Positions 1-54,545 of a stretch of DNA of 54,545 bases are shown piece by piece. Each line of letters starts with the position of its first letter. Within the stretch, counting starts at the first letter, position 1. The position numbers and the translations under genes are program-made. The DNA comes from an uncultured virus (IMG/VR IMGVR_UViG_2504643024_000001). Its lineage: Duplodnaviria > Heunggongvirae > Uroviricota > Caudoviricetes. The stretch is taken from the IMG/VR virus record IMGVR_UViG_2504643024_000001; one strand, written 5' to 3'. Under the pieces are notes generated by a model. It searched no databases. It was not told the origin of the DNA and saw only the letters and a list, made by a program, of their open reading frames with translations.

Positions 1-1050
1 TCATTTTGCCGGCTGGGCGATCGCACCGATACGACGATAAACGCGCTTGGTAATCTCCTGCTCAGAGTGGCCCAGAAGCAAACTCGCATCCGCGATGTCG
101 GTGATTTCCGAGGCTGCTTTTGGTCGGATATCCTTGAACTGGAACTGGCGGATCTTCTCTGCGTCATCAGTCCAGCCCTCTTTGACCGCCAGCGTTCGAG
201 CCGCTTCCCGGGCGCCATCCCATCGATTGCGCAGCATCTGCTGAGAAACGCGCATCCCTGACCTGCTGAGGATGAAGTGCTGCGAGCTGTGCTGTTTGTT
301 CCGTTCCATGATTTCCTCAATGAGAAGACCTAGGCTGTTTTTCACACCGCCGGCCTGCATCTGGATTCGAAGGCGCTTACTGGTTTTTCCTTGCTGCACT
401 GTCAAGTAATCCCCCTCGATGTCTCCACTCGTCATTGCGATAACGTCTGCCGGGCGCTGCCCTGTTAGATAGGCTAAGTCCATCGCGTCCTTCAGCTCCT
501 GCGGAGCCTGTCCATAAACCGCTGCCCAGACCATGTCGTTGGCGTAGTAGTCCCGGACCTTTTCCTTGTTTTTCCGAACGCCTGCGCATGGGTTCTCCCG
601 GTCGGTGAAGCCCCATTCCCGTGCCATGTTGAACACATGGGAGAGAAGGGCAATTTCTCTGTTCGCCCTGGTCTTGGCTATCCTCGCATCCCGATATTGC
701 GCAACCATGGATGGGGTGATTGCGTCGATTGGCGCGTCTTCAAACCCTTTGCGCAGGTGCTTGAGCTCAGCCTTGTTGTCCTTCTGCGTGCGCGGCGCCT
801 TCTTCGGGATGATGTCCCGCTCGTACCTGTCAAAAATCCCCATCATGATCTTCAGGTCGGCCGGCTTGGCCTTGGCTTCCAGTTCGGCCCATTTCAGCCT
901 TGCCTTGTCGAAGTCACTGCCAAGCGACAGCTCCTTGCCGTTCGCATCCCGGTAGTAGTACCCCACCCAAACAGTTCCGTTCTTTCGGGGTCGCTTACGC
1001 CGCACCATCCCTGGCGGCAAATCCCTATTTTCTGTCTTGCGCGGGCGCAT
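1..1050 (-). CDS. int: Tyrosine recombinase/phage integrase
   Basis: TGQRPADV (catalytic R), DIRPKAAS, LLGH and VY motifs; position at prophage end. Confidence 0.93.
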   Translation of the reverse strand: MRPRKTENRDLPPGMVRRKRPRKNGTVWVGYYYRDANGKELSLGSDFDKARLKWAELEAKAKPADLKIMMGIFDRYERDIIPKKAPRTQKDNKAELKHLRKGFEDAPIDAITPSMVAQYRDARIAKTRANREIALLSHVFNMAREWGFTDRENPCAGVRKNKEKVRDYYANDMVWAAVYGQAPQELKDAMDLAYLTGQRPADVIAMTSGDIEGDYLTVQQGKTSKRLRIQMQAGGVKNSLGLLIEEIMERNKQHSSQHFILSRSGMRVSQQMLRNRWDGAREAARTLAVKEGWTDDAEKIRQFQFKDIRPKAASEITDIADASLLLGHSEQEITKRVYRRIGAIAQPAK

Positions 1051-1051
1051 A

Positions 1052-1297
1052 TCAGTTCACTCTGGAGAAGTCAGGCGTCCAGGCCGGACGAGCCGGGGGT
1101 GGGTTTGGGTCTGCGATGGCAGGAGAAACCATGCCCAGCTTCATGCGGGCATACATTCGGCCAACGAGTGGGCGCTTGCCGCGGCTCTCGACAAACACCC
1201 ACTGTCGATCGATCAGCCATCGGCGCTGATAGGCCCGGGCTTTGTAACCGGTGATCTCCGCGAGCTCTTCGTCGGAGAGGATTTCAGCTTCCATCAT
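1052..1297 (-). CDS. Excisionase-like protein (DUF4224-like)
   Basis: Small ORF abutting int, LSDEELAEITGY motif. Confidence 0.75.
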   Translation of the reverse strand: MMEAEILSDEELAEITGYKARAYQRRWLIDRQWVFVESRGKRPLVGRMYARMKLGMVSPAIADPNPPPARPAWTPDFSRVN

Positions 1298-1617
1298 GGC
1301 TTTACCTCCTTGCCCATATCTCTGTCGATCTCCGCATCCCAGTCTTCAGGGAGCACGTTGTCCGCAAGGTGTCGAATCAGGCCGCCGTCGCTCCAAGTCG
1401 CCTTGAGGTGCAGGTATCGGTCTGAATTCTTGCGCAGCGCCTCTATCTCTGCCAGCTGGTGAATTTCTCGCTCGGTTGAGCGGGCGACTTCGGCCTTGAG
1501 CTTCTCCACCTCCTGCCAAAGCCGATCCGCCAGCGGGTCAAACCAGCCGGCCATCCTTTGCAAGCTGCGCATGTGCGCGGCAAGCTCGTCGGATGATTGC
1601 TCTCTGACGTAGGTCAT
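1294..1617 (-). CDS. Hypothetical phage protein
   Basis: ORF with RBS, 4-nt overlap with next gene. Confidence 0.6.
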   Translation of the reverse strand: MTYVREQSSDELAAHMRSLQRMAGWFDPLADRLWQEVEKLKAEVARSTEREIHQLAEIEALRKNSDRYLHLKATWSDGGLIRHLADNVLPEDWDAEIDRDMGKEVKP

Positions 1618-1626
1618 GACTTCTCC

Positions 1627-2256
1627 TCAGAATGGAATTTGGCAGTGATGCTTGAAGATGCAGCCAGCCTCGCCGCAGTCGTCGCATGGCTCATCGGATG
1701 GTGCGACGTGTTTTTCGGGCTCATGCGTCATGCTCATCCAGTCCGGCTTCTCGAAACTGATCTCTGTCAGCTCCCATCCCGGCCGGAAAAGGACATTGCC
1801 GCATTCATCACTTTCACCTTGATCGTGGCAGGCGTAATAGACGTACTCGCCAGGGCCATTGCTGAATTCGTGCTCGCCCTTCAATTCCTCTTCAATCTCG
1901 GCCAGGGCGTCTACCGTTACCTCGCCGTTTACAGCGCAGATGAACGCGTCATCGTCATCGCCTGCATTCCAAACCCTGACCACTAAATCCTTTCTAGGCC
2001 GGAACATCACCACGCTCGCCACCCCATCCCTGAGCCGCAGCGGTGTCATGTCGGCAGCTGTGTAGCCTGAAGGCATTGATTCGCGGGAGGCTTGCCATGC
2101 CAAGCAGGCCAGTCTGAGCATCGGGTCTGCAAAGCTGCCATCCTGACGCACCCAATCCAGATTCTTCTGTGCCTGAGGCCTGACGCTCTCGCCGTATGAT
2201 TGAGTAACCTCGGCCAGATACCAGGCGGAAAACTCTTCGCGCATCTGATCGCTCAT
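1627..2256 (-). CDS. Hypothetical phage protein
   Basis: Operonic ORF; start MSDQ overlaps upstream stop. Confidence 0.6.
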   Translation of the reverse strand: MSDQMREEFSAWYLAEVTQSYGESVRPQAQKNLDWVRQDGSFADPMLRLACLAWQASRESMPSGYTAADMTPLRLRDGVASVVMFRPRKDLVVRVWNAGDDDDAFICAVNGEVTVDALAEIEEELKGEHEFSNGPGEYVYYACHDQGESDECGNVLFRPGWELTEISFEKPDWMSMTHEPEKHVAPSDEPCDDCGEAGCIFKHHCQIPF

Positions 2257-2462
2257 ACCTTCCTCCATGCCGCAGCCGACACCCGCGCCCAGCGCTCGGT
2301 CGTGACGATGATGAAGTTGCGAATCCCGGTCAGCACCGGGTGCATCTCGCCGTCGAACTCGACGAACTGGCCGGTCTTGCGGTGTTCTGGCTGGCGGTCG
2401 ATGACGTCGAGCAGCTTGCCGACGCCACCGCCTGGGCGTCTTTCATGGATGTCAAAGTTCAT
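2253..2462 (-). CDS. Hypothetical phage protein
   Basis: GGAGG RBS, coupled overlaps. Confidence 0.55.
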   Translation of the reverse strand: MNFDIHERRPGGGVGKLLDVIDRQPEHRKTGQFVEFDGEMHPVLTGIRNFIIVTTERWARVSAAAWRKV

Positions 2463-2848
2463 GGCTTCCTCCACTTAAATGGCAGATCCGCTGGCGGGAA
2501 GAACAGGTGGCGCATGTTCGCGACGTTCACGATGTCGCGATCAGCCGGGAAGACTTCCACGGCATCCCGATCGCCTCGACCGCATTCACGCTTGAGCCGC
2601 ATCAGTTCGTCCCACGTCACTTGGTCAACCCAGCTATCACCGTTGTGCGCCGACCGGCAGACGCTCATGCGTTGGTAATCGTTCAGCTCGGTGTAGATCT
2701 GCACTAGGAAGTGTCGCGATCGCCATACCTCGACCAGGTCAGGCGGCCTGAAGTTCTCCCATTGATCTGCTGGAACCTGCTGAAGGTACGGTGGCAGCTT
2801 GGCGTTTACTTTCTCCAGCGCCCGGCGCTGTTGTCTGGATGGACTCAT
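2459..2848 (-). CDS. Hypothetical phage protein
   Basis: Operonic ORF, 129 aa. Confidence 0.65.
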   Translation of the reverse strand: MSPSRQQRRALEKVNAKLPPYLQQVPADQWENFRPPDLVEVWRSRHFLVQIYTELNDYQRMSVCRSAHNGDSWVDQVTWDELMRLKRECGRGDRDAVEVFPADRDIVNVANMRHLFFPPADLPFKWRKP

Positions 2849-2894
2849 CGCCGTGGCCCTGTGTAGATGAGCCAGGCCATGTAGGCGAGGGCGA

Positions 2895-3332
2895 TCATGG
2901 GGTCACCTGCTGGCCGAGGTCAGCCAGCGCAAACACGATGCCGCGGCAGTAGTGATCCTCATCGTCCATCACATCAAAGGTGGAGTGCGGGATATCAGTT
3001 GAGTAGGTCCAGGAGTAGCCGTCCTCTCTGCACCAGAGCGCTTCGATCTTCATGGCGGTAGCTTTGCGCTTGAAGAACGATTCAAGCTCGTCGTCTTCCT
3101 CGATGTTCTCCCGATCTGGCAGCAATCCTTCTGCATCGACCAGTGCGGTGCCGCCGTTGTAGCAGCTGAACTCATCACGGATGGCACCTTCGAACTCCAT
3201 CAGGTCGTCGCTGGCGCCGAACACGATTACCAGTCCGGCAGCCTTTGCTGCTTCGATATGGTCCTTGGTGATGTTGCGATGTGCTGGGTATTGAATACCG
3301 CTCAACTGTGTTGCGAGCTGTTCTTTGGTCAT
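2895..3332 (-). CDS. Conserved hypothetical phage protein
   Basis: ORF with RBS; GASDDLMEF motif typical of phage early genes. Confidence 0.7.
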   Translation of the reverse strand: MTKEQLATQLSGIQYPAHRNITKDHIEAAKAAGLVIVFGASDDLMEFEGAIRDEFSCYNGGTALVDAEGLLPDRENIEEDDELESFFKRKATAMKIEALWCREDGYSWTYSTDIPHSTFDVMDDEDHYCRGIVFALADLGQQVTP

Positions 3333-3409
3333 GACAAAGCTCCGCCAGGCCGCTATAGCGGCTGACTTTGAAGGGGGAGGGAGTTACTGCGGAGTTGAGA
3401 GCAGGTCGG

Positions 3410-4198
3410 TCAGCTGTTCGCGATGGATGGATTCAGCTCCTTGACCTTGTCGAGGCTGTCTTCGCCCTGTTGAGTGATTTCCCACAATGCCGGGCTGCGT
3501 TGAACTCGATTCAGCAGGCCTAGCTGGGTAAGCAGGTCAAACCAGTGGCGGCCAATATCTGCGCCCTGACCGTCATCGCAACACTCTTGAAACCGCTGCA
3601 ACTTGCGGATCACTTTGTCAGCGAACGGCAGCACCACCGATACCGGCGCGGGCTGCGAGGTGTAGAGCGGCGTCTCAACCTTGCAGCAGATGTCGAAAGA
3701 CTTGCCGCATTCATCCTTGGTTAGTACGGTTCCGTCTGCGTATAGCACAGCCACCGGCTCACCCTTCAGCCGCTCAATCTCGGCGCGCAGGGTGCTGCAT
3801 TGGCGCAAAGCAGCATCACGCCCTCTGCGCATCACATCTACCTCGTCATGCAATCGCTCGTTCTCCGCCGTCAGCTGTGCGATGGTGGCTTGCAGTTCGG
3901 CGAGTTCGGGCGGGGCGGGATGCTCTGCGCGACCATACTTCAGAAAGTTGCAAACATCAGATACCCACTCGTTCCGCATGTATTCGTTCGGCATCCAATT
4001 GGATTCGTCGGCAGCCTTTTGGATGGTTTCCCAATCGACTGCATCAAGGTCAATGACATTGGGCTGGCGCTCGACGACAGGGGCGGCTATCAATGCATCA
4101 AGCTCTTTTGCTGCTCCGGTTTTCTCGGCGTCATGCATGTACAGGACGTGAGCAAGCCTCTCTGCCAGCTCCCGCGACACTTCAATTTTACTGCTCAT
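3410..4198 (-). CDS. Mosaic coiled-coil early protein
   Basis: 262 aa ORF, coiled-coil middle section. Confidence 0.65.
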   Translation of the reverse strand: MSSKIEVSRELAERLAHVLYMHDAEKTGAAKELDALIAAPVVERQPNVIDLDAVDWETIQKAADESNWMPNEYMRNEWVSDVCNFLKYGRAEHPAPPELAELQATIAQLTAENERLHDEVDVMRRGRDAALRQCSTLRAEIERLKGEPVAVLYADGTVLTKDECGKSFDICCKVETPLYTSQPAPVSVVLPFADKVIRKLQRFQECCDDGQGADIGRHWFDLLTQLGLLNRVQRSPALWEITQQGEDSLDKVKELNPSIANS

Positions 4199-4440
4199 TC
4201 GCTTGCTCCTACTGACTTCGGCTCAAGGCGCGCAAGACGCTCACGCAGGCTATTAATCTCGTCTTGGTACTGGTCAGCCAAGGTTGTCAGGTCATTGAAG
4301 TTAACCCAGTGGCCGTGTTTTTCTGGGACACGAATAACGCTGCCTTTTTCATCTTCGCCACCACGCCAAAAGTTGAAGCGTGGCAATTCGTGGACCTTAT
4401 CCCAAAGGTCAAAGCCTTCACGCGTTTTTATGTTTCTCAT
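4195..4440 (-). CDS. Hypothetical phage protein
   Basis: 81 aa, bounded by 16-nt junction repeats. Confidence 0.6.
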   Translation of the reverse strand: MRNIKTREGFDLWDKVHELPRFNFWRGGEDEKGSVIRVPEKHGHWVNFNDLTTLADQYQDEINSLRERLARLEPKSVGASE

Positions 4441-5096
4441 TCGCTTGCTCCCGATTCTTCATAGCCTGACCCTTTGCAGGCATAACATGTTCCGCCTATG
4501 GGCATACCATTACTGTAAGCCTGCCCAGTTCCGAAGCAGGCTGAACATTTGTCTTCACTTGCTCCTGATTCGGTGGGCTTAGTCAGTGCGTTTATCGACT
4601 TGACCACATTCAGAATGTGCTGGGCCTGAGTTTCCATAGTCTGATCAGACTTGTTTTGTTGGCATGTCGAATCAGAATCCGCTTGCTGCCAATAAACCTG
4701 ACCGAGACTGAATGACCGTCTAAGAGCGCTTTCAACCATGGCGACGATCTCGGTATTACAGGCTGCATTCCGCTGCTCGGCGGCTGTCAGGCGATGTTGC
4801 AGGTTGTCTCGGCTGGCTTTGAATTCGTTTCGCGCACGTTTGCTATTGCTGGCCGCCTCTCCAGCTATGGCACGAACACTTGCCAGCTCTTCCCGCAGCG
4901 CATCACGCTCTTCCTTGAATCGCTGACCTTCTTTATGCTTGCCGTGTACTGAGTTGGAGTTGATCTCAACGTAACGCTTTTGGCGCTCAAGCTCTTCCCG
5001 CAGCGCAGCCTCGCGGGCCAGGGCGGCGTCATAATCAGATGCTTTGACCCACTCAATTCCGTCGTCACATATCTTGAATCGCTTCACTTCGCTCAT
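4437..5096 (-). CDS. Coiled-coil protein with C-terminal CxxCxGxG zinc-finger pair
   Basis: CSACFGTG...CYACKGSG at the C-terminus. Confidence 0.65.
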   Translation of the reverse strand: MSEVKRFKICDDGIEWVKASDYDAALAREAALREELERQKRYVEINSNSVHGKHKEGQRFKEERDALREELASVRAIAGEAASNSKRARNEFKASRDNLQHRLTAAEQRNAACNTEIVAMVESALRRSFSLGQVYWQQADSDSTCQQNKSDQTMETQAQHILNVVKSINALTKPTESGASEDKCSACFGTGQAYSNGMPIGGTCYACKGSGYEESGASE

Positions 5097-5124
5097 CCTG
5101 CAATCTCCATCGATACCAGATCAT

Positions 5125-6087
5125 TCACGGCGGCCCCGTGCGGCTCTTTGCGTCCAGCCAGGAACGACATGACAAGAGGGGCAACGGTTGCAGGATGGTC
5201 TTCGTCGGGTTCAGCTTTGCGCCAAGGTAGGGCAGGAACGCTTCAACCTCTGTCAGCCAGGCGTTGAGCTGTTGCGGTGATTCATGCAGAAACACGAAGT
5301 CGTCGACGTAGCGAACGTAATGCTTGGCGCCGAGCTTGTGCTTGGCGAACTGGTCCAGCGCGTCGAGGTACACGTTGGCAAAGAATTGCGATGACAGGTT
5401 GCCGATCGGCAGACCGAGGCGTGCCGGCTGCGCGGTGAGGCGTTTGTGCTGCGGTACCCGGTTGAACAGATGGGCCGGGCTGCGCACTTCATAGTCTTCG
5501 CGAGGGTCGTGCATCAGGATCTGTTCGGCGAGTGCCAACCACCAAGGTTCGGTGATCTTGGCGGCCAACTGCTTGCGCAGGACCTCTTTGTCGATCGCAA
5601 CGAAGAAGTTGGCCAGGTCGCACTTCAGGTAGAAAATCGGCTTCGACCAGTTTTGACTGGCGCTGCGGATTTTTGCCTCAAGCCGTTTAGCAGCGTACAG
5701 CGTGCCGCGCTCTGGGATGCAGGCGCAACTGTCCGCTATGAAGCTGGCGTAGAAGCGCGGTGCCACACGGTTGTACAGCAGGTGGTGGACGACGCGGTCC
5801 CTGAACGCTGCCGCCCAAACCTCGCGGGCTTTCGGGCGGGTGACCACGAAGCATATCGAACGGCCTGGCCGGTAGGTGCCGGCGATCAGGTCGTCGTGTA
5901 GACCGATCAGGTTCTTCTCCAGGTCCATCTCGAAAGCCAGTGCACTGGCGCTGTTGCGCTTCGTGCGGCGGCAGTCGTAATAAGCCTGAACAAGCTCGCT
6001 GAACGGGTAGGGACCAACATTCGAATCTGCGGACGGGGCGGACGCGGAGCTCGTTGTTCTTGTCGTTGTTGTTGGAGTTGCCATCAT
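5125..6087 (-). CDS. DGR reverse transcriptase, apparently C-terminally truncated
   Basis: FRDRVVHH, LKCDLANFF, GLPIGNLSSQFFAN and YVRYVDD motifs; adjacent TR and avd; no G(I/V)DFxG motif after KTILQP. Confidence 0.93.
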   Translation of the reverse strand: MMATPTTTTRTTSSASAPSADSNVGPYPFSELVQAYYDCRRTKRNSASALAFEMDLEKNLIGLHDDLIAGTYRPGRSICFVVTRPKAREVWAAAFRDRVVHHLLYNRVAPRFYASFIADSCACIPERGTLYAAKRLEAKIRSASQNWSKPIFYLKCDLANFFVAIDKEVLRKQLAAKITEPWWLALAEQILMHDPREDYEVRSPAHLFNRVPQHKRLTAQPARLGLPIGNLSSQFFANVYLDALDQFAKHKLGAKHYVRYVDDFVFLHESPQQLNAWLTEVEAFLPYLGAKLNPTKTILQPLPLLSCRSWLDAKSRTGPP

Positions 6088-6127
6088 CGAAGTTCATGTT
6101 GAATGCGTTGTTGGCGGAGCGCTGCGA
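6023..6127 (-). repeat. DGR template repeat (TR)
   Basis: 105 nt with 10 AAC codons and 31 adenines; matches three VRs with A-specific mismatches; lies between avd and RT. Confidence 0.96.
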
Positions 6128-6298
6128 CCTATCGTGCTATCTACGTCGCCAAGCCGAAGGCAGGGCCGATCAGCGAGGAAACTACGCGAGACCTGCACGG
6201 ACGCTTTAGACCGTCGGTATCTCTGATGCGTATGGCGGTGACCCAGAGGTCAGCGGCACGACCAGATTCAATTCGCACAGACCTGAAAGCCGTGACTC

Positions 6299-6655
6299 TC
6301 AGGTGGCGGGCGCGGTTGGGGTGGAGCGTTTCCAGGCATTGGCCTGTTTGCCGATTGAGGTGGTGACCTCGATCGCGGTGGCGTGCTGCCCGACACTGAT
6401 GAACCGGCTCTCTTTGAAAAGCCGCATCAGGAACTCGATCACCTGGACCTTCTCAACCAGCAAGGTCAGGTGTGGGCGCTTGTCCCGGGTCGAGTTAGCC
6501 CGGGCAATCAACATCAGCACGTCGATGCACTCATCGATGACTCGCTTTCCGAGAGACTGCTTGAGATCTCGGGGTATGTTGCGAGTGAGGTTCGTGGCCA
6601 TCTGAAGCAGGCCGAGCGAAGCCTTATAGATGCTCAAATCCGTGTGCATCGCCAT
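6299..6655 (-). CDS. avd: DGR accessory variability determinant (four-helix bundle)
   Basis: 118 aa basic helical protein (L..Y....L, IGKQANAW) between target and TR. Confidence 0.88.
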   Translation of the reverse strand: MAMHTDLSIYKASLGLLQMATNLTRNIPRDLKQSLGKRVIDECIDVLMLIARANSTRDKRPHLTLLVEKVQVIEFLMRLFKESRFISVGQHATAIEVTTSIGKQANAWKRSTPTAPAT

Positions 6656-6676
6656 TCGGCAGCTCTCCAAGAGCAA

Positions 6677-6694
6677 CCGGCCGCAAGCGGCCGG
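6677..6694. other. GC-rich hairpin downstream of VR1 (candidate DGR homing cruciform)
   Basis: CCGGCCGC-AA-GCGGCCGG perfect inverted repeat 14 nt past the target 1 stop. Confidence 0.75.
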
Positions 6695-6708
6695 ATTAAA
6701 TAAGCGAA

Positions 6709-7329
6709 TTAATCAATCAATTGACTGCGGACGGGGCGGACGCGGAGCTCGTAGCTCTTGCCGCTGGTGTCGGAGTAGCCATCATCGAAGAGCATGAGGA
6801 ATGCGTAGTCGGCGGAGCGCTGCGAAGATGACCAGTACCAGGTTGGTTTAAAGGCTTCAGCGCCACCAGCCTGGAAGGCTTCCATCGTGGTCTGGGCTGG
6901 CGAGTCTTCAGTGTGAAGCAGCCCCACAGGCTCGCTGTTCGGGTTGTCACCGCTGCGACCGTACTGCCAGTTCGTTTCGGTTGTCGGCTTGAAGAGGCGG
7001 TATTGCAGCTCTTGCACGTCTCGGGCCGGGATCGCCCAGTCGGTGAAGCCGCCGATATCCAGAGCTAGCACTTGCTGTGCTAGTTCGCTGCCAGCGGCCG
7101 CCATCGCTTCGGTGTTGGCGCGGCTGCTGGTGAAGCTGTTAGCACCCTCGATCTTTTCGCCGTACTCGCCCCAGGCACCGCTCAGTTCGTGCGCGGCGCC
7201 GGCGGTGATGTTCAGGTAGCGCTTGCCGGTGTCCGGGTCACGGGTGATACCAGAGAAGAAGCCGCCGCCGTAGGCTTGGCCGATTTCCGGGATAGTTATT
7301 GCTGGCGCTGCTTGCTGTGCTGCTGACAT
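6709..7329 (-). CDS. DGR target 1, C-type-lectin-like (DUF1566-like) protein
   Basis: C-terminal VR; YWSSS...RVRPVR motif. Confidence 0.9.
   Translation of the reverse strand: MSAAQQAAPAITIPEIGQAYGGGFFSGITRDPDTGKRYLNITAGAAHELSGAWGEYGEKIEGANSFTSSRANTEAMAAAGSELAQQVLALDIGGFTDWAIPARDVQELQYRLFKPTTETNWQYGRSGDNPNSEPVGLLHTEDSPAQTTMEAFQAGGAEAFKPTWYWSSSQRSADYAFLMLFDDGYSDTSGKSYELRVRPVRSQLID
6725..6825 (-). repeat. DGR variable repeat VR1
   Basis: 13 mismatches to TR, all at TR adenines. Confidence 0.96.
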
Positions 7330-7354
7330 GGTCTTTCCTCTTTTCGAAGGCAAC

Positions 7355-7374
7355 AAAAAAGGCGCTGCTGCGCC
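7355..7374 (-). terminator. Short hairpin plus U-tract downstream of target 2 (terminator or VR2 homing hairpin)
   Basis: GGCGC-AGCA-GCGCC-TTTTTT on the minus strand. Confidence 0.45.
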
Positions 7375-7414
7375 CGGTGCCGATCAAGAACGAATGATTG
7401 AAGGATTAAATAAA

Positions 7415-7519
7415 GAATCTGCGGACGGGGCGGACGCGGAGCTCGTTGCCCTTGTCGTTGTAGGTCTGAGTGCCATCAGCGAAGGTCATGCCGAATGCGA
7501 AGCTGGCGGAGCGCTGCGA
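7415..7519 (-). repeat. DGR variable repeat VR2
   Basis: 12 mismatches at TR adenines plus 4 contiguous non-adenine mismatches. Confidence 0.92.
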
Positions 7520-7869
7520 ACTCGACCAGTAGCAATCCTTCGCGAACAGTTCCGGCACGTTCACCCAGCAGTGGTACAGCTCGGCACAGGCTGGCAGGTA
7601 GAAGTCGTGATGACCGTCTGCCTGGTGTTCGGCGCATGCATCTGCTGCTGGATACTTTCTCTCGTCATCGTTGCCAATCAGTACCTGCGTGTTGCTATAG
7701 CCGTCGGTCTTGCTGAGGCCTTCCACCTCAACTCCACGGCCACCCCACTCAAGACTGCCGACATCCTTGGCTGCGATGATCAGGTAGTGCGCCGGCACAT
7801 CGCCACGAGTCGCTACCAGACCTCCGTTGAAACCACCTTGGCCGGGCCACTCAGCGCCGAGCGCCGGGA

Positions 7870-7919
7870 TGTTGGTTGGTGCGATTGGCTGGACTGTTGG
7901 TTGGTGCGATTGGCTGGAC
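7870..7919. repeat. Perfect 2 x 25-bp tandem duplication
   Basis: tgttggttggtgcgattggctggac at 7870-7894 and 7895-7919. Confidence 0.97.
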
Positions 7920-8067
7920 ATTCGCAGCTGGCGGTAGCACCAGGGCAAACGTACTGGCCAGCGCCAGTTTTGCCAGTTGTGACGCGGGCATCTTGATCGT
8001 GGTGTCGCCGTGCTTGAGGGTGATCATTTCAGGTTTCATCGTGATACCTCTTTATGTGAAGTTGAAG

Positions 8068-8378
8068 TTATTCGTCGTGGCAGATGCGCAGAGCCTCTCG
8101 GTTGTAGGCGAGCTCCAATTTGCGCGACACGTTTTCGGGTATTGCGTAATTGTGTCGCGGAGGTGCGAAGAATGGCGCTGAACCCTGCGGTCCGAGGGCA
8201 TGCAGATGATGTAGGGCCAAGGTCATTGCCTCGCCTTGCTCATCGATCTGGTGCCACTCCATCAAGTCGGCCAACACCTGCCGGGACCGGCCATGGCATG
8301 CATTCGCAACTCTTCCTCGCCGCGAGTCTTTCGTCTCGCCGCAGCCTTGGCTGAGCGGTCTTTCGGTTCGGCAGCCAT
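8068..8378 (-). pseudogene. Phage hypothetical protein with a 1-nt frameshift near 8286
   Basis: RBS and ATG at 8378 (MAAEPKDRSAKAAARRK...) run out of frame with ORF 8068-8277; total span 311 nt. Confidence 0.65.
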
Positions 8379-8387
8379 CGTCAACTC

Positions 8388-9026
8388 CTATCGCTTTGGC
8401 TCTTTCGCGAAAAAGGCCGGCTGAGGGCCGCTGCTAGCCTTCGGATAGTCAATATCGAACTTTGCCAGTAGCCGCTCGAAGTTTTTGGCGGTGGATTGGA
8501 TGCTTTCTCGCGCCTTATTTCTGCTGAATCCGAGTGCTTTGAACTCCTTGATCATCTCGGCGTTCTTGGCGTCCCGCTCATCATCAACAATCTTTCCGCC
8601 CTTGTTGGCCCGGGTATGTGCTGGCTGGAACTTGAAGTCACCCTTCTTGGCAATCCTGTTCAGCTCGCGGAGCGGAATCCCTGTGCACAGAACTGCTTGT
8701 GCGTAGGTCATGGTCTCAGCCAGGCAACGGATATGTTCCACCTGTTCAGCCTTAGCCTGTTCGCGCATTGCCGCCCGCTCTTCGCGCTCGATGTCGCGCT
8801 GAGCCAGCTTGTCGAGCCATTTAGGCTCAACTGCTTTCTGGACTGGCTTGACCTTCTTGCGTGGTGGCGGCTCATGGCGAATCGGCGGAGGGATGAAGTT
8901 CGGCCCTTGCAATACCTCAATAGTCCCTCCTTTGTTCAAGAAGGCTTCCTGAAGTAGGGCCAGTTCGTGGCGTTGAGGGTCGAGCATCTGGATCATGGAA
9001 AGCTCAGTGCTGACGTATGCGTTCAT
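8388..9026 (-). CDS. Hypothetical phage protein
   Basis: 212 aa operonic ORF; AFLNKGGTIEVL motif. Confidence 0.7.
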   Translation of the reverse strand: MNAYVSTELSMIQMLDPQRHELALLQEAFLNKGGTIEVLQGPNFIPPPIRHEPPPRKKVKPVQKAVEPKWLDKLAQRDIEREERAAMREQAKAEQVEHIRCLAETMTYAQAVLCTGIPLRELNRIAKKGDFKFQPAHTRANKGGKIVDDERDAKNAEMIKEFKALGFSRNKARESIQSTAKNFERLLAKFDIDYPKASSGPQPAFFAKEPKR

Positions 9027-9039
9027 GCTGCTTTACCTC

Positions 9040-9681
9040 TCACGCCGCCTTTTTCATAAGGCGAATGACCATGTCATCGACACCGCGAAGAAAGTCGACT
9101 ATCTCGACTTCGTAGTCTGCGATTGCCTTTTCATTGCGCTCGACGCGGTGAATGAATAGCTGTAGATGCTCGGGCATGCGCGGATCGAACGAGACGAAAT
9201 CAGCGAACTCCGCATCCGATGCCCACATGTTGTGTAGGATCTGCGGGGCATGCTCTGGTGGTAGGCGATCAGCTTCAAGGTAACCAAGGTGCGTGGCACT
9301 CTTCGGGCACTTGGCTTCCCATACGCCTTTGCGGCCCTGGTCCTCGATGAACCCATCCACGCTGCAACCGGCCATGAAGTCGGTCAGGCAGATGAATCCG
9401 CACTCTTGAACGATCAGGCCAGTTTTCTGTTCGTAGGCCATGCGGGCGAACGGCTCTTGCTCGGTGCCCCACATCATTTCCTTGCTGACGAAGAAGTCAT
9501 CGGCGGGTAGGCCGGTTAGACGCTCAAGGCCAAGCTGGATTCGGTAATCGCGCCGCGTCGCTGCTTCGCCTGATTTGATTGCCGCCAGGATGTCCTTGGC
9601 GCGCGAGCCGGTTGCGCGTCCTGCACGGTCCTGCTTCCATTCAAGGGTGCCCTGGGCATGAGTTGAGATAGTGGATTTCAT
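9040..9681 (-). CDS. Lambda-exonuclease/YqaJ family protein
   Basis: QGTLEW..R.G..TGS, WGTEQEP.AR, S.DG, EAKCP, DFVSFDPR. Confidence 0.9.
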   Translation of the reverse strand: MKSTISTHAQGTLEWKQDRAGRATGSRAKDILAAIKSGEAATRRDYRIQLGLERLTGLPADDFFVSKEMMWGTEQEPFARMAYEQKTGLIVQECGFICLTDFMAGCSVDGFIEDQGRKGVWEAKCPKSATHLGYLEADRLPPEHAPQILHNMWASDAEFADFVSFDPRMPEHLQLFIHRVERNEKAIADYEVEIVDFLRGVDDMVIRLMKKAA

Positions 9682-10574
9682 TGGGGAATCTCCTCAAATT
9701 CGACTTCGTCATCGGCATCCGACTGTTCCGGCTCCGACTCAGCTTTAGGTGCGGAGGCTTTCAGCACTACGCCGCGAGCACCGACCGCCGTCTTAAATGC
9801 ATCGTAAGAGGTCATGTCCTTGACCTCATTGATGGCCGAAACGCCGGCCTTCCATACCTCGGTGAGAGCTTCCGGGGTTGCCGCTGCGTTGGCTTGGGCG
9901 ATCCAGTGAGCGGCAAGTTCTGGATCATGCGGCGCCGGGCCAGGCTTCTGATTGGTGGTCTGGGTACCTTCCTGCGGCCGAAGCTCTTCCGGCAGGTCTT
10001 CAATGTCCTGCGTGAAGATGTCCGAAGCGGCGGTTACGTTCAGCGTCATGGCGATCATGGCGCGCTTGCAGGCCATCTTTAGAATGGTGTTGGCAAGATC
10101 GGCGGCCTCGGTGCGGACCTGATCTGCGGTGTTGCCGTTTTTGTAGTACTTCTTCCGACGCAGGTTTTCCGGGGTTGCGTTCAGCTCCGCCTTGCAGATC
10201 ACGGCACGCCACTTGTACTTTTCTTCGTTGGACGAGCATTCTCCAACGCCTTCGCCCAAGGCTACGCCGGTCGTCTGGTGACGCCCCATACAGGTGACGC
10301 GGTAGCGGGCCTCGCCTTGCACTGACAGGTCTTCGATCTTGTATTCCTGCGCCACCCGGAAGGTCACGCACAGCACCTCAGCGCCGGGCTTGTAGAGGGT
10401 CGGCTTATTGGTGCCAGGGATGGTGCCGTAGTGGGTCTCACGCTTCATGATGTCTCGCATCACTTCCTGCACCAGGTTAACGCGCTGGCGAATCTCGACG
10501 GCAGAGAAGCGGTGTGCCTCGGCGGCGGTAAGGCCAGAGGTCTCGCGCGCTGGCATTTGGATAATCTCGTTCAT
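9678..10574 (-). CDS. Putative ssDNA-annealing recombination protein
   Basis: Adjacent to exonuclease; KPTLYKPGAE and KMACKRA...SDIFTQD motifs; acidic tail. Confidence 0.65.
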   Translation of the reverse strand: MNEIIQMPARETSGLTAAEAHRFSAVEIRQRVNLVQEVMRDIMKRETHYGTIPGTNKPTLYKPGAEVLCVTFRVAQEYKIEDLSVQGEARYRVTCMGRHQTTGVALGEGVGECSSNEEKYKWRAVICKAELNATPENLRRKKYYKNGNTADQVRTEAADLANTILKMACKRAMIAMTLNVTAASDIFTQDIEDLPEELRPQEGTQTTNQKPGPAPHDPELAAHWIAQANAAATPEALTEVWKAGVSAINEVKDMTSYDAFKTAVGARGVVLKASAPKAESEPEQSDADDEVEFEEIPQ

Positions 10575-10581
10575 GACGACC

Positions 10582-11145
10582 TCAGTAGGTGATAGCGATG
10601 GCTGGAATCTTGCGCTGAGCGATGAGGGTGATCGCCTGCTTCGCGCATTCCTCGGTCATACCGCCAGCAACAAAAGCGTCGAGTGCCGCGCGATTGATCT
10701 TGGCTTTGTGGGCCTTGTCAGCCTCGCGCAGCTTCTCTTGGCGCAGGATCTCGTCGGCGGCGGCCTTCTGGCGGGCGATCTCGTCTTGCTTGGCCTTTTC
10801 AACTGCAGCCTTCTGGTTCTCGATGGCTGCCAGCCGATCACGCTCGGCCTTTTGTTCGGCCTCTATCTGTTCACGCTTTGCCTGCTCAGCCTTGCGCTCA
10901 GATTCGGCGGCAGCGAGCTTCAGATCGTTCTCGCGCTTCTCGGCGGCAACCTTGGACTTGCTGACCTTGGCGGCCAGCGAGGCGATACGGTCGCGGCCCT
11001 TGGCGGTGGACAGGTCCGGTACCTGGGAGCCTACTTCCTCCTTCACCGCTTGTAGGAATGGCTTCAGGCCGTCCTTCACGTAGATGGCCGGAGCATTGGC
11101 TTCGCTGATGTCGTCGATGGTGACGGCAAGCTGATTGGCGGACAT
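10582..11145 (-). CDS. Phage coiled-coil protein, possibly internally deleted
   Basis: PDLSTAKGRDRIASLA N-terminus joined directly to an Ala/Glu/Lys-rich tail. Confidence 0.65.
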   Translation of the reverse strand: MSANQLAVTIDDISEANAPAIYVKDGLKPFLQAVKEEVGSQVPDLSTAKGRDRIASLAAKVSKSKVAAEKRENDLKLAAAESERKAEQAKREQIEAEQKAERDRLAAIENQKAAVEKAKQDEIARQKAAADEILRQEKLREADKAHKAKINRAALDAFVAGGMTEECAKQAITLIAQRKIPAIAITY

Positions 11146-11301
11146 GGGGATTCCTTGCCGCCATGCAGGCAGCGCTTGAAGTTATTGTTTATTGAGTGAC
11201 GCGATCAGCGAGAGCACCGAGCAGCATCAGGAAGGTGAAGACGGCGAGAGCAGGGAAGGAGCCGCGCCAGATCAGAAGTCGGCGTGCGCGTTGGTGAGAG
11301 G

Positions 11302-11499
11302 TCATGGCTTCAGCTCCTCGTCTGGGTCAAGGCCGAACTCACGACAAAGCGCATATGCCACGCCCGATCCGACTCCAAAAATATCCATGAAGAGAATCCA
11401 GCGCTGATTCATGTATCCGCCGCGCCGTTTCCCGCGCATGTTTCGCATGACACTTTCCAGCAGCTCGCGCTCAGTGTATTCGCATCCTGAGAGCATCAT
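11302..11499 (-). CDS. Hypothetical phage protein
   Basis: Small ORF; FGVGSGVA..LCREFGLDPD motif. Confidence 0.55.
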   Translation of the reverse strand: MMLSGCEYTERELLESVMRNMRGKRRGGYMNQRWILFMDIFGVGSGVAYALCREFGLDPDEELKP

Positions 11500-11927
11500 T
11501 CCGCCACCGCCTCAGCCAAGCTGATCTTCTTCCACGATGGTGGCAGCTTTACGGCTGCGATCTTGCCGTCGTCGTTGGCTTGCAAGATGCTCAGGATCAT
11601 GTGTTCCATGCCCTGTGGCACTTTAGCGTTACAGAGTTGGCCGTCGACTTCGATGATGATTTGCACGATCGAGATGTTCATCGCGACACCGCCACAGGCA
11701 GGCTGATCTGCCGAGGCGCGCCGGTTTCTTTGAATAGGCTGTATTGCATGAGCCAGATGGTCAGGCCACAGGCGAGGATCCAGTAGAAGGTCTTCATTGC
11801 TACTCCCTCCAATACTGAATCGGCACAAAGGTGTATTGCCCTGGTCCGTGCCGATGGACCCGCCACAGGTCCAAGTCGATGCGCTTCAGGAGTTCGTCGA
11901 AGGTGCAAATGCGAGTGGCGAGGCGTT

Positions 11928-12125
11928 TCATGGAGACACCTCAACCAGCCGGCCTCTAGGGTCTATATCCCAGTCGCCCTCCATGAATGCGCCGTTGTCA
12001 CGGCAATGATGACGCCAGCTGCCTTTCACTGGGCATTCAAGCTCGCATACGAGGGTTTCGCGCGGACGCTTGAGAACCCCTTCCAACTCTTCGTCGATCA
12101 GGGTTTTTACCAGGGAAGTTGTCAT
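11928..12125 (-). CDS. Hypothetical phage protein
   Basis: RBS, operonic position. Confidence 0.5.
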   Translation of the reverse strand: MTTSLVKTLIDEELEGVLKRPRETLVCELECPVKGSWRHHCRDNGAFMEGDWDIDPRGRLVEVSP

Positions 12126-12270
12126 TCCGGATCTCCATGCCGATCGTGTCGGGCGTCGTCGAAGCCGAGCTGCCAGCTGAACGCCTCGTTACTGCCGTAC
12201 TCATACGGGTTGCAAGTGGTCTTGCCGTAGGCCAGGAAGCCTTCGCCGTACTTGCAGTTGGGATTCACAG

Positions 12271-12483
12271 TTATCTTGAGCATGCAGACAACTCCTTGCG
12301 CTGCCGGCTGATCTTCAGCAGCTTGGCGCTGTAGTGGTGGAATTCTTCGGCGGTGATGTCGCTGGCGGTGAAGTGGCGGACGATCAGGCCCTCAGTGAGG
12401 GTTTCGTCAAGATCGGTCGCCTCTGGCAGTTCAAGGGCTTCCAGTGCCCGGTCGATGGCGATGTGCGGGCTCAAAATCCGCAC
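12271..12483 (-). CDS. Hypothetical phage protein
   Basis: Operonic ORF. Confidence 0.55.
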   Translation of the reverse strand: MRILSPHIAIDRALEALELPEATDLDETLTEGLIVRHFTASDITAEEFHHYSAKLLKISRQRKELSACSR

Positions 12484-12920
12484 CGTCGCTTTTCATGGTC
12501 AGCTTCGCGCTTGGCCTCGATGTACTCGTCGACCTTGCTCTCGACCAGCGCATCAGCCAGGGCATGAATGACCGTGCCTTCGCCCTGATGAGGCCCTAGC
12601 GCCGAGACTGCCCACTTGTACAGATGGTCATCCGTATGGCCGCGACGGACGATCTCGATCAGGATCTTTTCGATTCCGCACTCCTGGTCTAGCTGGGCTT
12701 CCATGTGGGTGACCACGGAGCGGACCAGATCCTTGTGCCGGACCAGTTCGCGCTCACGCCCCCAAGGGTTCGGGGCATAGGCGGACCCTTGGTCCATAAG
12801 GTCCTCTATTGCCGCCTTCTTCCACTCGGCGACGTCTTGCTCGTCAACCGGCGCCTCTTCGTCTTCCGGAGGCAGCATGTTGTCGTACCGCGCCTGGCAA
12901 TCTCTCAGTGCTTCTTGCAT
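12471..12920 (-). CDS. Hypothetical phage protein
   Basis: GGAGG RBS, 149 aa. Confidence 0.65.
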   Translation of the reverse strand: MQEALRDCQARYDNMLPPEDEEAPVDEQDVAEWKKAAIEDLMDQGSAYAPNPWGRERELVRHKDLVRSVVTHMEAQLDQECGIEKILIEIVRRGHTDDHLYKWAVSALGPHQGEGTVIHALADALVESKVDEYIEAKREADHEKRRCGF

Positions 12921-13254
12921 GGCCGAACCCTCCGACGTTTAACCGCTGGCACGAACACGCACGCCAGGCCGTAAAGCTCTGCATTCGAAAAGCATGTACG
13001 CAGGAGAAGCGCGTCGGCTTCACGGTTGCGCGGGATGCTGGTGTTCATGATTTCCTCCAACTGTTTGGTTGCTGAAAACACTCGGCTGCACTCATCCATT
13101 CCACTGGTTGCCGTTGGGCGTGGAGGGGAGTGCATGCGGGTGGATTCGGAGGGAAGTGGGTGCAGGCGGCCGGCACGTCCCGGCACGTATCAGGTCTGGC
13201 CACGCCGACTCGCGCAGCCCCTCGATTCACCTGCAAAGAAGAGCAATAAATGAA

Positions 13255-13833
13255 TTAACGAATGAATAATCTGCGGACGGGGCGGACGCGGAGCTCGTTG
13301 ACCTTGACGCCGCCGTAGTAGGAGTAGCCACCACCGAAGACCATGGTGAACGCGAAGTCGGCGGAGCGCTGCGTGCTGGTCCAGTACGCCCCTTTGGTAA
13401 TCAGTCCATTCACCCACACCTGGTGCATATCTGCAGGTGAGCCTAGGAAGAAGTCATGGTGACCGTCGGCGGTGTATTTGGCGGCGGCGTTGGCGGCAGG
13501 GCGATCACCTTCCGATACAAGCTGCTCGGTGTTCCTCATGCCGTCCCACTTGCTTGTGGCGCCAGATTCGATACCGCGACCGCCCCATGCGTGCTCACCG
13601 ACGTCCTCGGTGGCGAGGATGAGGTAGTGGAAAGGAGCACCTTCGCGAGCTGGAACTGGGCCGCCATTCACACCGCCTTGGCCGGGCCAGTAATCGCCCA
13701 GCGCCGGAATGAAGTCGGTGGCCTGAGTGTTGGCTGGCGCGGCACCGACAAGGCCGGTCAGCACTTGTAGAGCCAGCGCGGCGCAAGGAGTGGTTAGTGT
13801 GGTTGCGCCGTGGTTTACGGTAATCAGTTGCAT
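13255..13833 (-). CDS. DGR target 3 (remote), DUF1566-like protein
   Basis: C-terminal VR; paralogous to target 2 (IPALG..WPGQGG.NGG, HYLI.A..DVG, ADGHHDF). Confidence 0.9.
   Translation of the reverse strand: MQLITVNHGATTLTTPCAALALQVLTGLVGAAPANTQATDFIPALGDYWPGQGGVNGGPVPAREGAPFHYLILATEDVGEHAWGGRGIESGATSKWDGMRNTEQLVSEGDRPAANAAAKYTADGHHDFFLGSPADMHQVWVNGLITKGAYWTSTQRSADFAFTMVFGGGYSYYGGVKVNELRVRPVRRLFIR
13268..13373 (-). repeat. DGR variable repeat VR3
   Basis: 17 mismatches, all at TR adenines, plus one extra codon in the AAC run. Confidence 0.94.
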
Positions 13834-14024
13834 GATTGGGTTCCTTGTCGGGATTGTTCGTTGCCTTCCCACTGCCGACGATCCATCGACACTGGTGAAA
13901 ATCGTGGGTTTACGCAGCTTGAGCCGAGCGGGTGTCGGGCAGCTTCGGGCTTGGCGCGTCTTGCGTGATGAAGACGTAAAGCCAGAGAAGGGCGATCATG
14001 ATTTGTGCTCCATGGGAGTGAATG

Positions 14025-14052
14025 AAGAAAGCCCGAGGGGTAGTCGGGCTTT
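14025..14052 (-). terminator. Intrinsic terminator-like hairpin in the PL transcript
   Basis: AAAGCCCGA...TCGGGCTTT stem. Confidence 0.55.
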
Positions 14053-14185
14053 CCAATCAACCAGACCGCAAGCCAGAAACAGCTGGCCGCGATCTGTGAG
14101 CCGGTCGCACTCTGCTGGAGTCGGCGACCGGGTGTTTCGTCAGTGGTGTGATGCAGGGGGCCGCATTGCGCGGTGTGGACTCTTC

Positions 14186-14322
14186 CGCATCGGGGTGTGA
14201 TCTGGCAGGGATTCGAACCCAAAAGACTTACGTCGATTTCGGCAGCGCTACCTAGTCGACCGCACCGGCTATACCGGGCACCCTGATCCGCCGAGTGAAA
14301 CTCCAGATCACACCCCGATGCG
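14186..14322 (-). ncRNA. Candidate structured RNA closed by a 20-bp perfect inverted repeat, containing a tRNA T-arm-like motif
   Basis: Arms 14186-14205 and 14303-14322; GGGTTCGAATCCC on the minus strand. Confidence 0.45.
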
Positions 14323-14375
14323 CTCTCATAGAGAGGATCGGGCAGTTTTCGTCAGACTGACGTGGCGCTGGTTGT

Positions 14376-14819
14376 TCAGCCTTCACGAACTCGGCTGATC
14401 GAGTTCGGCTCATTCAGAAATGGCGACAACCTCAGCTGAAGCATTTTCACGTGGTCGGCCTGCTGGTCGATCAGACCGCGAATGTCTTTGACTTCGTAGA
14501 ACTGCATCAACTGCTGAACCTCCGTGTCGGGCATTGGAATTGTCCGTGGCTTCATATCTGCCACGCGCACGGTGTAAACCTTGTCCTCGCTTATCCCGCA
14601 GACAATCACACGAGCTACTGCTTCCATGTTGCCCTTGTGAATCGTTGCAGTTGGCGGGGACTGGATCGGCACATCCACCCAAGTGTTCGACTGATAGGTG
14701 CCGACCACCTTGTGGGTGTAGATCTCGTTCGGCACGCCGTGGCGTTTCATCTCGATCAGCGCGTAATCGCCAAAGCTGGGGAACGATGATTTAGCTAAGT
14801 CGTAATTGAATTCACTCAT
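14376..14819 (-). CDS. Hypothetical phage protein
   Basis: GGAG RBS, 147 aa. Confidence 0.65.
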   Translation of the reverse strand: MSEFNYDLAKSSFPSFGDYALIEMKRHGVPNEIYTHKVVGTYQSNTWVDVPIQSPPTATIHKGNMEAVARVIVCGISEDKVYTVRVADMKPRTIPMPDTEVQQLMQFYEVKDIRGLIDQQADHVKMLQLRLSPFLNEPNSISRVREG

Positions 14820-14893
14820 TTGTGACTCCCGTTGATTTCCAATGCCGCCTCATCGAAGCGGCATCAGTAAATCTGTGGGTATTGCCTTTCTCC

Positions 14894-15049
14894 TCAGTAA
14901 CCCAGCCAACCCAGCACTTCTTCACCGCTGTATTCTTCGCGGTCGCCAATGTCCTGCATGAACTCGACGAACGATGAACCGTGCTTGTCGATCTCTCGGC
15001 GAGCTTCTTCTCGGCTGACGGTGGCATCGCAGGCTTCTTGGTAGTTCAT
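14894..15049 (-). CDS. Small hypothetical phage protein
   Basis: AGGAG RBS, start MNYQE. Confidence 0.55.
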   Translation of the reverse strand: MNYQEACDATVSREEARREIDKHGSSFVEFMQDIGDREEYSGEEVLGWLGY

Positions 15050-15389
15050 GGCGCTGCTCCTTTTCGGGGTGATTTTCCAGATGACCCTGTCGCCAAGGTC
15101 ATCGAGGAAATCTGTTCGCCGTGACCCGCTACTGGCGTCGGCCACTGGCTTGAATCTCTTGTTGTTTGTCTGATCGCGGCTCTGCCCATCAGAAAACTGT
15201 TTTCGGTGCTTTACGCTGCACACCCGGGTCAGTTGCCAACCCTCTGAACCGTTAGGCCGGTTCATCGCTGCCTTCTTGCTGGCCGGTGTTGATCCGGCAG
15301 TCTTGAAGCTGGTGCATCTAAAGAGCGGTCGGTCCTTTTCAGGCCCTTCGCTGCCGGTCCCTTGTTAGGTGCTCGGTGGCGATGGGTGA

Positions 15390-15431
15390 AATATAGGATA
15401 GCCTTTATTTCGAGTCAACAGGCTTGCCTTT
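15390..15431 (-). promoter_or_regulatory. PL promoter with two OL operators
   Basis: TTGACT-N17-TATATT on the minus strand; ATAGG-N4-CCTTT (15393-15406) and ACAGG-N4-CCTTT (15418-15431) resemble the OR palindromes. Confidence 0.8.
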
Positions 15432-15644
15432 ATTTTTTTGCTCGGGCACAAAAAATCCCGCTCAGTGGCGGGATCATAAATTCGGGTGGGATGTCAGGGG
15501 CGTAAAAAAGCCCACACGATGGCGGGCCAATGCCGAGAGAAAGGAGTTTAAGACTCGGCGAACTCAGTGTAAGCGGTATATGCGGTATTGCAAGGCGAGA
15601 ACCAAAAAGCCCGCGCTGGACGGCCTCATCTATCCGGGACTGGT

Positions 15645-15890
15645 TCAGTCTTCTGGATCGATCTCTTCCTCTGGTTTCCACCTGGCAACCAGGTTAGCCA
15701 TCAGCTCGGCAATGGCGTCACTGTTGTCCGCCAGTACCTCTAGATGCTCGCTGACTCGGCCATATGTATCCGTGGAGCCGCGCTGATCAATCCAGATGCT
15801 GATCTCTTCGATCGCGCAACCGAGCGCCATGATGTTCTGGTTGAGGCGGTAGAGCAGGGCGGGGGTCGGATCGTCGGGAAGGGTCGGCAT
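15645..15890 (-). CDS. Hypothetical protein (immunity-region accessory)
   Basis: ORF with GGAGG RBS. Confidence 0.6.
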   Translation of the reverse strand: MPTLPDDPTPALLYRLNQNIMALGCAIEEISIWIDQRGSTDTYGRVSEHLEVLADNSDAIAELMANLVARWKPEEEIDPED

Positions 15891-16160
15891 GGCATTTCCT
15901 CCATTAGAGAAGGAAAGGGTAGCAGCGGCCAAAAAAATGGCCCGCATGAGGGCGGACCTAAGGGAATCCTTGAAGGGAGTGTCACTGATACGTCAGCTGA
16001 GGTCAGTGTAGGTCGAAAGGAAGAGGGCGCCAGGTCGATACGAAAAGCTCCGTACTCGGCGGGCTTGGCCATTCAAGGAGCCTCGCCCCTATGCGTGAAT
16101 ACCGATTCAATAATATAAAAGCCCGGCGCTGGGCCGGGCTTGAGGCGAAATGCGATCTTC

Positions 16161-17141
16161 CTAGTCTTCAGCAAGTTTCAGGTCGAGCTCTTGTTGTGTA
16201 CCAAATCTCGCGGAAAATTTCTTTTCGTAGTCAGCGCTTGAACTTGATGACTCGGCCATCTCCAAAATGCGGCCCATGTGAATACGTAGTGCTCGAGCGC
16301 CAATTTCATTGAGGAACTGGAAGAGTTTCTTCTTTTTTGGGTCTCGATCCCTCAGAGCGCGGAGTAGCTCAAGAATCTTTCCGCTGCTTTGAGCGAGGGG
16401 ATAGTAAATGTGCCGGCGAGTGAGGTGCATCAACTTCCATGGTTTACCTCTAGCGGGCACTGGAATTTGGTAGAGTCGGTGCCAAGCAAGATAGAGCTCA
16501 TTAGGGAATTCCTGCTCGTACTTCCGAGCCTCTTCCTGCACAAAATGTTTGAAGGCTGCAACGATTTCTTCTCTGGTTCTGTCGAACCCGGAAAGAGCAT
16601 AAACCAGTCCAGTAATACCAGCTTTTGCCGAGGCGTTCAGGATGATGTGAGCTTGCCTGGCGGCGTTGACCTGGGACGGCAGCAATTTCCCGTCATTTTC
16701 GACCGCAATTACTACCTTGCAGATATCGATAAGGATTGTTACATCATAGCCATTAAGCTGCCTAGGCGGCTGATTGTGGCCCACGGGAGGCCCTTGAAAA
16801 ACAAGAGGATTATCTAACTTTTCGCGGAGTTCTGGCCCGACGTAAGCAGATATCGTTTTCCCGCTTACGAAGCGTGGAAGACGACTCCCCCCCTCCCCAA
16901 GACCTAGCGCTTCACCCATACCACGCTGGCTTATTACCGCTGTCTTCCTATCGTCATCAAGAACGTAACATTCGACGTCGAATCCAAAATCGGTGCTGAA
17001 ATTTCCTTTGTGCGTGGCGCGCATTGGCTTATCTCCCCAGCGAGCTGCAGCGGCTTTCTTCGCTATCGCTTTTCGCTCTGCTTCCGTTAGAGCTTCCGCT
17101 CTTGCTATACCGCCTTTAGCTTTTCCAGATGGTTCCGACAT
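16161..17141 (-). CDS. P63C-domain protein
   Basis: GGIARA..L...ER..IAKKAAAARW N-terminus, CYVLDD, AKAGITGLVYALSGF, YEQEFPNELY, KKLFQFL. Confidence 0.8.
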   Translation of the reverse strand: MSEPSGKAKGGIARAEALTEAERKAIAKKAAAARWGDKPMRATHKGNFSTDFGFDVECYVLDDDRKTAVISQRGMGEALGLGEGGSRLPRFVSGKTISAYVGPELREKLDNPLVFQGPPVGHNQPPRQLNGYDVTILIDICKVVIAVENDGKLLPSQVNAARQAHIILNASAKAGITGLVYALSGFDRTREEIVAAFKHFVQEEARKYEQEFPNELYLAWHRLYQIPVPARGKPWKLMHLTRRHIYYPLAQSSGKILELLRALRDRDPKKKKLFQFLNEIGARALRIHMGRILEMAESSSSSADYEKKFSARFGTQQELDLKLAED

Positions 17142-17224
17142 GCAAGCATCCTCACTTTTGTATGCTTGCATAGTATTGGTATGGGCTGGGGAAGTGCAAG
17201 CATAAAAAAGGCGCCATGCTTGCA
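17140..17224. promoter_or_regulatory. Two TGCAAGCAT-N12-ATGCTTGCA palindromes upstream of the P63C gene
   Basis: 17141-17170 and 17195-17224, identical arms and spacer length. Confidence 0.7.
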
Positions 17225-17308
17225 AAGCTGGCGCCTCTGTAATTTCTTGTGCTATTCGGTTTTTCGGATGCTTATGTTTAATAAATATACAAATCCCCGC
17301 CACCCCAC

Positions 17309-17536
17309 CTACTCGGCCTTCCCCCGCACAATCCTTCCCGCTTTCACCTCATCAGCATACGAAGTCAGCCGATCCGCATCCTCATAGAGTCTGCCGACCA
17401 GCTGCATCAGCTCCAGAGCATCAGCGTCACTGATCCGTTGCGCCAGCCTGCCGAGGTCAATGCAGGACTGTTCAAGGTTGAAGGCGATCCCTTTCAGGTC
17501 GCGCCTCAGGTCCTGCTCAGGTTTTGTCAGACCCAT
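17309..17536 (-). CDS. Hypothetical protein
   Basis: AGGAGG RBS inside junction repeat. Confidence 0.65.
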   Translation of the reverse strand: MGLTKPEQDLRRDLKGIAFNLEQSCIDLGRLAQRISDADALELMQLVGRLYEDADRLTSYADEVKAGRIVRGKAE

Positions 17537-17574
17537 GATGACCTCCTACAAATCCCCGCCGCGCCAGTTGGCAT

Positions 17575-17763
17575 TCAGCCTGCCATAGCCATTCTCAGCA
17601 CTATCACAGCCTCAAGTAGCTTTTGTACCTGGGTCACGACAACCGAAGCCAGATCGTCACTCCCTGCTACTTGAAGAGCGTCCACAACATCGAGCAGTTT
17701 CTCCACCTCGACCTCGATGGCGTGGACGGATTCGCCTATATGGTATTGAAGTGAGTGCGCCAT
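17575..17763 (-). CDS. Hypothetical protein
   Basis: GAGG RBS, start MAHSLQY. Confidence 0.55.
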   Translation of the reverse strand: MAHSLQYHIGESVHAIEVEVEKLLDVVDALQVAGSDDLASVVVTQVQKLLEAVIVLRMAMAG

Positions 17764-17833
17764 CTTGGTCAATCCTCGCGCTAGATCTCCTACAAATCCC
17801 CGCCGCACCAGATGACTCGGCCCAAGAGGCTCA

Positions 17834-18136
17834 TCAGGCTTCTTCGGCCAGCCTCAGAAGATGGGTATATACCGTCTGGGCATCTGCAAACCTCAGGTGC
17901 CCACAGCTGGAGCAGGTGAGCTGAAAGGCAGCCGTGTAACCCCTTGCCAAGCCTTCGAATCGTATAGGAGTGGCCTTTCCCTTCAGGCTTTCGAGAATCC
18001 ATTTCGAGGAGTCGCAGATCCAGCAGGACTTCATATGCCCAATTTCCTTGAGCGCGGCGCTTACCGCCGAAGATGGAAGATCAACTATCTTTTCCAGATC
18101 CTCGACCTTGTCCCTTTTTTTCTTGATGCCTGACAT
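17834..18136 (-). CDS. Zinc-ribbon protein
   Basis: CWIC...CSSCG; GAGG RBS. Confidence 0.6.
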   Translation of the reverse strand: MSGIKKKRDKVEDLEKIVDLPSSAVSAALKEIGHMKSCWICDSSKWILESLKGKATPIRFEGLARGYTAAFQLTCSSCGHLRFADAQTVYTHLLRLAEEA

Positions 18137-18201
18137 ATTGACCTCTCTACTATCGGGAGTTTGGCTTGCATCGCTGCGCCGGATCGCCAGACTTGGAATG
18201 C

Positions 18202-18840
18202 TCAGTAGCGGCCGAGCACCTTGCTGGGCGCGAGGATGTTGCCGACGTAGTGGATCTTCTCGATGTCGCTGCGCTCGATCGTCCGGCGCTCACCATAGGC
18301 AGCATTGACCGACATCAGGCTGACTTCTTCATCGTTCTGGAACAGCAGCTCCTTGACCATGCTCTGGCCGTCCAGGGTGGTCACCATGACGTACTCGCCG
18401 GGAACCAAGCGGTGGTTCGGCTCGCAAATGGCTACCCAGCCATTGCGGATGGCTGGGGCCATGGAATCGCCTTTGAGCCTCAAGGCATAAGCATCCTCAT
18501 CCCGCGAGTAGGTTTCAACCCAGCCATCGGCCTGATTGACGCCGATCCAATAGCCGTCCGGCCCAAGCTGAGCGGTGCCCACAATGTCGATCCTTCGCGG
18601 AGGGGAGGTTATTGGTGGTCCGGGCTCAACGTTTGACTCTGCCGCTCCAGATCCGTCAGACAGCCACACAGGGTCGACGCCACATACCTGCGCAAGCTTT
18701 ACCAGATAACCGCTGGTGCGCGTAAGGCCTCGCTCTATCTCGGAAACGGAGGCCTGCTTTATTCCTGCGCGTTCGGCGAGCTGGGCCTGCGTTAGACCTG
18801 CATCTTTGCGAGCTTTTTTCAGTCTGTCTTTGAGTTCCAT
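18202..18840 (-). CDS. cI: CI-like repressor (XRE HTH + S24 peptidase)
   Basis: LTQAQLAERAG HTH, GDSMAP and VKEL catalytic motifs; divergent from cro. Confidence 0.93.
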   Translation of the reverse strand: MELKDRLKKARKDAGLTQAQLAERAGIKQASVSEIERGLTRTSGYLVKLAQVCGVDPVWLSDGSGAAESNVEPGPPITSPPRRIDIVGTAQLGPDGYWIGVNQADGWVETYSRDEDAYALRLKGDSMAPAIRNGWVAICEPNHRLVPGEYVMVTTLDGQSMVKELLFQNDEEVSLMSVNAAYGERRTIERSDIEKIHYVGNILAPSKVLGRY

Positions 18841-18847
18841 GACCGGA

Positions 18848-18914
18848 AAGATAAAGGGCAGCCTTTGAAGTTGCAAAAAGGTGTTCCTTTGCTCTAACAT
18901 AAAGGCATCCCTTT
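18848..18914. promoter_or_regulatory. OR: three AAAGG-N4-CCTTT operators at 24-bp period with PR/PRM
   Basis: 18853-18866, 18877-18890, 18901-18914; TTGCAA..TAACAT (+) and TTGCAA-N17-TATCTT (-). Confidence 0.85.
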
Positions 18915-18930
18915 AAATGGGCGGAGAATC

Positions 18931-19140
18931 ATGAATAATTCCTTTGAAAAGCTGGTCGATCATTTCGGCTCGCAAATGGCTACAGCTGCCGCCCTTGGCG
19001 TTAAGCAGGGGACTGTGAGCGGGTGGGTTCGCGGCCTGCATGGCTGCACCGCCGAAGTTGCTATGCGCGCAGAGATCGCAACGGCAGGCGCTATCAAGGC
19101 CCGCGATCTCCGCCCGAGCATTCCAGTTTTAGCCGCCTAA
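18931..19140 (+). CDS. cro: Cro-like regulator
   Basis: FGSQ..TAAALGVKQGTVSGW HTH, DLRP tail. Confidence 0.88.
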   Translation: MNNSFEKLVDHFGSQMATAAALGVKQGTVSGWVRGLHGCTAEVAMRAEIATAGAIKARDLRPSIPVLAA

Positions 19141-19172
19141 CCAAAATTCCAACCACGTAAGGAAGCCTCCCT

Positions 19173-19388
19173 ATGCACTCAGACCCAGCCAACAAGCGCG
19201 ACGCCATCTGCAAGGTTCGCTTTACCCAGCGCGCCAAGAGACAGCTGCAGATGGAAGCAAAAATGGCCGGCATGCAGCTCGCCACCTACCTGCATGAACT
19301 GGCAGAGCTTGGGCGCGCCCACCGTGCTGCTGAAGCAGTCCGGGAAATCCACGGGGTAAGCGCCCAAGACAATCATAAGACGGCCTGA
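19173..19388 (+). CDS. Small putative DNA-binding protein (RHH-like)
   Basis: Post-cro position, KVRF strand followed by helices. Confidence 0.55.
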   Translation: MHSDPANKRDAICKVRFTQRAKRQLQMEAKMAGMQLATYLHELAELGRAHRAAEAVREIHGVSAQDNHKTA

Positions 19389-19407
19389 GGGCCCTCAGGA
19401 GGGTCGT

Positions 19408-19626
19408 GTGCCCGAATTTGACTGCGAATTTAGTTCGCTCCCCGCGGGGGCGCAGCAGGAGATTCGAGAACTAGCCCATCAGCTCGGATGGAGCCTTGAT
19501 TTGGCGACTGAAGAGTACTTGTTGGCAGCCAGCTCGATAGCTGCCGCAGGAAGGGTTGTTCAGAACTCCCGCAAAGCCCCGGTACTGGAGCTTGTAGGAC
19601 ACAAAAGGGCCCTCGATAGGGGCTAG
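19408..19626 (+). CDS. Hypothetical protein
   Basis: GGAGG RBS, GTG start. Confidence 0.55.
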   Translation: MPEFDCEFSSLPAGAQQEIRELAHQLGWSLDLATEEYLLAASSIAAAGRVVQNSRKAPVLELVGHKRALDRG

Positions 19627-19653
19627 TTAAGCAGCACAACCAGGGGCTTCCAG

Positions 19654-20013
19654 ATGGCCTACGACAACAAAGCGCACTGCAACACCCACCAGTTGAAGTC
19701 GCGCCTGAATGACGACGCCTACGCCGATCTCAGAGCGGAAGCGCTGGAGCGGGAGACTCAGCCGGGCGCACTGGTTCGCGACCTGACTTTGGCAGCGTTG
19801 CAGTTCAAGCGTGAGCACGGGTACTTCCCGCTGCTGGACGACCAGGGGGTTGAGGGGCGTGAACTGGACGACTTTCCGGCCCTGCGTGAGCTGGCCCGCG
19901 AACTGAACATTCAGCCTCGCGAACTGATCCTTGATCTCGCCCGCAAAGCGCTGGCGATCAAGCTGGAGCACGAGCAGCTGTCGTTGCTCGATGACAAGAA
20001 ACACAGCGCTTAA
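19654..20013 (+). CDS. Putative DNA-binding protein (RHH-like)
   Basis: N-terminus resembles 19173 ORF. Confidence 0.55.
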   Translation: MAYDNKAHCNTHQLKSRLNDDAYADLRAEALERETQPGALVRDLTLAALQFKREHGYFPLLDDQGVEGRELDDFPALRELARELNIQPRELILDLARKALAIKLEHEQLSLLDDKKHSA

Positions 20014-20031
20014 TTCCGAAGGGAGGCACCT

Positions 20032-20247
20032 ATGTCTGCAGTAACAGCAGTAGGGCAGTGCAAGCAGGACGAGAAGGATGCGTTGGAGTGCTTGGCTGAT
20101 GAGATGGGTATCAGCGCGGTAGATTTTTTCGACCAGCTCCTGGCTGGAGCAGAGGAGGCTGCGCAACGTCGCGCCGCTCGCCGTGCTGCCAAGACAATCA
20201 CTGAGGCATTGGGCGGAAACGTCCTTCCGTTCGGCCCTGTGAAGTGA
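20032..20247 (+). CDS. Hypothetical protein
   Basis: GGAGG RBS. Confidence 0.55.
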   Translation: MSAVTAVGQCKQDEKDALECLADEMGISAVDFFDQLLAGAEEAAQRRAARRAAKTITEALGGNVLPFGPVK

Positions 20248-20621
20248 GCTTCGGAGCCCTAATTAGGGGCCGTGGCTGGCACCTAATTAGGGGTAAGCGC
20301 AGGACAAGCCAGCAACTCAAACGAAAGACCTGAACTTGATAACGGAGAAGGGCATGAACCTGACATCCAAAGAGCGTGAAATCGCTATTCAGGCCATCGC
20401 GGCCAGGGCAGGCGGCTCTCCAGCCGAGGCGGCAAGGCAAATCCTGGAAGGGATTGTTGCATTGGATATGCCTGGCAGGCCGGTCGTGTTCTGGCCCGAA
20501 CGCTCAAGCATTCGAGACCCTTCGATGACTCTGGCAGAAATGGCGGCCTGGCATGAAAGCCAGGCGACCGAGCTTCGTAAGTTGATTGCAGAGGGTGAAG
20601 CTTACTGGGTCCAGAGAGGTA

Positions 20622-20987
20622 TCAAATGTGAACTCCCCTCCCTTCAAGAAAATCGATGTCCTTCTGCACAGGGTCGTACATCGGAGATCCCTGTAGGTGA
20701 AGAAGCTCGTCGTGAAGCACAAGAAGAAGCAGCTCGTTCGAAAGAGCTGAAACCTGATCAGGGTGCCAGTGATGCTTCTTGATCAGGTAGGCGCTCACCG
20801 GCTTGTTGCCGTCCATTGGCTCCCAAAAGGTTGCCTGCGCCTCCCGTTGCATTTCGCAAAAACAGAAGAGCAGGTATCCGGGAATAGCCTTGATGACAGC
20901 CGACTTGATAACCCCGAGATTCTGCTCGGAATCCGAAAGCCCGGTGTGCTCCCTCCATACCTTCGGGTAGTTCACAGGTTCGCTCAT
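20622..20987 (-). CDS. Antisense accessory gene, hypothetical
   Basis: AGGAGG RBS, 121 aa, opposite to operon direction. Confidence 0.65.
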   Translation of the reverse strand: MSEPVNYPKVWREHTGLSDSEQNLGVIKSAVIKAIPGYLLFCFCEMQREAQATFWEPMDGNKPVSAYLIKKHHWHPDQVSALSNELLLLVLHDELLHLQGSPMYDPVQKDIDFLEGRGVHI

Positions 20988-21085
20988 ATGTCCGGCCTCC
21001 TAGGCCTTTTTGTGTGTAAGCAAAAAGCTATCACGGATGCGCCGGACACCTATACCGCGACACGCCAATCAGCAGGAGAAAGGTA

Positions 21086-21373
21086 ATGGCCGAACACCAG
21101 CAAGTGACGTTTTCGATCACCATAAAACCATTTGCCGACCAAGTTGAGTCGACCGCTTTAAAGCTCGCCCCGGAGGCGCGCCTTCAGTTTCTCAACGATG
21201 TCCTTGCCCTGCTTTCGGATGCGCGCGTTGAGCTCATCGACAGTGCAGAGAGCCGCACATTCACCGCAGACAACCATTACGTCATCCCCACCAGCTTCGC
21301 CGGGCTTGATGAGCTTTGTGCTGCCGCATTGCTCGCAGGTGGGGCTGAAGCTCCCCACGGGAATAATTTCTGA
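21086..21373 (+). CDS. Hypothetical protein (overlaps antisense ORF)
   Basis: AGGAG RBS, operon direction. Confidence 0.45.
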   Translation: MAEHQQVTFSITIKPFADQVESTALKLAPEARLQFLNDVLALLSDARVELIDSAESRTFTADNHYVIPTSFAGLDELCAAALLAGGAEAPHGNNF

Positions 21374-21376
21374 CAT
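21158..21376 (-). CDS. Antisense zinc-ribbon protein
   Basis: AGGAGG RBS; CEQC...CGEC. Confidence 0.6.
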   Translation of the reverse strand: MSEIIPVGSFSPTCEQCGSTKLIKPGEAGGDDVMVVCGECAALCTVDELNARIRKQGKDIVEKLKARLRGEL

Positions 21377-21616
21377 CGGAACCTCCTGATTCACTGGGTT
21401 GGGTGAGAGCTTCCCAGCGTAGCAGGTGGTTCCGACCTTAACCGCGATGACAAATCGCAGACATGAAAAAGCCGGGGTAAGAGCCCGGCTGATTCGACAA
21501 CATTTAGTGAGGCCGATAATGAACCATCACACCGAATCAGGCAATACCCACGAATCCGCGACACGCTTTCAGATTCATAAAAACGTGTCGCGCACTAATT
21601 TGCCGGAGGTCACCCA

Positions 21617-22459
21617 ATGACAACCGACAACATCATCGCAATCAATCCTCGGGGGTTCACCCGAATGGAAAACAGCCTGATGGATGCCTTAATGGTCATT
21701 GATCTGCCAGGCCGTGAGCTGAAGGTTGCCCTGTTCATCGCCAAGGCCACTATCAACTTCCAGGCTGGCCCTGTTCGCATCAAGGCTGCTGAGGTATCCA
21801 AATCCACTAACCTGCACCCTGACGTCGTCTCCAAGGCCATCAGCCACCTACTGAAGCGCCGCGTGATCTTCCGTGAGGGTGGTTCGCGCGGCGATATCGG
21901 TCTGTGCGACCCGAAGGAATGGGCCTATGTTGAATGTCCGAGTCGGACCAAACGGTCTGACTCGGGCCATATGGGCCGAGTCGTAAGCATCACGAGACAG
22001 ACCAAAACAGACGACTCCCTTCTTTATTCTAAGAAAGAAACCTTATTACCTCTTTCTACGAAAGAGAGTAATGCCCCCCTTGAGAAATCCAAGCGCGCTC
22101 CCCGAAAAACCAAGCCAGCTGCCGACTCGGCTTTCGGAAAGGCTCAGATGCTCGCTGACAACCCGCACCAGATCCCTGATCAACTGCTTGTCGATTGGTT
22201 GGCCCTGCGCAAGACCAAGCGCGCCGCCGTCAGCCTGACCGTGTGGGATGCCCTGAACGCCGAACTGACCAAGTGCGCCGAGCTGGGGATCCTCGCTAAG
22301 GACGCGATGACCGAGGCCCTGTCCGCTGGCTGGCAGGGGTTCAAGGCCGACTGGATCGCTAATCGACTCGCTCAAGCTGGCCGTGCCCCGTCTGCCGCTT
22401 CTGCCGGCCCAGACTTCTACAGCACCGCATGGCGCAATGACTTGAGCGACGAGCTATGA
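21617..22459 (+). CDS. Replication initiator, lambda O-like
   Basis: GFTRMENSLMDAL N-terminus, HTH, DWLALRK..K C-terminal domain. Confidence 0.85.
   Translation: MTTDNIIAINPRGFTRMENSLMDALMVIDLPGRELKVALFIAKATINFQAGPVRIKAAEVSKSTNLHPDVVSKAISHLLKRRVIFREGGSRGDIGLCDPKEWAYVECPSRTKRSDSGHMGRVVSITRQTKTDDSLLYSKKETLLPLSTKESNAPLEKSKRAPRKTKPAADSAFGKAQMLADNPHQIPDQLLVDWLALRKTKRAAVSLTVWDALNAELTKCAELGILAKDAMTEALSAGWQGFKADWIANRLAQAGRAPSAASAGPDFYSTAWRNDLSDEL
21938..22070. other. Putative replication origin inside the O-like gene
   Basis: Three related GAGTC/GACTC-bounded imperfect palindromes followed by an AT-rich tract. Confidence 0.55.
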
Positions 22460-23178
22460 GAATCGTCAAGTCGGTCACGCCCGCCGCTGCAAAGGCGATA
22501 CGCACCGGACAAGGATCTGCCCCGGCACCTGTCCAGCTGGGCAATGTCGACAGCCAGACCGCTGAAGTGGTCGAGAAGATTTTCCGCCAGCTCAAGGCTA
22601 TTTTCCCGGCATGGAAAACCGCTTGGCCAGACGAAAAGGCGCTCGGTTCGGCGCAGCGCAGTTGGACCAAGGGCTTCATCGACGCCGGTATCTGCGACAT
22701 CAACCAAGTCGAGTTCGGGATCAAGCAATGCCGCAAGAGCGGCTCGCCGTTCGCGCCAAGCATCGGCCAGTTCATCCAGTGGTGCACGCCTGGACCAGCG
22801 GCTTACGGCATGCCAGCAGCCGCTGACGCATGGATGGAGGCTCTCATGGGTACTGCCAGCCACGAAGCAGTGCGAATCGCCGCCAACGCTACCGGAATTT
22901 TCGACCTGCGATCAGCCAAGCAGGATGACAAGGCGATGCGTGCACGCTTCGAACGCAACTACGAAATCGTTCTACGCCGCGCCCAGTCCGGCCAGCCGCT
23001 CGACGGCAAGATTCTCACCGGCATCGGTCACGACAGTCAGAAATCCCAGCTTGAACTGGCTGATGAACTGGCTGACCAGCAGACCCAAGAGCGGATCGCG
23101 AAGCAAGGCATCCCGTCCGACGGCGCATCTGCTCGTGCTCAGCTGATGGCGAAATTTGGCAAGAGGAGTGCGCAATGA
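22456..23178 (+). CDS. Replication protein P-like (helicase loader)
   Basis: IFRQLKAIFPAW and PSIGQFIQWC motifs; follows O. Confidence 0.85.
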   Translation: MRIVKSVTPAAAKAIRTGQGSAPAPVQLGNVDSQTAEVVEKIFRQLKAIFPAWKTAWPDEKALGSAQRSWTKGFIDAGICDINQVEFGIKQCRKSGSPFAPSIGQFIQWCTPGPAAYGMPAAADAWMEALMGTASHEAVRIAANATGIFDLRSAKQDDKAMRARFERNYEIVLRRAQSGQPLDGKILTGIGHDSQKSQLELADELADQQTQERIAKQGIPSDGASARAQLMAKFGKRSAQ

Positions 23179-23408
23179 AGATCAGCAACCCGTTTAAGAA
23201 GGCCGTCAGGGAGTTCCTGAAGACACTGGGCTTTATTGCTCTGTGCGTGACGGTGACGGCGTGCATTGGGGTTGTAGTCATAGCCTCCCTGAACTACGTG
23301 AACTCTCTCGGCTTCAGCGTGGTTGAGTCAGTACTGATTGCCGTTGGTGCGTATTCACTGCTGCTCGCTCTATGGGCCGCATTTCTGGCTTACCGGAGGG
23401 CCAAGTAA
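23175..23408 (+). CDS. Small membrane protein
   Basis: Two hydrophobic segments. Confidence 0.6.
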   Translation: MKISNPFKKAVREFLKTLGFIALCVTVTACIGVVVIASLNYVNSLGFSVVESVLIAVGAYSLLLALWAAFLAYRRAK

Positions 23409-23623
23409 TGGCTGACATCGCAGATCTGGCAGACAACGAAATCGAAGAAGCCCTCAATCGGACTTTGGCCCAGCGCACGGTTTACACCGGCATCAGCGCC
23501 ACTGAATGCGAGTGTGGCGAGGAGATCCCTGAAGGACGTCGCCTGGCCATTCCGGGGGTGAAGCTGTGCACGCCTTGTGCTGAGCGTGAAGCGCTGGTGA
23601 AACAGGGAGTGCGCAGAGCATGA
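23408..23623 (+). CDS. TraR/DksA C4 zinc-finger protein
   Basis: ADIADLA, CECGEEIPEGRR..PGVKLCTPC. Confidence 0.88.
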   Translation: MADIADLADNEIEEALNRTLAQRTVYTGISATECECGEEIPEGRRLAIPGVKLCTPCAEREALVKQGVRRA

Positions 23624-23847
23624 GCAACTGGAAGCTGTTCCGCCTATCCCTCGCCAATCACCCCGGCCTGACTATTGGCTGGATGTGGCCGGCACTACTC
23701 GCTGTCGCAATGCTGGTCCGTAACGATATGCCACCGCTGATTTTCTGGCTGACCGTGTACCCGGCAGTCGCGGCGCTTCCATGGATTCCGATCCTGTGCA
23801 CAGCCTGGAGCGGGCGCAAGGAATACGACGAGGTGGATCATGACTGA
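23620..23847 (+). CDS. Small membrane protein
   Basis: Hydrophobic ORF, coupled overlaps. Confidence 0.55.
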   Translation: MSNWKLFRLSLANHPGLTIGWMWPALLAVAMLVRNDMPPLIFWLTVYPAVAALPWIPILCTAWSGRKEYDEVDHD

Positions 23848-24310
23848 CAAGATATCAGTCAACAGCTCAGCCCGACTCTCCGAGGCCATCACCAAGCTGA
23901 CCGCCATGTTCCGCGAGAAGAAGTTCGTGGTGGTGTCGCTGCGTCCGGGCAAGGACCGCACCCTCGATCAAAACGCCCTGTGGTTCGCCCTGTATCAGCG
24001 TATCTCCGAAATGACACAGATCGGTGTTGTCGAGGATGCGCGGCGTTACTGCAAGCTCCATTTTGGCGTGCAGATCCTGCTGAACGAGGACGAAGACTTT
24101 CGCACTGGTTGGTACCGAACCATGCGGCACCTGTCTTACGAGGAAAAGCTGGACTTGATGGGCGCGAACGCGCTGTTCGGCCCCGATGGTTTCCCGGTGA
24201 CGCGCCTGTTCAACCGCGCGCAGGGCATCGCCTTCACCGATCGCATCGTGGATGAGTTCACAGCCAAGGGCGTCTTCTTCAGCGACATCCTCGGGGAGGT
24301 GGCGGCATGA
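23840..24310 (+). CDS. NinB-like protein
   Basis: RTLDQNALW motif, nin-region position. Confidence 0.7.
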   Translation: MTDKISVNSSARLSEAITKLTAMFREKKFVVVSLRPGKDRTLDQNALWFALYQRISEMTQIGVVEDARRYCKLHFGVQILLNEDEDFRTGWYRTMRHLSYEEKLDLMGANALFGPDGFPVTRLFNRAQGIAFTDRIVDEFTAKGVFFSDILGEVAA

Positions 24311-24579
24311 ACCACAACTTCAACGCGGGCGATCTTGCCCTGACCATCGTTCACGACGTCGAGCTGCCGGCCTACAGCGTGGTGCAGATCGAGTCGCGGA
24401 TTCAGAAAGGCGATCTGCTCGAGACGCGTGACTGGAAGGAAGTCCCTTCGCCTGGCGCTGGCTGGCTGGTATCTCGCGAAGGTCTTGCCTTCCAATTGGC
24501 CTACGGCGACGGGGAGCTGATGCCGCTGCGCAAAGACTTCGCCCCAGAGCAGCAGAGGGTGCTGGAGGTGGTCGCATGA
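24307..24579 (+). CDS. Hypothetical phage protein
   Basis: FNAGDLAL...LMPLR..F.PE motif. Confidence 0.6.
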   Translation: MNHNFNAGDLALTIVHDVELPAYSVVQIESRIQKGDLLETRDWKEVPSPGAGWLVSREGLAFQLAYGDGELMPLRKDFAPEQQRVLEVVA

Positions 24580-24797
24580 AAACCGGCGAAGAAATCAGGC
24601 TCTGTCCTGAAGCGAATCGTCAGTTTTGGACTGATCGTGCGCGTTTCAATCTGGCTTGCTACCGGTACAACGGGGCGGGTCCTGCTGATCGTCGCCTTGA
24701 GCGCGCCGCTTTCCGTAAGTGCATGGCGCATCGCCGAGCACAGACCTATCTCGATGTGCAGCATGGACAATTGGATCTGTTCGAGGCTGCAGCATGA
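24576..24797 (+). CDS. Hypothetical phage protein
   Basis: Coupled ORF ending QLDLFEAAA. Confidence 0.5.
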   Translation: MKTGEEIRLCPEANRQFWTDRARFNLACYRYNGAGPADRRLERAAFRKCMAHRRAQTYLDVQHGQLDLFEAAA

Positions 24798-25378
24798 GTC
24801 TTCCAGCCAAGCAGCCACGCCCCAAGAAATGTCGCGTCGAATCATGCAGGGCCTTATTTGTCCCTTCGCGTCTGGGTCAGGCAGTTTGCAGCCCGGCCTG
24901 CGCGATTCTTGATGCTCCGAAGAATCACGAGAGGGCAGGCAAGGCTCTTGCCGATGTGGGGCGCAAGGAGCTGCGTGCGGCGAAGGAAAAGGTCAAGACG
25001 CGCGCCGACCACATGAAGGATGCGCAACGATCCTTCAACACCTGGATTCGCCTCAGAGACGCCGGGCAGCCATGTATCTCATGCGGCACAACCGCGAATG
25101 TCCAGTATTGCGCCGGCCACTATCGGACAGTTGGATCATGCCCAGAGCTCCGCTTCGAACCCCACAACGTGCATCTCCAATGCAACAAGAACTGCAACAT
25201 GGAGAAGTCCGGGAACATCGTTGCCTATCGCCCGCGCCTACTGGAAAAGATCGGGCCTGAAATGCTGGCTTGGATTGAAGGGCCTCATGAGCCCCAGCGA
25301 TACACCATCGAAGACCTGAAAGCCATCACCGCTGAATACCGAGCAAAGACCCGTGAACTGAAGAGGGCGATCGCATGA
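24794..25378 (+). CDS. ninG: NinG/Rap family endonuclease
   Basis: FNTWIRLRD..PCISCG, AGHYR, LRF...NVHLQC..CN. Confidence 0.9.
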   Translation: MSLPAKQPRPKKCRVESCRALFVPSRLGQAVCSPACAILDAPKNHERAGKALADVGRKELRAAKEKVKTRADHMKDAQRSFNTWIRLRDAGQPCISCGTTANVQYCAGHYRTVGSCPELRFEPHNVHLQCNKNCNMEKSGNIVAYRPRLLEKIGPEMLAWIEGPHEPQRYTIEDLKAITAEYRAKTRELKRAIA

Positions 25379-25572
25379 TCTGGAAAGCCATCAGCAAAAA
25401 CTGCATGTCCTCCGAAGAGGGCTATCTGGTCAGCCGGTACGCCCTGCAGCACGGGTATGGCTACACCGTGCGCTGCCCGAAAGGGAAACTCATCCACGCT
25501 GGCGACGACGCGGCAAAGGCCAAAGCAGCATGTGTTGACCATTTTGAATTGACCCAGGGGAAAGCAGCATGA
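25375..25572 (+). CDS. Hypothetical phage protein
   Basis: Coupled ORF. Confidence 0.55.
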   Translation: MIWKAISKNCMSSEEGYLVSRYALQHGYGYTVRCPKGKLIHAGDDAAKAKAACVDHFELTQGKAA

Positions 25573-25763
25573 GCGAGTCAGTCCGTCAAAGATTCGAGAG
25601 TTGGTTCGCGCTGCAGCACTTGCGAGTCACAGGCAACCATCTGTCGATCGAGGAAATGCAGCACTTGCGCGGGGAAAGTGACGACTACAGCAAACACGCC
25701 TATATGCACGGCTGCTGGATTGGCTTCTGTGCCGCCAACACCATCGCCGGGGAGCATGTCTGA
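25569..25763 (+). CDS. Hypothetical phage protein
   Basis: Coupled ORF, RQRFESW motif. Confidence 0.55.
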   Translation: MSESVRQRFESWFALQHLRVTGNHLSIEEMQHLRGESDDYSKHAYMHGCWIGFCAANTIAGEHV

Positions 25764-26902
25764 TGCCAGTCCGCACCGTCACCGACGAGCAGATCATCGA
25801 AGCGCTGAAGACGATGGATAACCCTACGGCGGCGGCTCATCTGGGCATGCATCCGCGTTCGCTGCTGAAGCGCAAGGCTCAACTGGCCCGTAAAGGGTTC
25901 AGCCCCGAACACGACATGACGCACGCGGTACCGGACGGTTTCCACCTGAAGGGCACCTCAAGTTTGTATAAGGAGGGCGTCAAGGCGCCGGTTTTACAGT
26001 GGGTGAAAAGTTCGATAGACCATGAGCGGCAGCGCGAGTTGATGGAAGCGGCTATCGCAGCAATGGGCGAAGACCTGCCGCGCATGGCATTCGCTCCGGC
26101 GCCGGCCGCGTGCAATACCGATCTGCTGAACTGCTACGTGGTGACCGATTACCATCTCGGCCTTCTCTCCTGGCACGAGGAAACGGGCGCGGACTACGAC
26201 CTGAACATTGCAGAACAGCAGCTGGTTGCCTGGTTCGCCACTGCAATCACCATGGCGCCTGATGCCGAGATCGGGGTGTTCGCACAACTCGGGGATTATT
26301 TGCATTGGGACGGCCTCGATGCCGTGACTCCGGCCAGCAAGCATCTGCTCGACGCTGACACCCGGTTCCAGAAGCTAGTGCGTGTGGCAATCCGCGTGAC
26401 TCGTCGCGTCGTCGACATGCTGCTAACCAAGCACCAGAAGGTGCACGTCCTGATGGCTGAGGGCAACCACGACACCGCTAGCTCAATCTGGCTGCGCGAA
26501 TGGTTCTCCGCGATCTACGAGAACGAGCCGCGTATTACCGTCGACCGCAGCCCCGATCCTTACTACTGCGTCGAGCACGGCCAGACCAGCCTGTTCTTTC
26601 ATCACGGGCACAAAAAGAAACCAGCGTCGGTGTCAGACGTGTTCGTGGCCAAGTTCCGCGACGTCTTCGGCCGCACCCAGCACAGCTACGCACACCTCGG
26701 CCACCTGCATCACGTCGACATCAAGGAAAACAACCTGATGATCGTGGAGCAGCATCGTACCCTGGCCGCGCCTGACGCGTATGCCAGCCGTGGTGGCTGG
26801 ATCAGTGGGCGTGACGCCAAGGTCATCACCTACCACAAGCAGTACGGCGAGGTAGGGCGCCTGACGATCAATTCCGACATGTTGAAAGTGGGGGCGGCAT
26901 GA
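25763..26902 (+). CDS. Calcineurin-like metallophosphoesterase with N-terminal HTH-like segment
   Basis: DYH, GDYLH.D, GNHD, HHGH, GHLH motifs. Confidence 0.8.
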   Translation: MPVRTVTDEQIIEALKTMDNPTAAAHLGMHPRSLLKRKAQLARKGFSPEHDMTHAVPDGFHLKGTSSLYKEGVKAPVLQWVKSSIDHERQRELMEAAIAAMGEDLPRMAFAPAPAACNTDLLNCYVVTDYHLGLLSWHEETGADYDLNIAEQQLVAWFATAITMAPDAEIGVFAQLGDYLHWDGLDAVTPASKHLLDADTRFQKLVRVAIRVTRRVVDMLLTKHQKVHVLMAEGNHDTASSIWLREWFSAIYENEPRITVDRSPDPYYCVEHGQTSLFFHHGHKKKPASVSDVFVAKFRDVFGRTQHSYAHLGHLHHVDIKENNLMIVEQHRTLAAPDAYASRGGWISGRDAKVITYHKQYGEVGRLTINSDMLKVGAA

Positions 26903-27053
26903 AAACTCAATCGTCTATTTCATGGCTTGCGATGGTGACTGCATGGGTTTGCGGCATTGCACTAGCGAAGGGTTTCTGGATGACAGTCTTGTGTTCCGTC
27001 ATCCCACCGGTGGCATGGGTTCTTTTCGCTGAGCATGTGTTGGGGGTGGCAGC

Positions 27054-27599
27054 ATGACCTACAGAAACGTCGTTTCCGCAGTGGTGCGCGCTCTGGCCGC
27101 CGAGACCATCAACTCTGCAGGTGGGTGTGATTTTGAACCGAAGGTCCAGTGTGCCAAGCAGAAGGGGGAGATCGTCGGGAAGGAAGCTGCTTTCCTCACT
27201 GACTGCTGGGTGTTCGGCCGCTTGCATAAAGGGCTTGAAGCCTCACAGTGGCGCGCTCTGGTTGCGAAGTTCTCCACGCACACCGATCGTAAGCATGCGG
27301 CCATTGCTGAACTGACGCGCGCTATCCGCTCGCCTGCGCCAGAACGGTTTCGCCATTGCGCAGTGGTCACCTGGGCGCTCCCGAAGCTGCCAGGCGTGGA
27401 AGGAAAGCGCTCGACGAATGTGCTACCGGCCGCATGGTACGAGCTCGATAACTGGAGTGATGAGCCGCATCCAATCAAGACACAAGAGCGGTGGCGCAGA
27501 GAGATTCGCAAGAGCCTGGAGTCGGCGGTAGACAACGCCTTGCAGGCTGCCCAAGAAATTCTTGATCAAGAAGACCTAATTGGCACAGAAGCTGCTTGA
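27054..27599 (+). CDS. Putative late regulator/antiterminator (Q position)
   Basis: Last early gene, followed by promoter and terminators. Confidence 0.6.
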   Translation: MTYRNVVSAVVRALAAETINSAGGCDFEPKVQCAKQKGEIVGKEAAFLTDCWVFGRLHKGLEASQWRALVAKFSTHTDRKHAAIAELTRAIRSPAPERFRHCAVVTWALPKLPGVEGKRSTNVLPAAWYELDNWSDEPHPIKTQERWRREIRKSLESAVDNALQAAQEILDQEDLIGTEAA

Positions 27600-27697
27600 C
27601 AATGGCTGAGCCAATGAGCCATTATCTCGTCATCCTGTTGAATTTACGTGTGTAGGTAGCGCAGGAAGAAAGCCCGGCCAAGCGTCGGGCTTTTTGC
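27596..27697 (+). promoter_or_regulatory. PR'-like late promoter and terminator
   Basis: TTGACA..CATTAT then AAAGCCCG...CGGGCTTTTT. Confidence 0.6.
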
Positions 27698-28004
27698 TAT
27701 GCGGGTGATGCGCCATGACTGTCGTGCCGGGGCTCTCAGGAGCGATATCCAGACATACGTGGTACACCGGGTCGCGCGAACACCCGCACCTGTTCAAGTC
27801 CGGACAGCCTCTCGACGATGCACAAATCGTCCGGCAAAGCCCAGCCCTAAACCAGCTGGGCTTTTTTATGTCCTTCGTCCTAGGACAGTGGACGCCGTCT
27901 TGCACATCAAGGTCGCACCCGCAAGTATTTATTTTCCCATCTACTGCTCCCAAGCAGTCTTGGCCGCTCACACTGCGGCCTTTTTTATTCCTTGGAGTCA
28001 AACC

Positions 28005-28319
28005 ATGGCCGAACCAGCGAGCACAACTGCCGCGGGCATGCTGCTCGTGAAGTACGGCGCATTCATTGCTGGCTTCGCTGGAGCGCTGCTGTCGTTAACC
28101 TTCTTGCAGGGGCTGACCAGAAAGCAGGCTGCGAGCGCATTTTTGACGGGCTTCGCCTCTTCAGTGTTCACCACGCCGCTTGCCTTGCATTACTTCGCGC
28201 TGCCGGCTGACGGGGCCATTCAATACGGCGTCGCCTTCCTGATTGGCCTCCTCGCAATGAACATCATTCCGGGCCTGAAGGCGCTGGCAGGGAAGTTCGG
28301 CTCTACAGGAGCGTCCTGA
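28005..28319 (+). CDS. Putative holin
   Basis: Three hydrophobic segments, first late gene. Confidence 0.75.
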   Translation: MAEPASTTAAGMLLVKYGAFIAGFAGALLSLTFLQGLTRKQAASAFLTGFASSVFTTPLALHYFALPADGAIQYGVAFLIGLLAMNIIPGLKALAGKFGSTGAS

Positions 28320-28320
28320 C

Positions 28321-28593
28321 ATGAACATCATTCTTGTCTCTATTGACGCTTTCCTGTGCGTGCTGGTCGTCACGGCCGCTGTCGAGTACCTGCGCAAGGT
28401 CCGACCGGCTGATCAGCCGTTGCTGAGCCTATCATTTTACATGGTGGCGATTGCCGCATTCGGCAGTTTCGTTCAGGCGCTGCATGGCCAGATTGTCAGC
28501 CCGTACGCAGTCCTGCTGCATGCGGCCCTCGTGTTGTACGCCTGGGTACGCCGGGAGCACATCTTCGACTCTGTCGGGATGGCTCAGAAATGA
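28321..28593 (+). CDS. Membrane protein (holin/antiholin-like)
   Basis: Three hydrophobic segments next to holin. Confidence 0.6.
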   Translation: MNIILVSIDAFLCVLVVTAAVEYLRKVRPADQPLLSLSFYMVAIAAFGSFVQALHGQIVSPYAVLLHAALVLYAWVRREHIFDSVGMAQK

Positions 28594-28973
28594 GCCTTCT
28601 GAATTCACTCATCGCATGGATTGCGAAGCACTTCACCGAGAGTAAGACCATGACTGACACCAATGATGGCGCGCCAGCAGCTGAAATGACCGTGAACGAT
28701 CTGCAAGCAACGCTGGCTCCAGCTGCCGCCCCAGCACTGCTCGATGCGGGTTCAGCGTCCCCAGCCTCAGAGCCTGTCGATTTGCTCGGTCTGGCTGCTG
28801 TAGCCGTGAAGCTGGTCGATCCCGCAGCTGCGCCCGCAGTTGATGCGGTCCTTGCCTTGGACGCCATGATCCCGGCCGGCACCATCACCAAGCTCGAAAC
28901 CATCCTAGGTGCACTGGGCCACGAACTCCCTGCGTTCTGGGCTGAGGCTGTAGCGCTGGCGAAGAAGGCTTAA
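28590..28973 (+). CDS. Hypothetical Ala-rich protein
   Basis: Coupled ORF. Confidence 0.55.
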   Translation: MSLLNSLIAWIAKHFTESKTMTDTNDGAPAAEMTVNDLQATLAPAAAPALLDAGSASPASEPVDLLGLAAVAVKLVDPAAAPAVDAVLALDAMIPAGTITKLETILGALGHELPAFWAEAVALAKKA

Positions 28974-29232
28974 CAGTTAAACCAAAGGGCGCCTGGCTTC
29001 GTGCGGGCGCCACTCTACACATCCACGGTGACGATATGGCCAAGACCTTCCAGTTGCAGGCCTATCTCCCGTGGTGGTTCGTGTTTTACCTGAGAGCCGT
29101 CTACGTCTTCGCTTGGATGACTAACCTGGACGTCGATACCGGCAAGGTGACCGAGCAGGCCCGCAAGGCCATCCGGTTTCGCAAGCTTGAGATCCGCGAA
29201 GATCAACAGTAAGTGCCAAAAGGTGAGACTTA

Positions 29233-29664
29233 ATGACGACCATTGCCTACAAAGACGGCGTGATCGCCTATGACTCTCGGATCACCAGCGGCACACAGAT
29301 CTCGTATGACGATTACGAAAAATGCGTGGAGCGTGACGGCGTCCAATTCGTGATTACCGGGCACACCTCTGATTACGCGAAGCTCACAGGCGCCTACTTC
29401 GGTGAGCCGGCAACTGATATCAGTGCAAGCGCCATGGCTGTAGAGGACGGGCAAGTCTGGTATATCGGCCACGATGACGACACCGGAATCTGGAAGAGCA
29501 TCATCCTCGCCGACAAGTCCTATGCCATCGGTTCAGGCTCCAGCCACGCACTCACCGCAATGGACATGGGCGCATCCGCTTACCAAGCCGTCGAGATGGC
29601 CATGAAGCGTGACAGCTGCACTGGCGGCAAGATCAGAACGCTCACCGTGAAGGTGGAGCAGTAG
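29233..29664 (+). CDS. HslV/proteasome-beta-like Ntn hydrolase
   Basis: MTTIAY...DSR N-terminal Thr, AIGSGS, D..TGG. Confidence 0.75.
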   Translation: MTTIAYKDGVIAYDSRITSGTQISYDDYEKCVERDGVQFVITGHTSDYAKLTGAYFGEPATDISASAMAVEDGQVWYIGHDDDTGIWKSIILADKSYAIGSGSSHALTAMDMGASAYQAVEMAMKRDSCTGGKIRTLTVKVEQ

Positions 29665-29676
29665 AAGGAATTCAAC

Positions 29677-30276
29677 ATGGCAGTAAAGCAACCCGACTGG
29701 GAGGCGATTGAACGAGCCTACCGGGCTGGCGCGCTTTCCATCAGAACCATCGCCGAACGACACGACGTAAGCGACACGGCGATCAGAAAGAAAGCCAAGG
29801 CTCACGGATGGACAAGAGACCTTTCTGAGCAGGTGCGTAAAGAGGTTCGCAGCAAGCTGGTTCGCGGAGAGGTTCGCAACAGCCAAGGCGCGAACTGCGA
29901 ACCTGATGCAGAGATCATCGAAGAGGCCGCAGAAGAGGGCGCTCAGGTAGTTCGCAGTCATCGCCGCGACATCCGCAAGGCCACGAACCTTGCGAACCTA
30001 CTGATGGATGATCTGCTGATGACCATTCAGCAGCGTGAAGCCATCGAAGATGCGATTGACGAAGAGACCAAGGAAGATAGCAATGGTATGCGCCGAAGCT
30101 CGATGCTCTCGGCTGTTGGCCTTCCGAGCAATGCCAAGACTTTGTTTCAGTTGTCGTCGGCAATGAAGAACCTGCAGGTCCTTGAGCGCCAGGCATTCGG
30201 CCTGGACGACAAAGAGCAGCCCGGAGACTCGGATGAATTGTCCAGAATGATTGACGATCTATCGAAGGAAGCCTGA
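29677..30276 (+). CDS. terS: Terminase small subunit
   Basis: PDWEAIERAYRAG HTH, precedes TerL. Confidence 0.8.
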   Translation: MAVKQPDWEAIERAYRAGALSIRTIAERHDVSDTAIRKKAKAHGWTRDLSEQVRKEVRSKLVRGEVRNSQGANCEPDAEIIEEAAEEGAQVVRSHRRDIRKATNLANLLMDDLLMTIQQREAIEDAIDEETKEDSNGMRRSSMLSAVGLPSNAKTLFQLSSAMKNLQVLERQAFGLDDKEQPGDSDELSRMIDDLSKEA

Positions 30277-30277
30277 C

Positions 30278-31759
30278 ATGAAGCCCGAGCACTTGAAGCT
30301 GCTCCGGGACAAGAAATGGCGCCTTAATAATCTCTACTTCATCACGGACAAGCAGGGCAAGAAGGTCCGCTTCCGGATGACGGACGAGCAGGTCGAGTAC
30401 TTCGATGGTTTGCATACCCGCAACATCATCCTGAAAGCTCGCCAGCTCGGCTTCACCACCGAATGCTGCATTATCCAACTGGACGCGGCTCTGTTCGAGT
30501 CGGCCAAGTGCGCATTGATTGCTCATACCCTGAACGACGCCAAGCGCCTGTTCCGGGAGAAGGTGAAGTACGCCTACGACAACCTGCCGCTTGAGATCCG
30601 CAAGGCCAACCCGGCGCGCAACGATGCATCTGGCGAGCTGGTGTTCAGCAAGGGCGGATCGATCTACGTTTCCACGTCCTTCCGGGGCGGCACGCTGCGT
30701 TACCTGCATGTGTCCGAGTTCGGGAAGATCTGTGCCAAGTTTCCACACAAGGCCCGCGAGATTGTCACCGGCGCCTTCGAAGCCGTGGCCACTGACTGTT
30801 TCGTCACCATTGAGTCGACGGCGGAGGGCCGGGCCGGCTACTTCTTCGATTACAGCCAGATGGCAGAAAAGCAGGCCTCTTCAGGGGCTGCGCTCGGCCC
30901 GCTGGACTGGAAGTTCTTCTTTTTCAGCTGGTGGAAGAACGCGCAGTACGCAATTGAGCCGCTTGCCGTGCTCCCGCAGCGACTGGCTGACTATTTTGCA
31001 GAGCTGAAGGCGAAGCATGGGATCAGCATCAGCGCCGCTCAGGCAGCCTGGTATGCAGCCAAGGAGAAGACACTCGGCGACGACATGAAGCGGGAATACC
31101 CGTCAGTGCCGGCCGAAGCGTTCCAGCAGTCGATCGAAGGCGCCTACTACGCCAAGCAGTTCGCCAAGCTCTACGCCAACCAGCGCGTCGGCGTCATTCC
31201 GAACAATGATCACCTACCAGTGCACACGTTCTGGGACATCGGCGTCGGCGACTCTACGGCGATCTGGTTCGTCCGGATGGTTGGTGAGGAATACCACATC
31301 GTCGACTTCTACGAGAACAGCGGCGAAGGCCTGCGGCACTACATGAAGACGCTGAAGGATCGAGGCTACACCTACGGCGAGCACTGGGGTCCGCACGACA
31401 TCGACAACCGCGAGTTTGGCAGCGACGGCAAGACCCGCCGTGAACTGGCCCGTGAGGGCTACGAGATCGACGGCAGCAAATACAGCATCAAATTCAGCGT
31501 CGTTCCAAAACTCGGCATCGACGAAGGCATTGAGCAGGCCCGGGAGATCCTGGCCCGCTGCGCCTTCGATGATTCCAAGTGCGAGAAAGGGGTTTCCGCC
31601 CTGGAAAACTACCGCAAGGAATGGGACGACAAGCGCGGCTGCTGGAAAGACAAGCCGCTGCACGACTGGTCATCCCACGCCGCCGACGCCTTCCGTTACT
31701 TCGCCGTGGCCAAAGGCCGCCGCAAACGCATCGCCACCAGCGAACCTCTGAGAATGTGA
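30278..31759 (+). CDS. terL: Terminase large subunit
   Basis: ILKARQLGFTT Walker A, LHVSE, ESTAEG, SHAADAFRY. Confidence 0.95.
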   Translation: MKPEHLKLLRDKKWRLNNLYFITDKQGKKVRFRMTDEQVEYFDGLHTRNIILKARQLGFTTECCIIQLDAALFESAKCALIAHTLNDAKRLFREKVKYAYDNLPLEIRKANPARNDASGELVFSKGGSIYVSTSFRGGTLRYLHVSEFGKICAKFPHKAREIVTGAFEAVATDCFVTIESTAEGRAGYFFDYSQMAEKQASSGAALGPLDWKFFFFSWWKNAQYAIEPLAVLPQRLADYFAELKAKHGISISAAQAAWYAAKEKTLGDDMKREYPSVPAEAFQQSIEGAYYAKQFAKLYANQRVGVIPNNDHLPVHTFWDIGVGDSTAIWFVRMVGEEYHIVDFYENSGEGLRHYMKTLKDRGYTYGEHWGPHDIDNREFGSDGKTRRELAREGYEIDGSKYSIKFSVVPKLGIDEGIEQAREILARCAFDDSKCEKGVSALENYRKEWDDKRGCWKDKPLHDWSSHAADAFRYFAVAKGRRKRIATSEPLRM

Positions 31760-31761
31760 AT

Positions 31762-33150
31762 ATGAGTGATGACCCGAGCAAAACGCTCCCTGTCGTAGAT
31801 GAAATGCGAAAGGACTGGGCCATCGTTGACGCTCTCATGGGTGGGACGAGGGCCATGCGCGATGCTGGCAAGAAGTTCTTGCCGCAATGGCCGAAGGAAG
31901 AGAGTGATATCTACCAAGCGCGGCTCAATGCCTCGACGCTGCTACCAGCGCTGAGCGAGACCGTGCAGAACATGACCGGACGCGTCTTTGCTGATCCGAT
32001 CAAGTTCACCGAGGATGTTCCCAAGCCAATCCAAGAGATGGCCGAGGACTTCGACCTCCAGGGCAATAACCTGCAGGTCTGGGCTCAGTCGCTGTTCAGC
32101 ATTGGCCTGTCGCATGCGATCTGTCACGTACTGGTCGACTATCCGCAGGCGGATGGGCTCAAGACCAAGGCTGACGAGAAATCGGCGGGTGTGCGCCCCT
32201 ACGCGGTGATCATCAAGCCGGGCCAGGTGCTCGGCTGGCGCTCTGCGAACAAGGGCGGTGAACAGGTTTTGACCCAGTTCCGCTACATGGAGAGCGTCGA
32301 AGTCGACGACGGCGAGTTTGGAACCAAGAGCGTGCCGCAGATTCGCGTGCTCGTTCCGGGCGCCTGGGCCACTTACGTCGAGGTTGATGATGGCAACGGC
32401 AAGAAGACCTGGCAGAAGAACGCCGAGGGCCTGACAAGCCTCGATGTGATCCCGCTGACCACCTTCTACACCAAGCGCACCGGTTTCATGACGGCAACAC
32501 CGCCACTCCTTGAACTGGCGAACATGAACATCAAGCATTGGCAGTCCCAGAGCGACCAGGACAACATCCTGCACGTCGCCCGAGTGCCGATGCTGGCGGT
32601 GATTGGCCTCGATGAGGGTGATTCGATCACCGTCGGTGCCGGCGCGGCCACCAGACTGCCAAAAGACTGCGACATGAAGTGGGTTGAGCACACCGGCAAG
32701 TCCATTGAGGCCGGTCGGCAATCGCTGATGGATCTCGTCGACGACATGCGCCTCGCTGGGGCCAAGCTGCTCCAGAAGGAAAAGCAGACGCTCAAGACTG
32801 CCACGCAGGCCGAGGACGAAGCGGCTCAAGAGCTGAGCCCGCTGCAAACCATGGCCGGCCAGTTTGAAGATGCGCTCGACCAGATCCTGCAGTACTTCGC
32901 GCTCTGGATGAAGCTTCCGGAAGGCGGTCACGTTCAGGTCAATGGCAACTTCGATATCGACTTCTCGCCCGAAATGACCATGCCGTTCCTGCTCAACATG
33001 AACATCAACGGCGTGCTGTCCGATCAAAGCCTGTTTGCCGAGGTCCAGCGCCGCGGCATGCTTAGCGAAGACCTCGATTGGGAGGAAGAGCTGGAGAAAA
33101 TCAAGGCTCAGCCGGTGAAACCGACCGCTCGACCGCTCGATCAGCAATAA
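31762..33150 (+). CDS. Portal protein (DUF4055-like)
   Basis: Follows TerL; ALMGGT.AMR.AG..FLP motif. Confidence 0.85.
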   Translation: MSDDPSKTLPVVDEMRKDWAIVDALMGGTRAMRDAGKKFLPQWPKEESDIYQARLNASTLLPALSETVQNMTGRVFADPIKFTEDVPKPIQEMAEDFDLQGNNLQVWAQSLFSIGLSHAICHVLVDYPQADGLKTKADEKSAGVRPYAVIIKPGQVLGWRSANKGGEQVLTQFRYMESVEVDDGEFGTKSVPQIRVLVPGAWATYVEVDDGNGKKTWQKNAEGLTSLDVIPLTTFYTKRTGFMTATPPLLELANMNIKHWQSQSDQDNILHVARVPMLAVIGLDEGDSITVGAGAATRLPKDCDMKWVEHTGKSIEAGRQSLMDLVDDMRLAGAKLLQKEKQTLKTATQAEDEAAQELSPLQTMAGQFEDALDQILQYFALWMKLPEGGHVQVNGNFDIDFSPEMTMPFLLNMNINGVLSDQSLFAEVQRRGMLSEDLDWEEELEKIKAQPVKPTARPLDQQ

Positions 33151-33271
33151 CCGAACACCGAATAACAGCCCTGGCACTCGCCGGGGCTTTTTTATGGGCG
33201 CGATTCCGGATGGATAGCGCCGCTGCGGGCCGGATGGCTCAACAAATGGGCGGATGCCCGGAGATGCATCA

Positions 33272-34030
33272 ATGAAACTGAAACTGGACGACCAAGGCCA
33301 CGTTGTACTGCAAGACGGCAAGCCGGTGTACGTGTACGACGATGGTAAAGAGGTCGCATTCGATGCGCCTGGCACCGTCAACACGATCACTCGACTGAAC
33401 GCTGAAGCCAAGACCCACCGCGAAGGCAAAGAGGCTGCTGAAACAGCCCTGAAAGCTTTCGAGGGGATCACGGACGGCGCTGCCGCCAAGAAAGCCCTGG
33501 AGCTTGTGTCGAAGCTCGATCAGAAAAAGCTGGTGGATGCCGGCGAAATCGACGTGGTGCGCACCGAAATCAGCAAGGCCTTCCAAGGCCAGGTTGATGA
33601 ATGGTCCACCAAGGCGCAGGCCTTCGAAAAGCAGCTCTACGAAGAAAAGATCGGCGGTGCATTCAGCCGTTCCAAGTACATCGGCGAGAAGCTGGCAATC
33701 CCCGCAGACCTGGTCCAGTCCAAATTCGGCGCCGCCTTCAAAGTCGAGGATGGCAAAACCATCGCCTATGACCAGCACGGCCAGAAGATCTACAGCCGTA
33801 CCCGCCCTGGCGAAATCGCTGACTTCGACGAAGCAATCGAAACCCTTGTTGAGCAATACCCGCACCGCGATCACATCTTGAAGGGTTCTGGAGCCACCGG
33901 CTCTGGCGCCACGAACAACGGTGGGAATGGCGGCCAAGGCAAAAAAACTATCTCCCGCACGCAGTTCGACGCACTTGACCCCATGGGCAAGCATGCGCAC
34001 GTCACTGCGGGCGGTGAAGTGACCGACTGA
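33272..34030 (+). CDS. Capsid scaffolding protein
   Basis: Precedes capsid; Gly-rich C-terminal linker. Confidence 0.75.
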   Translation: MKLKLDDQGHVVLQDGKPVYVYDDGKEVAFDAPGTVNTITRLNAEAKTHREGKEAAETALKAFEGITDGAAAKKALELVSKLDQKKLVDAGEIDVVRTEISKAFQGQVDEWSTKAQAFEKQLYEEKIGGAFSRSKYIGEKLAIPADLVQSKFGAAFKVEDGKTIAYDQHGQKIYSRTRPGEIADFDEAIETLVEQYPHRDHILKGSGATGSGATNNGGNGGQGKKTISRTQFDALDPMGKHAHVTAGGEVTD

Positions 34031-34045
34031 TCCTAGGAGTAATCC

Positions 34046-35200
34046 ATGAGCAACACTCTCACCGGCCTGACAACCACGATCTACAACGCACTGGACGTCG
34101 TGTCCCGCGAACTGGTTGGGTTTATCCCCGCCGTTTCGGCAGACATGACCTTCGAGCGTGCCGCGAAAGGTCAAACCGTGACCTCGCCAGTCGCACCTGC
34201 GGCTACCGCGTCCGACTTCACGCCTGCGGTGACAGCGCCAAACGATGGTGATCAGACCATCGGCAGTGTGTCGATGACCATCACCAAGTCTCGCCGTGTA
34301 CCGGTTCGCTGGAACGGTGAAGAGAAACGCGGCCTGGACAACAACGGCGCCTCGTACAACGTCATCCTGCGCGACCAGCTCGCTCAGGGCATGCGTGCGC
34401 TGGTCAACGAGGTTGAAAGCGATATCTCCAACCTCTGCCTCGGTGCCTCCCGCGCTTACGGCACTCCAGGCACCGTGCCATTCGCCACCAACCTGGCCGA
34501 AGCCGCGCAGATGCGCAAAATCCTGGCCGACAACGGCGCGCCGATGAGCGACCTGCAGATGGTGCTGGACACCTCGGCCGGCGCCAGCATGCGCACCCTC
34601 GGTCAACTGACCAAGGCGAACGAAGCGGCTGATACCACCATGCTGCGCCGTGGCGTTCTGCTCGACGTGCACGGTTTCGCAATCCGTGAATCGGCGCAGG
34701 TCAAGACCGTCATTGCTGGCACTGGCGCTTCGGCGACCACCAACACCGCCGGTTATGCCGTTGGTGCGACAGTCATCACTCTGGCCGTAGCCGGCACTGG
34801 CACCCTGTTGGCGGGCGACATCATCACCATCGCCGGTGACACCAACAAGTACGTGCTGGCCTCCGGTGATGGCGATGTCTCCAACGGTGGCACCTTCACC
34901 CTGGCGGCTCCCGGCCTGCGCAAGGCGATCCCTGCTTCTGCGACGGCCATCACCGTCATCGCTGCGACCACTCGCAGCATGGCGTTCGCTCGATCGGCCC
35001 TCGCCGTGGCAACCCGCGCACCAGCCCTGCCAGAAGGCGGCGACAGTGCATCGGATCGGATGATCATCACCGACCCAACCAGCGGCCTGTCGTTCGAGAT
35101 CTCGTTGTACAAGCAATACCGCCAGATTCAGTACGAGATCGCGCTGGCCTGGGGTGTTGCCATGGTCAAGCCAGAGCACACCGCGCTGCTGCTGGCGTGA
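34046..35200 (+). CDS. Major capsid protein (P22-coat-like)
   Basis: ALDVVSRELVGFIP, position, downstream terminator. Confidence 0.85.
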   Translation: MSNTLTGLTTTIYNALDVVSRELVGFIPAVSADMTFERAAKGQTVTSPVAPAATASDFTPAVTAPNDGDQTIGSVSMTITKSRRVPVRWNGEEKRGLDNNGASYNVILRDQLAQGMRALVNEVESDISNLCLGASRAYGTPGTVPFATNLAEAAQMRKILADNGAPMSDLQMVLDTSAGASMRTLGQLTKANEAADTTMLRRGVLLDVHGFAIRESAQVKTVIAGTGASATTNTAGYAVGATVITLAVAGTGTLLAGDIITIAGDTNKYVLASGDGDVSNGGTFTLAAPGLRKAIPASATAITVIAATTRSMAFARSALAVATRAPALPEGGDSASDRMIITDPTSGLSFEISLYKQYRQIQYEIALAWGVAMVKPEHTALLLA

Positions 35201-35251
35201 TGACTGAGCCCGGGGCTTCGGCTCCGGGCTCACTCTTTTCAGGGGATACGC

Positions 35252-35497
35252 ATGAGCGACAAGACTATTCAGGTCAAGCCGTGGGGTGAAGGGCAGGGCG
35301 ACTTCGTGATCATCAACGAAGACGACTTCAACGAGGACTTCCATGAGTTGCTGGAAGCCAAGAAACCGACCGCCAAGGAAGTGAAAGCTGCCAAGTTGCT
35401 GGTTGACACTCAGGCCGCACTGACCGCCAAGGGCGTTGCCTTCGGCGAGTCGGATACGCAGGAACAGCTTCAGGCCCTGCTTGACGCTGCTCAGTAA
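35252..35497 (+). CDS. Small head-associated protein
   Basis: Post-capsid ORF with HeH/LEM-like tail. Confidence 0.55.
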   Translation: MSDKTIQVKPWGEGQGDFVIINEDDFNEDFHELLEAKKPTAKEVKAAKLLVDTQAALTAKGVAFGESDTQEQLQALLDAAQ

Positions 35498-35514
35498 AAC
35501 CCAAGGGGCTCACC

Positions 35515-35907
35515 ATGCTTACCGATCAACAAAAGTCTGACGCCCGCCGCTATGCCGGTTACCCGATGCAAGGCGACGTGGTGCTGGATGATCGGCGCGA
35601 TACGGCGTGGGGCTGGGTTGCTCCGGCGATCTGGCAGACGATGAATCATCGGCTGAACAATCTGCGCCCTGAGGAAGAGGTCACCATGATCTCGTTCCTG
35701 ACCAAGATTGCCGGGCTCGAGGCGGACGTGCTGTCCTCGACCGACAACCTTGACACCGATCAGGCCGCCGTCTGGGTGCACAACAAGAACGAAGTGCGCG
35801 ACCGCATGGGCCTTTACCGGATGTGGCGGCGCGAACTGTGCGGCTTTCTCGGCGTGCCGGCCGGTCCATCCCTAGGCGACGGCAGCATCAGCCTGGCAAG
35901 GGGCTGA
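35515..35907 (+). CDS. Putative head-tail adaptor
   Basis: Synteny only. Confidence 0.55.
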   Translation: MLTDQQKSDARRYAGYPMQGDVVLDDRRDTAWGWVAPAIWQTMNHRLNNLRPEEEVTMISFLTKIAGLEADVLSSTDNLDTDQAAVWVHNKNEVRDRMGLYRMWRRELCGFLGVPAGPSLGDGSISLARG

Positions 35908-35908
35908 C

Positions 35909-36547
35909 ATGGACGGCACCAAGCTCCAAGCCAAGATTTACAAAGGATACGCGCAGGCAGCCAAGCGAATCGGTTTCCCTTACCAGCAATTTCGCGCCAC
36001 CAGCGCCAATAATCCGCTGCTGACAACCGCTTTGCAGACACTGCCTGCGTCGTTCACTACGAACTTCACCTACAGCGCGCCGAACAAGTACGGACAGGCC
36101 ACTTGGCTGGGCCTATTTGATGGGCGCACGTTTCTGCCCGGCGATTACCTGGTGGGTAAGGGCGGCACGTTCTTCATTGCCGCCATGCAAGCCACGCTGC
36201 CGATCTACTGCGTGCAGACCAACCGGGTTGTCTCGGTCCTGCGCGTGGCGATGGATACCGGGCCGGGATTGCTTGGCTATGCCGGCGATACCGCGGCGAC
36301 CGAGGTCGCTTTGATGCAAGGCTGGCCTGCCAGCGTCTTGCAGGGCACCAAAGGCGAGCAGAACCCGACCCAGCTGCCGGGTGATGTGCGCACGCCGTGG
36401 TGGCTGGTGCTGATGCCGGCTTGGCCCGGTATCACGCTGCGGACCAGCGACATCATCCGCGACGAGTTGGGCCGCAAATACGTGATTTCCAGTGCCGAGC
36501 TGACCGATATGGGTTGGCGGTGCACGGCAATGCAGGCGCAGGTGTGA
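35909..36547 (+). CDS. Putative head-closure protein
   Basis: Synteny only. Confidence 0.5.
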   Translation: MDGTKLQAKIYKGYAQAAKRIGFPYQQFRATSANNPLLTTALQTLPASFTTNFTYSAPNKYGQATWLGLFDGRTFLPGDYLVGKGGTFFIAAMQATLPIYCVQTNRVVSVLRVAMDTGPGLLGYAGDTAATEVALMQGWPASVLQGTKGEQNPTQLPGDVRTPWWLVLMPAWPGITLRTSDIIRDELGRKYVISSAELTDMGWRCTAMQAQV

Positions 36548-36548
36548 T

Positions 36549-37370
36549 ATGGCGAGCCTAACCGACGTACTGAAGCAGGTCGCGGCGCAGATCGCCACCA
36601 TCGTCTACCCGGCCGGGACCGGGCAGCCAAGTATTGCCGGGATGCCCATCAAGGTTTACCCCGGCTGGCCTATTCCTAAAACGCTTGAGGCGGATCTGGC
36701 GGCGGGGAAGGTACACGTCAGCGTCTACGCCGCCGGCAGGGATAAGAAGACCACCCGCTACCTGGGTAAGTCGTGGATCACGCTCTCCGCCCCAGTGCAT
36801 ACGGTCGCCATGACCGTCGCCGGCTCGGTGGTGACGCTCTCCGGCACGGTCAGCAAGCAAAACCTGCTGATCAGCCTGAATGGCATCAGCTACGTCTACG
36901 CCATGCAGCCTAGCGACACGCTCACGACCGCCGCAGCCGGCCTTGCATCGCTAGTGCCTGGCGCTTCCAGCGCTGGGCCAGTCGTTACGCTCACGGGCGC
37001 GCACAGCGTCTTCACGCGAGTCGGCGGTTTCGGTGCGGCAATCAAGGAAACCAAGCGCCAGGCGCAATCGGTGCAGGTCACTGTTTGGGCCAGCACGCCG
37101 AATGCCCGCGATCTCGTCGAAAGCGCGATCGATTCCACGCTGTCCGACAGCAACAATATTGCGTTCCCAGATGGCTCGGTGGGGATCATTGAGTACTCCG
37201 GCCGACTCATGGACGACAAGCTGCAAAAGGCCAACCTCTACCGGATGGACCTCTTCTACCTGATCGACTACGCCACCACCCAGACACAACAAGCGGCCGA
37301 AGTTATCGCTCCGGTGCTGAATATCGTCAACGCCCAGTCCGGGCTTCCAATCGCAACGCTGAACCCTTGA
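36549..37370 (+). CDS. Putative tail terminator/neck protein
   Basis: Synteny only. Confidence 0.5.
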   Translation: MASLTDVLKQVAAQIATIVYPAGTGQPSIAGMPIKVYPGWPIPKTLEADLAAGKVHVSVYAAGRDKKTTRYLGKSWITLSAPVHTVAMTVAGSVVTLSGTVSKQNLLISLNGISYVYAMQPSDTLTTAAAGLASLVPGASSAGPVVTLTGAHSVFTRVGGFGAAIKETKRQAQSVQVTVWASTPNARDLVESAIDSTLSDSNNIAFPDGSVGIIEYSGRLMDDKLQKANLYRMDLFYLIDYATTQTQQAAEVIAPVLNIVNAQSGLPIATLNP

Positions 37371-37378
37371 GGCCCGAC

Positions 37379-37585
37379 ATGGACTCCGATACCCCAGATA
37401 GCAGTGTGGTTGCTGCACCAGCATCCGCACCGGCCGCAAAGGCCAAGACTTCGCCATTTTCGCTGACCGTTAAGTTCGCCTTCGCCGACTACCAGGTCGG
37501 CCAAAGCATTACCGACCCCAGTGAAGTCGCCGCCGTCCTGGCTGGCGAATGCGCCGGCAACGTCCTGAAAGTCGCCACCGCCTGA
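37379..37585 (+). CDS. Small virion-region protein
   Basis: GAGG RBS. Confidence 0.5.
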   Translation: MDSDTPDSSVVAAPASAPAAKAKTSPFSLTVKFAFADYQVGQSITDPSEVAAVLAGECAGNVLKVATA

Positions 37586-37647
37586 CAAGCGAAACCCACA
37601 CACAAGAAACCGCCCACTGAGGCGGTTTTTTCATTTAGGAGGAAGCC

Positions 37648-39201
37648 ATGCCAATTTATCCGGCAGGCAGCTTGAACACGGCGGCGCTCACAGCACCCGA
37701 TTTGTACATTCAGATCGTTCCGCCGAAGACTCGATACATCAACGGGGTGCCGACCGACATTCTGGGGATTGTCGGTGTGGCTTCTTGGGGCGCAGTGAAC
37801 AGTCCAGTGCTGATTGGTTCGCCCGGCGATGCATCACAGAAGATCGGCACCCAACAGGTGCGCAAGTACGACCTGGCCACCGCCATCGCGGTATCGATCG
37901 GACTGGGCGCCTCGAACATCCGTGCGGTGCGCGTGACCGACGGCACGGACACTGCCGCGACCTCGACCCTTAAGGATACGGCGGCCGCCATCGGTGCCAC
38001 CCTGACCGCTTTTTACACCGGCACCCTCGGCAACTCGCTCACCGCCACGCTCACCGCCGGCACCGCGCTGGCGAGCTGGAAGCTGGTCATTTCGCTGCCG
38101 GGTGTATCGCCTGAAGTATTCGACAATATTACCGGCACTGCCGGCGCGCTCTGGGCCAACATCGTCGCAGCCGTCAACAACGGCCAGTCCGGGATTCGCG
38201 GCGCGTCGCAGTTGGTGATTGCTACCACCGGGGCCTCCATTCTTGCGCCAGCAGTCACGCAGACTGTCGCATTCACAGCCGGTACGGATGGTGCGACCAC
38301 CATCACCGATGCAGTGCTGATCGGTGTCGATGGCGTGACCGGCTCGACCCGCAAGGGCATGTATGCCCTGCGCGGCAGCGGCGCCCAAGTCGCCAATCTG
38401 GTGGATCTCACCGATTCGACCCAATGGCCGACCATGGTTACCTTCGGCTTGTCCGAGGGCTGTTACATGATCACCCAGGGACCGGCTGGCGCTTCCTACG
38501 TCACGGTTTCCGCCAGCCTGGTCACCGCCGGTTGCGACAGCTACGCGCTGAAAGTACTGGTGGGTGACTGGACCTACTGGATGGACCAGGTCAACGGCCA
38601 GCGCCGGATGCTGGCCCCGGCCACCTTCTCAGCCGCCGAGATCGCCGCCCTGGCACCGCACCAGTCGCCGCTGAACAAGCCGCTGAGCAACGCGGTATCG
38701 ACTCAGCGCAATCTTTCCCAGCAGCCGTACAGCCTGGCCGAGATCGGCGCGATCAACCTCGCTCGACTGGACGTGATCACCAACCCGTGCCCGGGAGGAA
38801 ACTATTTCGGGCATCGGATCGGCATGAACAGCTCGAGCAACCCGACGATCAATGGCGACAACTACACGCGGATGACCAACTTCATTGCGCTGACGTTGGC
38901 CGCATCGTTCGGGTACGTGATCGGGCGACTGCAGGTGGAGGATCTTCGTCGCACCACGAAGTCGACCATCGAAAGCTTCCTGCAGAACCTGGTTGGGCAG
39001 GGGATGATCGGCGACCCGAATGGCGGCCCGGCGTTCTCCGTGCAGATCAACGCCGCCAACAACCCTGACTCGCGAGTCGCTCTGGGCTACATGCAGGCCG
39101 ACGTGCAGGTCAAGTACCTGTCGGTCGTTTACTACTTCCTGGTGAATCTGGAGGCGGGGCAGTCCGTCACCATCACCGTATCCACCAATCCGCGCCAATA
39201 A
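37648..39201 (+). CDS. Tail sheath protein
   Basis: PDLYIQ, GIVGVASWG, FTAGTDG, C-terminal sheath pattern. Confidence 0.88.
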   Translation: MPIYPAGSLNTAALTAPDLYIQIVPPKTRYINGVPTDILGIVGVASWGAVNSPVLIGSPGDASQKIGTQQVRKYDLATAIAVSIGLGASNIRAVRVTDGTDTAATSTLKDTAAAIGATLTAFYTGTLGNSLTATLTAGTALASWKLVISLPGVSPEVFDNITGTAGALWANIVAAVNNGQSGIRGASQLVIATTGASILAPAVTQTVAFTAGTDGATTITDAVLIGVDGVTGSTRKGMYALRGSGAQVANLVDLTDSTQWPTMVTFGLSEGCYMITQGPAGASYVTVSASLVTAGCDSYALKVLVGDWTYWMDQVNGQRRMLAPATFSAAEIAALAPHQSPLNKPLSNAVSTQRNLSQQPYSLAEIGAINLARLDVITNPCPGGNYFGHRIGMNSSSNPTINGDNYTRMTNFIALTLAASFGYVIGRLQVEDLRRTTKSTIESFLQNLVGQGMIGDPNGGPAFSVQINAANNPDSRVALGYMQADVQVKYLSVVYYFLVNLEAGQSVTITVSTNPRQ

Positions 39202-39259
39202 GCGCTAACACCCACTTCCAAGCCCGGCCTAGCGCCGGGTTTTTCATTTGGAGAACGCC

Positions 39260-39688
39260 ATGCAAGGTGGATACAACACGGGCAAGGATGTCTCGATCGA
39301 CATCAACGGCCCCTACGGCCCGATCCGCATCCCGGCCCTGATGGACTTCGACAGCAAGCCGAAGATCACCAGTACAGAAATTACGCCGCTCAACGGTCAG
39401 ACCGATGAGCTGAACGTCCCCAAGGGCTGGACTGGCACGTTCAGCATTGAGCGAAAAGACGCGACCATTGATAACTACTGGGCGCAGTGGGAGGCCGACT
39501 ACTACGCCGGCGTGTCGCAGCCTGCCTCGACCATCACCGAGACCTTCTCGGAGCCGGACGGCAGCGTCAGTACCTTCCGCTACACCCAAGTCCAGCTGAA
39601 GTTGGATGACGCCGGCAAGAAGGAAGGCGACAAGACCATCAAGCAGTCGATGTCGTTCACTGCCCGTCGTCGCCTGAAAGTCTCCTAA
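39260..39688 (+). CDS. Tail tube protein
   Basis: 142 aa directly after sheath. Confidence 0.8.
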   Translation: MQGGYNTGKDVSIDINGPYGPIRIPALMDFDSKPKITSTEITPLNGQTDELNVPKGWTGTFSIERKDATIDNYWAQWEADYYAGVSQPASTITETFSEPDGSVSTFRYTQVQLKLDDAGKKEGDKTIKQSMSFTARRRLKVS

Positions 39689-39783
39689 TCCAGTTTTGCA
39701 TGGCAGCCCGGCACGCAGGGCGCGGGACTCGTCACCCCGCACGCCATGCTCCTTTGACGACTCGCTGACCAGAGGATTTACCT

Positions 39784-40182
39784 ATGACCAAAGTAACTGT
39801 TAACCACGATGCAGCGGCGCCTGTTGAAACACCAAAAAAGTCCAGGAATGCCACTATCACCGACAGTACCGGGCGCACGATCCAGCTGCGCGAGCTTGAC
39901 CCGTTGCAGAAAGGCCGACTGGTAATGTCGGTCGGCGGTGAAATTGCAGCCAACAACGTTTTTATGTCCGGATTTGCAATCCCGGCCGCCATGGTCACCC
40001 ATGTCGACGACGATTTCTTTGGCATGCCAGCCAACATCAAGCAGATTGAAGCGATGATCAGCATTTTGGGCGAAGAGGGCATGGAGGCGATTGGTGCTTA
40101 TCTGCTGAAAAAGTATGAAGCCCAGAAAAAAGAGCAGGAACAAGCAGCGCTGAGCGCTGAGCAGGCCGCAGCAAAAAACTAG
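39784..40182 (+). CDS. Tail assembly chaperone (G-like), with -1 frameshift extension to 40361
   Basis: A AAA AAC at 40173-40179 before the stop; -1 frame open for 60 codons. Confidence 0.78.
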   Translation: MTKVTVNHDAAAPVETPKKSRNATITDSTGRTIQLRELDPLQKGRLVMSVGGEIAANNVFMSGFAIPAAMVTHVDDDFFGMPANIKQIEAMISILGEEGMEAIGAYLLKKYEAQKKEQEQAALSAEQAAAKN

Positions 40183-40360
40183 GAACGAACCCTGATTTTC
40201 GCAGCCGTTGCTGGTTGGTGAAGAACGGGGTTCCCTTCAGTGTAGTTTTTGAGTGCGATTACTTGGATGAATACGAGCGAATGGCGTTTTCCATCATCTT
40301 CTCCGAGTTCGAGGGGAGTGAGTTCGACTGGGACTCTATGACGTTCAAGGAGAAGAAGTA

Positions 40361-40846
40361 GTGGAGCTGAAAAGTCTTGGAGATTTGGCCGCGCACCTCG
40401 TTGGCATAGAGGCGGGGATGCTGAAACATCTTGAGGCTGGTCTTGAGGATTGCGCTGTTCGCCTCGAGCAGACCATGAAGGCTGAGATTGGCCATTACCA
40501 GGCCGGTATCGGCCCATTTGAGGCTTGGGCGGATCTTGCTGACTCGACAGAGGCCAGCAAGGCGGCAAATGGCTATCCAGCTGATTCTCCGTTGCGTGCA
40601 AATGGCGATCTGGCAGAGAGCTTCACGCATACAACTCACGGACTTGAAACCGTTGTTGGCTCGACAGACCCAGTGATGGTCTATCACGAATTTGGTACGC
40701 CAAAGATGCCGCCGCGCAACGTTGTAGGGGCCGCGCTTCTCAGGAACAAGGAGTACATCCGGCGCCGAATTGGCCATGCAGCAACCAGCGGCCTAATTGG
40801 AGGTAATCCGATCCATGCTTCGCTGGGCTACGATGGCGAAACTTAA
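40361..40846 (+). CDS. Virion morphogenesis protein (HK97 gp10-like)
   Basis: G.L..S, YHEFGTPKMPPR motif. Confidence 0.7.
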   Translation: MELKSLGDLAAHLVGIEAGMLKHLEAGLEDCAVRLEQTMKAEIGHYQAGIGPFEAWADLADSTEASKAANGYPADSPLRANGDLAESFTHTTHGLETVVGSTDPVMVYHEFGTPKMPPRNVVGAALLRNKEYIRRRIGHAATSGLIGGNPIHASLGYDGET

Positions 40847-40858
40847 AGGGGGGGGGTA

Positions 40859-41272
40859 TTACTTGGCTTTTTCCCGAAGCTCTCGACTCTCTTCAATCCC
40901 TCGCTTGATGCTGGCGGCGAACTCGGGATCTTCCTTGAACATTTTTAGACCCCATCTGAGGGTCTCGGATACGACCTCTTTAAAGGATTTTCCGGACTCG
41001 TCTGCAATTCTCTGGAGCTCGTCCAGGGAATCTTGAGGCAAGCCAATGCTTAGATCGCGGGGTTTGCTTTCTTGGATTCCCAGCAAATCCTCGCTAGAAA
41101 CGCCAAGGGCCTCAGCCAGGCGCAGCAGTACCTTGAGCCTTGGCTTGGATTGTCCAGACTCGTATTTAGAAATCATCGACCAGGCAATGCCGGTCAAGGC
41201 CGCCAGCTCTCTCTGAGTCAGCCCTTTTTGTGCTCGCAAATACGCGAGCTTGTCAGCGAATGTGTCGTTCAT
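40859..41272 (-). CDS. XRE-family regulator
   Basis: LTQRELAALTG..ISKYESG HTH. Confidence 0.85.
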   Translation of the reverse strand: MNDTFADKLAYLRAQKGLTQRELAALTGIAWSMISKYESGQSKPRLKVLLRLAEALGVSSEDLLGIQESKPRDLSIGLPQDSLDELQRIADESGKSFKEVVSETLRWGLKMFKEDPEFAASIKRGIEESRELREKAK

Positions 41273-41424
41273 GACCGCCTTAGCATTTTGTACGCGGAGG
41301 AATTATCCCCGTACCTAAAGGGTACGGGCGCACGCTGCGCCGTGCAACAAAGGAAACATTGTTGTTGACAAAAGAAACAAAAGACACAAAACTACACAAA
41401 CGAAACGACACAAAGGAAGCGGTC

Positions 41425-41595
41425 ATGAGCGCGGAAAAACAGAAGAGGGTAGTAGGTGTCCGACTGGTAGATCAGATGCGTGAGACGCTCTCCAGAAAGG
41501 CCGAACAAAACGGGCGAAGCTTGAGCGGCGAGATTATCTACCGACTGAGGAAGTCGTTAGAGCAGGAGGCGGAACATGAAAAGCAACAGCCATAA
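41425..41595 (+). CDS. Arc-like ribbon-helix-helix repressor
   Basis: VRL...A..NGRSLSGEIIYRL. Confidence 0.85.
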   Translation: MSAEKQKRVVGVRLVDQMRETLSRKAEQNGRSLSGEIIYRLRKSLEQEAEHEKQQP

Positions 41596-41662
41596 AAAAG
41601 CCCCAAGCGCGCCAACGCTTGAGGCTCATGAAGCAGAACGTCAATCTACTAGGAAAAACGTC

Positions 41663-42529
41663 ATGACGAATAATAGCACAGCTGTATCCAATGTCATCCC
41701 GTTCGATTTTCGCGGACATAGCGTCCGCGCAGTCTCCATCAATGGAGAGCCGTGGTTCGTCGCTGTCGATGTTTGCAAGGTACTTGGCCAGACCAATACA
41801 ACCAAAGCCTTGTACGCGCTGGACGATGACGAACGGTCTAACTTTAAGTTAGGGCGTCAGGGCGATGTAAACATCATCAGTGAGTCGGGCCTTTACACCC
41901 TCACACTGCGCTGCCGCGACGCGGTGACGAAGGGCAGCAAGCCTCACGCCTTTCGCCGCTGGGTGACATCAGAGGTTCTGCCAGCCATCCGCAAGCATGG
42001 TAACTACGTCGACCGCTACAACGCCATGGGCGACCTCGTTGGCGCCGTCATCGGCACCAGCGGCGAGAACGTCCTTGACCGTGTGATCGACCAGAAAGCA
42101 TCGCCGGTCCCGCATGCCCTTCAGCGCAGTTTCAAGCACACCATGAAGAGCCGGCTGCGCTCGCGCTTCAATGTTCAGCGGACAGCACTCATTCCAGCCG
42201 AGCATTTGGCGGACGCATGCAATTTCGTGGCTGCGTATGCCCTGGATGGTGAATGGATCGGTCGGTCCGACAAGGATGGGGTGTTTTTCAACGTTCATGA
42301 GGTCCAGCACATCTACTTGCTGATGTCTCGTCACGCCTCGCTCATGCGGGATCGCGAAGCCATCCTTTCGGCTGGTCGGCTCCTTGACTCAAGAACGCTC
42401 ATTCGCGTGTTCGACCAGATCAATGAGGGGCGATCTTCATTTTCTTTTCTCGATGCACGGAGGTCGGAAATTTACAGCACGTATCTGTCTACCGGCTGCT
42501 CTCCGGGTGGGTATGCAGCTACTGCTTGA
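41663..42529 (+). CDS. Bro-N antirepressor
   Basis: FDFRGHSVR..GEPWFVAVDVC, ISESGLY, FRRWVTSEVLPAIRKHG. Confidence 0.88.
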   Translation: MTNNSTAVSNVIPFDFRGHSVRAVSINGEPWFVAVDVCKVLGQTNTTKALYALDDDERSNFKLGRQGDVNIISESGLYTLTLRCRDAVTKGSKPHAFRRWVTSEVLPAIRKHGNYVDRYNAMGDLVGAVIGTSGENVLDRVIDQKASPVPHALQRSFKHTMKSRLRSRFNVQRTALIPAEHLADACNFVAAYALDGEWIGRSDKDGVFFNVHEVQHIYLLMSRHASLMRDREAILSAGRLLDSRTLIRVFDQINEGRSSFSFLDARRSEIYSTYLSTGCSPGGYAATA

Positions 42530-42537
42530 TTTGAGGT

Positions 42538-42570
42538 AAAAGAAACCCCGCTTCGGCGGGGTTTATTTTT
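42538..42570. terminator. Bidirectional intrinsic terminator
   Basis: AAACCCCGC-TTCG-GCGGGGTTT between convergent genes. Confidence 0.8.
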
Positions 42571-42572
42571 GA

Positions 42573-43049
42573 CTACCGTTTATTCAAAAATGCTTTGGGC
42601 ATCCAGAACGGCTTATTATCAGAGCCAGAAACCCAGATAGACATGGTGTCTTCTGGGTTGTTCATAACTGTTACAGAGATTTTGGATTTGCCTTTTTGGC
42701 ACTGCGCCTGAGCTTCGTCGTAAGTAGAAACTTCCGCTTTAGAGCGCAACATGTCTAACATTTCTTTCGTCTGGCCCTCGAACTCTGGCTCTCCTGTTTT
42801 AGTGGAGATGTTTGGGAGCTTGCCTGTTATCTGGTAAGTCGCCTCTACCATTCCAATGGTTGTAGTCACGTATTCTGCGATATCCAGGGTTGGACAGGCA
42901 AAATAAAATTCATTCTTGGACTCTATAAATGTTACCGCCTTGTCTCCGGGGTTGCAGTCGACGATTGAGCACGACTTGCTCATGTCAGCTGCCGTACAAG
43001 TAGCGGATAATAACAGCGCTGCTATAAACGATATTGTCTTCATATTCAT
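42573..43049 (-). CDS. Secreted accessory (moron) protein
   Basis: Signal-peptide-like MKTISFIAALLLSATCTA, AT-richer, antisense to late operon. Confidence 0.7.
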   Translation of the reverse strand: MNMKTISFIAALLLSATCTAADMSKSCSIVDCNPGDKAVTFIESKNEFYFACPTLDIAEYVTTTIGMVEATYQITGKLPNISTKTGEPEFEGQTKEMLDMLRSKAEVSTYDEAQAQCQKGKSKISVTVMNNPEDTMSIWVSGSDNKPFWMPKAFLNKR

Positions 43050-43051
43050 CC

Positions 43052-43282
43052 TTACTCTGGCTGAAGTGCCGCAATTGCAAAAAAGCCGACAACGATTATC
43101 ACCGGCCCAAATATCCACCACATAGCAACCGCAAAAATCATCAGCCTCCCAATTTTGTCTAGCCAATCCAACTCCTTCTGAGCAACCTGATTTTTCGGAA
43201 TGAATTTCTGCTTAGGGTACTGAGCACGCTTGGTGCGGCTCGCAAGCCACTCTTGAACCCTGAATTTCAAAGGAGCTTTCAT
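43052..43282 (-). CDS. Small membrane protein
   Basis: C-terminal hydrophobic segment. Confidence 0.45.
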   Translation of the reverse strand: MKAPLKFRVQEWLASRTKRAQYPKQKFIPKNQVAQKELDWLDKIGRLMIFAVAMWWIFGPVIIVVGFFAIAALQPE

Positions 43283-45290
43283 GTCAGCAGAATCCTATAG
43301 TGTTGCCGTCAGGTTGAGCCTGACCAATATGGTCAGCTCAGGGCTTAAGATCATTGCAGCGGACTTGCTTGGCCTGGAAAAGAACGTCGGCCGGGTAGAA
43401 GAGAAGCTCAAAGCCCTCAAAATGATAGGCGTCGGTTGGGGTATTTCCAAGGCTGGCGACGGCATGCTAGGGATGATTGGCAAGACGGTTGAGGCGAGCA
43501 AGGAATACACGCACCAAGTCGCACAGATGAATATTCTGGGCATGAAGCAGGCCGAAATTGCCGATGTCATCTCCACAGCCTGGAAAACCTCGCGCGACGT
43601 AATTACTTCAAGTGCCGCTGACAATATTGAAGCATACCGTGAGCTGCGCGCCGTGTTCGGCGCAGGTCATGAACACGAAGCCTTGGCGGTACTTCCGATT
43701 GCTCAGCGGGCCAGTGCAATCATATCGTCGCTGACGGGAAAAATGGCATCGGTTAAGGACGTTGGCTACGACATCTCAAAGGCCGCTGAACTGACCACTG
43801 TTGGCGGCATGAATGAGGCACAGCTGGCCAAGCGCGCCGAGCAATTCACCAAGGCGTCGATCGCCTTTGGCGGCAAAATCAACATGCATGACTTTCACGG
43901 CGCTCTAAAGATGACTCGCGGCGCCTCGCTGAACTACAACGACGATTTCATCGCGCACTATTTCCCGACTCTGATTCAAGAAATGAAGACCGGTCATGCG
44001 GGCGCTTCAGGTGCTGGCGTGCTGCTGCGAAACTTCGACAGAGCAGTTGTTGGCCAAGTCATTCCACTGAACAAGCTTCAGACCTGGATGGATGCCGGCT
44101 TGGTTAAGGCGGGAAGCGTGGTCTGGAACAAGCATCATACCGGCCTGAAAAAGATCAATCCGGGCGGCGTGGTGGGGCAGGATTTGGCGAGCGCCAACCC
44201 ACGCGACTGGTGGGAGCTTTATGGCGAGGCGGCCATCTCCAAGCTGATGAAGACGAAGGGGTTGACCGATATTCAGGCGATCAGCGCCTTGGGCACCAAC
44301 CAGATGACGACTGACTTTTTTAAGAAGCTCCACTTCCAGAAGGTTCAGTTTGACAGAGACAAGATCCTCATCGACCAGGTTGGAAGCAGCAAGGATTCCT
44401 ACGACAAATTGCTGAAGACAGATCCATTGCTCGCGCACAAAGCCCTGGATAAGCAGTGGGATAATGTTCTGGCTCGCATCGGTTACACAATTCTGCCAGT
44501 GATACTCCCTTACATGGTTAAGTTTGCGGACTGGCTCGACGGGATAGGGCAATGGATGCAGCACCATCCGGTCAAGCTGCAAGCCTTGGTTGGCAGTTTC
44601 CTTGCGATGGGTGTCGCATTCAGTATCCTCGGCAAAGTCATGATGGCGGCCGGCATTATCAAGCTCCTCGGGATTGGGCCGATGCTCATGGCGGCAGTAG
44701 CGCCGGTAGGGCTGGCCTTAGCTGCCATCGTAGTAGTCGGCCTCCTGCTCTGGAACAACTGGAATGAGATCAGCAGGGCGCTGACGGTGATGTGGGGCGA
44801 TATCAAAACTGGATTCATCCAGCTGTTCCATGGCGATATATCGGGCGCCTTCAAGTCCTTTACTCATGTGTTTCTACTGGGCTGGCAAACGATCTTCAAT
44901 ACGCTGATTGCCGGGGCGAACACGATACTTCCAGAGTCTTTGAAAATAAAGAAAGTGCACTTTGCGGGCAATTACGACGGTGGGGAGACGCCCAATTCGG
45001 AACTCCCTGGAATACTGCCGAAGTACAGTTTCGCTCCGCCAGTGCTGTCACTGCTTCCCGAACTTGCAAAGCCGCCCGTGCCCAGCCCTCTGGTTGCTCC
45101 GGTCCCCCCAAAACAATCGGTGCTACTGCAGCTCACTCAGCCCATTCACTTGGACGGGAAGAAGATTGCCGAGTCGGTCACGACTCACATGACCCGCGAA
45201 GCTTCCAAGCCACAGACTGGCACCCAAGGCTTTGACCCATCCCGCAACCCATTCATGCCGGGCACTCCGAGCGTGGTCTACCCGAGGTAA
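43281..45290 (+). CDS. Tape measure protein
   Basis: 669 aa helical with hydrophobic segments, LDGKKIA C-terminus. Confidence 0.82.
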   Translation: MSAESYSVAVRLSLTNMVSSGLKIIAADLLGLEKNVGRVEEKLKALKMIGVGWGISKAGDGMLGMIGKTVEASKEYTHQVAQMNILGMKQAEIADVISTAWKTSRDVITSSAADNIEAYRELRAVFGAGHEHEALAVLPIAQRASAIISSLTGKMASVKDVGYDISKAAELTTVGGMNEAQLAKRAEQFTKASIAFGGKINMHDFHGALKMTRGASLNYNDDFIAHYFPTLIQEMKTGHAGASGAGVLLRNFDRAVVGQVIPLNKLQTWMDAGLVKAGSVVWNKHHTGLKKINPGGVVGQDLASANPRDWWELYGEAAISKLMKTKGLTDIQAISALGTNQMTTDFFKKLHFQKVQFDRDKILIDQVGSSKDSYDKLLKTDPLLAHKALDKQWDNVLARIGYTILPVILPYMVKFADWLDGIGQWMQHHPVKLQALVGSFLAMGVAFSILGKVMMAAGIIKLLGIGPMLMAAVAPVGLALAAIVVVGLLLWNNWNEISRALTVMWGDIKTGFIQLFHGDISGAFKSFTHVFLLGWQTIFNTLIAGANTILPESLKIKKVHFAGNYDGGETPNSELPGILPKYSFAPPVLSLLPELAKPPVPSPLVAPVPPKQSVLLQLTQPIHLDGKKIAESVTTHMTREASKPQTGTQGFDPSRNPFMPGTPSVVYPR

Positions 45291-45296
45291 GAACCC

Positions 45297-46283
45297 ATGA
45301 GCTTCACCAGCTTCCTGGACAATTTCGCTCCGGGCGGGGATCCCTTTGCCACGCGGGTCATCTTGGGGGATTTCGAGTTCCAGGGATTGGAGGTTCCCGA
45401 GTCGGCCACACCGGGCGCCGGCAAGCAGCAACTGGTCATGCATAAGCTGGTCGGCGGCAAACGCGTCATCGACGTCATGGGCGTCGATTATGAGCCGATC
45501 AGTTGGTCTGGCTGGATTCTGGGGGCGACGGCGGGGCAACGGGTCACCGAGCTGGAGACCCTGCGTGATGCCGGCGAGCCGTTGGCGTTCAGTCTGGACG
45601 GCTACCACTTCCGGGTGATTCTTTCGGACTTCGTGCCGCGCTTCGAACACGTCTACCGGCGCCATTACAGCCTGGAGCTGACGGTGATCGAGCGCTTGGA
45701 CGCGCCGGTCACAACCAATTCACTGTCGGGCACGCTGGATGCGCTGGTCAATAGCGATGTCGGCAAGTCCTTGGGACTGGCCAGCATCATCAATTCGGAT
45801 GCCGTGACCAGCAGCATCAACACGGTGAAGGATGCGGTGTCGCAGGTGCAGGGCTTCGCCAATGCCACCATCGACACGGTGCAGACGGTGATTCGTCCGC
45901 TGGTGGCCGCGCAGGCGGTCGTGCAGTCGACGATTGCGCAGGTCGCCGGCTCGGTGAACGACATCACCACGCTCGGCGGCCTGATTCCGGGTAATCCGGT
46001 GTCGTCGGCGGCCAACAACGTGTTGCGTCAGGGTATGGCGCTGACCCAGCTCGCGCCGCTGTACCAGATGCAGAGCGTGCTGGAACGGATGCAGAAGAAC
46101 GTGCTCGCCGGTCCGCTGGCCAATGGCACCTCCAGCGTCACCACCAGCAATTCCAGCCTTCAGAAGATCGCCGCCGACAGCTATGGCGATCAGTCGCGCT
46201 GGACCGAGATTGCCGCGGCCAACAGCATTGTTGACCCGCAACTCAACGGCATCCAGACGATCAAAATCCCCATAGGTGAATAA
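45297..46283 (+). CDS. Tail tube initiator/baseplate protein with C-terminal LysM-like domain
   Basis: SLQKIAADSYGDQSRWTEIAAAN. Confidence 0.7.
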   Translation: MSFTSFLDNFAPGGDPFATRVILGDFEFQGLEVPESATPGAGKQQLVMHKLVGGKRVIDVMGVDYEPISWSGWILGATAGQRVTELETLRDAGEPLAFSLDGYHFRVILSDFVPRFEHVYRRHYSLELTVIERLDAPVTTNSLSGTLDALVNSDVGKSLGLASIINSDAVTSSINTVKDAVSQVQGFANATIDTVQTVIRPLVAAQAVVQSTIAQVAGSVNDITTLGGLIPGNPVSSAANNVLRQGMALTQLAPLYQMQSVLERMQKNVLAGPLANGTSSVTTSNSSLQKIAADSYGDQSRWTEIAAANSIVDPQLNGIQTIKIPIGE

Positions 46284-47394
46284 GTTGGATCTGAACACCG
46301 ATGCGACAGCCCAAGACGTCCGACAAATAGTCGGACGTTTGCTTTTGAATGGGGTGGAAGTTCCGTTTTATTCGTGCGACGTCGACAGCAACGCCTTCTA
46401 CTCGGCCGATACCTTCTCGGTCGTGTTCGTGCTGTCGGACATGCAGCCGCCCTACAACACGGTCAAATGGTGGGGTGATCAAACGGCGATTGAGGTGTCA
46501 ATTTCCATCGGCGTGATCGGTCAGGGCATCACCGACTGGCGCACGCTGATTGTTGGTGGGGTGGACCGGCTGAAGATCCGCCTGGCGAAGCGCGAAGTGA
46601 GCGTCGAAGGACGGGATTACACCAGCCGCTTCATCGATACCAAGACCAACGAGAAGTTTTCCGGACAGACCACCAGTGAAGTGGCCACGCTGCTGGCCAA
46701 GCGTCGCGGCCTTACACCTGTGGTCACGGCGACCAAGACCAAGGTGGGCGACATCACCAAATGGGATCACGCGCACGTCACCGATGAGCGCACAGAATGG
46801 GACTTGCTGGCGTACTTGGCCGGCCTTGACGGCTTTCAGGTGTACGTCACCGGTGACGAACTGCACTACGAGCCGGCGCTCGACCCGGCGACCACCGACC
46901 AGTACCTGATTCGCTGGGTCGAGCCAGGATTGCTGGCCTACCCGCAATCCAACACCTCGGATGACTTGGAATTTGAGCGTGACCTGACCATCGCCAAGGG
47001 CGTGACGGTGCAGGTCATCTCCTACAAGGACGGCAAGACCTATACCGCGACCTTTCCGAACAACTCGGCCAAAGGCATTGCGCCCGGCCAATCGACGTCG
47101 AAGCGCCAGGTCTACGAGATCAAGCGCAACGGCCTCGACCTGAACCAGGCACAGCAACTCGCCCAGAAGATCCACAAGCAAATCACCGACCACGAAATGC
47201 GCCTGTCCTGCTCGATGCCCGGCGACAACTCGCTGATGCCGAACACGATCGTCCGGCAGGAAGGGACCGGATCGGGCTTCGACCAGCTGTATTACGTGGA
47301 CGCGGTGCGGCGCTCGCTGAGCTTCGAGTCGGGCTACACCATGAGCCTCACGGCGAAGAACCATAACCCCAATTCACTGCAGGTGGCGCCATGA
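46276..47394 (+). CDS. Baseplate hub (gpD-like)
   Basis: GRDYT, WDLL..LA pattern, synteny. Confidence 0.75.
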   Translation: MNKLDLNTDATAQDVRQIVGRLLLNGVEVPFYSCDVDSNAFYSADTFSVVFVLSDMQPPYNTVKWWGDQTAIEVSISIGVIGQGITDWRTLIVGGVDRLKIRLAKREVSVEGRDYTSRFIDTKTNEKFSGQTTSEVATLLAKRRGLTPVVTATKTKVGDITKWDHAHVTDERTEWDLLAYLAGLDGFQVYVTGDELHYEPALDPATTDQYLIRWVEPGLLAYPQSNTSDDLEFERDLTIAKGVTVQVISYKDGKTYTATFPNNSAKGIAPGQSTSKRQVYEIKRNGLDLNQAQQLAQKIHKQITDHEMRLSCSMPGDNSLMPNTIVRQEGTGSGFDQLYYVDAVRRSLSFESGYTMSLTAKNHNPNSLQVAP

Positions 47395-47936
47395 TCGCAG
47401 GTTTCGCGAATGCCTTGCGCCAGCATGGCAACACAGACGATACAGGGCCGCGCACCGGGATAATCTCCAGCTACGATCCTGGCAGCGGTGTAAAGGTCAA
47501 GATTCAGCCAGAAGACCGAGAAACGAACTGGATTCAGCTGGACTGCCCTGGCGTCGGGAATGGCTGGGGCGTCCAGATCGGCCCCCAGATAGGCGACGAG
47601 GTAACCGTCTCGTTTGAATCGAATGACCCGAACCTCGGCAAAGTCACGGCTCGCCACGCAAACAGCAATAACCTGCCTATGCCGGTGCCGTCCGGCGAAA
47701 TCTGGATGGTTCACAAGTCTGGCTCGCTGCTCAAGTTCCATAACGACGGATCGGTCGAGATCAAGGCGGCAGCCGGAATGGCCTATACGGCGACCGTGCA
47801 CCAATTCCATGGGCCAATAACCACTGACAGCACCATTACGGCGGCCGGCGATGTTGTGGCCGGCACAGTCAGCCTGGAAAACCACCTGCATAACGGTGGG
47901 ACCATCAGCGGCAAGACCTCGGCGCCTATCCCATGA
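47391..47936 (+). CDS. Baseplate spike (gpV-like)
   Basis: PQIGDEV.V.F, C-terminal SL..HxH. Confidence 0.88.
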   Translation: MIAGFANALRQHGNTDDTGPRTGIISSYDPGSGVKVKIQPEDRETNWIQLDCPGVGNGWGVQIGPQIGDEVTVSFESNDPNLGKVTARHANSNNLPMPVPSGEIWMVHKSGSLLKFHNDGSVEIKAAAGMAYTATVHQFHGPITTDSTITAAGDVVAGTVSLENHLHNGGTISGKTSAPIP

Positions 47937-48298
47937 AAGACCTGAACCACTACGTCGGCGGCGATCTTTCGCTATCGCCGACCGGCAGTCTATCGACTGT
48001 CGAAGGCATCGAGCGCGGTAAGCAGCGGATTCTACGCCGGCTGATCACTAACCCCGGCGACTACCTGTTCCACCCGGAATACGGCGCCGGTCTCGGCCGC
48101 TACGTCGGCGCGCTGATGAACATCCCGGAAATCATCGCCCTCATTCGCGGACAGATTCTGCTCGAGGACTGCGTGGCGAAAAAGCCTGCGCCGGTCATAT
48201 CGGTCTCGTCATCGAACGACACCCTGTCCGTCACTATCAGCTACACCGACTCTGCTTCTGGCGAGCCGGTGACGCTCTCGTTTGAGGTAAATCGCTGA
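47933..48298 (+). CDS. Baseplate wedge (gpW/gp25-like)
   Basis: L.T.PG.Y..HPEYGAGL. Confidence 0.8.
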   Translation: MKDLNHYVGGDLSLSPTGSLSTVEGIERGKQRILRRLITNPGDYLFHPEYGAGLGRYVGALMNIPEIIALIRGQILLEDCVAKKPAPVISVSSSNDTLSVTISYTDSASGEPVTLSFEVNR

Positions 48299-48299
48299 T

Positions 48300-49427
48300 A
48301 TGGCAACGCTCAATATCAAGGACTTCACCACCCTCGTAAGGGACCAGGTGACTGCCGTTCAGGGTAGGGCGGCCGGACTGGTCGACTTCACCATTGGTTC
48401 CCTGTTGCGGGCCTGCGCCGAGAGCAATGCCAGCGTGCTGCAATGGCTCCAGCAGCTGATCGTGACGCTGCTGATCAATACTCGCGCCTCGACCTGTGTC
48501 GGGCCTGATCTTGATAGCTGGATGGCTGACTTCGGCTTCTATCGGCTGTCGGCCAGTTTCGCGACCGGCAGCGTCACCTATTCGCGCTTCACGCCGACCA
48601 ATTCTGCACTGATCCCGATTGGCGCTCTGGTCGGCTCGACCGATGGCTCTCAGCAGTTCGCGGTGACGATCGACACCACAAATGCGATGTACAGCGCCAC
48701 GCTGGGCGGCTACCTGATCCCGGCTGGGACTGCATCTGCGACGGTTCCGGTGATTGCCAGTACGGCCGGCGCTGCAGGTAATGCGCTGATCGGCACCGTC
48801 ACGGTGATCGTCGGCAGCATCAGCGGCGTCGATACGGTGTCCAATGCCGCAGTCTTCGCCAACGGTGTTGATCCAGAGCTAGATCCAGCATTCCGCGCGC
48901 GCTTCGTGCTCTGGGTGCAGTCGCTGTCCAAGGGTACGAAAGCAGCCATCGGTTACGTACTGTCCTCGATGCAGGCCGGTGTCACCTATACGCTGACCGA
49001 GAACCAGGACTACAGCGGAAATGTGCTCTACGGCTACTTCTATGCGGTGGTCGATGACGGCAGTGGTGCGCCATCAGGTGCGTTCTTGGTAACGGCTGGC
49101 GCGACCATTGAGTCAGTCAGGGGGTTTACCACATGGTATGGCGTATTCGCCCCGGTATTGGTGACGGCCAACGTCGGCATGACCATTACGACCGATGCGA
49201 CGGTGACGCATAGCGTGGCGGTTGCTCAAGTCACAACCGCCATACAGACCTACATCTCAAAGCTCAGGCTCGGGCAAATGCTTCCCTATACCCAACTTGC
49301 AGCCATCGCCTATGCCGTGAGCCCGGCCATCACGAACGTCTCTGGCGTTCTACTCAACGGCAGCACGGCCGACCTTGGCGCAACCAAACAGCAGGTCATT
49401 CGACCCGGCACAGTGACGGTGGCTTAA
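48300..49427 (+). CDS. Baseplate J-like protein
   Basis: LD.W..DFG..R, G.D.E.D..FR.RF. Confidence 0.9.
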   Translation: MATLNIKDFTTLVRDQVTAVQGRAAGLVDFTIGSLLRACAESNASVLQWLQQLIVTLLINTRASTCVGPDLDSWMADFGFYRLSASFATGSVTYSRFTPTNSALIPIGALVGSTDGSQQFAVTIDTTNAMYSATLGGYLIPAGTASATVPVIASTAGAAGNALIGTVTVIVGSISGVDTVSNAAVFANGVDPELDPAFRARFVLWVQSLSKGTKAAIGYVLSSMQAGVTYTLTENQDYSGNVLYGYFYAVVDDGSGAPSGAFLVTAGATIESVRGFTTWYGVFAPVLVTANVGMTITTDATVTHSVAVAQVTTAIQTYISKLRLGQMLPYTQLAAIAYAVSPAITNVSGVLLNGSTADLGATKQQVIRPGTVTVA

Positions 49428-50084
49428 ATGAGTGTCGGCGACCAAGACGATATGTTCGGCCGGCTGAAGAACTTGCTTCCAGTCGGCTGGTTTGGTGACA
49501 ACAACCCGGTCAGGGACGCACTGCTGTGGGGTTATGCGCAGGCGCTGTCATGGGGCTTCACCCTCTATCTCTATGCGAAGAACCAGACGCGGATCAAAAC
49601 CGCTTCTGACGGCTGGCTCGACCTGATCGGGCTGGATTTCTTCGGCAACAACCTGATCCGCTATTCCAATCAGCTCGACCCGAGTTACCGGAATCGAATC
49701 CTGATCAATATTTTCCGAGAGCGCGCCACGCGCCACGGCATGGATCGGGTGCTGTTTGACCTGACCGGCCGGCACCCACTGATCATTGAGCCAGCCTGCC
49801 CGACAGACGCGGGCTGCTTGGGCCTGACGCTGGGTCTTGGCGTTGCCGGGCCGCTTGGCTCTACCTCATGCCCCTATCAGGCGTTCGTCACTGCCTATCG
49901 GCCCGCAGGAAGTGGTGCGGCCAACTGGCCAGGCGTTGCCACGAACTGGTTTGGCCTCTCCCAGACCAGCGGCCTAGTCCCAGCAGCGCAAATCGCCCCC
50001 GCGGTATCGGATGCCGACATCGTCGCGGCCATTGAAGCCACCAAACTCTATGGCACGACCGTCTGGTATCGAATCACCAACTGA
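49428..50084 (+). CDS. Baseplate wedge (gpI-like)
   Basis: TA....LD.IG..FFG, D..YR.RI. Confidence 0.75.
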   Translation: MSVGDQDDMFGRLKNLLPVGWFGDNNPVRDALLWGYAQALSWGFTLYLYAKNQTRIKTASDGWLDLIGLDFFGNNLIRYSNQLDPSYRNRILINIFRERATRHGMDRVLFDLTGRHPLIIEPACPTDAGCLGLTLGLGVAGPLGSTSCPYQAFVTAYRPAGSGAANWPGVATNWFGLSQTSGLVPAAQIAPAVSDADIVAAIEATKLYGTTVWYRITN

Positions 50085-50139
50085 TTTCACTCATTCAACT
50101 CTATAGCCCGCCTTGAGCGGGTTTTTTATTGGGGATTCC

Positions 50140-51993
50140 ATGGACAGACAGATCGTTTATCCCGGCCAGATTCTGCCGGAAACCAGCCTGCTCCAGATGG
50201 CGAAAGATTCCATGATTGGTCTGGCAAAGCTATCGGCTGCGGTTCTCGGTACCAGCACCATGGCGAACGGCTTTGCCGTGACGCCGACCGGACCGGCATC
50301 GCTGCAAGTGGTTTGCGCGCCGGGCGAGATCTACGGACTGACCAGTATCGACGCCCTGGCGTTCTCGACGCTGCCGGCCGATACCGCGCACTCGATCATG
50401 AAGCAGGGCATCCTGCTCGATGGTGTGACGCTAAGCTGCCCGGCGCCGGGCACATCCGGGAAATCCATTAACTACCTGGTGCAGGCGACCTACCAGGACT
50501 CCGATTCAGCGCCGGTTCTGCTGCCTTATTACAATAGCGCCAACCCTGCGCTGCCTTATAGTGGCATGGGGAACAACGGCCTGACGCAGAACACGTCGCG
50601 CAAGGGCGCAGCAATCGTTGCGGTCAAGGCCGGCGCATCGGCCAACACTGGCAGCCAGGTAACGCCCGCTCCTGATGCCGGTTACATCGGTCTGTACGTG
50701 GTGACTGTGGCGTTCGGTCAGACCACGATCACCTCGACCAGCATTTCGCAGTACAGCGGAGCGCCACTGCTGCCGAGCGGAATTTTGCAGTCCATTCAGA
50801 ACGGCAACACCTCGTCCGCCGTCGACACCGGCACCGCCAACACTTACGTCTGCGCCTTCACGCCAGCTATTACCGCTCGCAGTGAGCAGCAGCCGCTGCG
50901 CTTCAAGGTCAAGACATCCAATACCGGCGCCTCAACTTTCAACGATGGCTTGGGCGCTGTAGCTCTGGTCGGTGGCGCGCATTCAGCCCTTCAAGGCGGC
51001 GAGCTGGTTGCCAATGGTGACGCGTGGGTGCAGTGGAACACCTCAATCGGCGGTGGCTCCTACATCCTGCTGTTCTGCACGGGAGCAGCTGAGCAAGTAG
51101 CACCAGCCACCCAAAGCCAGCATGCCACCCAACTCGGCCAGGTCCAGGCGCTCCCATCCTCGCTGCAATCTATTACGGCATCGGTTGCTTCCAGCGCCCT
51201 AACGCTGACCTGGGCCGCGCAGCCGCTGGTGTTTCGTAATGCCACGTTGGCCAACGGCGCGCCAGTGTCGGCGACCCCCGCCGGCACGCTGTCGCTGGTC
51301 GTGCCAGCGGGCGCCACGCTGGGCACTACCTCTGGGAAAGCCGCGCAGTTGGTGCTATTGGTGGCCTACAACGCCGGCACGCCTGTCCTGTGCGTGGGGA
51401 ACATCGCGGGCGACTTGGACCTTAGCGAGGCAGGGGTCATCACTCCAACCACCATCAGCGCCGGCGCCACCTTGGCCAGTACGATTTATTCGGCGTCGGC
51501 GGTGGCAGCCGGTTCGCCCTATCGGGTGCTCGGCTATATCCAGATCACTGAAGCAGCGGCGGGGACCTGGGCCACGGCGCCGACCCTGGTGCAGGGGGCC
51601 GGCGGCCAGGCTTCAGCTTCATTCCTGGCCAGAAAGGGCCTTTCCGGAACGGCATATACCTCATCCACCCCGGCAGCCAACGCGGCATTCTCACTCACAG
51701 TTACAGCGGGTTCATTTGTTGCGCCTTGCAACGGCGTGGTATTTGCCTCCCACGCAACGAACTCCCCCGCCCAGCCCGCTTCTATCTCCAGTGGGGTAAC
51801 CATCTCGGGCTCTATTTCAGGATCGGCTGCTGCGACAGACATCGGATATAGCACGACAGTCAACTGCGTAAGCCTGGCTGTAGTTCAGGGTGAAACAGTT
51901 ACGGTAACTGGCGCAACTTCAGGGTCTGCAACTAACGTGGCATGGGTCTCACTTGGCCGGAACGCCGGCTTTATGTTTATTCCTGCGAACTAA
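50140..51993 (+). CDS. Tail fibre protein
   Basis: Position, Gly/Ala/Thr-rich; no TR-like repeat seen. Confidence 0.82.
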   Translation: MDRQIVYPGQILPETSLLQMAKDSMIGLAKLSAAVLGTSTMANGFAVTPTGPASLQVVCAPGEIYGLTSIDALAFSTLPADTAHSIMKQGILLDGVTLSCPAPGTSGKSINYLVQATYQDSDSAPVLLPYYNSANPALPYSGMGNNGLTQNTSRKGAAIVAVKAGASANTGSQVTPAPDAGYIGLYVVTVAFGQTTITSTSISQYSGAPLLPSGILQSIQNGNTSSAVDTGTANTYVCAFTPAITARSEQQPLRFKVKTSNTGASTFNDGLGAVALVGGAHSALQGGELVANGDAWVQWNTSIGGGSYILLFCTGAAEQVAPATQSQHATQLGQVQALPSSLQSITASVASSALTLTWAAQPLVFRNATLANGAPVSATPAGTLSLVVPAGATLGTTSGKAAQLVLLVAYNAGTPVLCVGNIAGDLDLSEAGVITPTTISAGATLASTIYSASAVAAGSPYRVLGYIQITEAAAGTWATAPTLVQGAGGQASASFLARKGLSGTAYTSSTPAANAAFSLTVTAGSFVAPCNGVVFASHATNSPAQPASISSGVTISGSISGSAAATDIGYSTTVNCVSLAVVQGETVTVTGATSGSATNVAWVSLGRNAGFMFIPAN

Positions 51994-52007
51994 TTAGGTA
52001 TTAATCC

Positions 52008-52568
52008 ATGTATGTAATTCAGTTTAATGCTGATGGCACGCCGTTCGGCTGTGTGATGCTTTCCGGGGTTGCAGAAAACAACATCCTCGAAGACTCCGAA
52101 GTTGAATGCACAGAGGACCAGTTTAATAACTACCTAAGTTATCGACGGGTCAATGGTGTGATCACCTTGGCAGCGGTAGCTGATCTGGTGGCCAATGCTC
52201 AGCCGATTCAGTCGGCTCTGGTGGATGCTGCGTGTGCCGCCGCCATTGTTTCCGGATTCACCTGTGACGCGTTGGTGCCGGGTACGCCGTACACCTATCC
52301 GTCAAAGCTGACCGATCAGGCTAATCTGTCGGACTCGGTGTTGTCTTCGCTGGTCCCGGGGTTGGCTACCAATTGGACAACCCCGTTCTGGTGCGCCGAT
52401 GAAACGGGGACTTGGGGTTATCGCGAGCATACGGCCGCGCAGATTCAAGCAGTCGGCGTGTGCCGCAAGACGATGATCACCGTGATGATCTCGAAAAAGA
52501 TCACGCTGGAGGCGGCTATAGCAGCTGCGGCCACGGTTGAGGCCGTACAAGCCGTAGTCTGGCGCTGA
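52008..52568 (+). CDS. Tail fibre assembly-like protein (DUF4376-like)
   Basis: DQANL, FWCAD, HTAAQI..V, I.AA.TVEAV.AVVW. Confidence 0.75.
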   Translation: MYVIQFNADGTPFGCVMLSGVAENNILEDSEVECTEDQFNNYLSYRRVNGVITLAAVADLVANAQPIQSALVDAACAAAIVSGFTCDALVPGTPYTYPSKLTDQANLSDSVLSSLVPGLATNWTTPFWCADETGTWGYREHTAAQIQAVGVCRKTMITVMISKKITLEAAIAAAATVEAVQAVVWR

Positions 52569-52656
52569 GCAAGTCGTCTGGCCTCAGTTACCGGCCTGAT
52601 CGCAGCAAGAAAAAACACCCGCCATCGAGCGGGTTTATTTTCGCCCGGAGAAAAGT

Positions 52657-53268
52657 ATGCCCATCACCCAGCAGCAGTTGCTGCAAATCTTCCCGAACGC
52701 CGGCCCAGTTGCCGGCGTTTTTGTGCCTGTGCTGAACACCGCGATGGGGCGGTTCCAGATCATTACGGTACGACGGATTGCTGCGTTCATCGCACAAGTC
52801 GGCCATGAGTCGGGGCAGCTCGCTCGCGTCGTGGAGAACCTGAACTATGGCGCTCCGGGGCTGATGGCGACGTGGCCGAACCGGTTTCCGGCCGATCTCG
52901 CCGCTGCCTGCGCGCGTCAGCCGGAGAAGATCGCGAACATTGCCTATGCCTCGCGCATGGGTAACGGCAACTCGACTAGCGGTGATGGCTGGATGTATCG
53001 GGGTAGGGGGCTGATCCAGATCACGGGTCGCGCCAATTATCAAGAGTGTGGCGATGCACTGGGTGTGGACCTGGTCGGCAATCCGGACCTGCTGACACAG
53101 CCTCAGTACGCCGCACTATCGGCCGCCTGGTTCTGGTCGATCAATGGGCTGAACACCCTGGCCGACGCCGGCAACTTCACCGGCATCACGCAGCGGATCA
53201 ACGGCGGACAGAACGGCGCGGCGGACCGGCTGAACCTCTACAACACTGCGCTGAAGGTGCTGGCATGA
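52657..53268 (+). CDS. Endolysin, glycoside hydrolase family 19
   Basis: FIAQVGHES, YRGRGLIQITG, INGG.NG..DR. Confidence 0.93.
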   Translation: MPITQQQLLQIFPNAGPVAGVFVPVLNTAMGRFQIITVRRIAAFIAQVGHESGQLARVVENLNYGAPGLMATWPNRFPADLAAACARQPEKIANIAYASRMGNGNSTSGDGWMYRGRGLIQITGRANYQECGDALGVDLVGNPDLLTQPQYAALSAAWFWSINGLNTLADAGNFTGITQRINGGQNGAADRLNLYNTALKVLA

Positions 53269-53612
53269 CTGCTTTCACGAAGCTTTCCCGAGCGCTGGCC
53301 AAATCTGAGGAAGATCGGCTTTTCTTCAGGTGCCCAGGCTGCGACATGGTTCACGGCATATCTCATGGGGCGGGCGCTGGGCCGCGCTGGGGATGGAGCG
53401 GCGATGTCGAGAAGCCGACCTTCACGCCGAGTGTACTGGTCACATGGAGTGAACCGAGCGACAACCCGGGCGAATTTGACGATATCTCCAAGGACGTGAA
53501 GAAAGTCTGCCACTCGTTCGTGACCGATGGTCGCATCCAGTTCCTTGGCGACTGCACGCACGCACTGGCTGGGCAGACGGTCGACTTGCCTGACTGGGAG
53601 GATGAAGAATGA
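53265..53612 (+). CDS. Cys/His-rich protein (DUF6527-like)
   Basis: CPGC...H, PTFTPSV, CHSFVTDG.I.FL.DC.H. Confidence 0.7.
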   Translation: MTAFTKLSRALAKSEEDRLFFRCPGCDMVHGISHGAGAGPRWGWSGDVEKPTFTPSVLVTWSEPSDNPGEFDDISKDVKKVCHSFVTDGRIQFLGDCTHALAGQTVDLPDWEDEE

Positions 53613-54121
53613 CTGTCTACCTGAAAGCGGGCGCCATCCTGCTACTGATTACTCTGGCGTGCGGCGCGCTGTTCGGCGCCTATCACCACGGCGAGACCCT
53701 GGCCAATGCCGAGTGGCAGGACCGCTGGGACAAGGCTGTCGCCCAGCAGCAAAAGGACAAGGCCGCCGCCGAGTCTGCCGCCCGGGTAGAAGAGCAACGC
53801 CGCCAACATGCAACTGACGAGGTAGCAATCCATGCCACACAAGCACTTGAACAGGCTCGCACTGATGCTGCTACTGCCAACACTGCTGCTGGCCGGCTGC
53901 GCGAATCAGCCGCAAAGCTGGTCACCGCTGCCAGTAGCTGCTCCGGCAATTCCGGAACTGCCACCGCAGGCACGCCAGCAACCAACCCCGGCAATCTGCT
54001 CGCCGTCGTGCTCGACAAATCTGTCCAGCGAAATCGGGAATTGGCAGAAATCGCTGATACTGCCCGAGTGAATGGATTGGCCTGTGAAGCGGCCTATGAT
54101 GCTTTGGTGAAACGGGAATAG
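53609..54121 (+). CDS. Rz-like i-spanin
   Basis: N-terminal TM, coiled coil, GLACE.AYD. Confidence 0.85.
   Translation: MTVYLKAGAILLLITLACGALFGAYHHGETLANAEWQDRWDKAVAQQQKDKAAAESAARVEEQRRQHATDEVAIHATQALEQARTDAATANTAAGRLRESAAKLVTAASSCSGNSGTATAGTPATNPGNLLAVVLDKSVQRNRELAEIADTARVNGLACEAAYDALVKRE
53832..54071 (+). CDS. Rz1-like o-spanin nested in Rz
   Basis: Lipobox LLAGC, Pro-rich, alternate frame. Confidence 0.8.
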   Translation: MPHKHLNRLALMLLLPTLLLAGCANQPQSWSPLPVAAPAIPELPPQARQQPTPAICSPSCSTNLSSEIGNWQKSLILPE

Positions 54122-54283
54122 GGGATTGTGTTCGGTCGGCAGGACGCCGAGGAGGGGGGGGGTAAAATCAGTTCCCAAACTCAAAGGCGAGCCCGTATTC
54201 TGCGCGGTCTGTAGAGCATCTGTTTTGCCCTAGTTTCGGAACTAAAAAAGGCTGGAGGCCGCTGCCTATATGCGTTTCCGTAT

Positions 54284-54331
54284 CGGATTGCAAATCCGCC
54301 TACGCCGGTTCGATTCCGACCTCGGCCTCCA
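54284..54331 (+). other. attR core: 3' 48 nt of tRNA-Cys(GCA)
   Basis: CGGATTGCAAATCCG anticodon arm, GGTTCGATTCC T-arm and CCA end; 5' half absent. Confidence 0.9.
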
Positions 54332-54336
54332 CTATT

Positions 54337-54372
54337 AAAACCCCGTAGATCAATGGTCTACGGGGTTTTTTA
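54337..54372 (+). terminator. Terminator downstream of the tRNA fragment
   Basis: AAAACCCCGTAGA...TCTACGGGGTTTTT. Confidence 0.85.
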
Positions 54373-54545
54373 TTGCCTGCGATTTGGTAAGTGTTCCGCA
54401 ACTTTTTGGATGTGTTCCGCAACCTGCCGGCTTTTTTCGTGGGTAATTGCACTGACTTGACCGCCCGTTTGCATTCGATCTGACCAGTCATTTGCATCGG
54501 ACTTGACCAGCAGGCTTCGTAACCATGACCGGCAGAGAACGGCCC

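Follow-up and report, generated by a model that had tools for sequence, protein, structure and literature searches.

A probably inactive member of a widespread DGR family in the early-left arm of a lambda-like Pseudomonas-type prophage

Described DGRs related to the element

In the textbook view, phage DGRs serve to switch host range by way of tail fibers. In the Bordetella BPP-1 DGR (mtd-avd-TR-Sp-brt), the target is the tail-fiber protein Mtd, encoded beside the tail genes, and the spacer RNA lies downstream of the TR. The element analyzed here was found in an uncultured virus record (IMG/VR IMGVR_UViG_2504643024_000001), the full 54,545 nucleotides of which are referred to as the window. 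It shares with BPP-1 an Avd protein, a bRT-type reverse transcriptase (RT), and adenine-specific transfer from TR to VR into the C terminus of a C-type-lectin-fold (CLec-fold) protein. In contrast to BPP-1, the targets are three small, free-standing proteins of the early arm, the TR has the structured RNA (RT-15) upstream of it, and the RT open reading frame (ORF) begins inside the TR.

A non-structural phage DGR target has been reported previously, in the accessible portion of Benler et al. 2021 (PMC8008677). The Quimbyvirus DGR described there has, as in the window, a target away from the structural module and on the opposite strand, which the authors read as non-structural and conflict related. 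According to the same portion, Quimbyvirus has another target by the tail genes, a Bacteroides host, and a frameshifted RT, whereas all of the targets observed in the Pseudomonas family are non-structural by position. The VR class CLec2/DUF1566 is shared with Legionella pneumophila LdtA, described in the accessible portion of Wu et al. (PMC5758913) as an export-signal-bearing surface lipoprotein; neither a signal peptide nor a lipobox was seen in the window targets.

Nine Pseudomonas DGRs of the same type as the window element are listed in Supplementary Table S1 (core set) of Wu et al. 2018 (NAR, PMC5758913; nos. 35-40 and 47-49), three of them with a non-adjacent third target at -8.9, -7.8, or -4.1 kb. 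They have in common with the window element the order TG-TG-AVD-TR-RT, the VR class CLec2, DUF1566 targets that measure ~200 aa and have the VR at the C terminus, and 26 to 30 A in the TR, and one entry has a 3-bp indel beside AAC. The arrangement is therefore not new but was already on record, three-target forms included. What sets the window copy apart is an RT cut at residue 302 and a frameshift in one adjacent target; its prophage context is also explicit, whereas few of the entries were marked as phage associated.

The layout is thus a known one, and the element belongs to a DGR family that is widespread in temperate Pseudomonas phages. The family cassette has the order T3-type target, T1-type target, avd, RT-15 RNA, TR, and RT, often with a remote third target, and is present in phages Cruim01, SC_8_H2H8_2017, and Haboob and at 80 IMG/VR loci. 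The RT is full length at 60 of the 80 loci; among the 73 whose RT region is not cut by a contig end, 13 have no intact RT, so that RT loss without loss of the targets is a recurrent event in the family. Among 400 genomes from other species in the genus, 34 were found to have an RT homologue, including two unpublished ones (G099 and G371). Cruim01 (PP179333) and SC_8_H2H8_2017 (MT121966) have 79 to 81% nucleotide identity to the window over 2.5 to 2.9 kb; in Cruim01, too, three VRs are present and an RT-15 RNA is annotated, and in Haboob (OR683404) the cassette likewise follows a CI-like repressor. The RTs of all three phages are full length (386 aa in Cruim01), in contrast to that of the window. 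The accessible part of the Cruim01 paper makes no mention of an RT or a DGR.

Position in the prophage and tail type

The host element is a lambda-like, sheath-tailed Pseudomonas-type prophage. The cassette lies in its leftward early arm, between the integrase (1-1050) and a CI-like repressor at the head of the arm (18202..18900, minus strand; phrog_4, 5.4e-41), and the structural genes are on the other strand. The same arm encodes a YqaJ-type exonuclease (9040-9681, minus strand; Pfam YqaJ, 93.4 bits) and a neighbor of that exonuclease (9678-10574, minus strand; phrog_10048). All parts of the DGR are in this arm, adjoining the YqaJ-type exonuclease, in agreement with the early-operon location proposed at the outset.

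A homologue of the window prophage's sheath was found in 3 of 48 cassette-bearing records in a search with one protein query, which other sheath families would escape. Cruim01 is annotated with a non-contractile tail, including a tape measure of 4 kb and a major tail protein, whereas the window prophage has a sheath, and among 17 window proteins of structure or lysis, only 4 have a match in Cruim01. To judge from these comparisons, the cassette appears to be independent of tail type and to travel with unrelated tail modules. Because the targets of the Pseudomonas family are all among early non-structural genes and occur with varied tail types, Cruim01 and Haboob offer a good culturable system for the function of non-structural DGR targets.

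Template and variable repeats

The element is a genuine DGR, with avd, a TR, a bRT-clade RT, and three targets of the CLec fold; the original DGR call is borne out by the RT, Avd, and RT-15 matches together with the adenine-restricted TR/VR mismatches. On the minus strand, the order is target 2-target 1-avd-TR-RT with a third target ~6.5 kb upstream, as first described. A repeat family of ~105 nt has four copies, all on the minus strand: the TR (6023-6130; core ~6026-6127, 102 nt with 30 A) and three C-terminal VRs, namely, VR1 (6721-6828) at the end of target 1, VR2 (7415-7522) within the C-terminal part of target 2, and VR3 (13270-13377/13380) at the end of target 3. These are the only copies in the whole 6.2-Mb genome (E values of 7e-51 to 5e-22), and the tail fiber ORF (50113-51993), in which no VR had been noticed earlier, indeed has none in this genome-wide search.

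Compared with the 102-nt TR core, VR1 has 13 mismatches at TR adenines and 1 elsewhere, VR2 has 12 and 5 (four of the latter clustered), and VR3 has 17 and 2 plus a 3-nt insertion, so the adenine counts of 13, 12, and 17 in the preliminary description were exact. The chance probabilities of so many mismatches at TR adenines are 1.5e-7, 1.4e-4, and 1.6e-9, respectively. Twenty of the 30 TR adenines sit in ten AAC codons, and the start ATG of the RT ORF (6087) falls inside the TR. The repeat tail that had been called invariant comprises 27 columns, CGAGCTCCGCGTCCGCCCCGTCCGCAG, at the 3' end (IMH region), which do not differ among the four copies.

The window TR reads AAC TCC, with CAG in place of TCC in 66 of 67 family TRs. 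VR1 and VR3 bear the TCC signature, and VR2 reads ACT CAG at this place, which fits the family-typical AAT CAG. The present, variant TR would have written VR1 and the remote VR3, and VR2 would keep the imprint of the usual TR of the family. The TCC signature shows that a target at a distance of 6.5 kb was indeed written by one TR.

Reverse transcriptase and its lost 3' end

The RT is encoded by a 320-aa ORF (5125..6087, minus strand) that matches Pfam RVT_1 over residues 93-297 (57.6 bits; cutoff, 29.6) and phrog_1423 (3.6e-98). Residues 1-302 are homologous to the 386-aa full-length relatives, with 270 of 302 positions (89%) identical to the Cruim01 RT in an alignment that ends at residue 302 of 386; the final 18 residues are unrelated sequence, and the last 84 residues of the full-length relatives are missing. 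DNA homology to the cassette in related phages and genomes begins at a breakpoint at 5182..5186 (by blastn, at 5182 for L005 and 5186 for L006), to the left of which the sequence has been replaced; in the relatives, this region encodes RT motif 7 and the thumb. Matches in the genomes of three relatives begin at window positions 5182-5193, none of 40 relatives has a match spanning the junction, and the last 85 aa of the Cruim01 RT were not found elsewhere in the 6.2-Mb genome.

Alignment to bRT places the missing part at about bRT residues 254-328, that is, the GINFLGY-type (GxxFxGH/Y) motif and everything after it, and the palm motifs through YVDD and LNPTKT are present in the remnant. The RT belongs to the bRT clade (the Cruim01 homologue matches bRT 8ub7_A at an E value of 4e-38); motifs 1-7 and the thumb, which make up a complete DGR-clade RT, are not all present. 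It is a DGR member by descent and most likely not a working enzyme. By analogy with other reverse transcriptases, an RT without a thumb would be inactive.

Avd, RT-15 RNA, and hairpins

The avd gene (6299..6676, minus strand) encodes a 125-aa accessory protein that matches Pfam bAvd (46.8 bits; cutoff, 40) and phrog_3206, "Avd protein of DGR" (1.4e-32); its score with NCBIfam DivGenRetAVD, 51 bits, is under the cutoff of 80. Between avd and the TR, upstream of the template, lies the structured RNA RT-15 (6125..6315, minus strand; Rfam RF03018), which is matched over model positions 1-192 of 192 with 179.4 bits (gathering threshold, 82) and an E value of 1.9e-44. RT-15 was the sole Rfam match at the cassette, no other DGR RNA family had a match at an E value of ≤0.1 within 4000-15000, and the 81 nt 3' of the TR fold no better than shuffled sequences (z score, +1.3), so that a BPP-1-type layout with a structured helper RNA 3' of the TR was not found at the cassette. 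A G+C hairpin of seven G-C pairs (6677..6694, minus strand) is present downstream of VR1, a hairpin followed by a T-run (7360..7375, minus strand) downstream of VR2, and a weaker hairpin downstream of VR3; none was found downstream of the TR.

Target proteins

Target 1 (6709..7356, minus strand; phrog_4245, 8.9e-33) is a T1-type protein of 215 aa that has no N-terminal mini-domain and contains an insertion of ~45 aa. Target 2 is split. Its C-terminal part with the CLec domain (7406..7948, minus strand) is 82% identical to residues 40-203 of P0062, the intact homologue used as a reference, and its N-terminal part is a 62-aa ORF in another frame (7851..8039, minus strand) with 47 of 51 positions identical to P0062 residues 1-51. 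A 25-nt tandem duplication (7861..7910, minus strand), located by repeat search and sequence reading, shifts the frame between them. The remote target 3 (13255..13833, minus strand, with its ATG at 13833; phrog_4245, 2.2e-23) is a T3-type protein of 192 aa. Targets 1 and 2 score 32.6 and 29.6 bits with Pfam Lcl_C/DUF1566 (PF07603; cutoff, 34.9), and target 3 has no match to it at an E value of ≤0.01; many target homologues have PF07603 in a precomputed table, and NCBI names them DUF1566.

An AlphaFold comparison, which had been suggested as a check, supports the CLec fold: the AF2 model of target 3 (pLDDT, 77.3) best matches the C-terminal domain of Lcl (8q4e_A; Z score, 8.3; rmsd, 4.2; 112 aligned residues), followed by 4eps_A (Z score, 8.2), TvpA (2y3c; Z score, 4.3), and many C-type lectins (Z scores of 4 to 5). 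T3-type proteins begin with a separate hairpin-helix, which is followed by a Pro-rich linker. Like the preliminary description, we saw no signal peptide. The T1 N terminus is hydrophilic, and the most hydrophobic 19-residue stretch of T3 scores 1.53. No invariant cysteine was found among 40 target homologues, and the targets carry no fused effector domain.

Family activity and decay of this copy

The DGR family is active, to judge from two of its members (L029 and L059) that have an identical TR and target bodies that are 99 to 100% identical: their VR differences fall at TR adenines in 15 of 15 and 20 of 20 cases. The position of VR variation across homologues had been set beforehand as a refutation test, and the variation proved to be concentrated at TR adenines. 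Seven near-identical locus pairs have 0 to 2 VR differences, which indicates that VR turnover is not rapid on such a scale. For the strain of the window, no usable sequencing run was found, the one soil metagenome containing 6% of the words.

By analogy with studied DGRs, the TR transcript would have been copied by an RT-Avd complex that misincorporates opposite adenines, the resulting cDNA would have replaced the final ~100 nt of each target gene, and some ten positions encoded by AAC on the C-type-lectin fold's binding face would thereby have been rewritten; sequence footprints of these steps are what the window itself shows. Unrelated DNA would later have taken the place of the RT gene's 3' end (motif 7 and the thumb), and the 25-nt duplication broke target 2 apart. 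With the RT truncated and target 2 split, the system has most likely been switched off and its VRs frozen, and the view that the phage is hypermutating now is not supported. The RT truncation, the frameshift in target 2, and the four clustered non-adenine mismatches of VR2 had escaped the preliminary description. The decay may be recent, since VR1 is still a clean adenine-only variant. We therefore regard the element, with good confidence, as a decayed member of the known Pseudomonas-phage family, a copy whose diversification has most likely stopped; the window copy by itself is an ordinary decayed element.

For the prophage to be diversifying its targets at present, either the 320-aa RT would have to suffice or another RT would have to substitute for it. 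The intact avd, RT-15 RNA, TR, and invariant 3' ends, the 13 of 14 VR1 mismatches at TR adenines, the retained palm motifs, and ~20 RVT_1 matches in the genome are compatible with this. However, the equivalent of bRT residues ~254-328 is missing from the ORF, 34 of 37 places in other genomes retain the full RT length, and VR2 and VR3 have clustered non-adenine mismatches and an indel, respectively. The other RVT_1 matches are outside this DGR family, and the own genome has only one place matching the DGR RT at an E value of ≤1e-20, leaving no second RT of this family. Continued activity is therefore very unlikely.

Possible roles of the targets

The chances are about even that the target proteins would be binders that are free, not part of the virion, and produced early in infection. 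Their place in the leftward early arm, the rarity of the sheath homologue among cassette-bearing records, the hydrophilic T1 N terminus, and the lack of an invariant cysteine point in this direction. Tentatively, the family may supply two or three cytoplasmic early lectin-fold binders, as a set open to diversification, for conflict inside the cell, either neutralizing variable host defense proteins or blocking rival phages. If so, it would be a phage-borne binder repertoire generated in advance, and the copies that have lost the RT and kept the targets would be frozen specificities retained because they are useful.

Targets could instead serve the lysogen, as variable sensors or excluders of incoming phages that are expressed from the prophage (superinfection exclusion or defense) and not for its own lytic growth. 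The remote target lies within 4 to 9 kb of the repressor in the window and at 15 of 80 loci, lone target homologues persist without an adjacent RT (vB_Pae_U9), RT loss with targets kept is frequent, and DGR-based immunity is proposed in the accessible portion of PMC10053308. This reading is nevertheless unlikely: 21 early-arm proteins gave no PADLOC match beyond generic RT models, the targets are without a fused effector domain, and a promoter scan found sites no more numerous than expected by chance.

A virion protein needs no signal peptide. The solved relatives of the target fold, namely, Lcl, a Bacteroides fimbrial protein, and Bdellovibrio Bd2740, are all extracellular adhesins, and in BFVD, a DUF1566-like domain also caps long fiber-like viral proteins of 868, 594, and 1034 aa; both observations run against a non-virion role. 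The targets may accordingly be extracellular or virion-borne adhesins as in classical phage DGRs, acting as accessory receptor-binding proteins, docked to the particle by the N-terminal mini-domain, or released at lysis, and viral DGR targets are mostly tail proteins in the accessible part of Roux et al. 2021. Such a role is unlikely, given genes in the early-left arm that do not share a strand with the structural genes, a cassette found with unrelated tail modules, the absence of the mini-domain from the T1-type, and the lack of a visible export signal. In the T3-type, the modeled N-terminal hairpin-helix could be a docking module.

Repeat structure and genes of the DGR

The DGR reported in the preliminary description was confirmed, and the interpretation offered there was partly supported. 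A repeat search recovered four copies of about 108 nt belonging to one repeat family: the TR (6023 to 6130) and the VRs at 6721 to 6828 (VR1), 7415 to 7522 (VR2), and 13270 to 13377 (VR3). The final 27 alignment columns are the same in all four. Over the 102-nt TR core, which has 30 adenines, VR1 differs from the TR at 13 adenines and 1 other position, VR2 at 12 adenines and 5 others, and VR3 at 17 adenines and 2 others in addition to a 3-nt insertion; the probabilities of mismatches falling on adenines in this way by chance are 1.5e-7, 1.4e-4, and 1.6e-9, respectively. Twenty of the 30 TR adenines sit in ten AAC codons. The 6.2-Mb genome that includes the window (G000:C8:13744-68288) holds no copies of the repeat besides these four, so that the 626-aa tail fiber ORF (50113 to 51993) contains no VR. 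The earlier account of the repeat family, its adenine mismatches and invariant end, and a tail fiber devoid of VRs is thereby upheld, as is that of the flanking genes. The RT remnant (5125 to 6087, minus strand) matches RVT_1 and phrog_1423, the Avd protein (6299 to 6676, minus strand) matches the Pfam bAvd model above threshold as well as phrog_3206, and the three paralogous targets (6709 to 7356, 7406 to 8039, and 13255 to 13833) are phrog_4245 proteins. No NCBIfam model exceeded its own cut-off.

A full-length match to the Rfam family RT-15 (6125 to 6315, minus strand; 179 bits) occupies the interval from avd to the TR, and its 3'-most bases overlap the TR. The ATG of the RT ORF lies inside the TR, so that a spacer RNA would have no space on the downstream side of the template. 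In mechanism, the system is a standard DGR. Its RNA layout differs from that of BPP-1, in which the helper RNA is located downstream of the TR. If RT-15 is the helper RNA of this clade, it would be on the opposite side of the template. The targets differ as well, being small free proteins encoded in the early arm, whereas the BPP-1 target is the Mtd fiber.

The window is a lambda-like prophage, and Pseudomonas is the source of its closest phage relatives and of nearly all of its protein homologs. A search of sequencing runs listed no RNA data set, and one soil metagenome contained 6% of the sequence words. An integrase gene (1 to 1050, minus strand) is located at one end, and a long block of minus-strand genes extends up to a CI-like repressor gene (18202 to 18900, minus strand). 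Rightward genes follow for O/P-like replication, NinB, NinG, and lysis, succeeded by those for the terminase, portal, and capsid. The tail is of the sheathed type (sheath gene at 37648 to 39201), and baseplate genes are present. An Ant-type anti-repressor gene (41576 to 42529, plus strand; phrog_245, 1.9e-49) is found among the tail genes, with the tube/chaperone region on one side of it and the tape measure gene on the other. The gene order agrees with the proposed placement of the targets in a PL early operon; that order, rather than a mapped promoter, is the basis for the operon, since a scan of 4000 to 19500 gave promoter-like sites (2 versus 5.6 expected) and terminator-like sites (22 versus 17 expected) at levels not above chance. 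The gene-poor segment at 15390 to 16141 (minus strand) contains four terminator-like hairpins and the sole strong minus-strand promoter-like site, TTGACT-17-TATATT at 15418 to 15390, in that same scan whose overall yield was not above chance. The early-left transcript may start at this site, in which case target 3 would be its third ORF.

Distribution and activity of the family

The DGR belongs to an already catalogued family, of which the copy in the window is a decayed member. Nine Pseudomonas DGRs have been described, eight of them ordered TG-TG-AVD-TR-RT, all nine with VR class CLec2 and DUF1566 targets (Suppl. Table S1), and three with a third, nonadjacent target 4.1 to 8.9 kb away (Wu et al. 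2018, PMC5758913). The cassette shares 79 to 81% DNA identity with Pseudomonas phages Cruim01 and SC_8_H2H8_2017, and three VRs are present in Cruim01, as is an RT-15 annotation; the available text of the Cruim01 paper does not mention the DGR element. In P. aeruginosa phage Haboob, genes for a target, a four-helix-bundle protein, and an RT are directly downstream of the CI-like repressor gene. When IMG/VR was scanned with a pattern, 169 target relatives were obtained. Among the 80 loci kept, a T3-type target followed by a T1-type target, avd, TR, and RT is a recurring arrangement; where their flanks were long enough, exonuclease genes and p10582-type genes were found upstream and an integrase gene downstream. 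The RT was present in 34 of 400 sampled genomes of other species of the genus (32 of 398 without the unpublished G099 and G371). Target homologs numbered 396 at an E value of ≤1e-5, were mostly 190 to 210 aa long, and are named DUF1566 proteins by NCBI in many Pseudomonas species. Phage vB_Pae_U9 has a lone target homolog (6001 to 6582) with neither Avd nor RT nearby, at which an opposite-strand ORF is annotated. In one related locus (L030), 15 nt are duplicated within the TR (NNDKN twice), and the VRs of this locus misalign in an ungapped comparison.

Comparison of related loci indicates that the family is active. In loci with a TR, VRs typically differ from their own TR at 10 to 21 adenines and at 0 to 3 other positions. 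Two loci, L029 and L059, have identical TRs, RT genes with 98.8% DNA identity, and target bodies that are 99 to 100% identical, while comparison of their VRs shows 15 and 20 differences, all of them (15/15 and 20/20) at TR adenines; variation among homologs is thus concentrated where the preliminary description predicted. This evidence comes only from locus pairs about 1 to 2% apart. Seven near-identical pairs showed just 0 to 2 VR differences, indicating no rapid turnover on that scale.

Fold and possible role of the targets

The targets are predicted to adopt the C-type-lectin fold, as had been proposed. Target 3, as modeled with AF2 (pLDDT 77.3, low across the VR loop), comprises a β-hairpin and short helix (residues 1 to 28), a Pro-rich linker, and a C-type-lectin fold. 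The best match in a wide VIA search was the C-terminal domain of Legionella Lcl (Z 8.3, rmsd 4.2, 112 aligned residues), followed by a Bacteroides fimbrial protein (Z 8.2) and Bdellovibrio Bd2740 (Z 6.9), with Z values near 8 being in the range flagged for common arrangements; many C-type lectins ranked lower, as did TvpA (Z 4.3). The fold was recovered only by this search, as Foldseek against the PDB gave no match at an E value of ≤0.001 (best, 8q4e_A; E value, 0.57), but Pfam Lcl_C near-hits and the VR class agree with it. For residues 1 to 45, the ESM Atlas gave no usable feature match, and its structure rows, all below the bar, include the Lsr2 dimerization domain (TM 0.48) as a lead only. 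In BFVD, the domain caps long fiber-like proteins and also occurs in short ones, such as in Pseudomonas phage D3.

The chances that the targets are nonvirion proteins appear roughly even. Arguing for such a role are the position of their genes in the leftward early arm, the hydrophilic N terminus of T1-type targets and the score of 1.35 to 1.53 for the most hydrophobic 19-residue stretch of T3-type targets, and the lack of an invariant cysteine among 40 target homologs. The cassette also occurs with different tail types: the Cruim01 annotation lists a major tail protein and a 4-kb tape measure, of 17 window proteins for structure or lysis only 4 have a match in that phage, and a homolog of the window sheath was found in only 3 of 48 cassette-bearing records and in 3 of 41 virus records that were ≥90% complete. 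Arguing against it, the solved fold relatives are all extracellular adhesins, and virion proteins need no signal peptide. A specific anti-defense role seems less probable than a nonvirion role in general. Among 21 early-arm proteins, the only PADLOC matches were to generic RT models. In the literature covered, mostly outside subscription journals, no paper was found that deals with what these Pseudomonas proteins do, how they are expressed, or whether virions contain them. Quimbyvirus provides a published precedent for a nonstructural phage DGR target (Benler et al. 2021, PMC8008677), and multitarget phage DGRs have been discussed (Baykov et al. 2023). The available text of Roux et al. 2021 describes viral DGR targets as mostly tail proteins and names nonstructural ones in passing.

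Decay of the copy in the window

The preliminary description had the phage hypermutating its targets at present, which is not supported for this copy; judged from its genes, it is decayed, with a truncated RT and a split target 2. The RT ORF is 89% identical to the 386-aa Cruim01 RT across residues 1 to 302 and diverges beyond. DNA homology with Cruim01, SC_8_H2H8_2017, and the genomes of three relatives starts at 5182 to 5193, a junction absent from all 40 relatives compared, and the whole RT is spanned at 34 of 37 places in other genomes. When the Cruim01 RT is aligned to that of Bordetella (bRT; 8ub7_A; E value, 4e-38), the part lost corresponds to bRT from about residue 254, comprising the GINFLGY-type motif and everything after it. 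No counterpart of the 85 lost residues was found at other sites in the same genome, and none of its approximately 20 other RVT_1 matches is of the DGR RT family. These matches, spread over several contigs, include at least five identical 452-aa ORFs that resemble copies of a single group II intron-type element. RT loss is recurrent: among 73 loci with an uncut RT region, the RT is partial in 6 and absent in 7 (in the other 7 of the 80, the contig ends at or before the RT).

Target 2 is divided between two ORFs in different frames, with residues 1 to 51 of the intact homolog P0062 matched in 7851 to 8039 and residues 40 to 203 in 7406 to 7948, and a 25-nt tandem duplication (7861 to 7910) lies at the joint. 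At one codon, CAG is present in 66 of 67 family TRs, mostly as AAT CAG, and AAC TCC occurs in the window TR alone; VR1 and VR3 carry TCC, and VR2 has ACT CAG. This distribution indicates that the present TR was the source of both VR1 and the remote VR3. The four clustered nonadenine mismatches of VR2 disappear against the usual family TR, and VR2 was therefore either last written by the ancestral TR or imported.

Adjoining the RT stump is a gene (p4437; 4437 to 5096, minus strand) for a 219-aa coiled-coil protein whose C-terminal end has a zinc-finger-like motif (CxxCxGxG ... CxxCxGxG) and which matched nothing in either the phage collection or the 80 related loci. The stretch of 32 to 34 nt between the RT stop and the start of this gene (5091 to 5124) recurs with 100% identity at unrelated sites in G015 and G003, which are other genomes of the genus, and may be a small repeated element or a junction left by recombination.

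Follow-up and report, generated by a model that had tools for sequence, protein, structure and literature searches.

The window, meaning the whole 54,545-nt stretch of DNA that was analysed, is a lambdoid prophage with an integrase at 1–1050, a repressor at 18202–18900, the O and P genes at 21617–23178 and a right arm of baseplate and tail genes. On the minus strand, the early-left arm exhibits the order T3, some 15–16 small ORFs including a YqaJ exonuclease gene, T2, T1, avd, the RT-15 RNA, the template repeat (TR) and then a reverse transcriptase (RT) whose closest relatives lie in Pseudomonas (Table 1). TR, avd and a DGR-type RT are thus located on one replicon with T3, and the arrangement corresponds to the CLec2 class, architecture B1, of Wu et al., defined by the order TG-TG-AVD-TR-RT, DUF1566 targets and a third target kilobases off. 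The separation of VR3 from the core cassette by about 15 ORFs, as given in the original prediction, agrees with this count.

Table 1. Features of the DGR cassette, the remote target gene and the sequence behind it.
Feature	Positions	Strand	Basis
T3, remote target gene, 192 aa, DUF1566/Lcl_C-type C-type-lectin fold	13255..13833	-	homolog names, profile, fold match, tree
VR3, 17 A-to-N substitutions, +3 nt relative to TR	13268..13373	-	TR alignment
C-TCC private TR tag within VR3 (family consensus T-CAG)	13321..13324	-	TR/VR comparison
TAC TAC GGC GGC, four codons where the TR has three AAC	13309..13320	-	TR alignment
AT-rich, G-poor tract behind VR3, inferred candidate for an IMH-distal cis signal	13235..13270	-	AT content
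Conserved three-way-junction element, likely a structured RNA within the early-left transcript	13158..13237	-	covariation
T2, slot-2 target gene, frameshifted	7406..8039	-	Lcl_C, E 8.9e-7
VR2, 12 A-substitutions and 4 non-A mismatches, ancestral T-CAG allele	7415..7518	-	TR alignment
T1, slot-1 target gene	6709..7329	-	Lcl_C, E 1e-7
VR1, 13 A-substitutions, TCC tag; behind it a 7-bp GC hairpin (CTTG loop)	6725..6824	-	TR alignment, stem scan
avd, accessory gene	6299..6655	-	Pfam bAvd, E 4e-12
RT-15 structured RNA, avd-TR spacer	6125..6315	-	Rfam RF03018, 179 bits
Template repeat (TR), private GGC AAC TCC allele (6074-6079), then (AAC)3	6024..6126	-	repeat alignment
DGR reverse transcriptase, 3'-truncated	5125..6087	-	RVT_1 domain; frame length relative to relatives

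A weak match to the Rfam family sX6 at 10786–10964 (minus strand; 25.7 bits against a gathering score of 40) lies within a coding region and is probably due to chance. The sole sigma-70-like promoter in 12900–18300 is located at 15390–15418 (minus strand), upstream of T3 and on the same strand, one being found where 2.4 are expected by chance. Also upstream of T3, a long imperfect inverted repeat spans 14180–14325; similar motifs occur in the left arms of related prophages, and it is perhaps an RNase III-type processing stem.

VR3 is located 7,247 bp from the TR and encodes the last ~35 residues of T3, at the 3' end of a C-type-lectin ORF. As originally described, its 17 substitutions all fall at TR adenines, the TCC codon is kept and one codon is added; the alignment with the TR gives 8 A-to-G, 8 A-to-T and 1 A-to-C changes and zero mismatches at other bases. 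The constant, GC-rich 3' end of the VRs comprises 26 nt, followed by sequence unlike that behind the TR, a pattern consistent with the distinction between IMH and IMH*. In a masked scan of the whole 6.2-Mb genome, the 5' half of VR3 matches at 38 of 39 positions, and 28 of 28 non-A positions of the 3' part are matched at the four copies only (next best, 22/28), so that the likeness between VR3 and the TR is not due to chance. Since the repeat was found only at these four copies, the scanned genome holds neither a second TR nor a host target.

VR3 had also been singled out as the most mutated VR. This holds within the window (17 substitutions versus 13 and 12) but has no special meaning, as 29 of 202 VRs of the family have at least 17. 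A more general tendency of remote VRs to be more heavily mutated than proximal ones was considered and rejected: the mean number of A-substitutions is 13.8 for remote VRs (n = 30) versus 14.3 for proximal ones (n = 171; P = 0.11), and of 28 loci, 4 have the remote VR as the top-mutated one, with 3 ties. Remote VRs as such are present in 28 of the 92 distinct loci with at least 9 kb of upstream sequence, at distances of 2.7–9.5 kb in related loci.

The template that wrote VR3 can be approached through non-adenine positions at which the TR departs from its family. A total of 160 RT loci were fetched, and the repeat could be anchored in 130 of 161 sources, the window included; the 31 loci without an anchored repeat, mostly with distant RTs, are omitted from all pair counts. 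The canonical TR, identical in 79 of the 130, contains GGC AAT CAG, and GGC AAC TCC occurs in a single one, that of the window. A TCC-type repeat was found neither in a scan of viral contigs nor in 400 congeneric genomes, and the 23 metagenome hits to the TCC pattern all correspond to unrelated sequence, none being a VR or TR. Within the window, the four tag bases are common to TR, VR1 and VR3, and VR2 holds the T-CAG of the family. Elsewhere, none of the 173 VRs under a canonical TR deviates from T-C-N-G at the tag positions. Variant TRs are present in 10 other loci, and there the tag positions of the remote VR agree with the local TR in 22 of 22 cases. Slot-2 VRs agree with the TR at 39 of 48, the four of the window's VR2 included, so that other VR2s fall behind as well.

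The original prediction that VR3 was retrohomed at a distance by this TR is upheld by the private TCC allele, which is common to TR, VR1 and VR3 only. VR3 is best read as a product of retrohoming by the local TR, and the presence of the private tag in it is a natural tag transfer. The tag thereby identifies the template behind a distant VR, where surveys infer the template from similarity alone. The evidence comes from one genome with no sister strain; among sequencing reads, one DNA run contains 6% of the words, with patchy cover and nothing on VR3, and no RNA run is listed.

The private TR allele is itself a four-base block change. Its 14-mer is also present at the 5' end of a Cupriavidus TR (L162:9901-9915), the only such case among the fetched loci, hinting that the TCC allele may be a patch from a foreign TR. 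A separate observation concerns the TRs of loci L024, L032, L035, L036 and L114, where A-to-N changes occur in blocks matching their own VRs, a pattern that would be expected had a VR converted the TR or the TR undergone retrohoming itself.

The extra codon of VR3 had been attributed either to RT slippage on the AAC run or to a sister TR with (AAC)4. When AAC-run length is scored over homologous TR/VR pairs, as was put forward with that proposal, an extra codon recurs elsewhere and no (AAC)4 TR is found. Among 259 TR/VR pairs outside the window, three length differences were identified: +3 in L116 (VR2), +5 in L025 (remote VR) and -1 in L111. A gap in L022 is an alignment artefact of net length 0 and is uncounted, as are L141 and L143, which have 66-nt cores of another TR family. 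A viral scan for longer repeats returned four stretches, namely L025 again, L295 (+3), L294 (+2) and the TR of L296. The scan for net deletions in VRs returned 0 shortened repeats in viral sequences, and the baseline scan for normal length returned at least 165 stretches, a figure which gives no exact indel rate. In L295, the +3 is located in the same (AAC)3-GAC tract, in a proximal VR2 under a normal (AAC)3 TR; neither a remote slot nor an expanded TR is therefore needed. At the protein level (117 of 120 homologous proteins parsable), 2 of 116 homologs besides T3 carry one additional residue at the same place, and the one-codon expansion thus appears to recur at roughly 1–2%.

With the same +3 in the proximal VR of L295, RT slippage on the AAC run, as first suggested, is the likeliest source of the extra codon. 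In L116, VR2 reads CAC TAC GGC opposite two AAC of an unexpanded TR, and in L025 the two copies of a 5-nt duplication differ at A (TATCAG, then GTCAG). Since these copies mutated independently, copying from the TR RNA is required, which points to the RT step. Slippage at AAC has been proposed before: length differences were reported in 25 of 372 DGRs, with 74% of indels adjoining AAC (Wu et al., 2018, PMC5758913), and the model is restated in a paper of 2026 (PMC12875486).

Alternatively, VR3 may be a true remote target whose additional codon arose by exact duplication of GGC or TAC at the DNA level, through replication or second-strand slippage after integration, and was kept because the loop tolerates Gly. 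The (AAC)3-GAC tract is expanded in five cases (the window, L295 and L005 as DNA; P0023 and P0086 as protein, with GG), and each of them has an identical neighbouring codon or GG. The background of identical neighbours or GG in the tract is 38–51%, so that five of five corresponds to ~0.01–0.04 in a post hoc comparison and leaves room for such a duplication. The independently mutated copies in L116 and L025 speak against it, and GGC is in any case what the GAC codon most often yields (121 of 241). Duplication in DNA is therefore possible but, on balance, unlikely, and slippage during copying from the TR is preferred.

The homologs of T3 are named DUF1566, and the protein matches phrog_4245 (E 1.9e-23) and, in a profile search, 8q4e (E 7.5e-4). 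The same structure, the C-terminal domain of Legionella Lcl, is the best fold match of the T3 model (VIA-align Z 7.9, rmsd 4.0, 102 aligned), and C-type lectins fill the top rows; the predicted fold has a mean pLDDT of 81.6, falling to ~47–50 in the VR. Pfam returned no match for T3 itself, and Foldseek none against the PDB at E<=0.001. Viral DGR targets are mostly structural, according to the preprint of Roux et al. (bioRxiv 10.1101/2020.04.01.020958). Given its location among early rather than tail genes, T3 may have an intracellular binding role.

In a quick tree of 142 target bodies, the T3 body falls, among the rows listed, within the slot-2 clade beside the slot-2 genes of L022 and L024 (SH-aLRT 99), with amino acid identities of 74% and 69%, respectively, versus 43% for the best remote-slot gene. 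At the nucleotide level, the body is 85–90% identical to L022 slot 2 and the flanks are 85–95% identical to the L022 remote slot (best 40-nt windows on each side). By these comparisons T3 is a mosaic in which remote-slot flanks enclose a body of the slot-2 type, and the nesting of its body among in-cassette genes implies that the gene moved at some time. This raises the possibility that VR3 was tagged while in cassette slot 2 and that its body later moved to the remote slot, slot 2 being filled anew from a different phage, which would account for the ancestral allele of VR2. In that case this copy would be no demonstration of retrohoming at a distance. The grouping with slot-2 genes and the contrasting affinity of the flanks fit such a course, as does the YqaJ exonuclease gene between the slots. 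Conversely, two exchanges after the TR change would be needed. The protein P0002 has the same mosaic structure, with the same N-terminal linker and body, yet carries the ancestral Q at normal length, which indicates that the mosaic is older than the tag; the DNA identity of T3 to slot-2 relatives of only ~82% likewise points to an old move. The move of the T3 body thus looks to predate the tag, and remote VRs track their own TR in the 10 other loci described above. A move after tagging is accordingly judged very unlikely, and rewriting of VR3 in its remote position by the local TR is retained.

The remaining alternatives concern the source of the tag. A sister TR with TCC-(AAC)4, acting in trans or earlier in the lineage, could have written VR3, and the length of a TR can change, as a 15-nt duplication in the TR of L296 illustrates (L296:9998-10113; both VRs of normal length). 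This second half of the original proposal on the extra codon does not hold up, since the 60-nt core is present in 130 of 130 TRs, the genome has a single TR, and neither viral contigs, nor 400 congeneric genomes, nor the metagenome pattern hits yielded a TCC-type repeat; furthermore, VR1 is tagged at normal length and +3 occurs under normal TRs (L295), so that a sister TR is extremely unlikely. Gene conversion from VR1 rather than retrohoming is scarcely credible: although GGC TAC TCC and an initial GAC are shared by VR1 and VR3, TAC and GAC rank among the most frequent products of AAC, the flanking variable codons differ, and the identity around the tag extends over 10 nt only, too short for a conversion tract and an indication that VR1 and VR3 were written independently by the local TR.

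The regions behind the VRs bear on target recognition. In BPP-1, a GC stem of 7–10 bp with a GRNA tetraloop is needed 4–34 bp after the VR (Guo et al., 2011, PMC3240598), and the CTTG loop behind VR1 of the window is unlike this rule as given there. Such hairpin repeats were reported in 127 of 372 DGRs and are absent in 66% (Wu et al., 2018, PMC5758913). Downstream of VR3, the best perfect stem is 5 bp at a distance of 86 nt, which is not a target site of the BPP-1 type. The original observation that no compact GC hairpin follows VR3 is correct in this respect, but the region is not devoid of structure, as a conserved, covarying three-way junction starts 36 nt behind VR3. The suggestion derived from the missing hairpin, namely that VR3 is recognized differently, loses its basis: perfect stems of at least 7 bp lie behind 74 of 101 VR1s but are rare behind VR2s (14 of 82) and remote VRs (7 of 33), so that a missing hairpin is normal for the family. 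An AT-rich, G-poor tract of ~30 nt lies behind all three VR classes, with an AT content of 0.68–0.70 versus 0.48 after TRs.

Over 38 distinct copies of the junction, both partners vary in 12 of 23 pairs and pairing is kept in 96.8% of cells, far more than in shuffled or slid controls; the 38-copy alignment that scored the covariation also served to derive the structure. Likewise, the model gives the window copy 82.8 bits, that copy having belonged to the training set. It is the covariation that supports the junction, since single-sequence folding downstream of VR3 is not significant (z -0.70 and -0.95), and a search of window positions 4500–18500 gave no Rfam match over it at E<=1. There are 59 G-U cells against 6 A-C cells, which favours a single-stranded structure of the sense strand over a cruciform. 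The junction is located behind 20 of 35 remote VRs, 24 of 110 slot-2 VRs and 0 of 116 slot-1 VRs. The possibility that it belongs to DGRs only was rejected: of the 12 hits from 149 congeneric genomes, 6 lie directly behind a VR and 6 lack an upstream VR (one of the latter from the unpublished genome G099), a fuzzy VR match in L473 being scored as spurious. Most likely, the junction is an RNA element of the early operon that is frequently located next to target genes.

It is conceivable that the AT tract and the junction, without a cruciform of the BPP-1 type, constitute target recognition in the DGRs of Pseudomonas phages and form a portable "slot" for swapped lectin bodies, diversified in sequence and length at a distance; this proposal is speculative and quite unlikely as it stands. 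The tract, the junction and the slot mosaic nevertheless offer handles on target recognition without a GRNA hairpin and on the ligands of small lectin-fold proteins of the early operon. A literature search, mostly short of subscription journals, returned no published description of the junction or of early-operon targets. In Pseudomonas phage vB_Pae_U9 (L463:7395-8600), two tandem lectin-fold genes with VR-like ends, the second of which is annotated on the wrong strand, have a junction between them, and no TR or RT is seen within 8 kb on either side; the pair possibly represents orphan targets.

The present state of the element differs from that of its relatives. The RT frame comprises 300 codons, versus at least 360 in 128 of 129 relatives, and is thus not full-length; homology stops near 5187, just before the conserved GVDFVG stretch, which is missing. 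The break (5125–5190, minus strand) is followed by ~60 nt of unrelated sequence and then by a segment found 1–4 kb further downstream in relatives, as after deletion or recombination. In slot 2, a perfect tandem duplication of 25 nt at 7870–7919 shifts the reading frame of T2. With a truncated RT and a frameshifted T2, the DGR is most likely now frozen.

The TR RNA, RT and Avd of DGRs are diffusible, so that any gene ending in a TR-homologous VR with a 3' cis tract should be rewritable. An account that accommodates the sequence pattern of VR3, its private tag, the tracking of the TR by remote VRs, the recurrence of +3 and the truncation of the RT would therefore run as follows. T3 would occupy a "remote slot" that is conserved in the lambdoid early-left operon. 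The TR of this lineage would have changed from AAT-CAG to AAC-TCC, after which VR1 and VR3, but not VR2, would each have been rewritten from the changed TR independently, VR3 by retrohoming in place. While writing VR3, the RT may have slipped back by one triplet on the AAC/GAC run, leaving an extra codon in the variable loop. The loss of the C-terminal part of the RT (~65 aa) and the frameshift in slot 2 would have come later, freezing the locus. Taken as a whole, the view that T3 is truly a non-adjacent target of the CLec2-class DGR belonging to the prophage itself, with tagging, slippage and later loss of the RT, is held with good confidence.

The layout of T3 and its one-codon expansion are both real, and both are already tabulated for Pseudomonas DGRs; the novelty implied for the layout and the AAC-adjacent indel in the original prediction is not sustained in view of Table S1 of Wu et al. 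(2018, PMC5758913). In that survey, non-adjacent targets occur in 45 of 372 DGRs, many inside the same prophage, and the table gives third DUF1566 targets at -8.9 kb in Pseudomonas sp. GM67, -7.8 kb in P. fluorescens NZI7 and -4.1 kb in Pseudomonas sp. GM18, together with a 3-bp indel adjoining AAC in a proximal VR of P. fluorescens A506. T3 is thus an ordinary instance of a published layout and indel type, and its value is that of a clean natural experiment, provided by the private four-base tag in a VR 7 kb off. This tag, the junction and the mosaic are modest additions.

Like the window, the CLec2/DUF1566 DGRs of GM67, NZI7 and GM18 exhibit the order TG-TG-AVD-TR-RT, have ~30 adenines in the TR and carry their third target some kb upstream; the GM18 contig corresponds to locus L087, whose RT is 97% identical to that of the window. 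The window differs from these three in the indel in its remote VR, the private non-A tag in its TR, the truncated RT, the frameshifted slot 2 and the slot-2-type body of its remote gene. Bordetella phage BPP-1 (mtd-avd-TR-brt; Guo et al., 2011, PMC3240598) has mutagenesis at A, TR, avd and RT in common with the window, and its VR is likewise C-terminal and part of a C-type-lectin fold, but it diversifies a single adjacent target, a tail protein, in contrast to the three small early-operon genes found here. The isolated, temperate Pseudomonas phage Cruim01 (PP179333) resembles the window in that it has two adjacent targets together with avd, RT-15, TR and RT, while a remote VR lies ~9 kb upstream of its TR; unlike the window, its RT is annotated as full-length, all of its VRs are of normal length and the TCC tag is absent.
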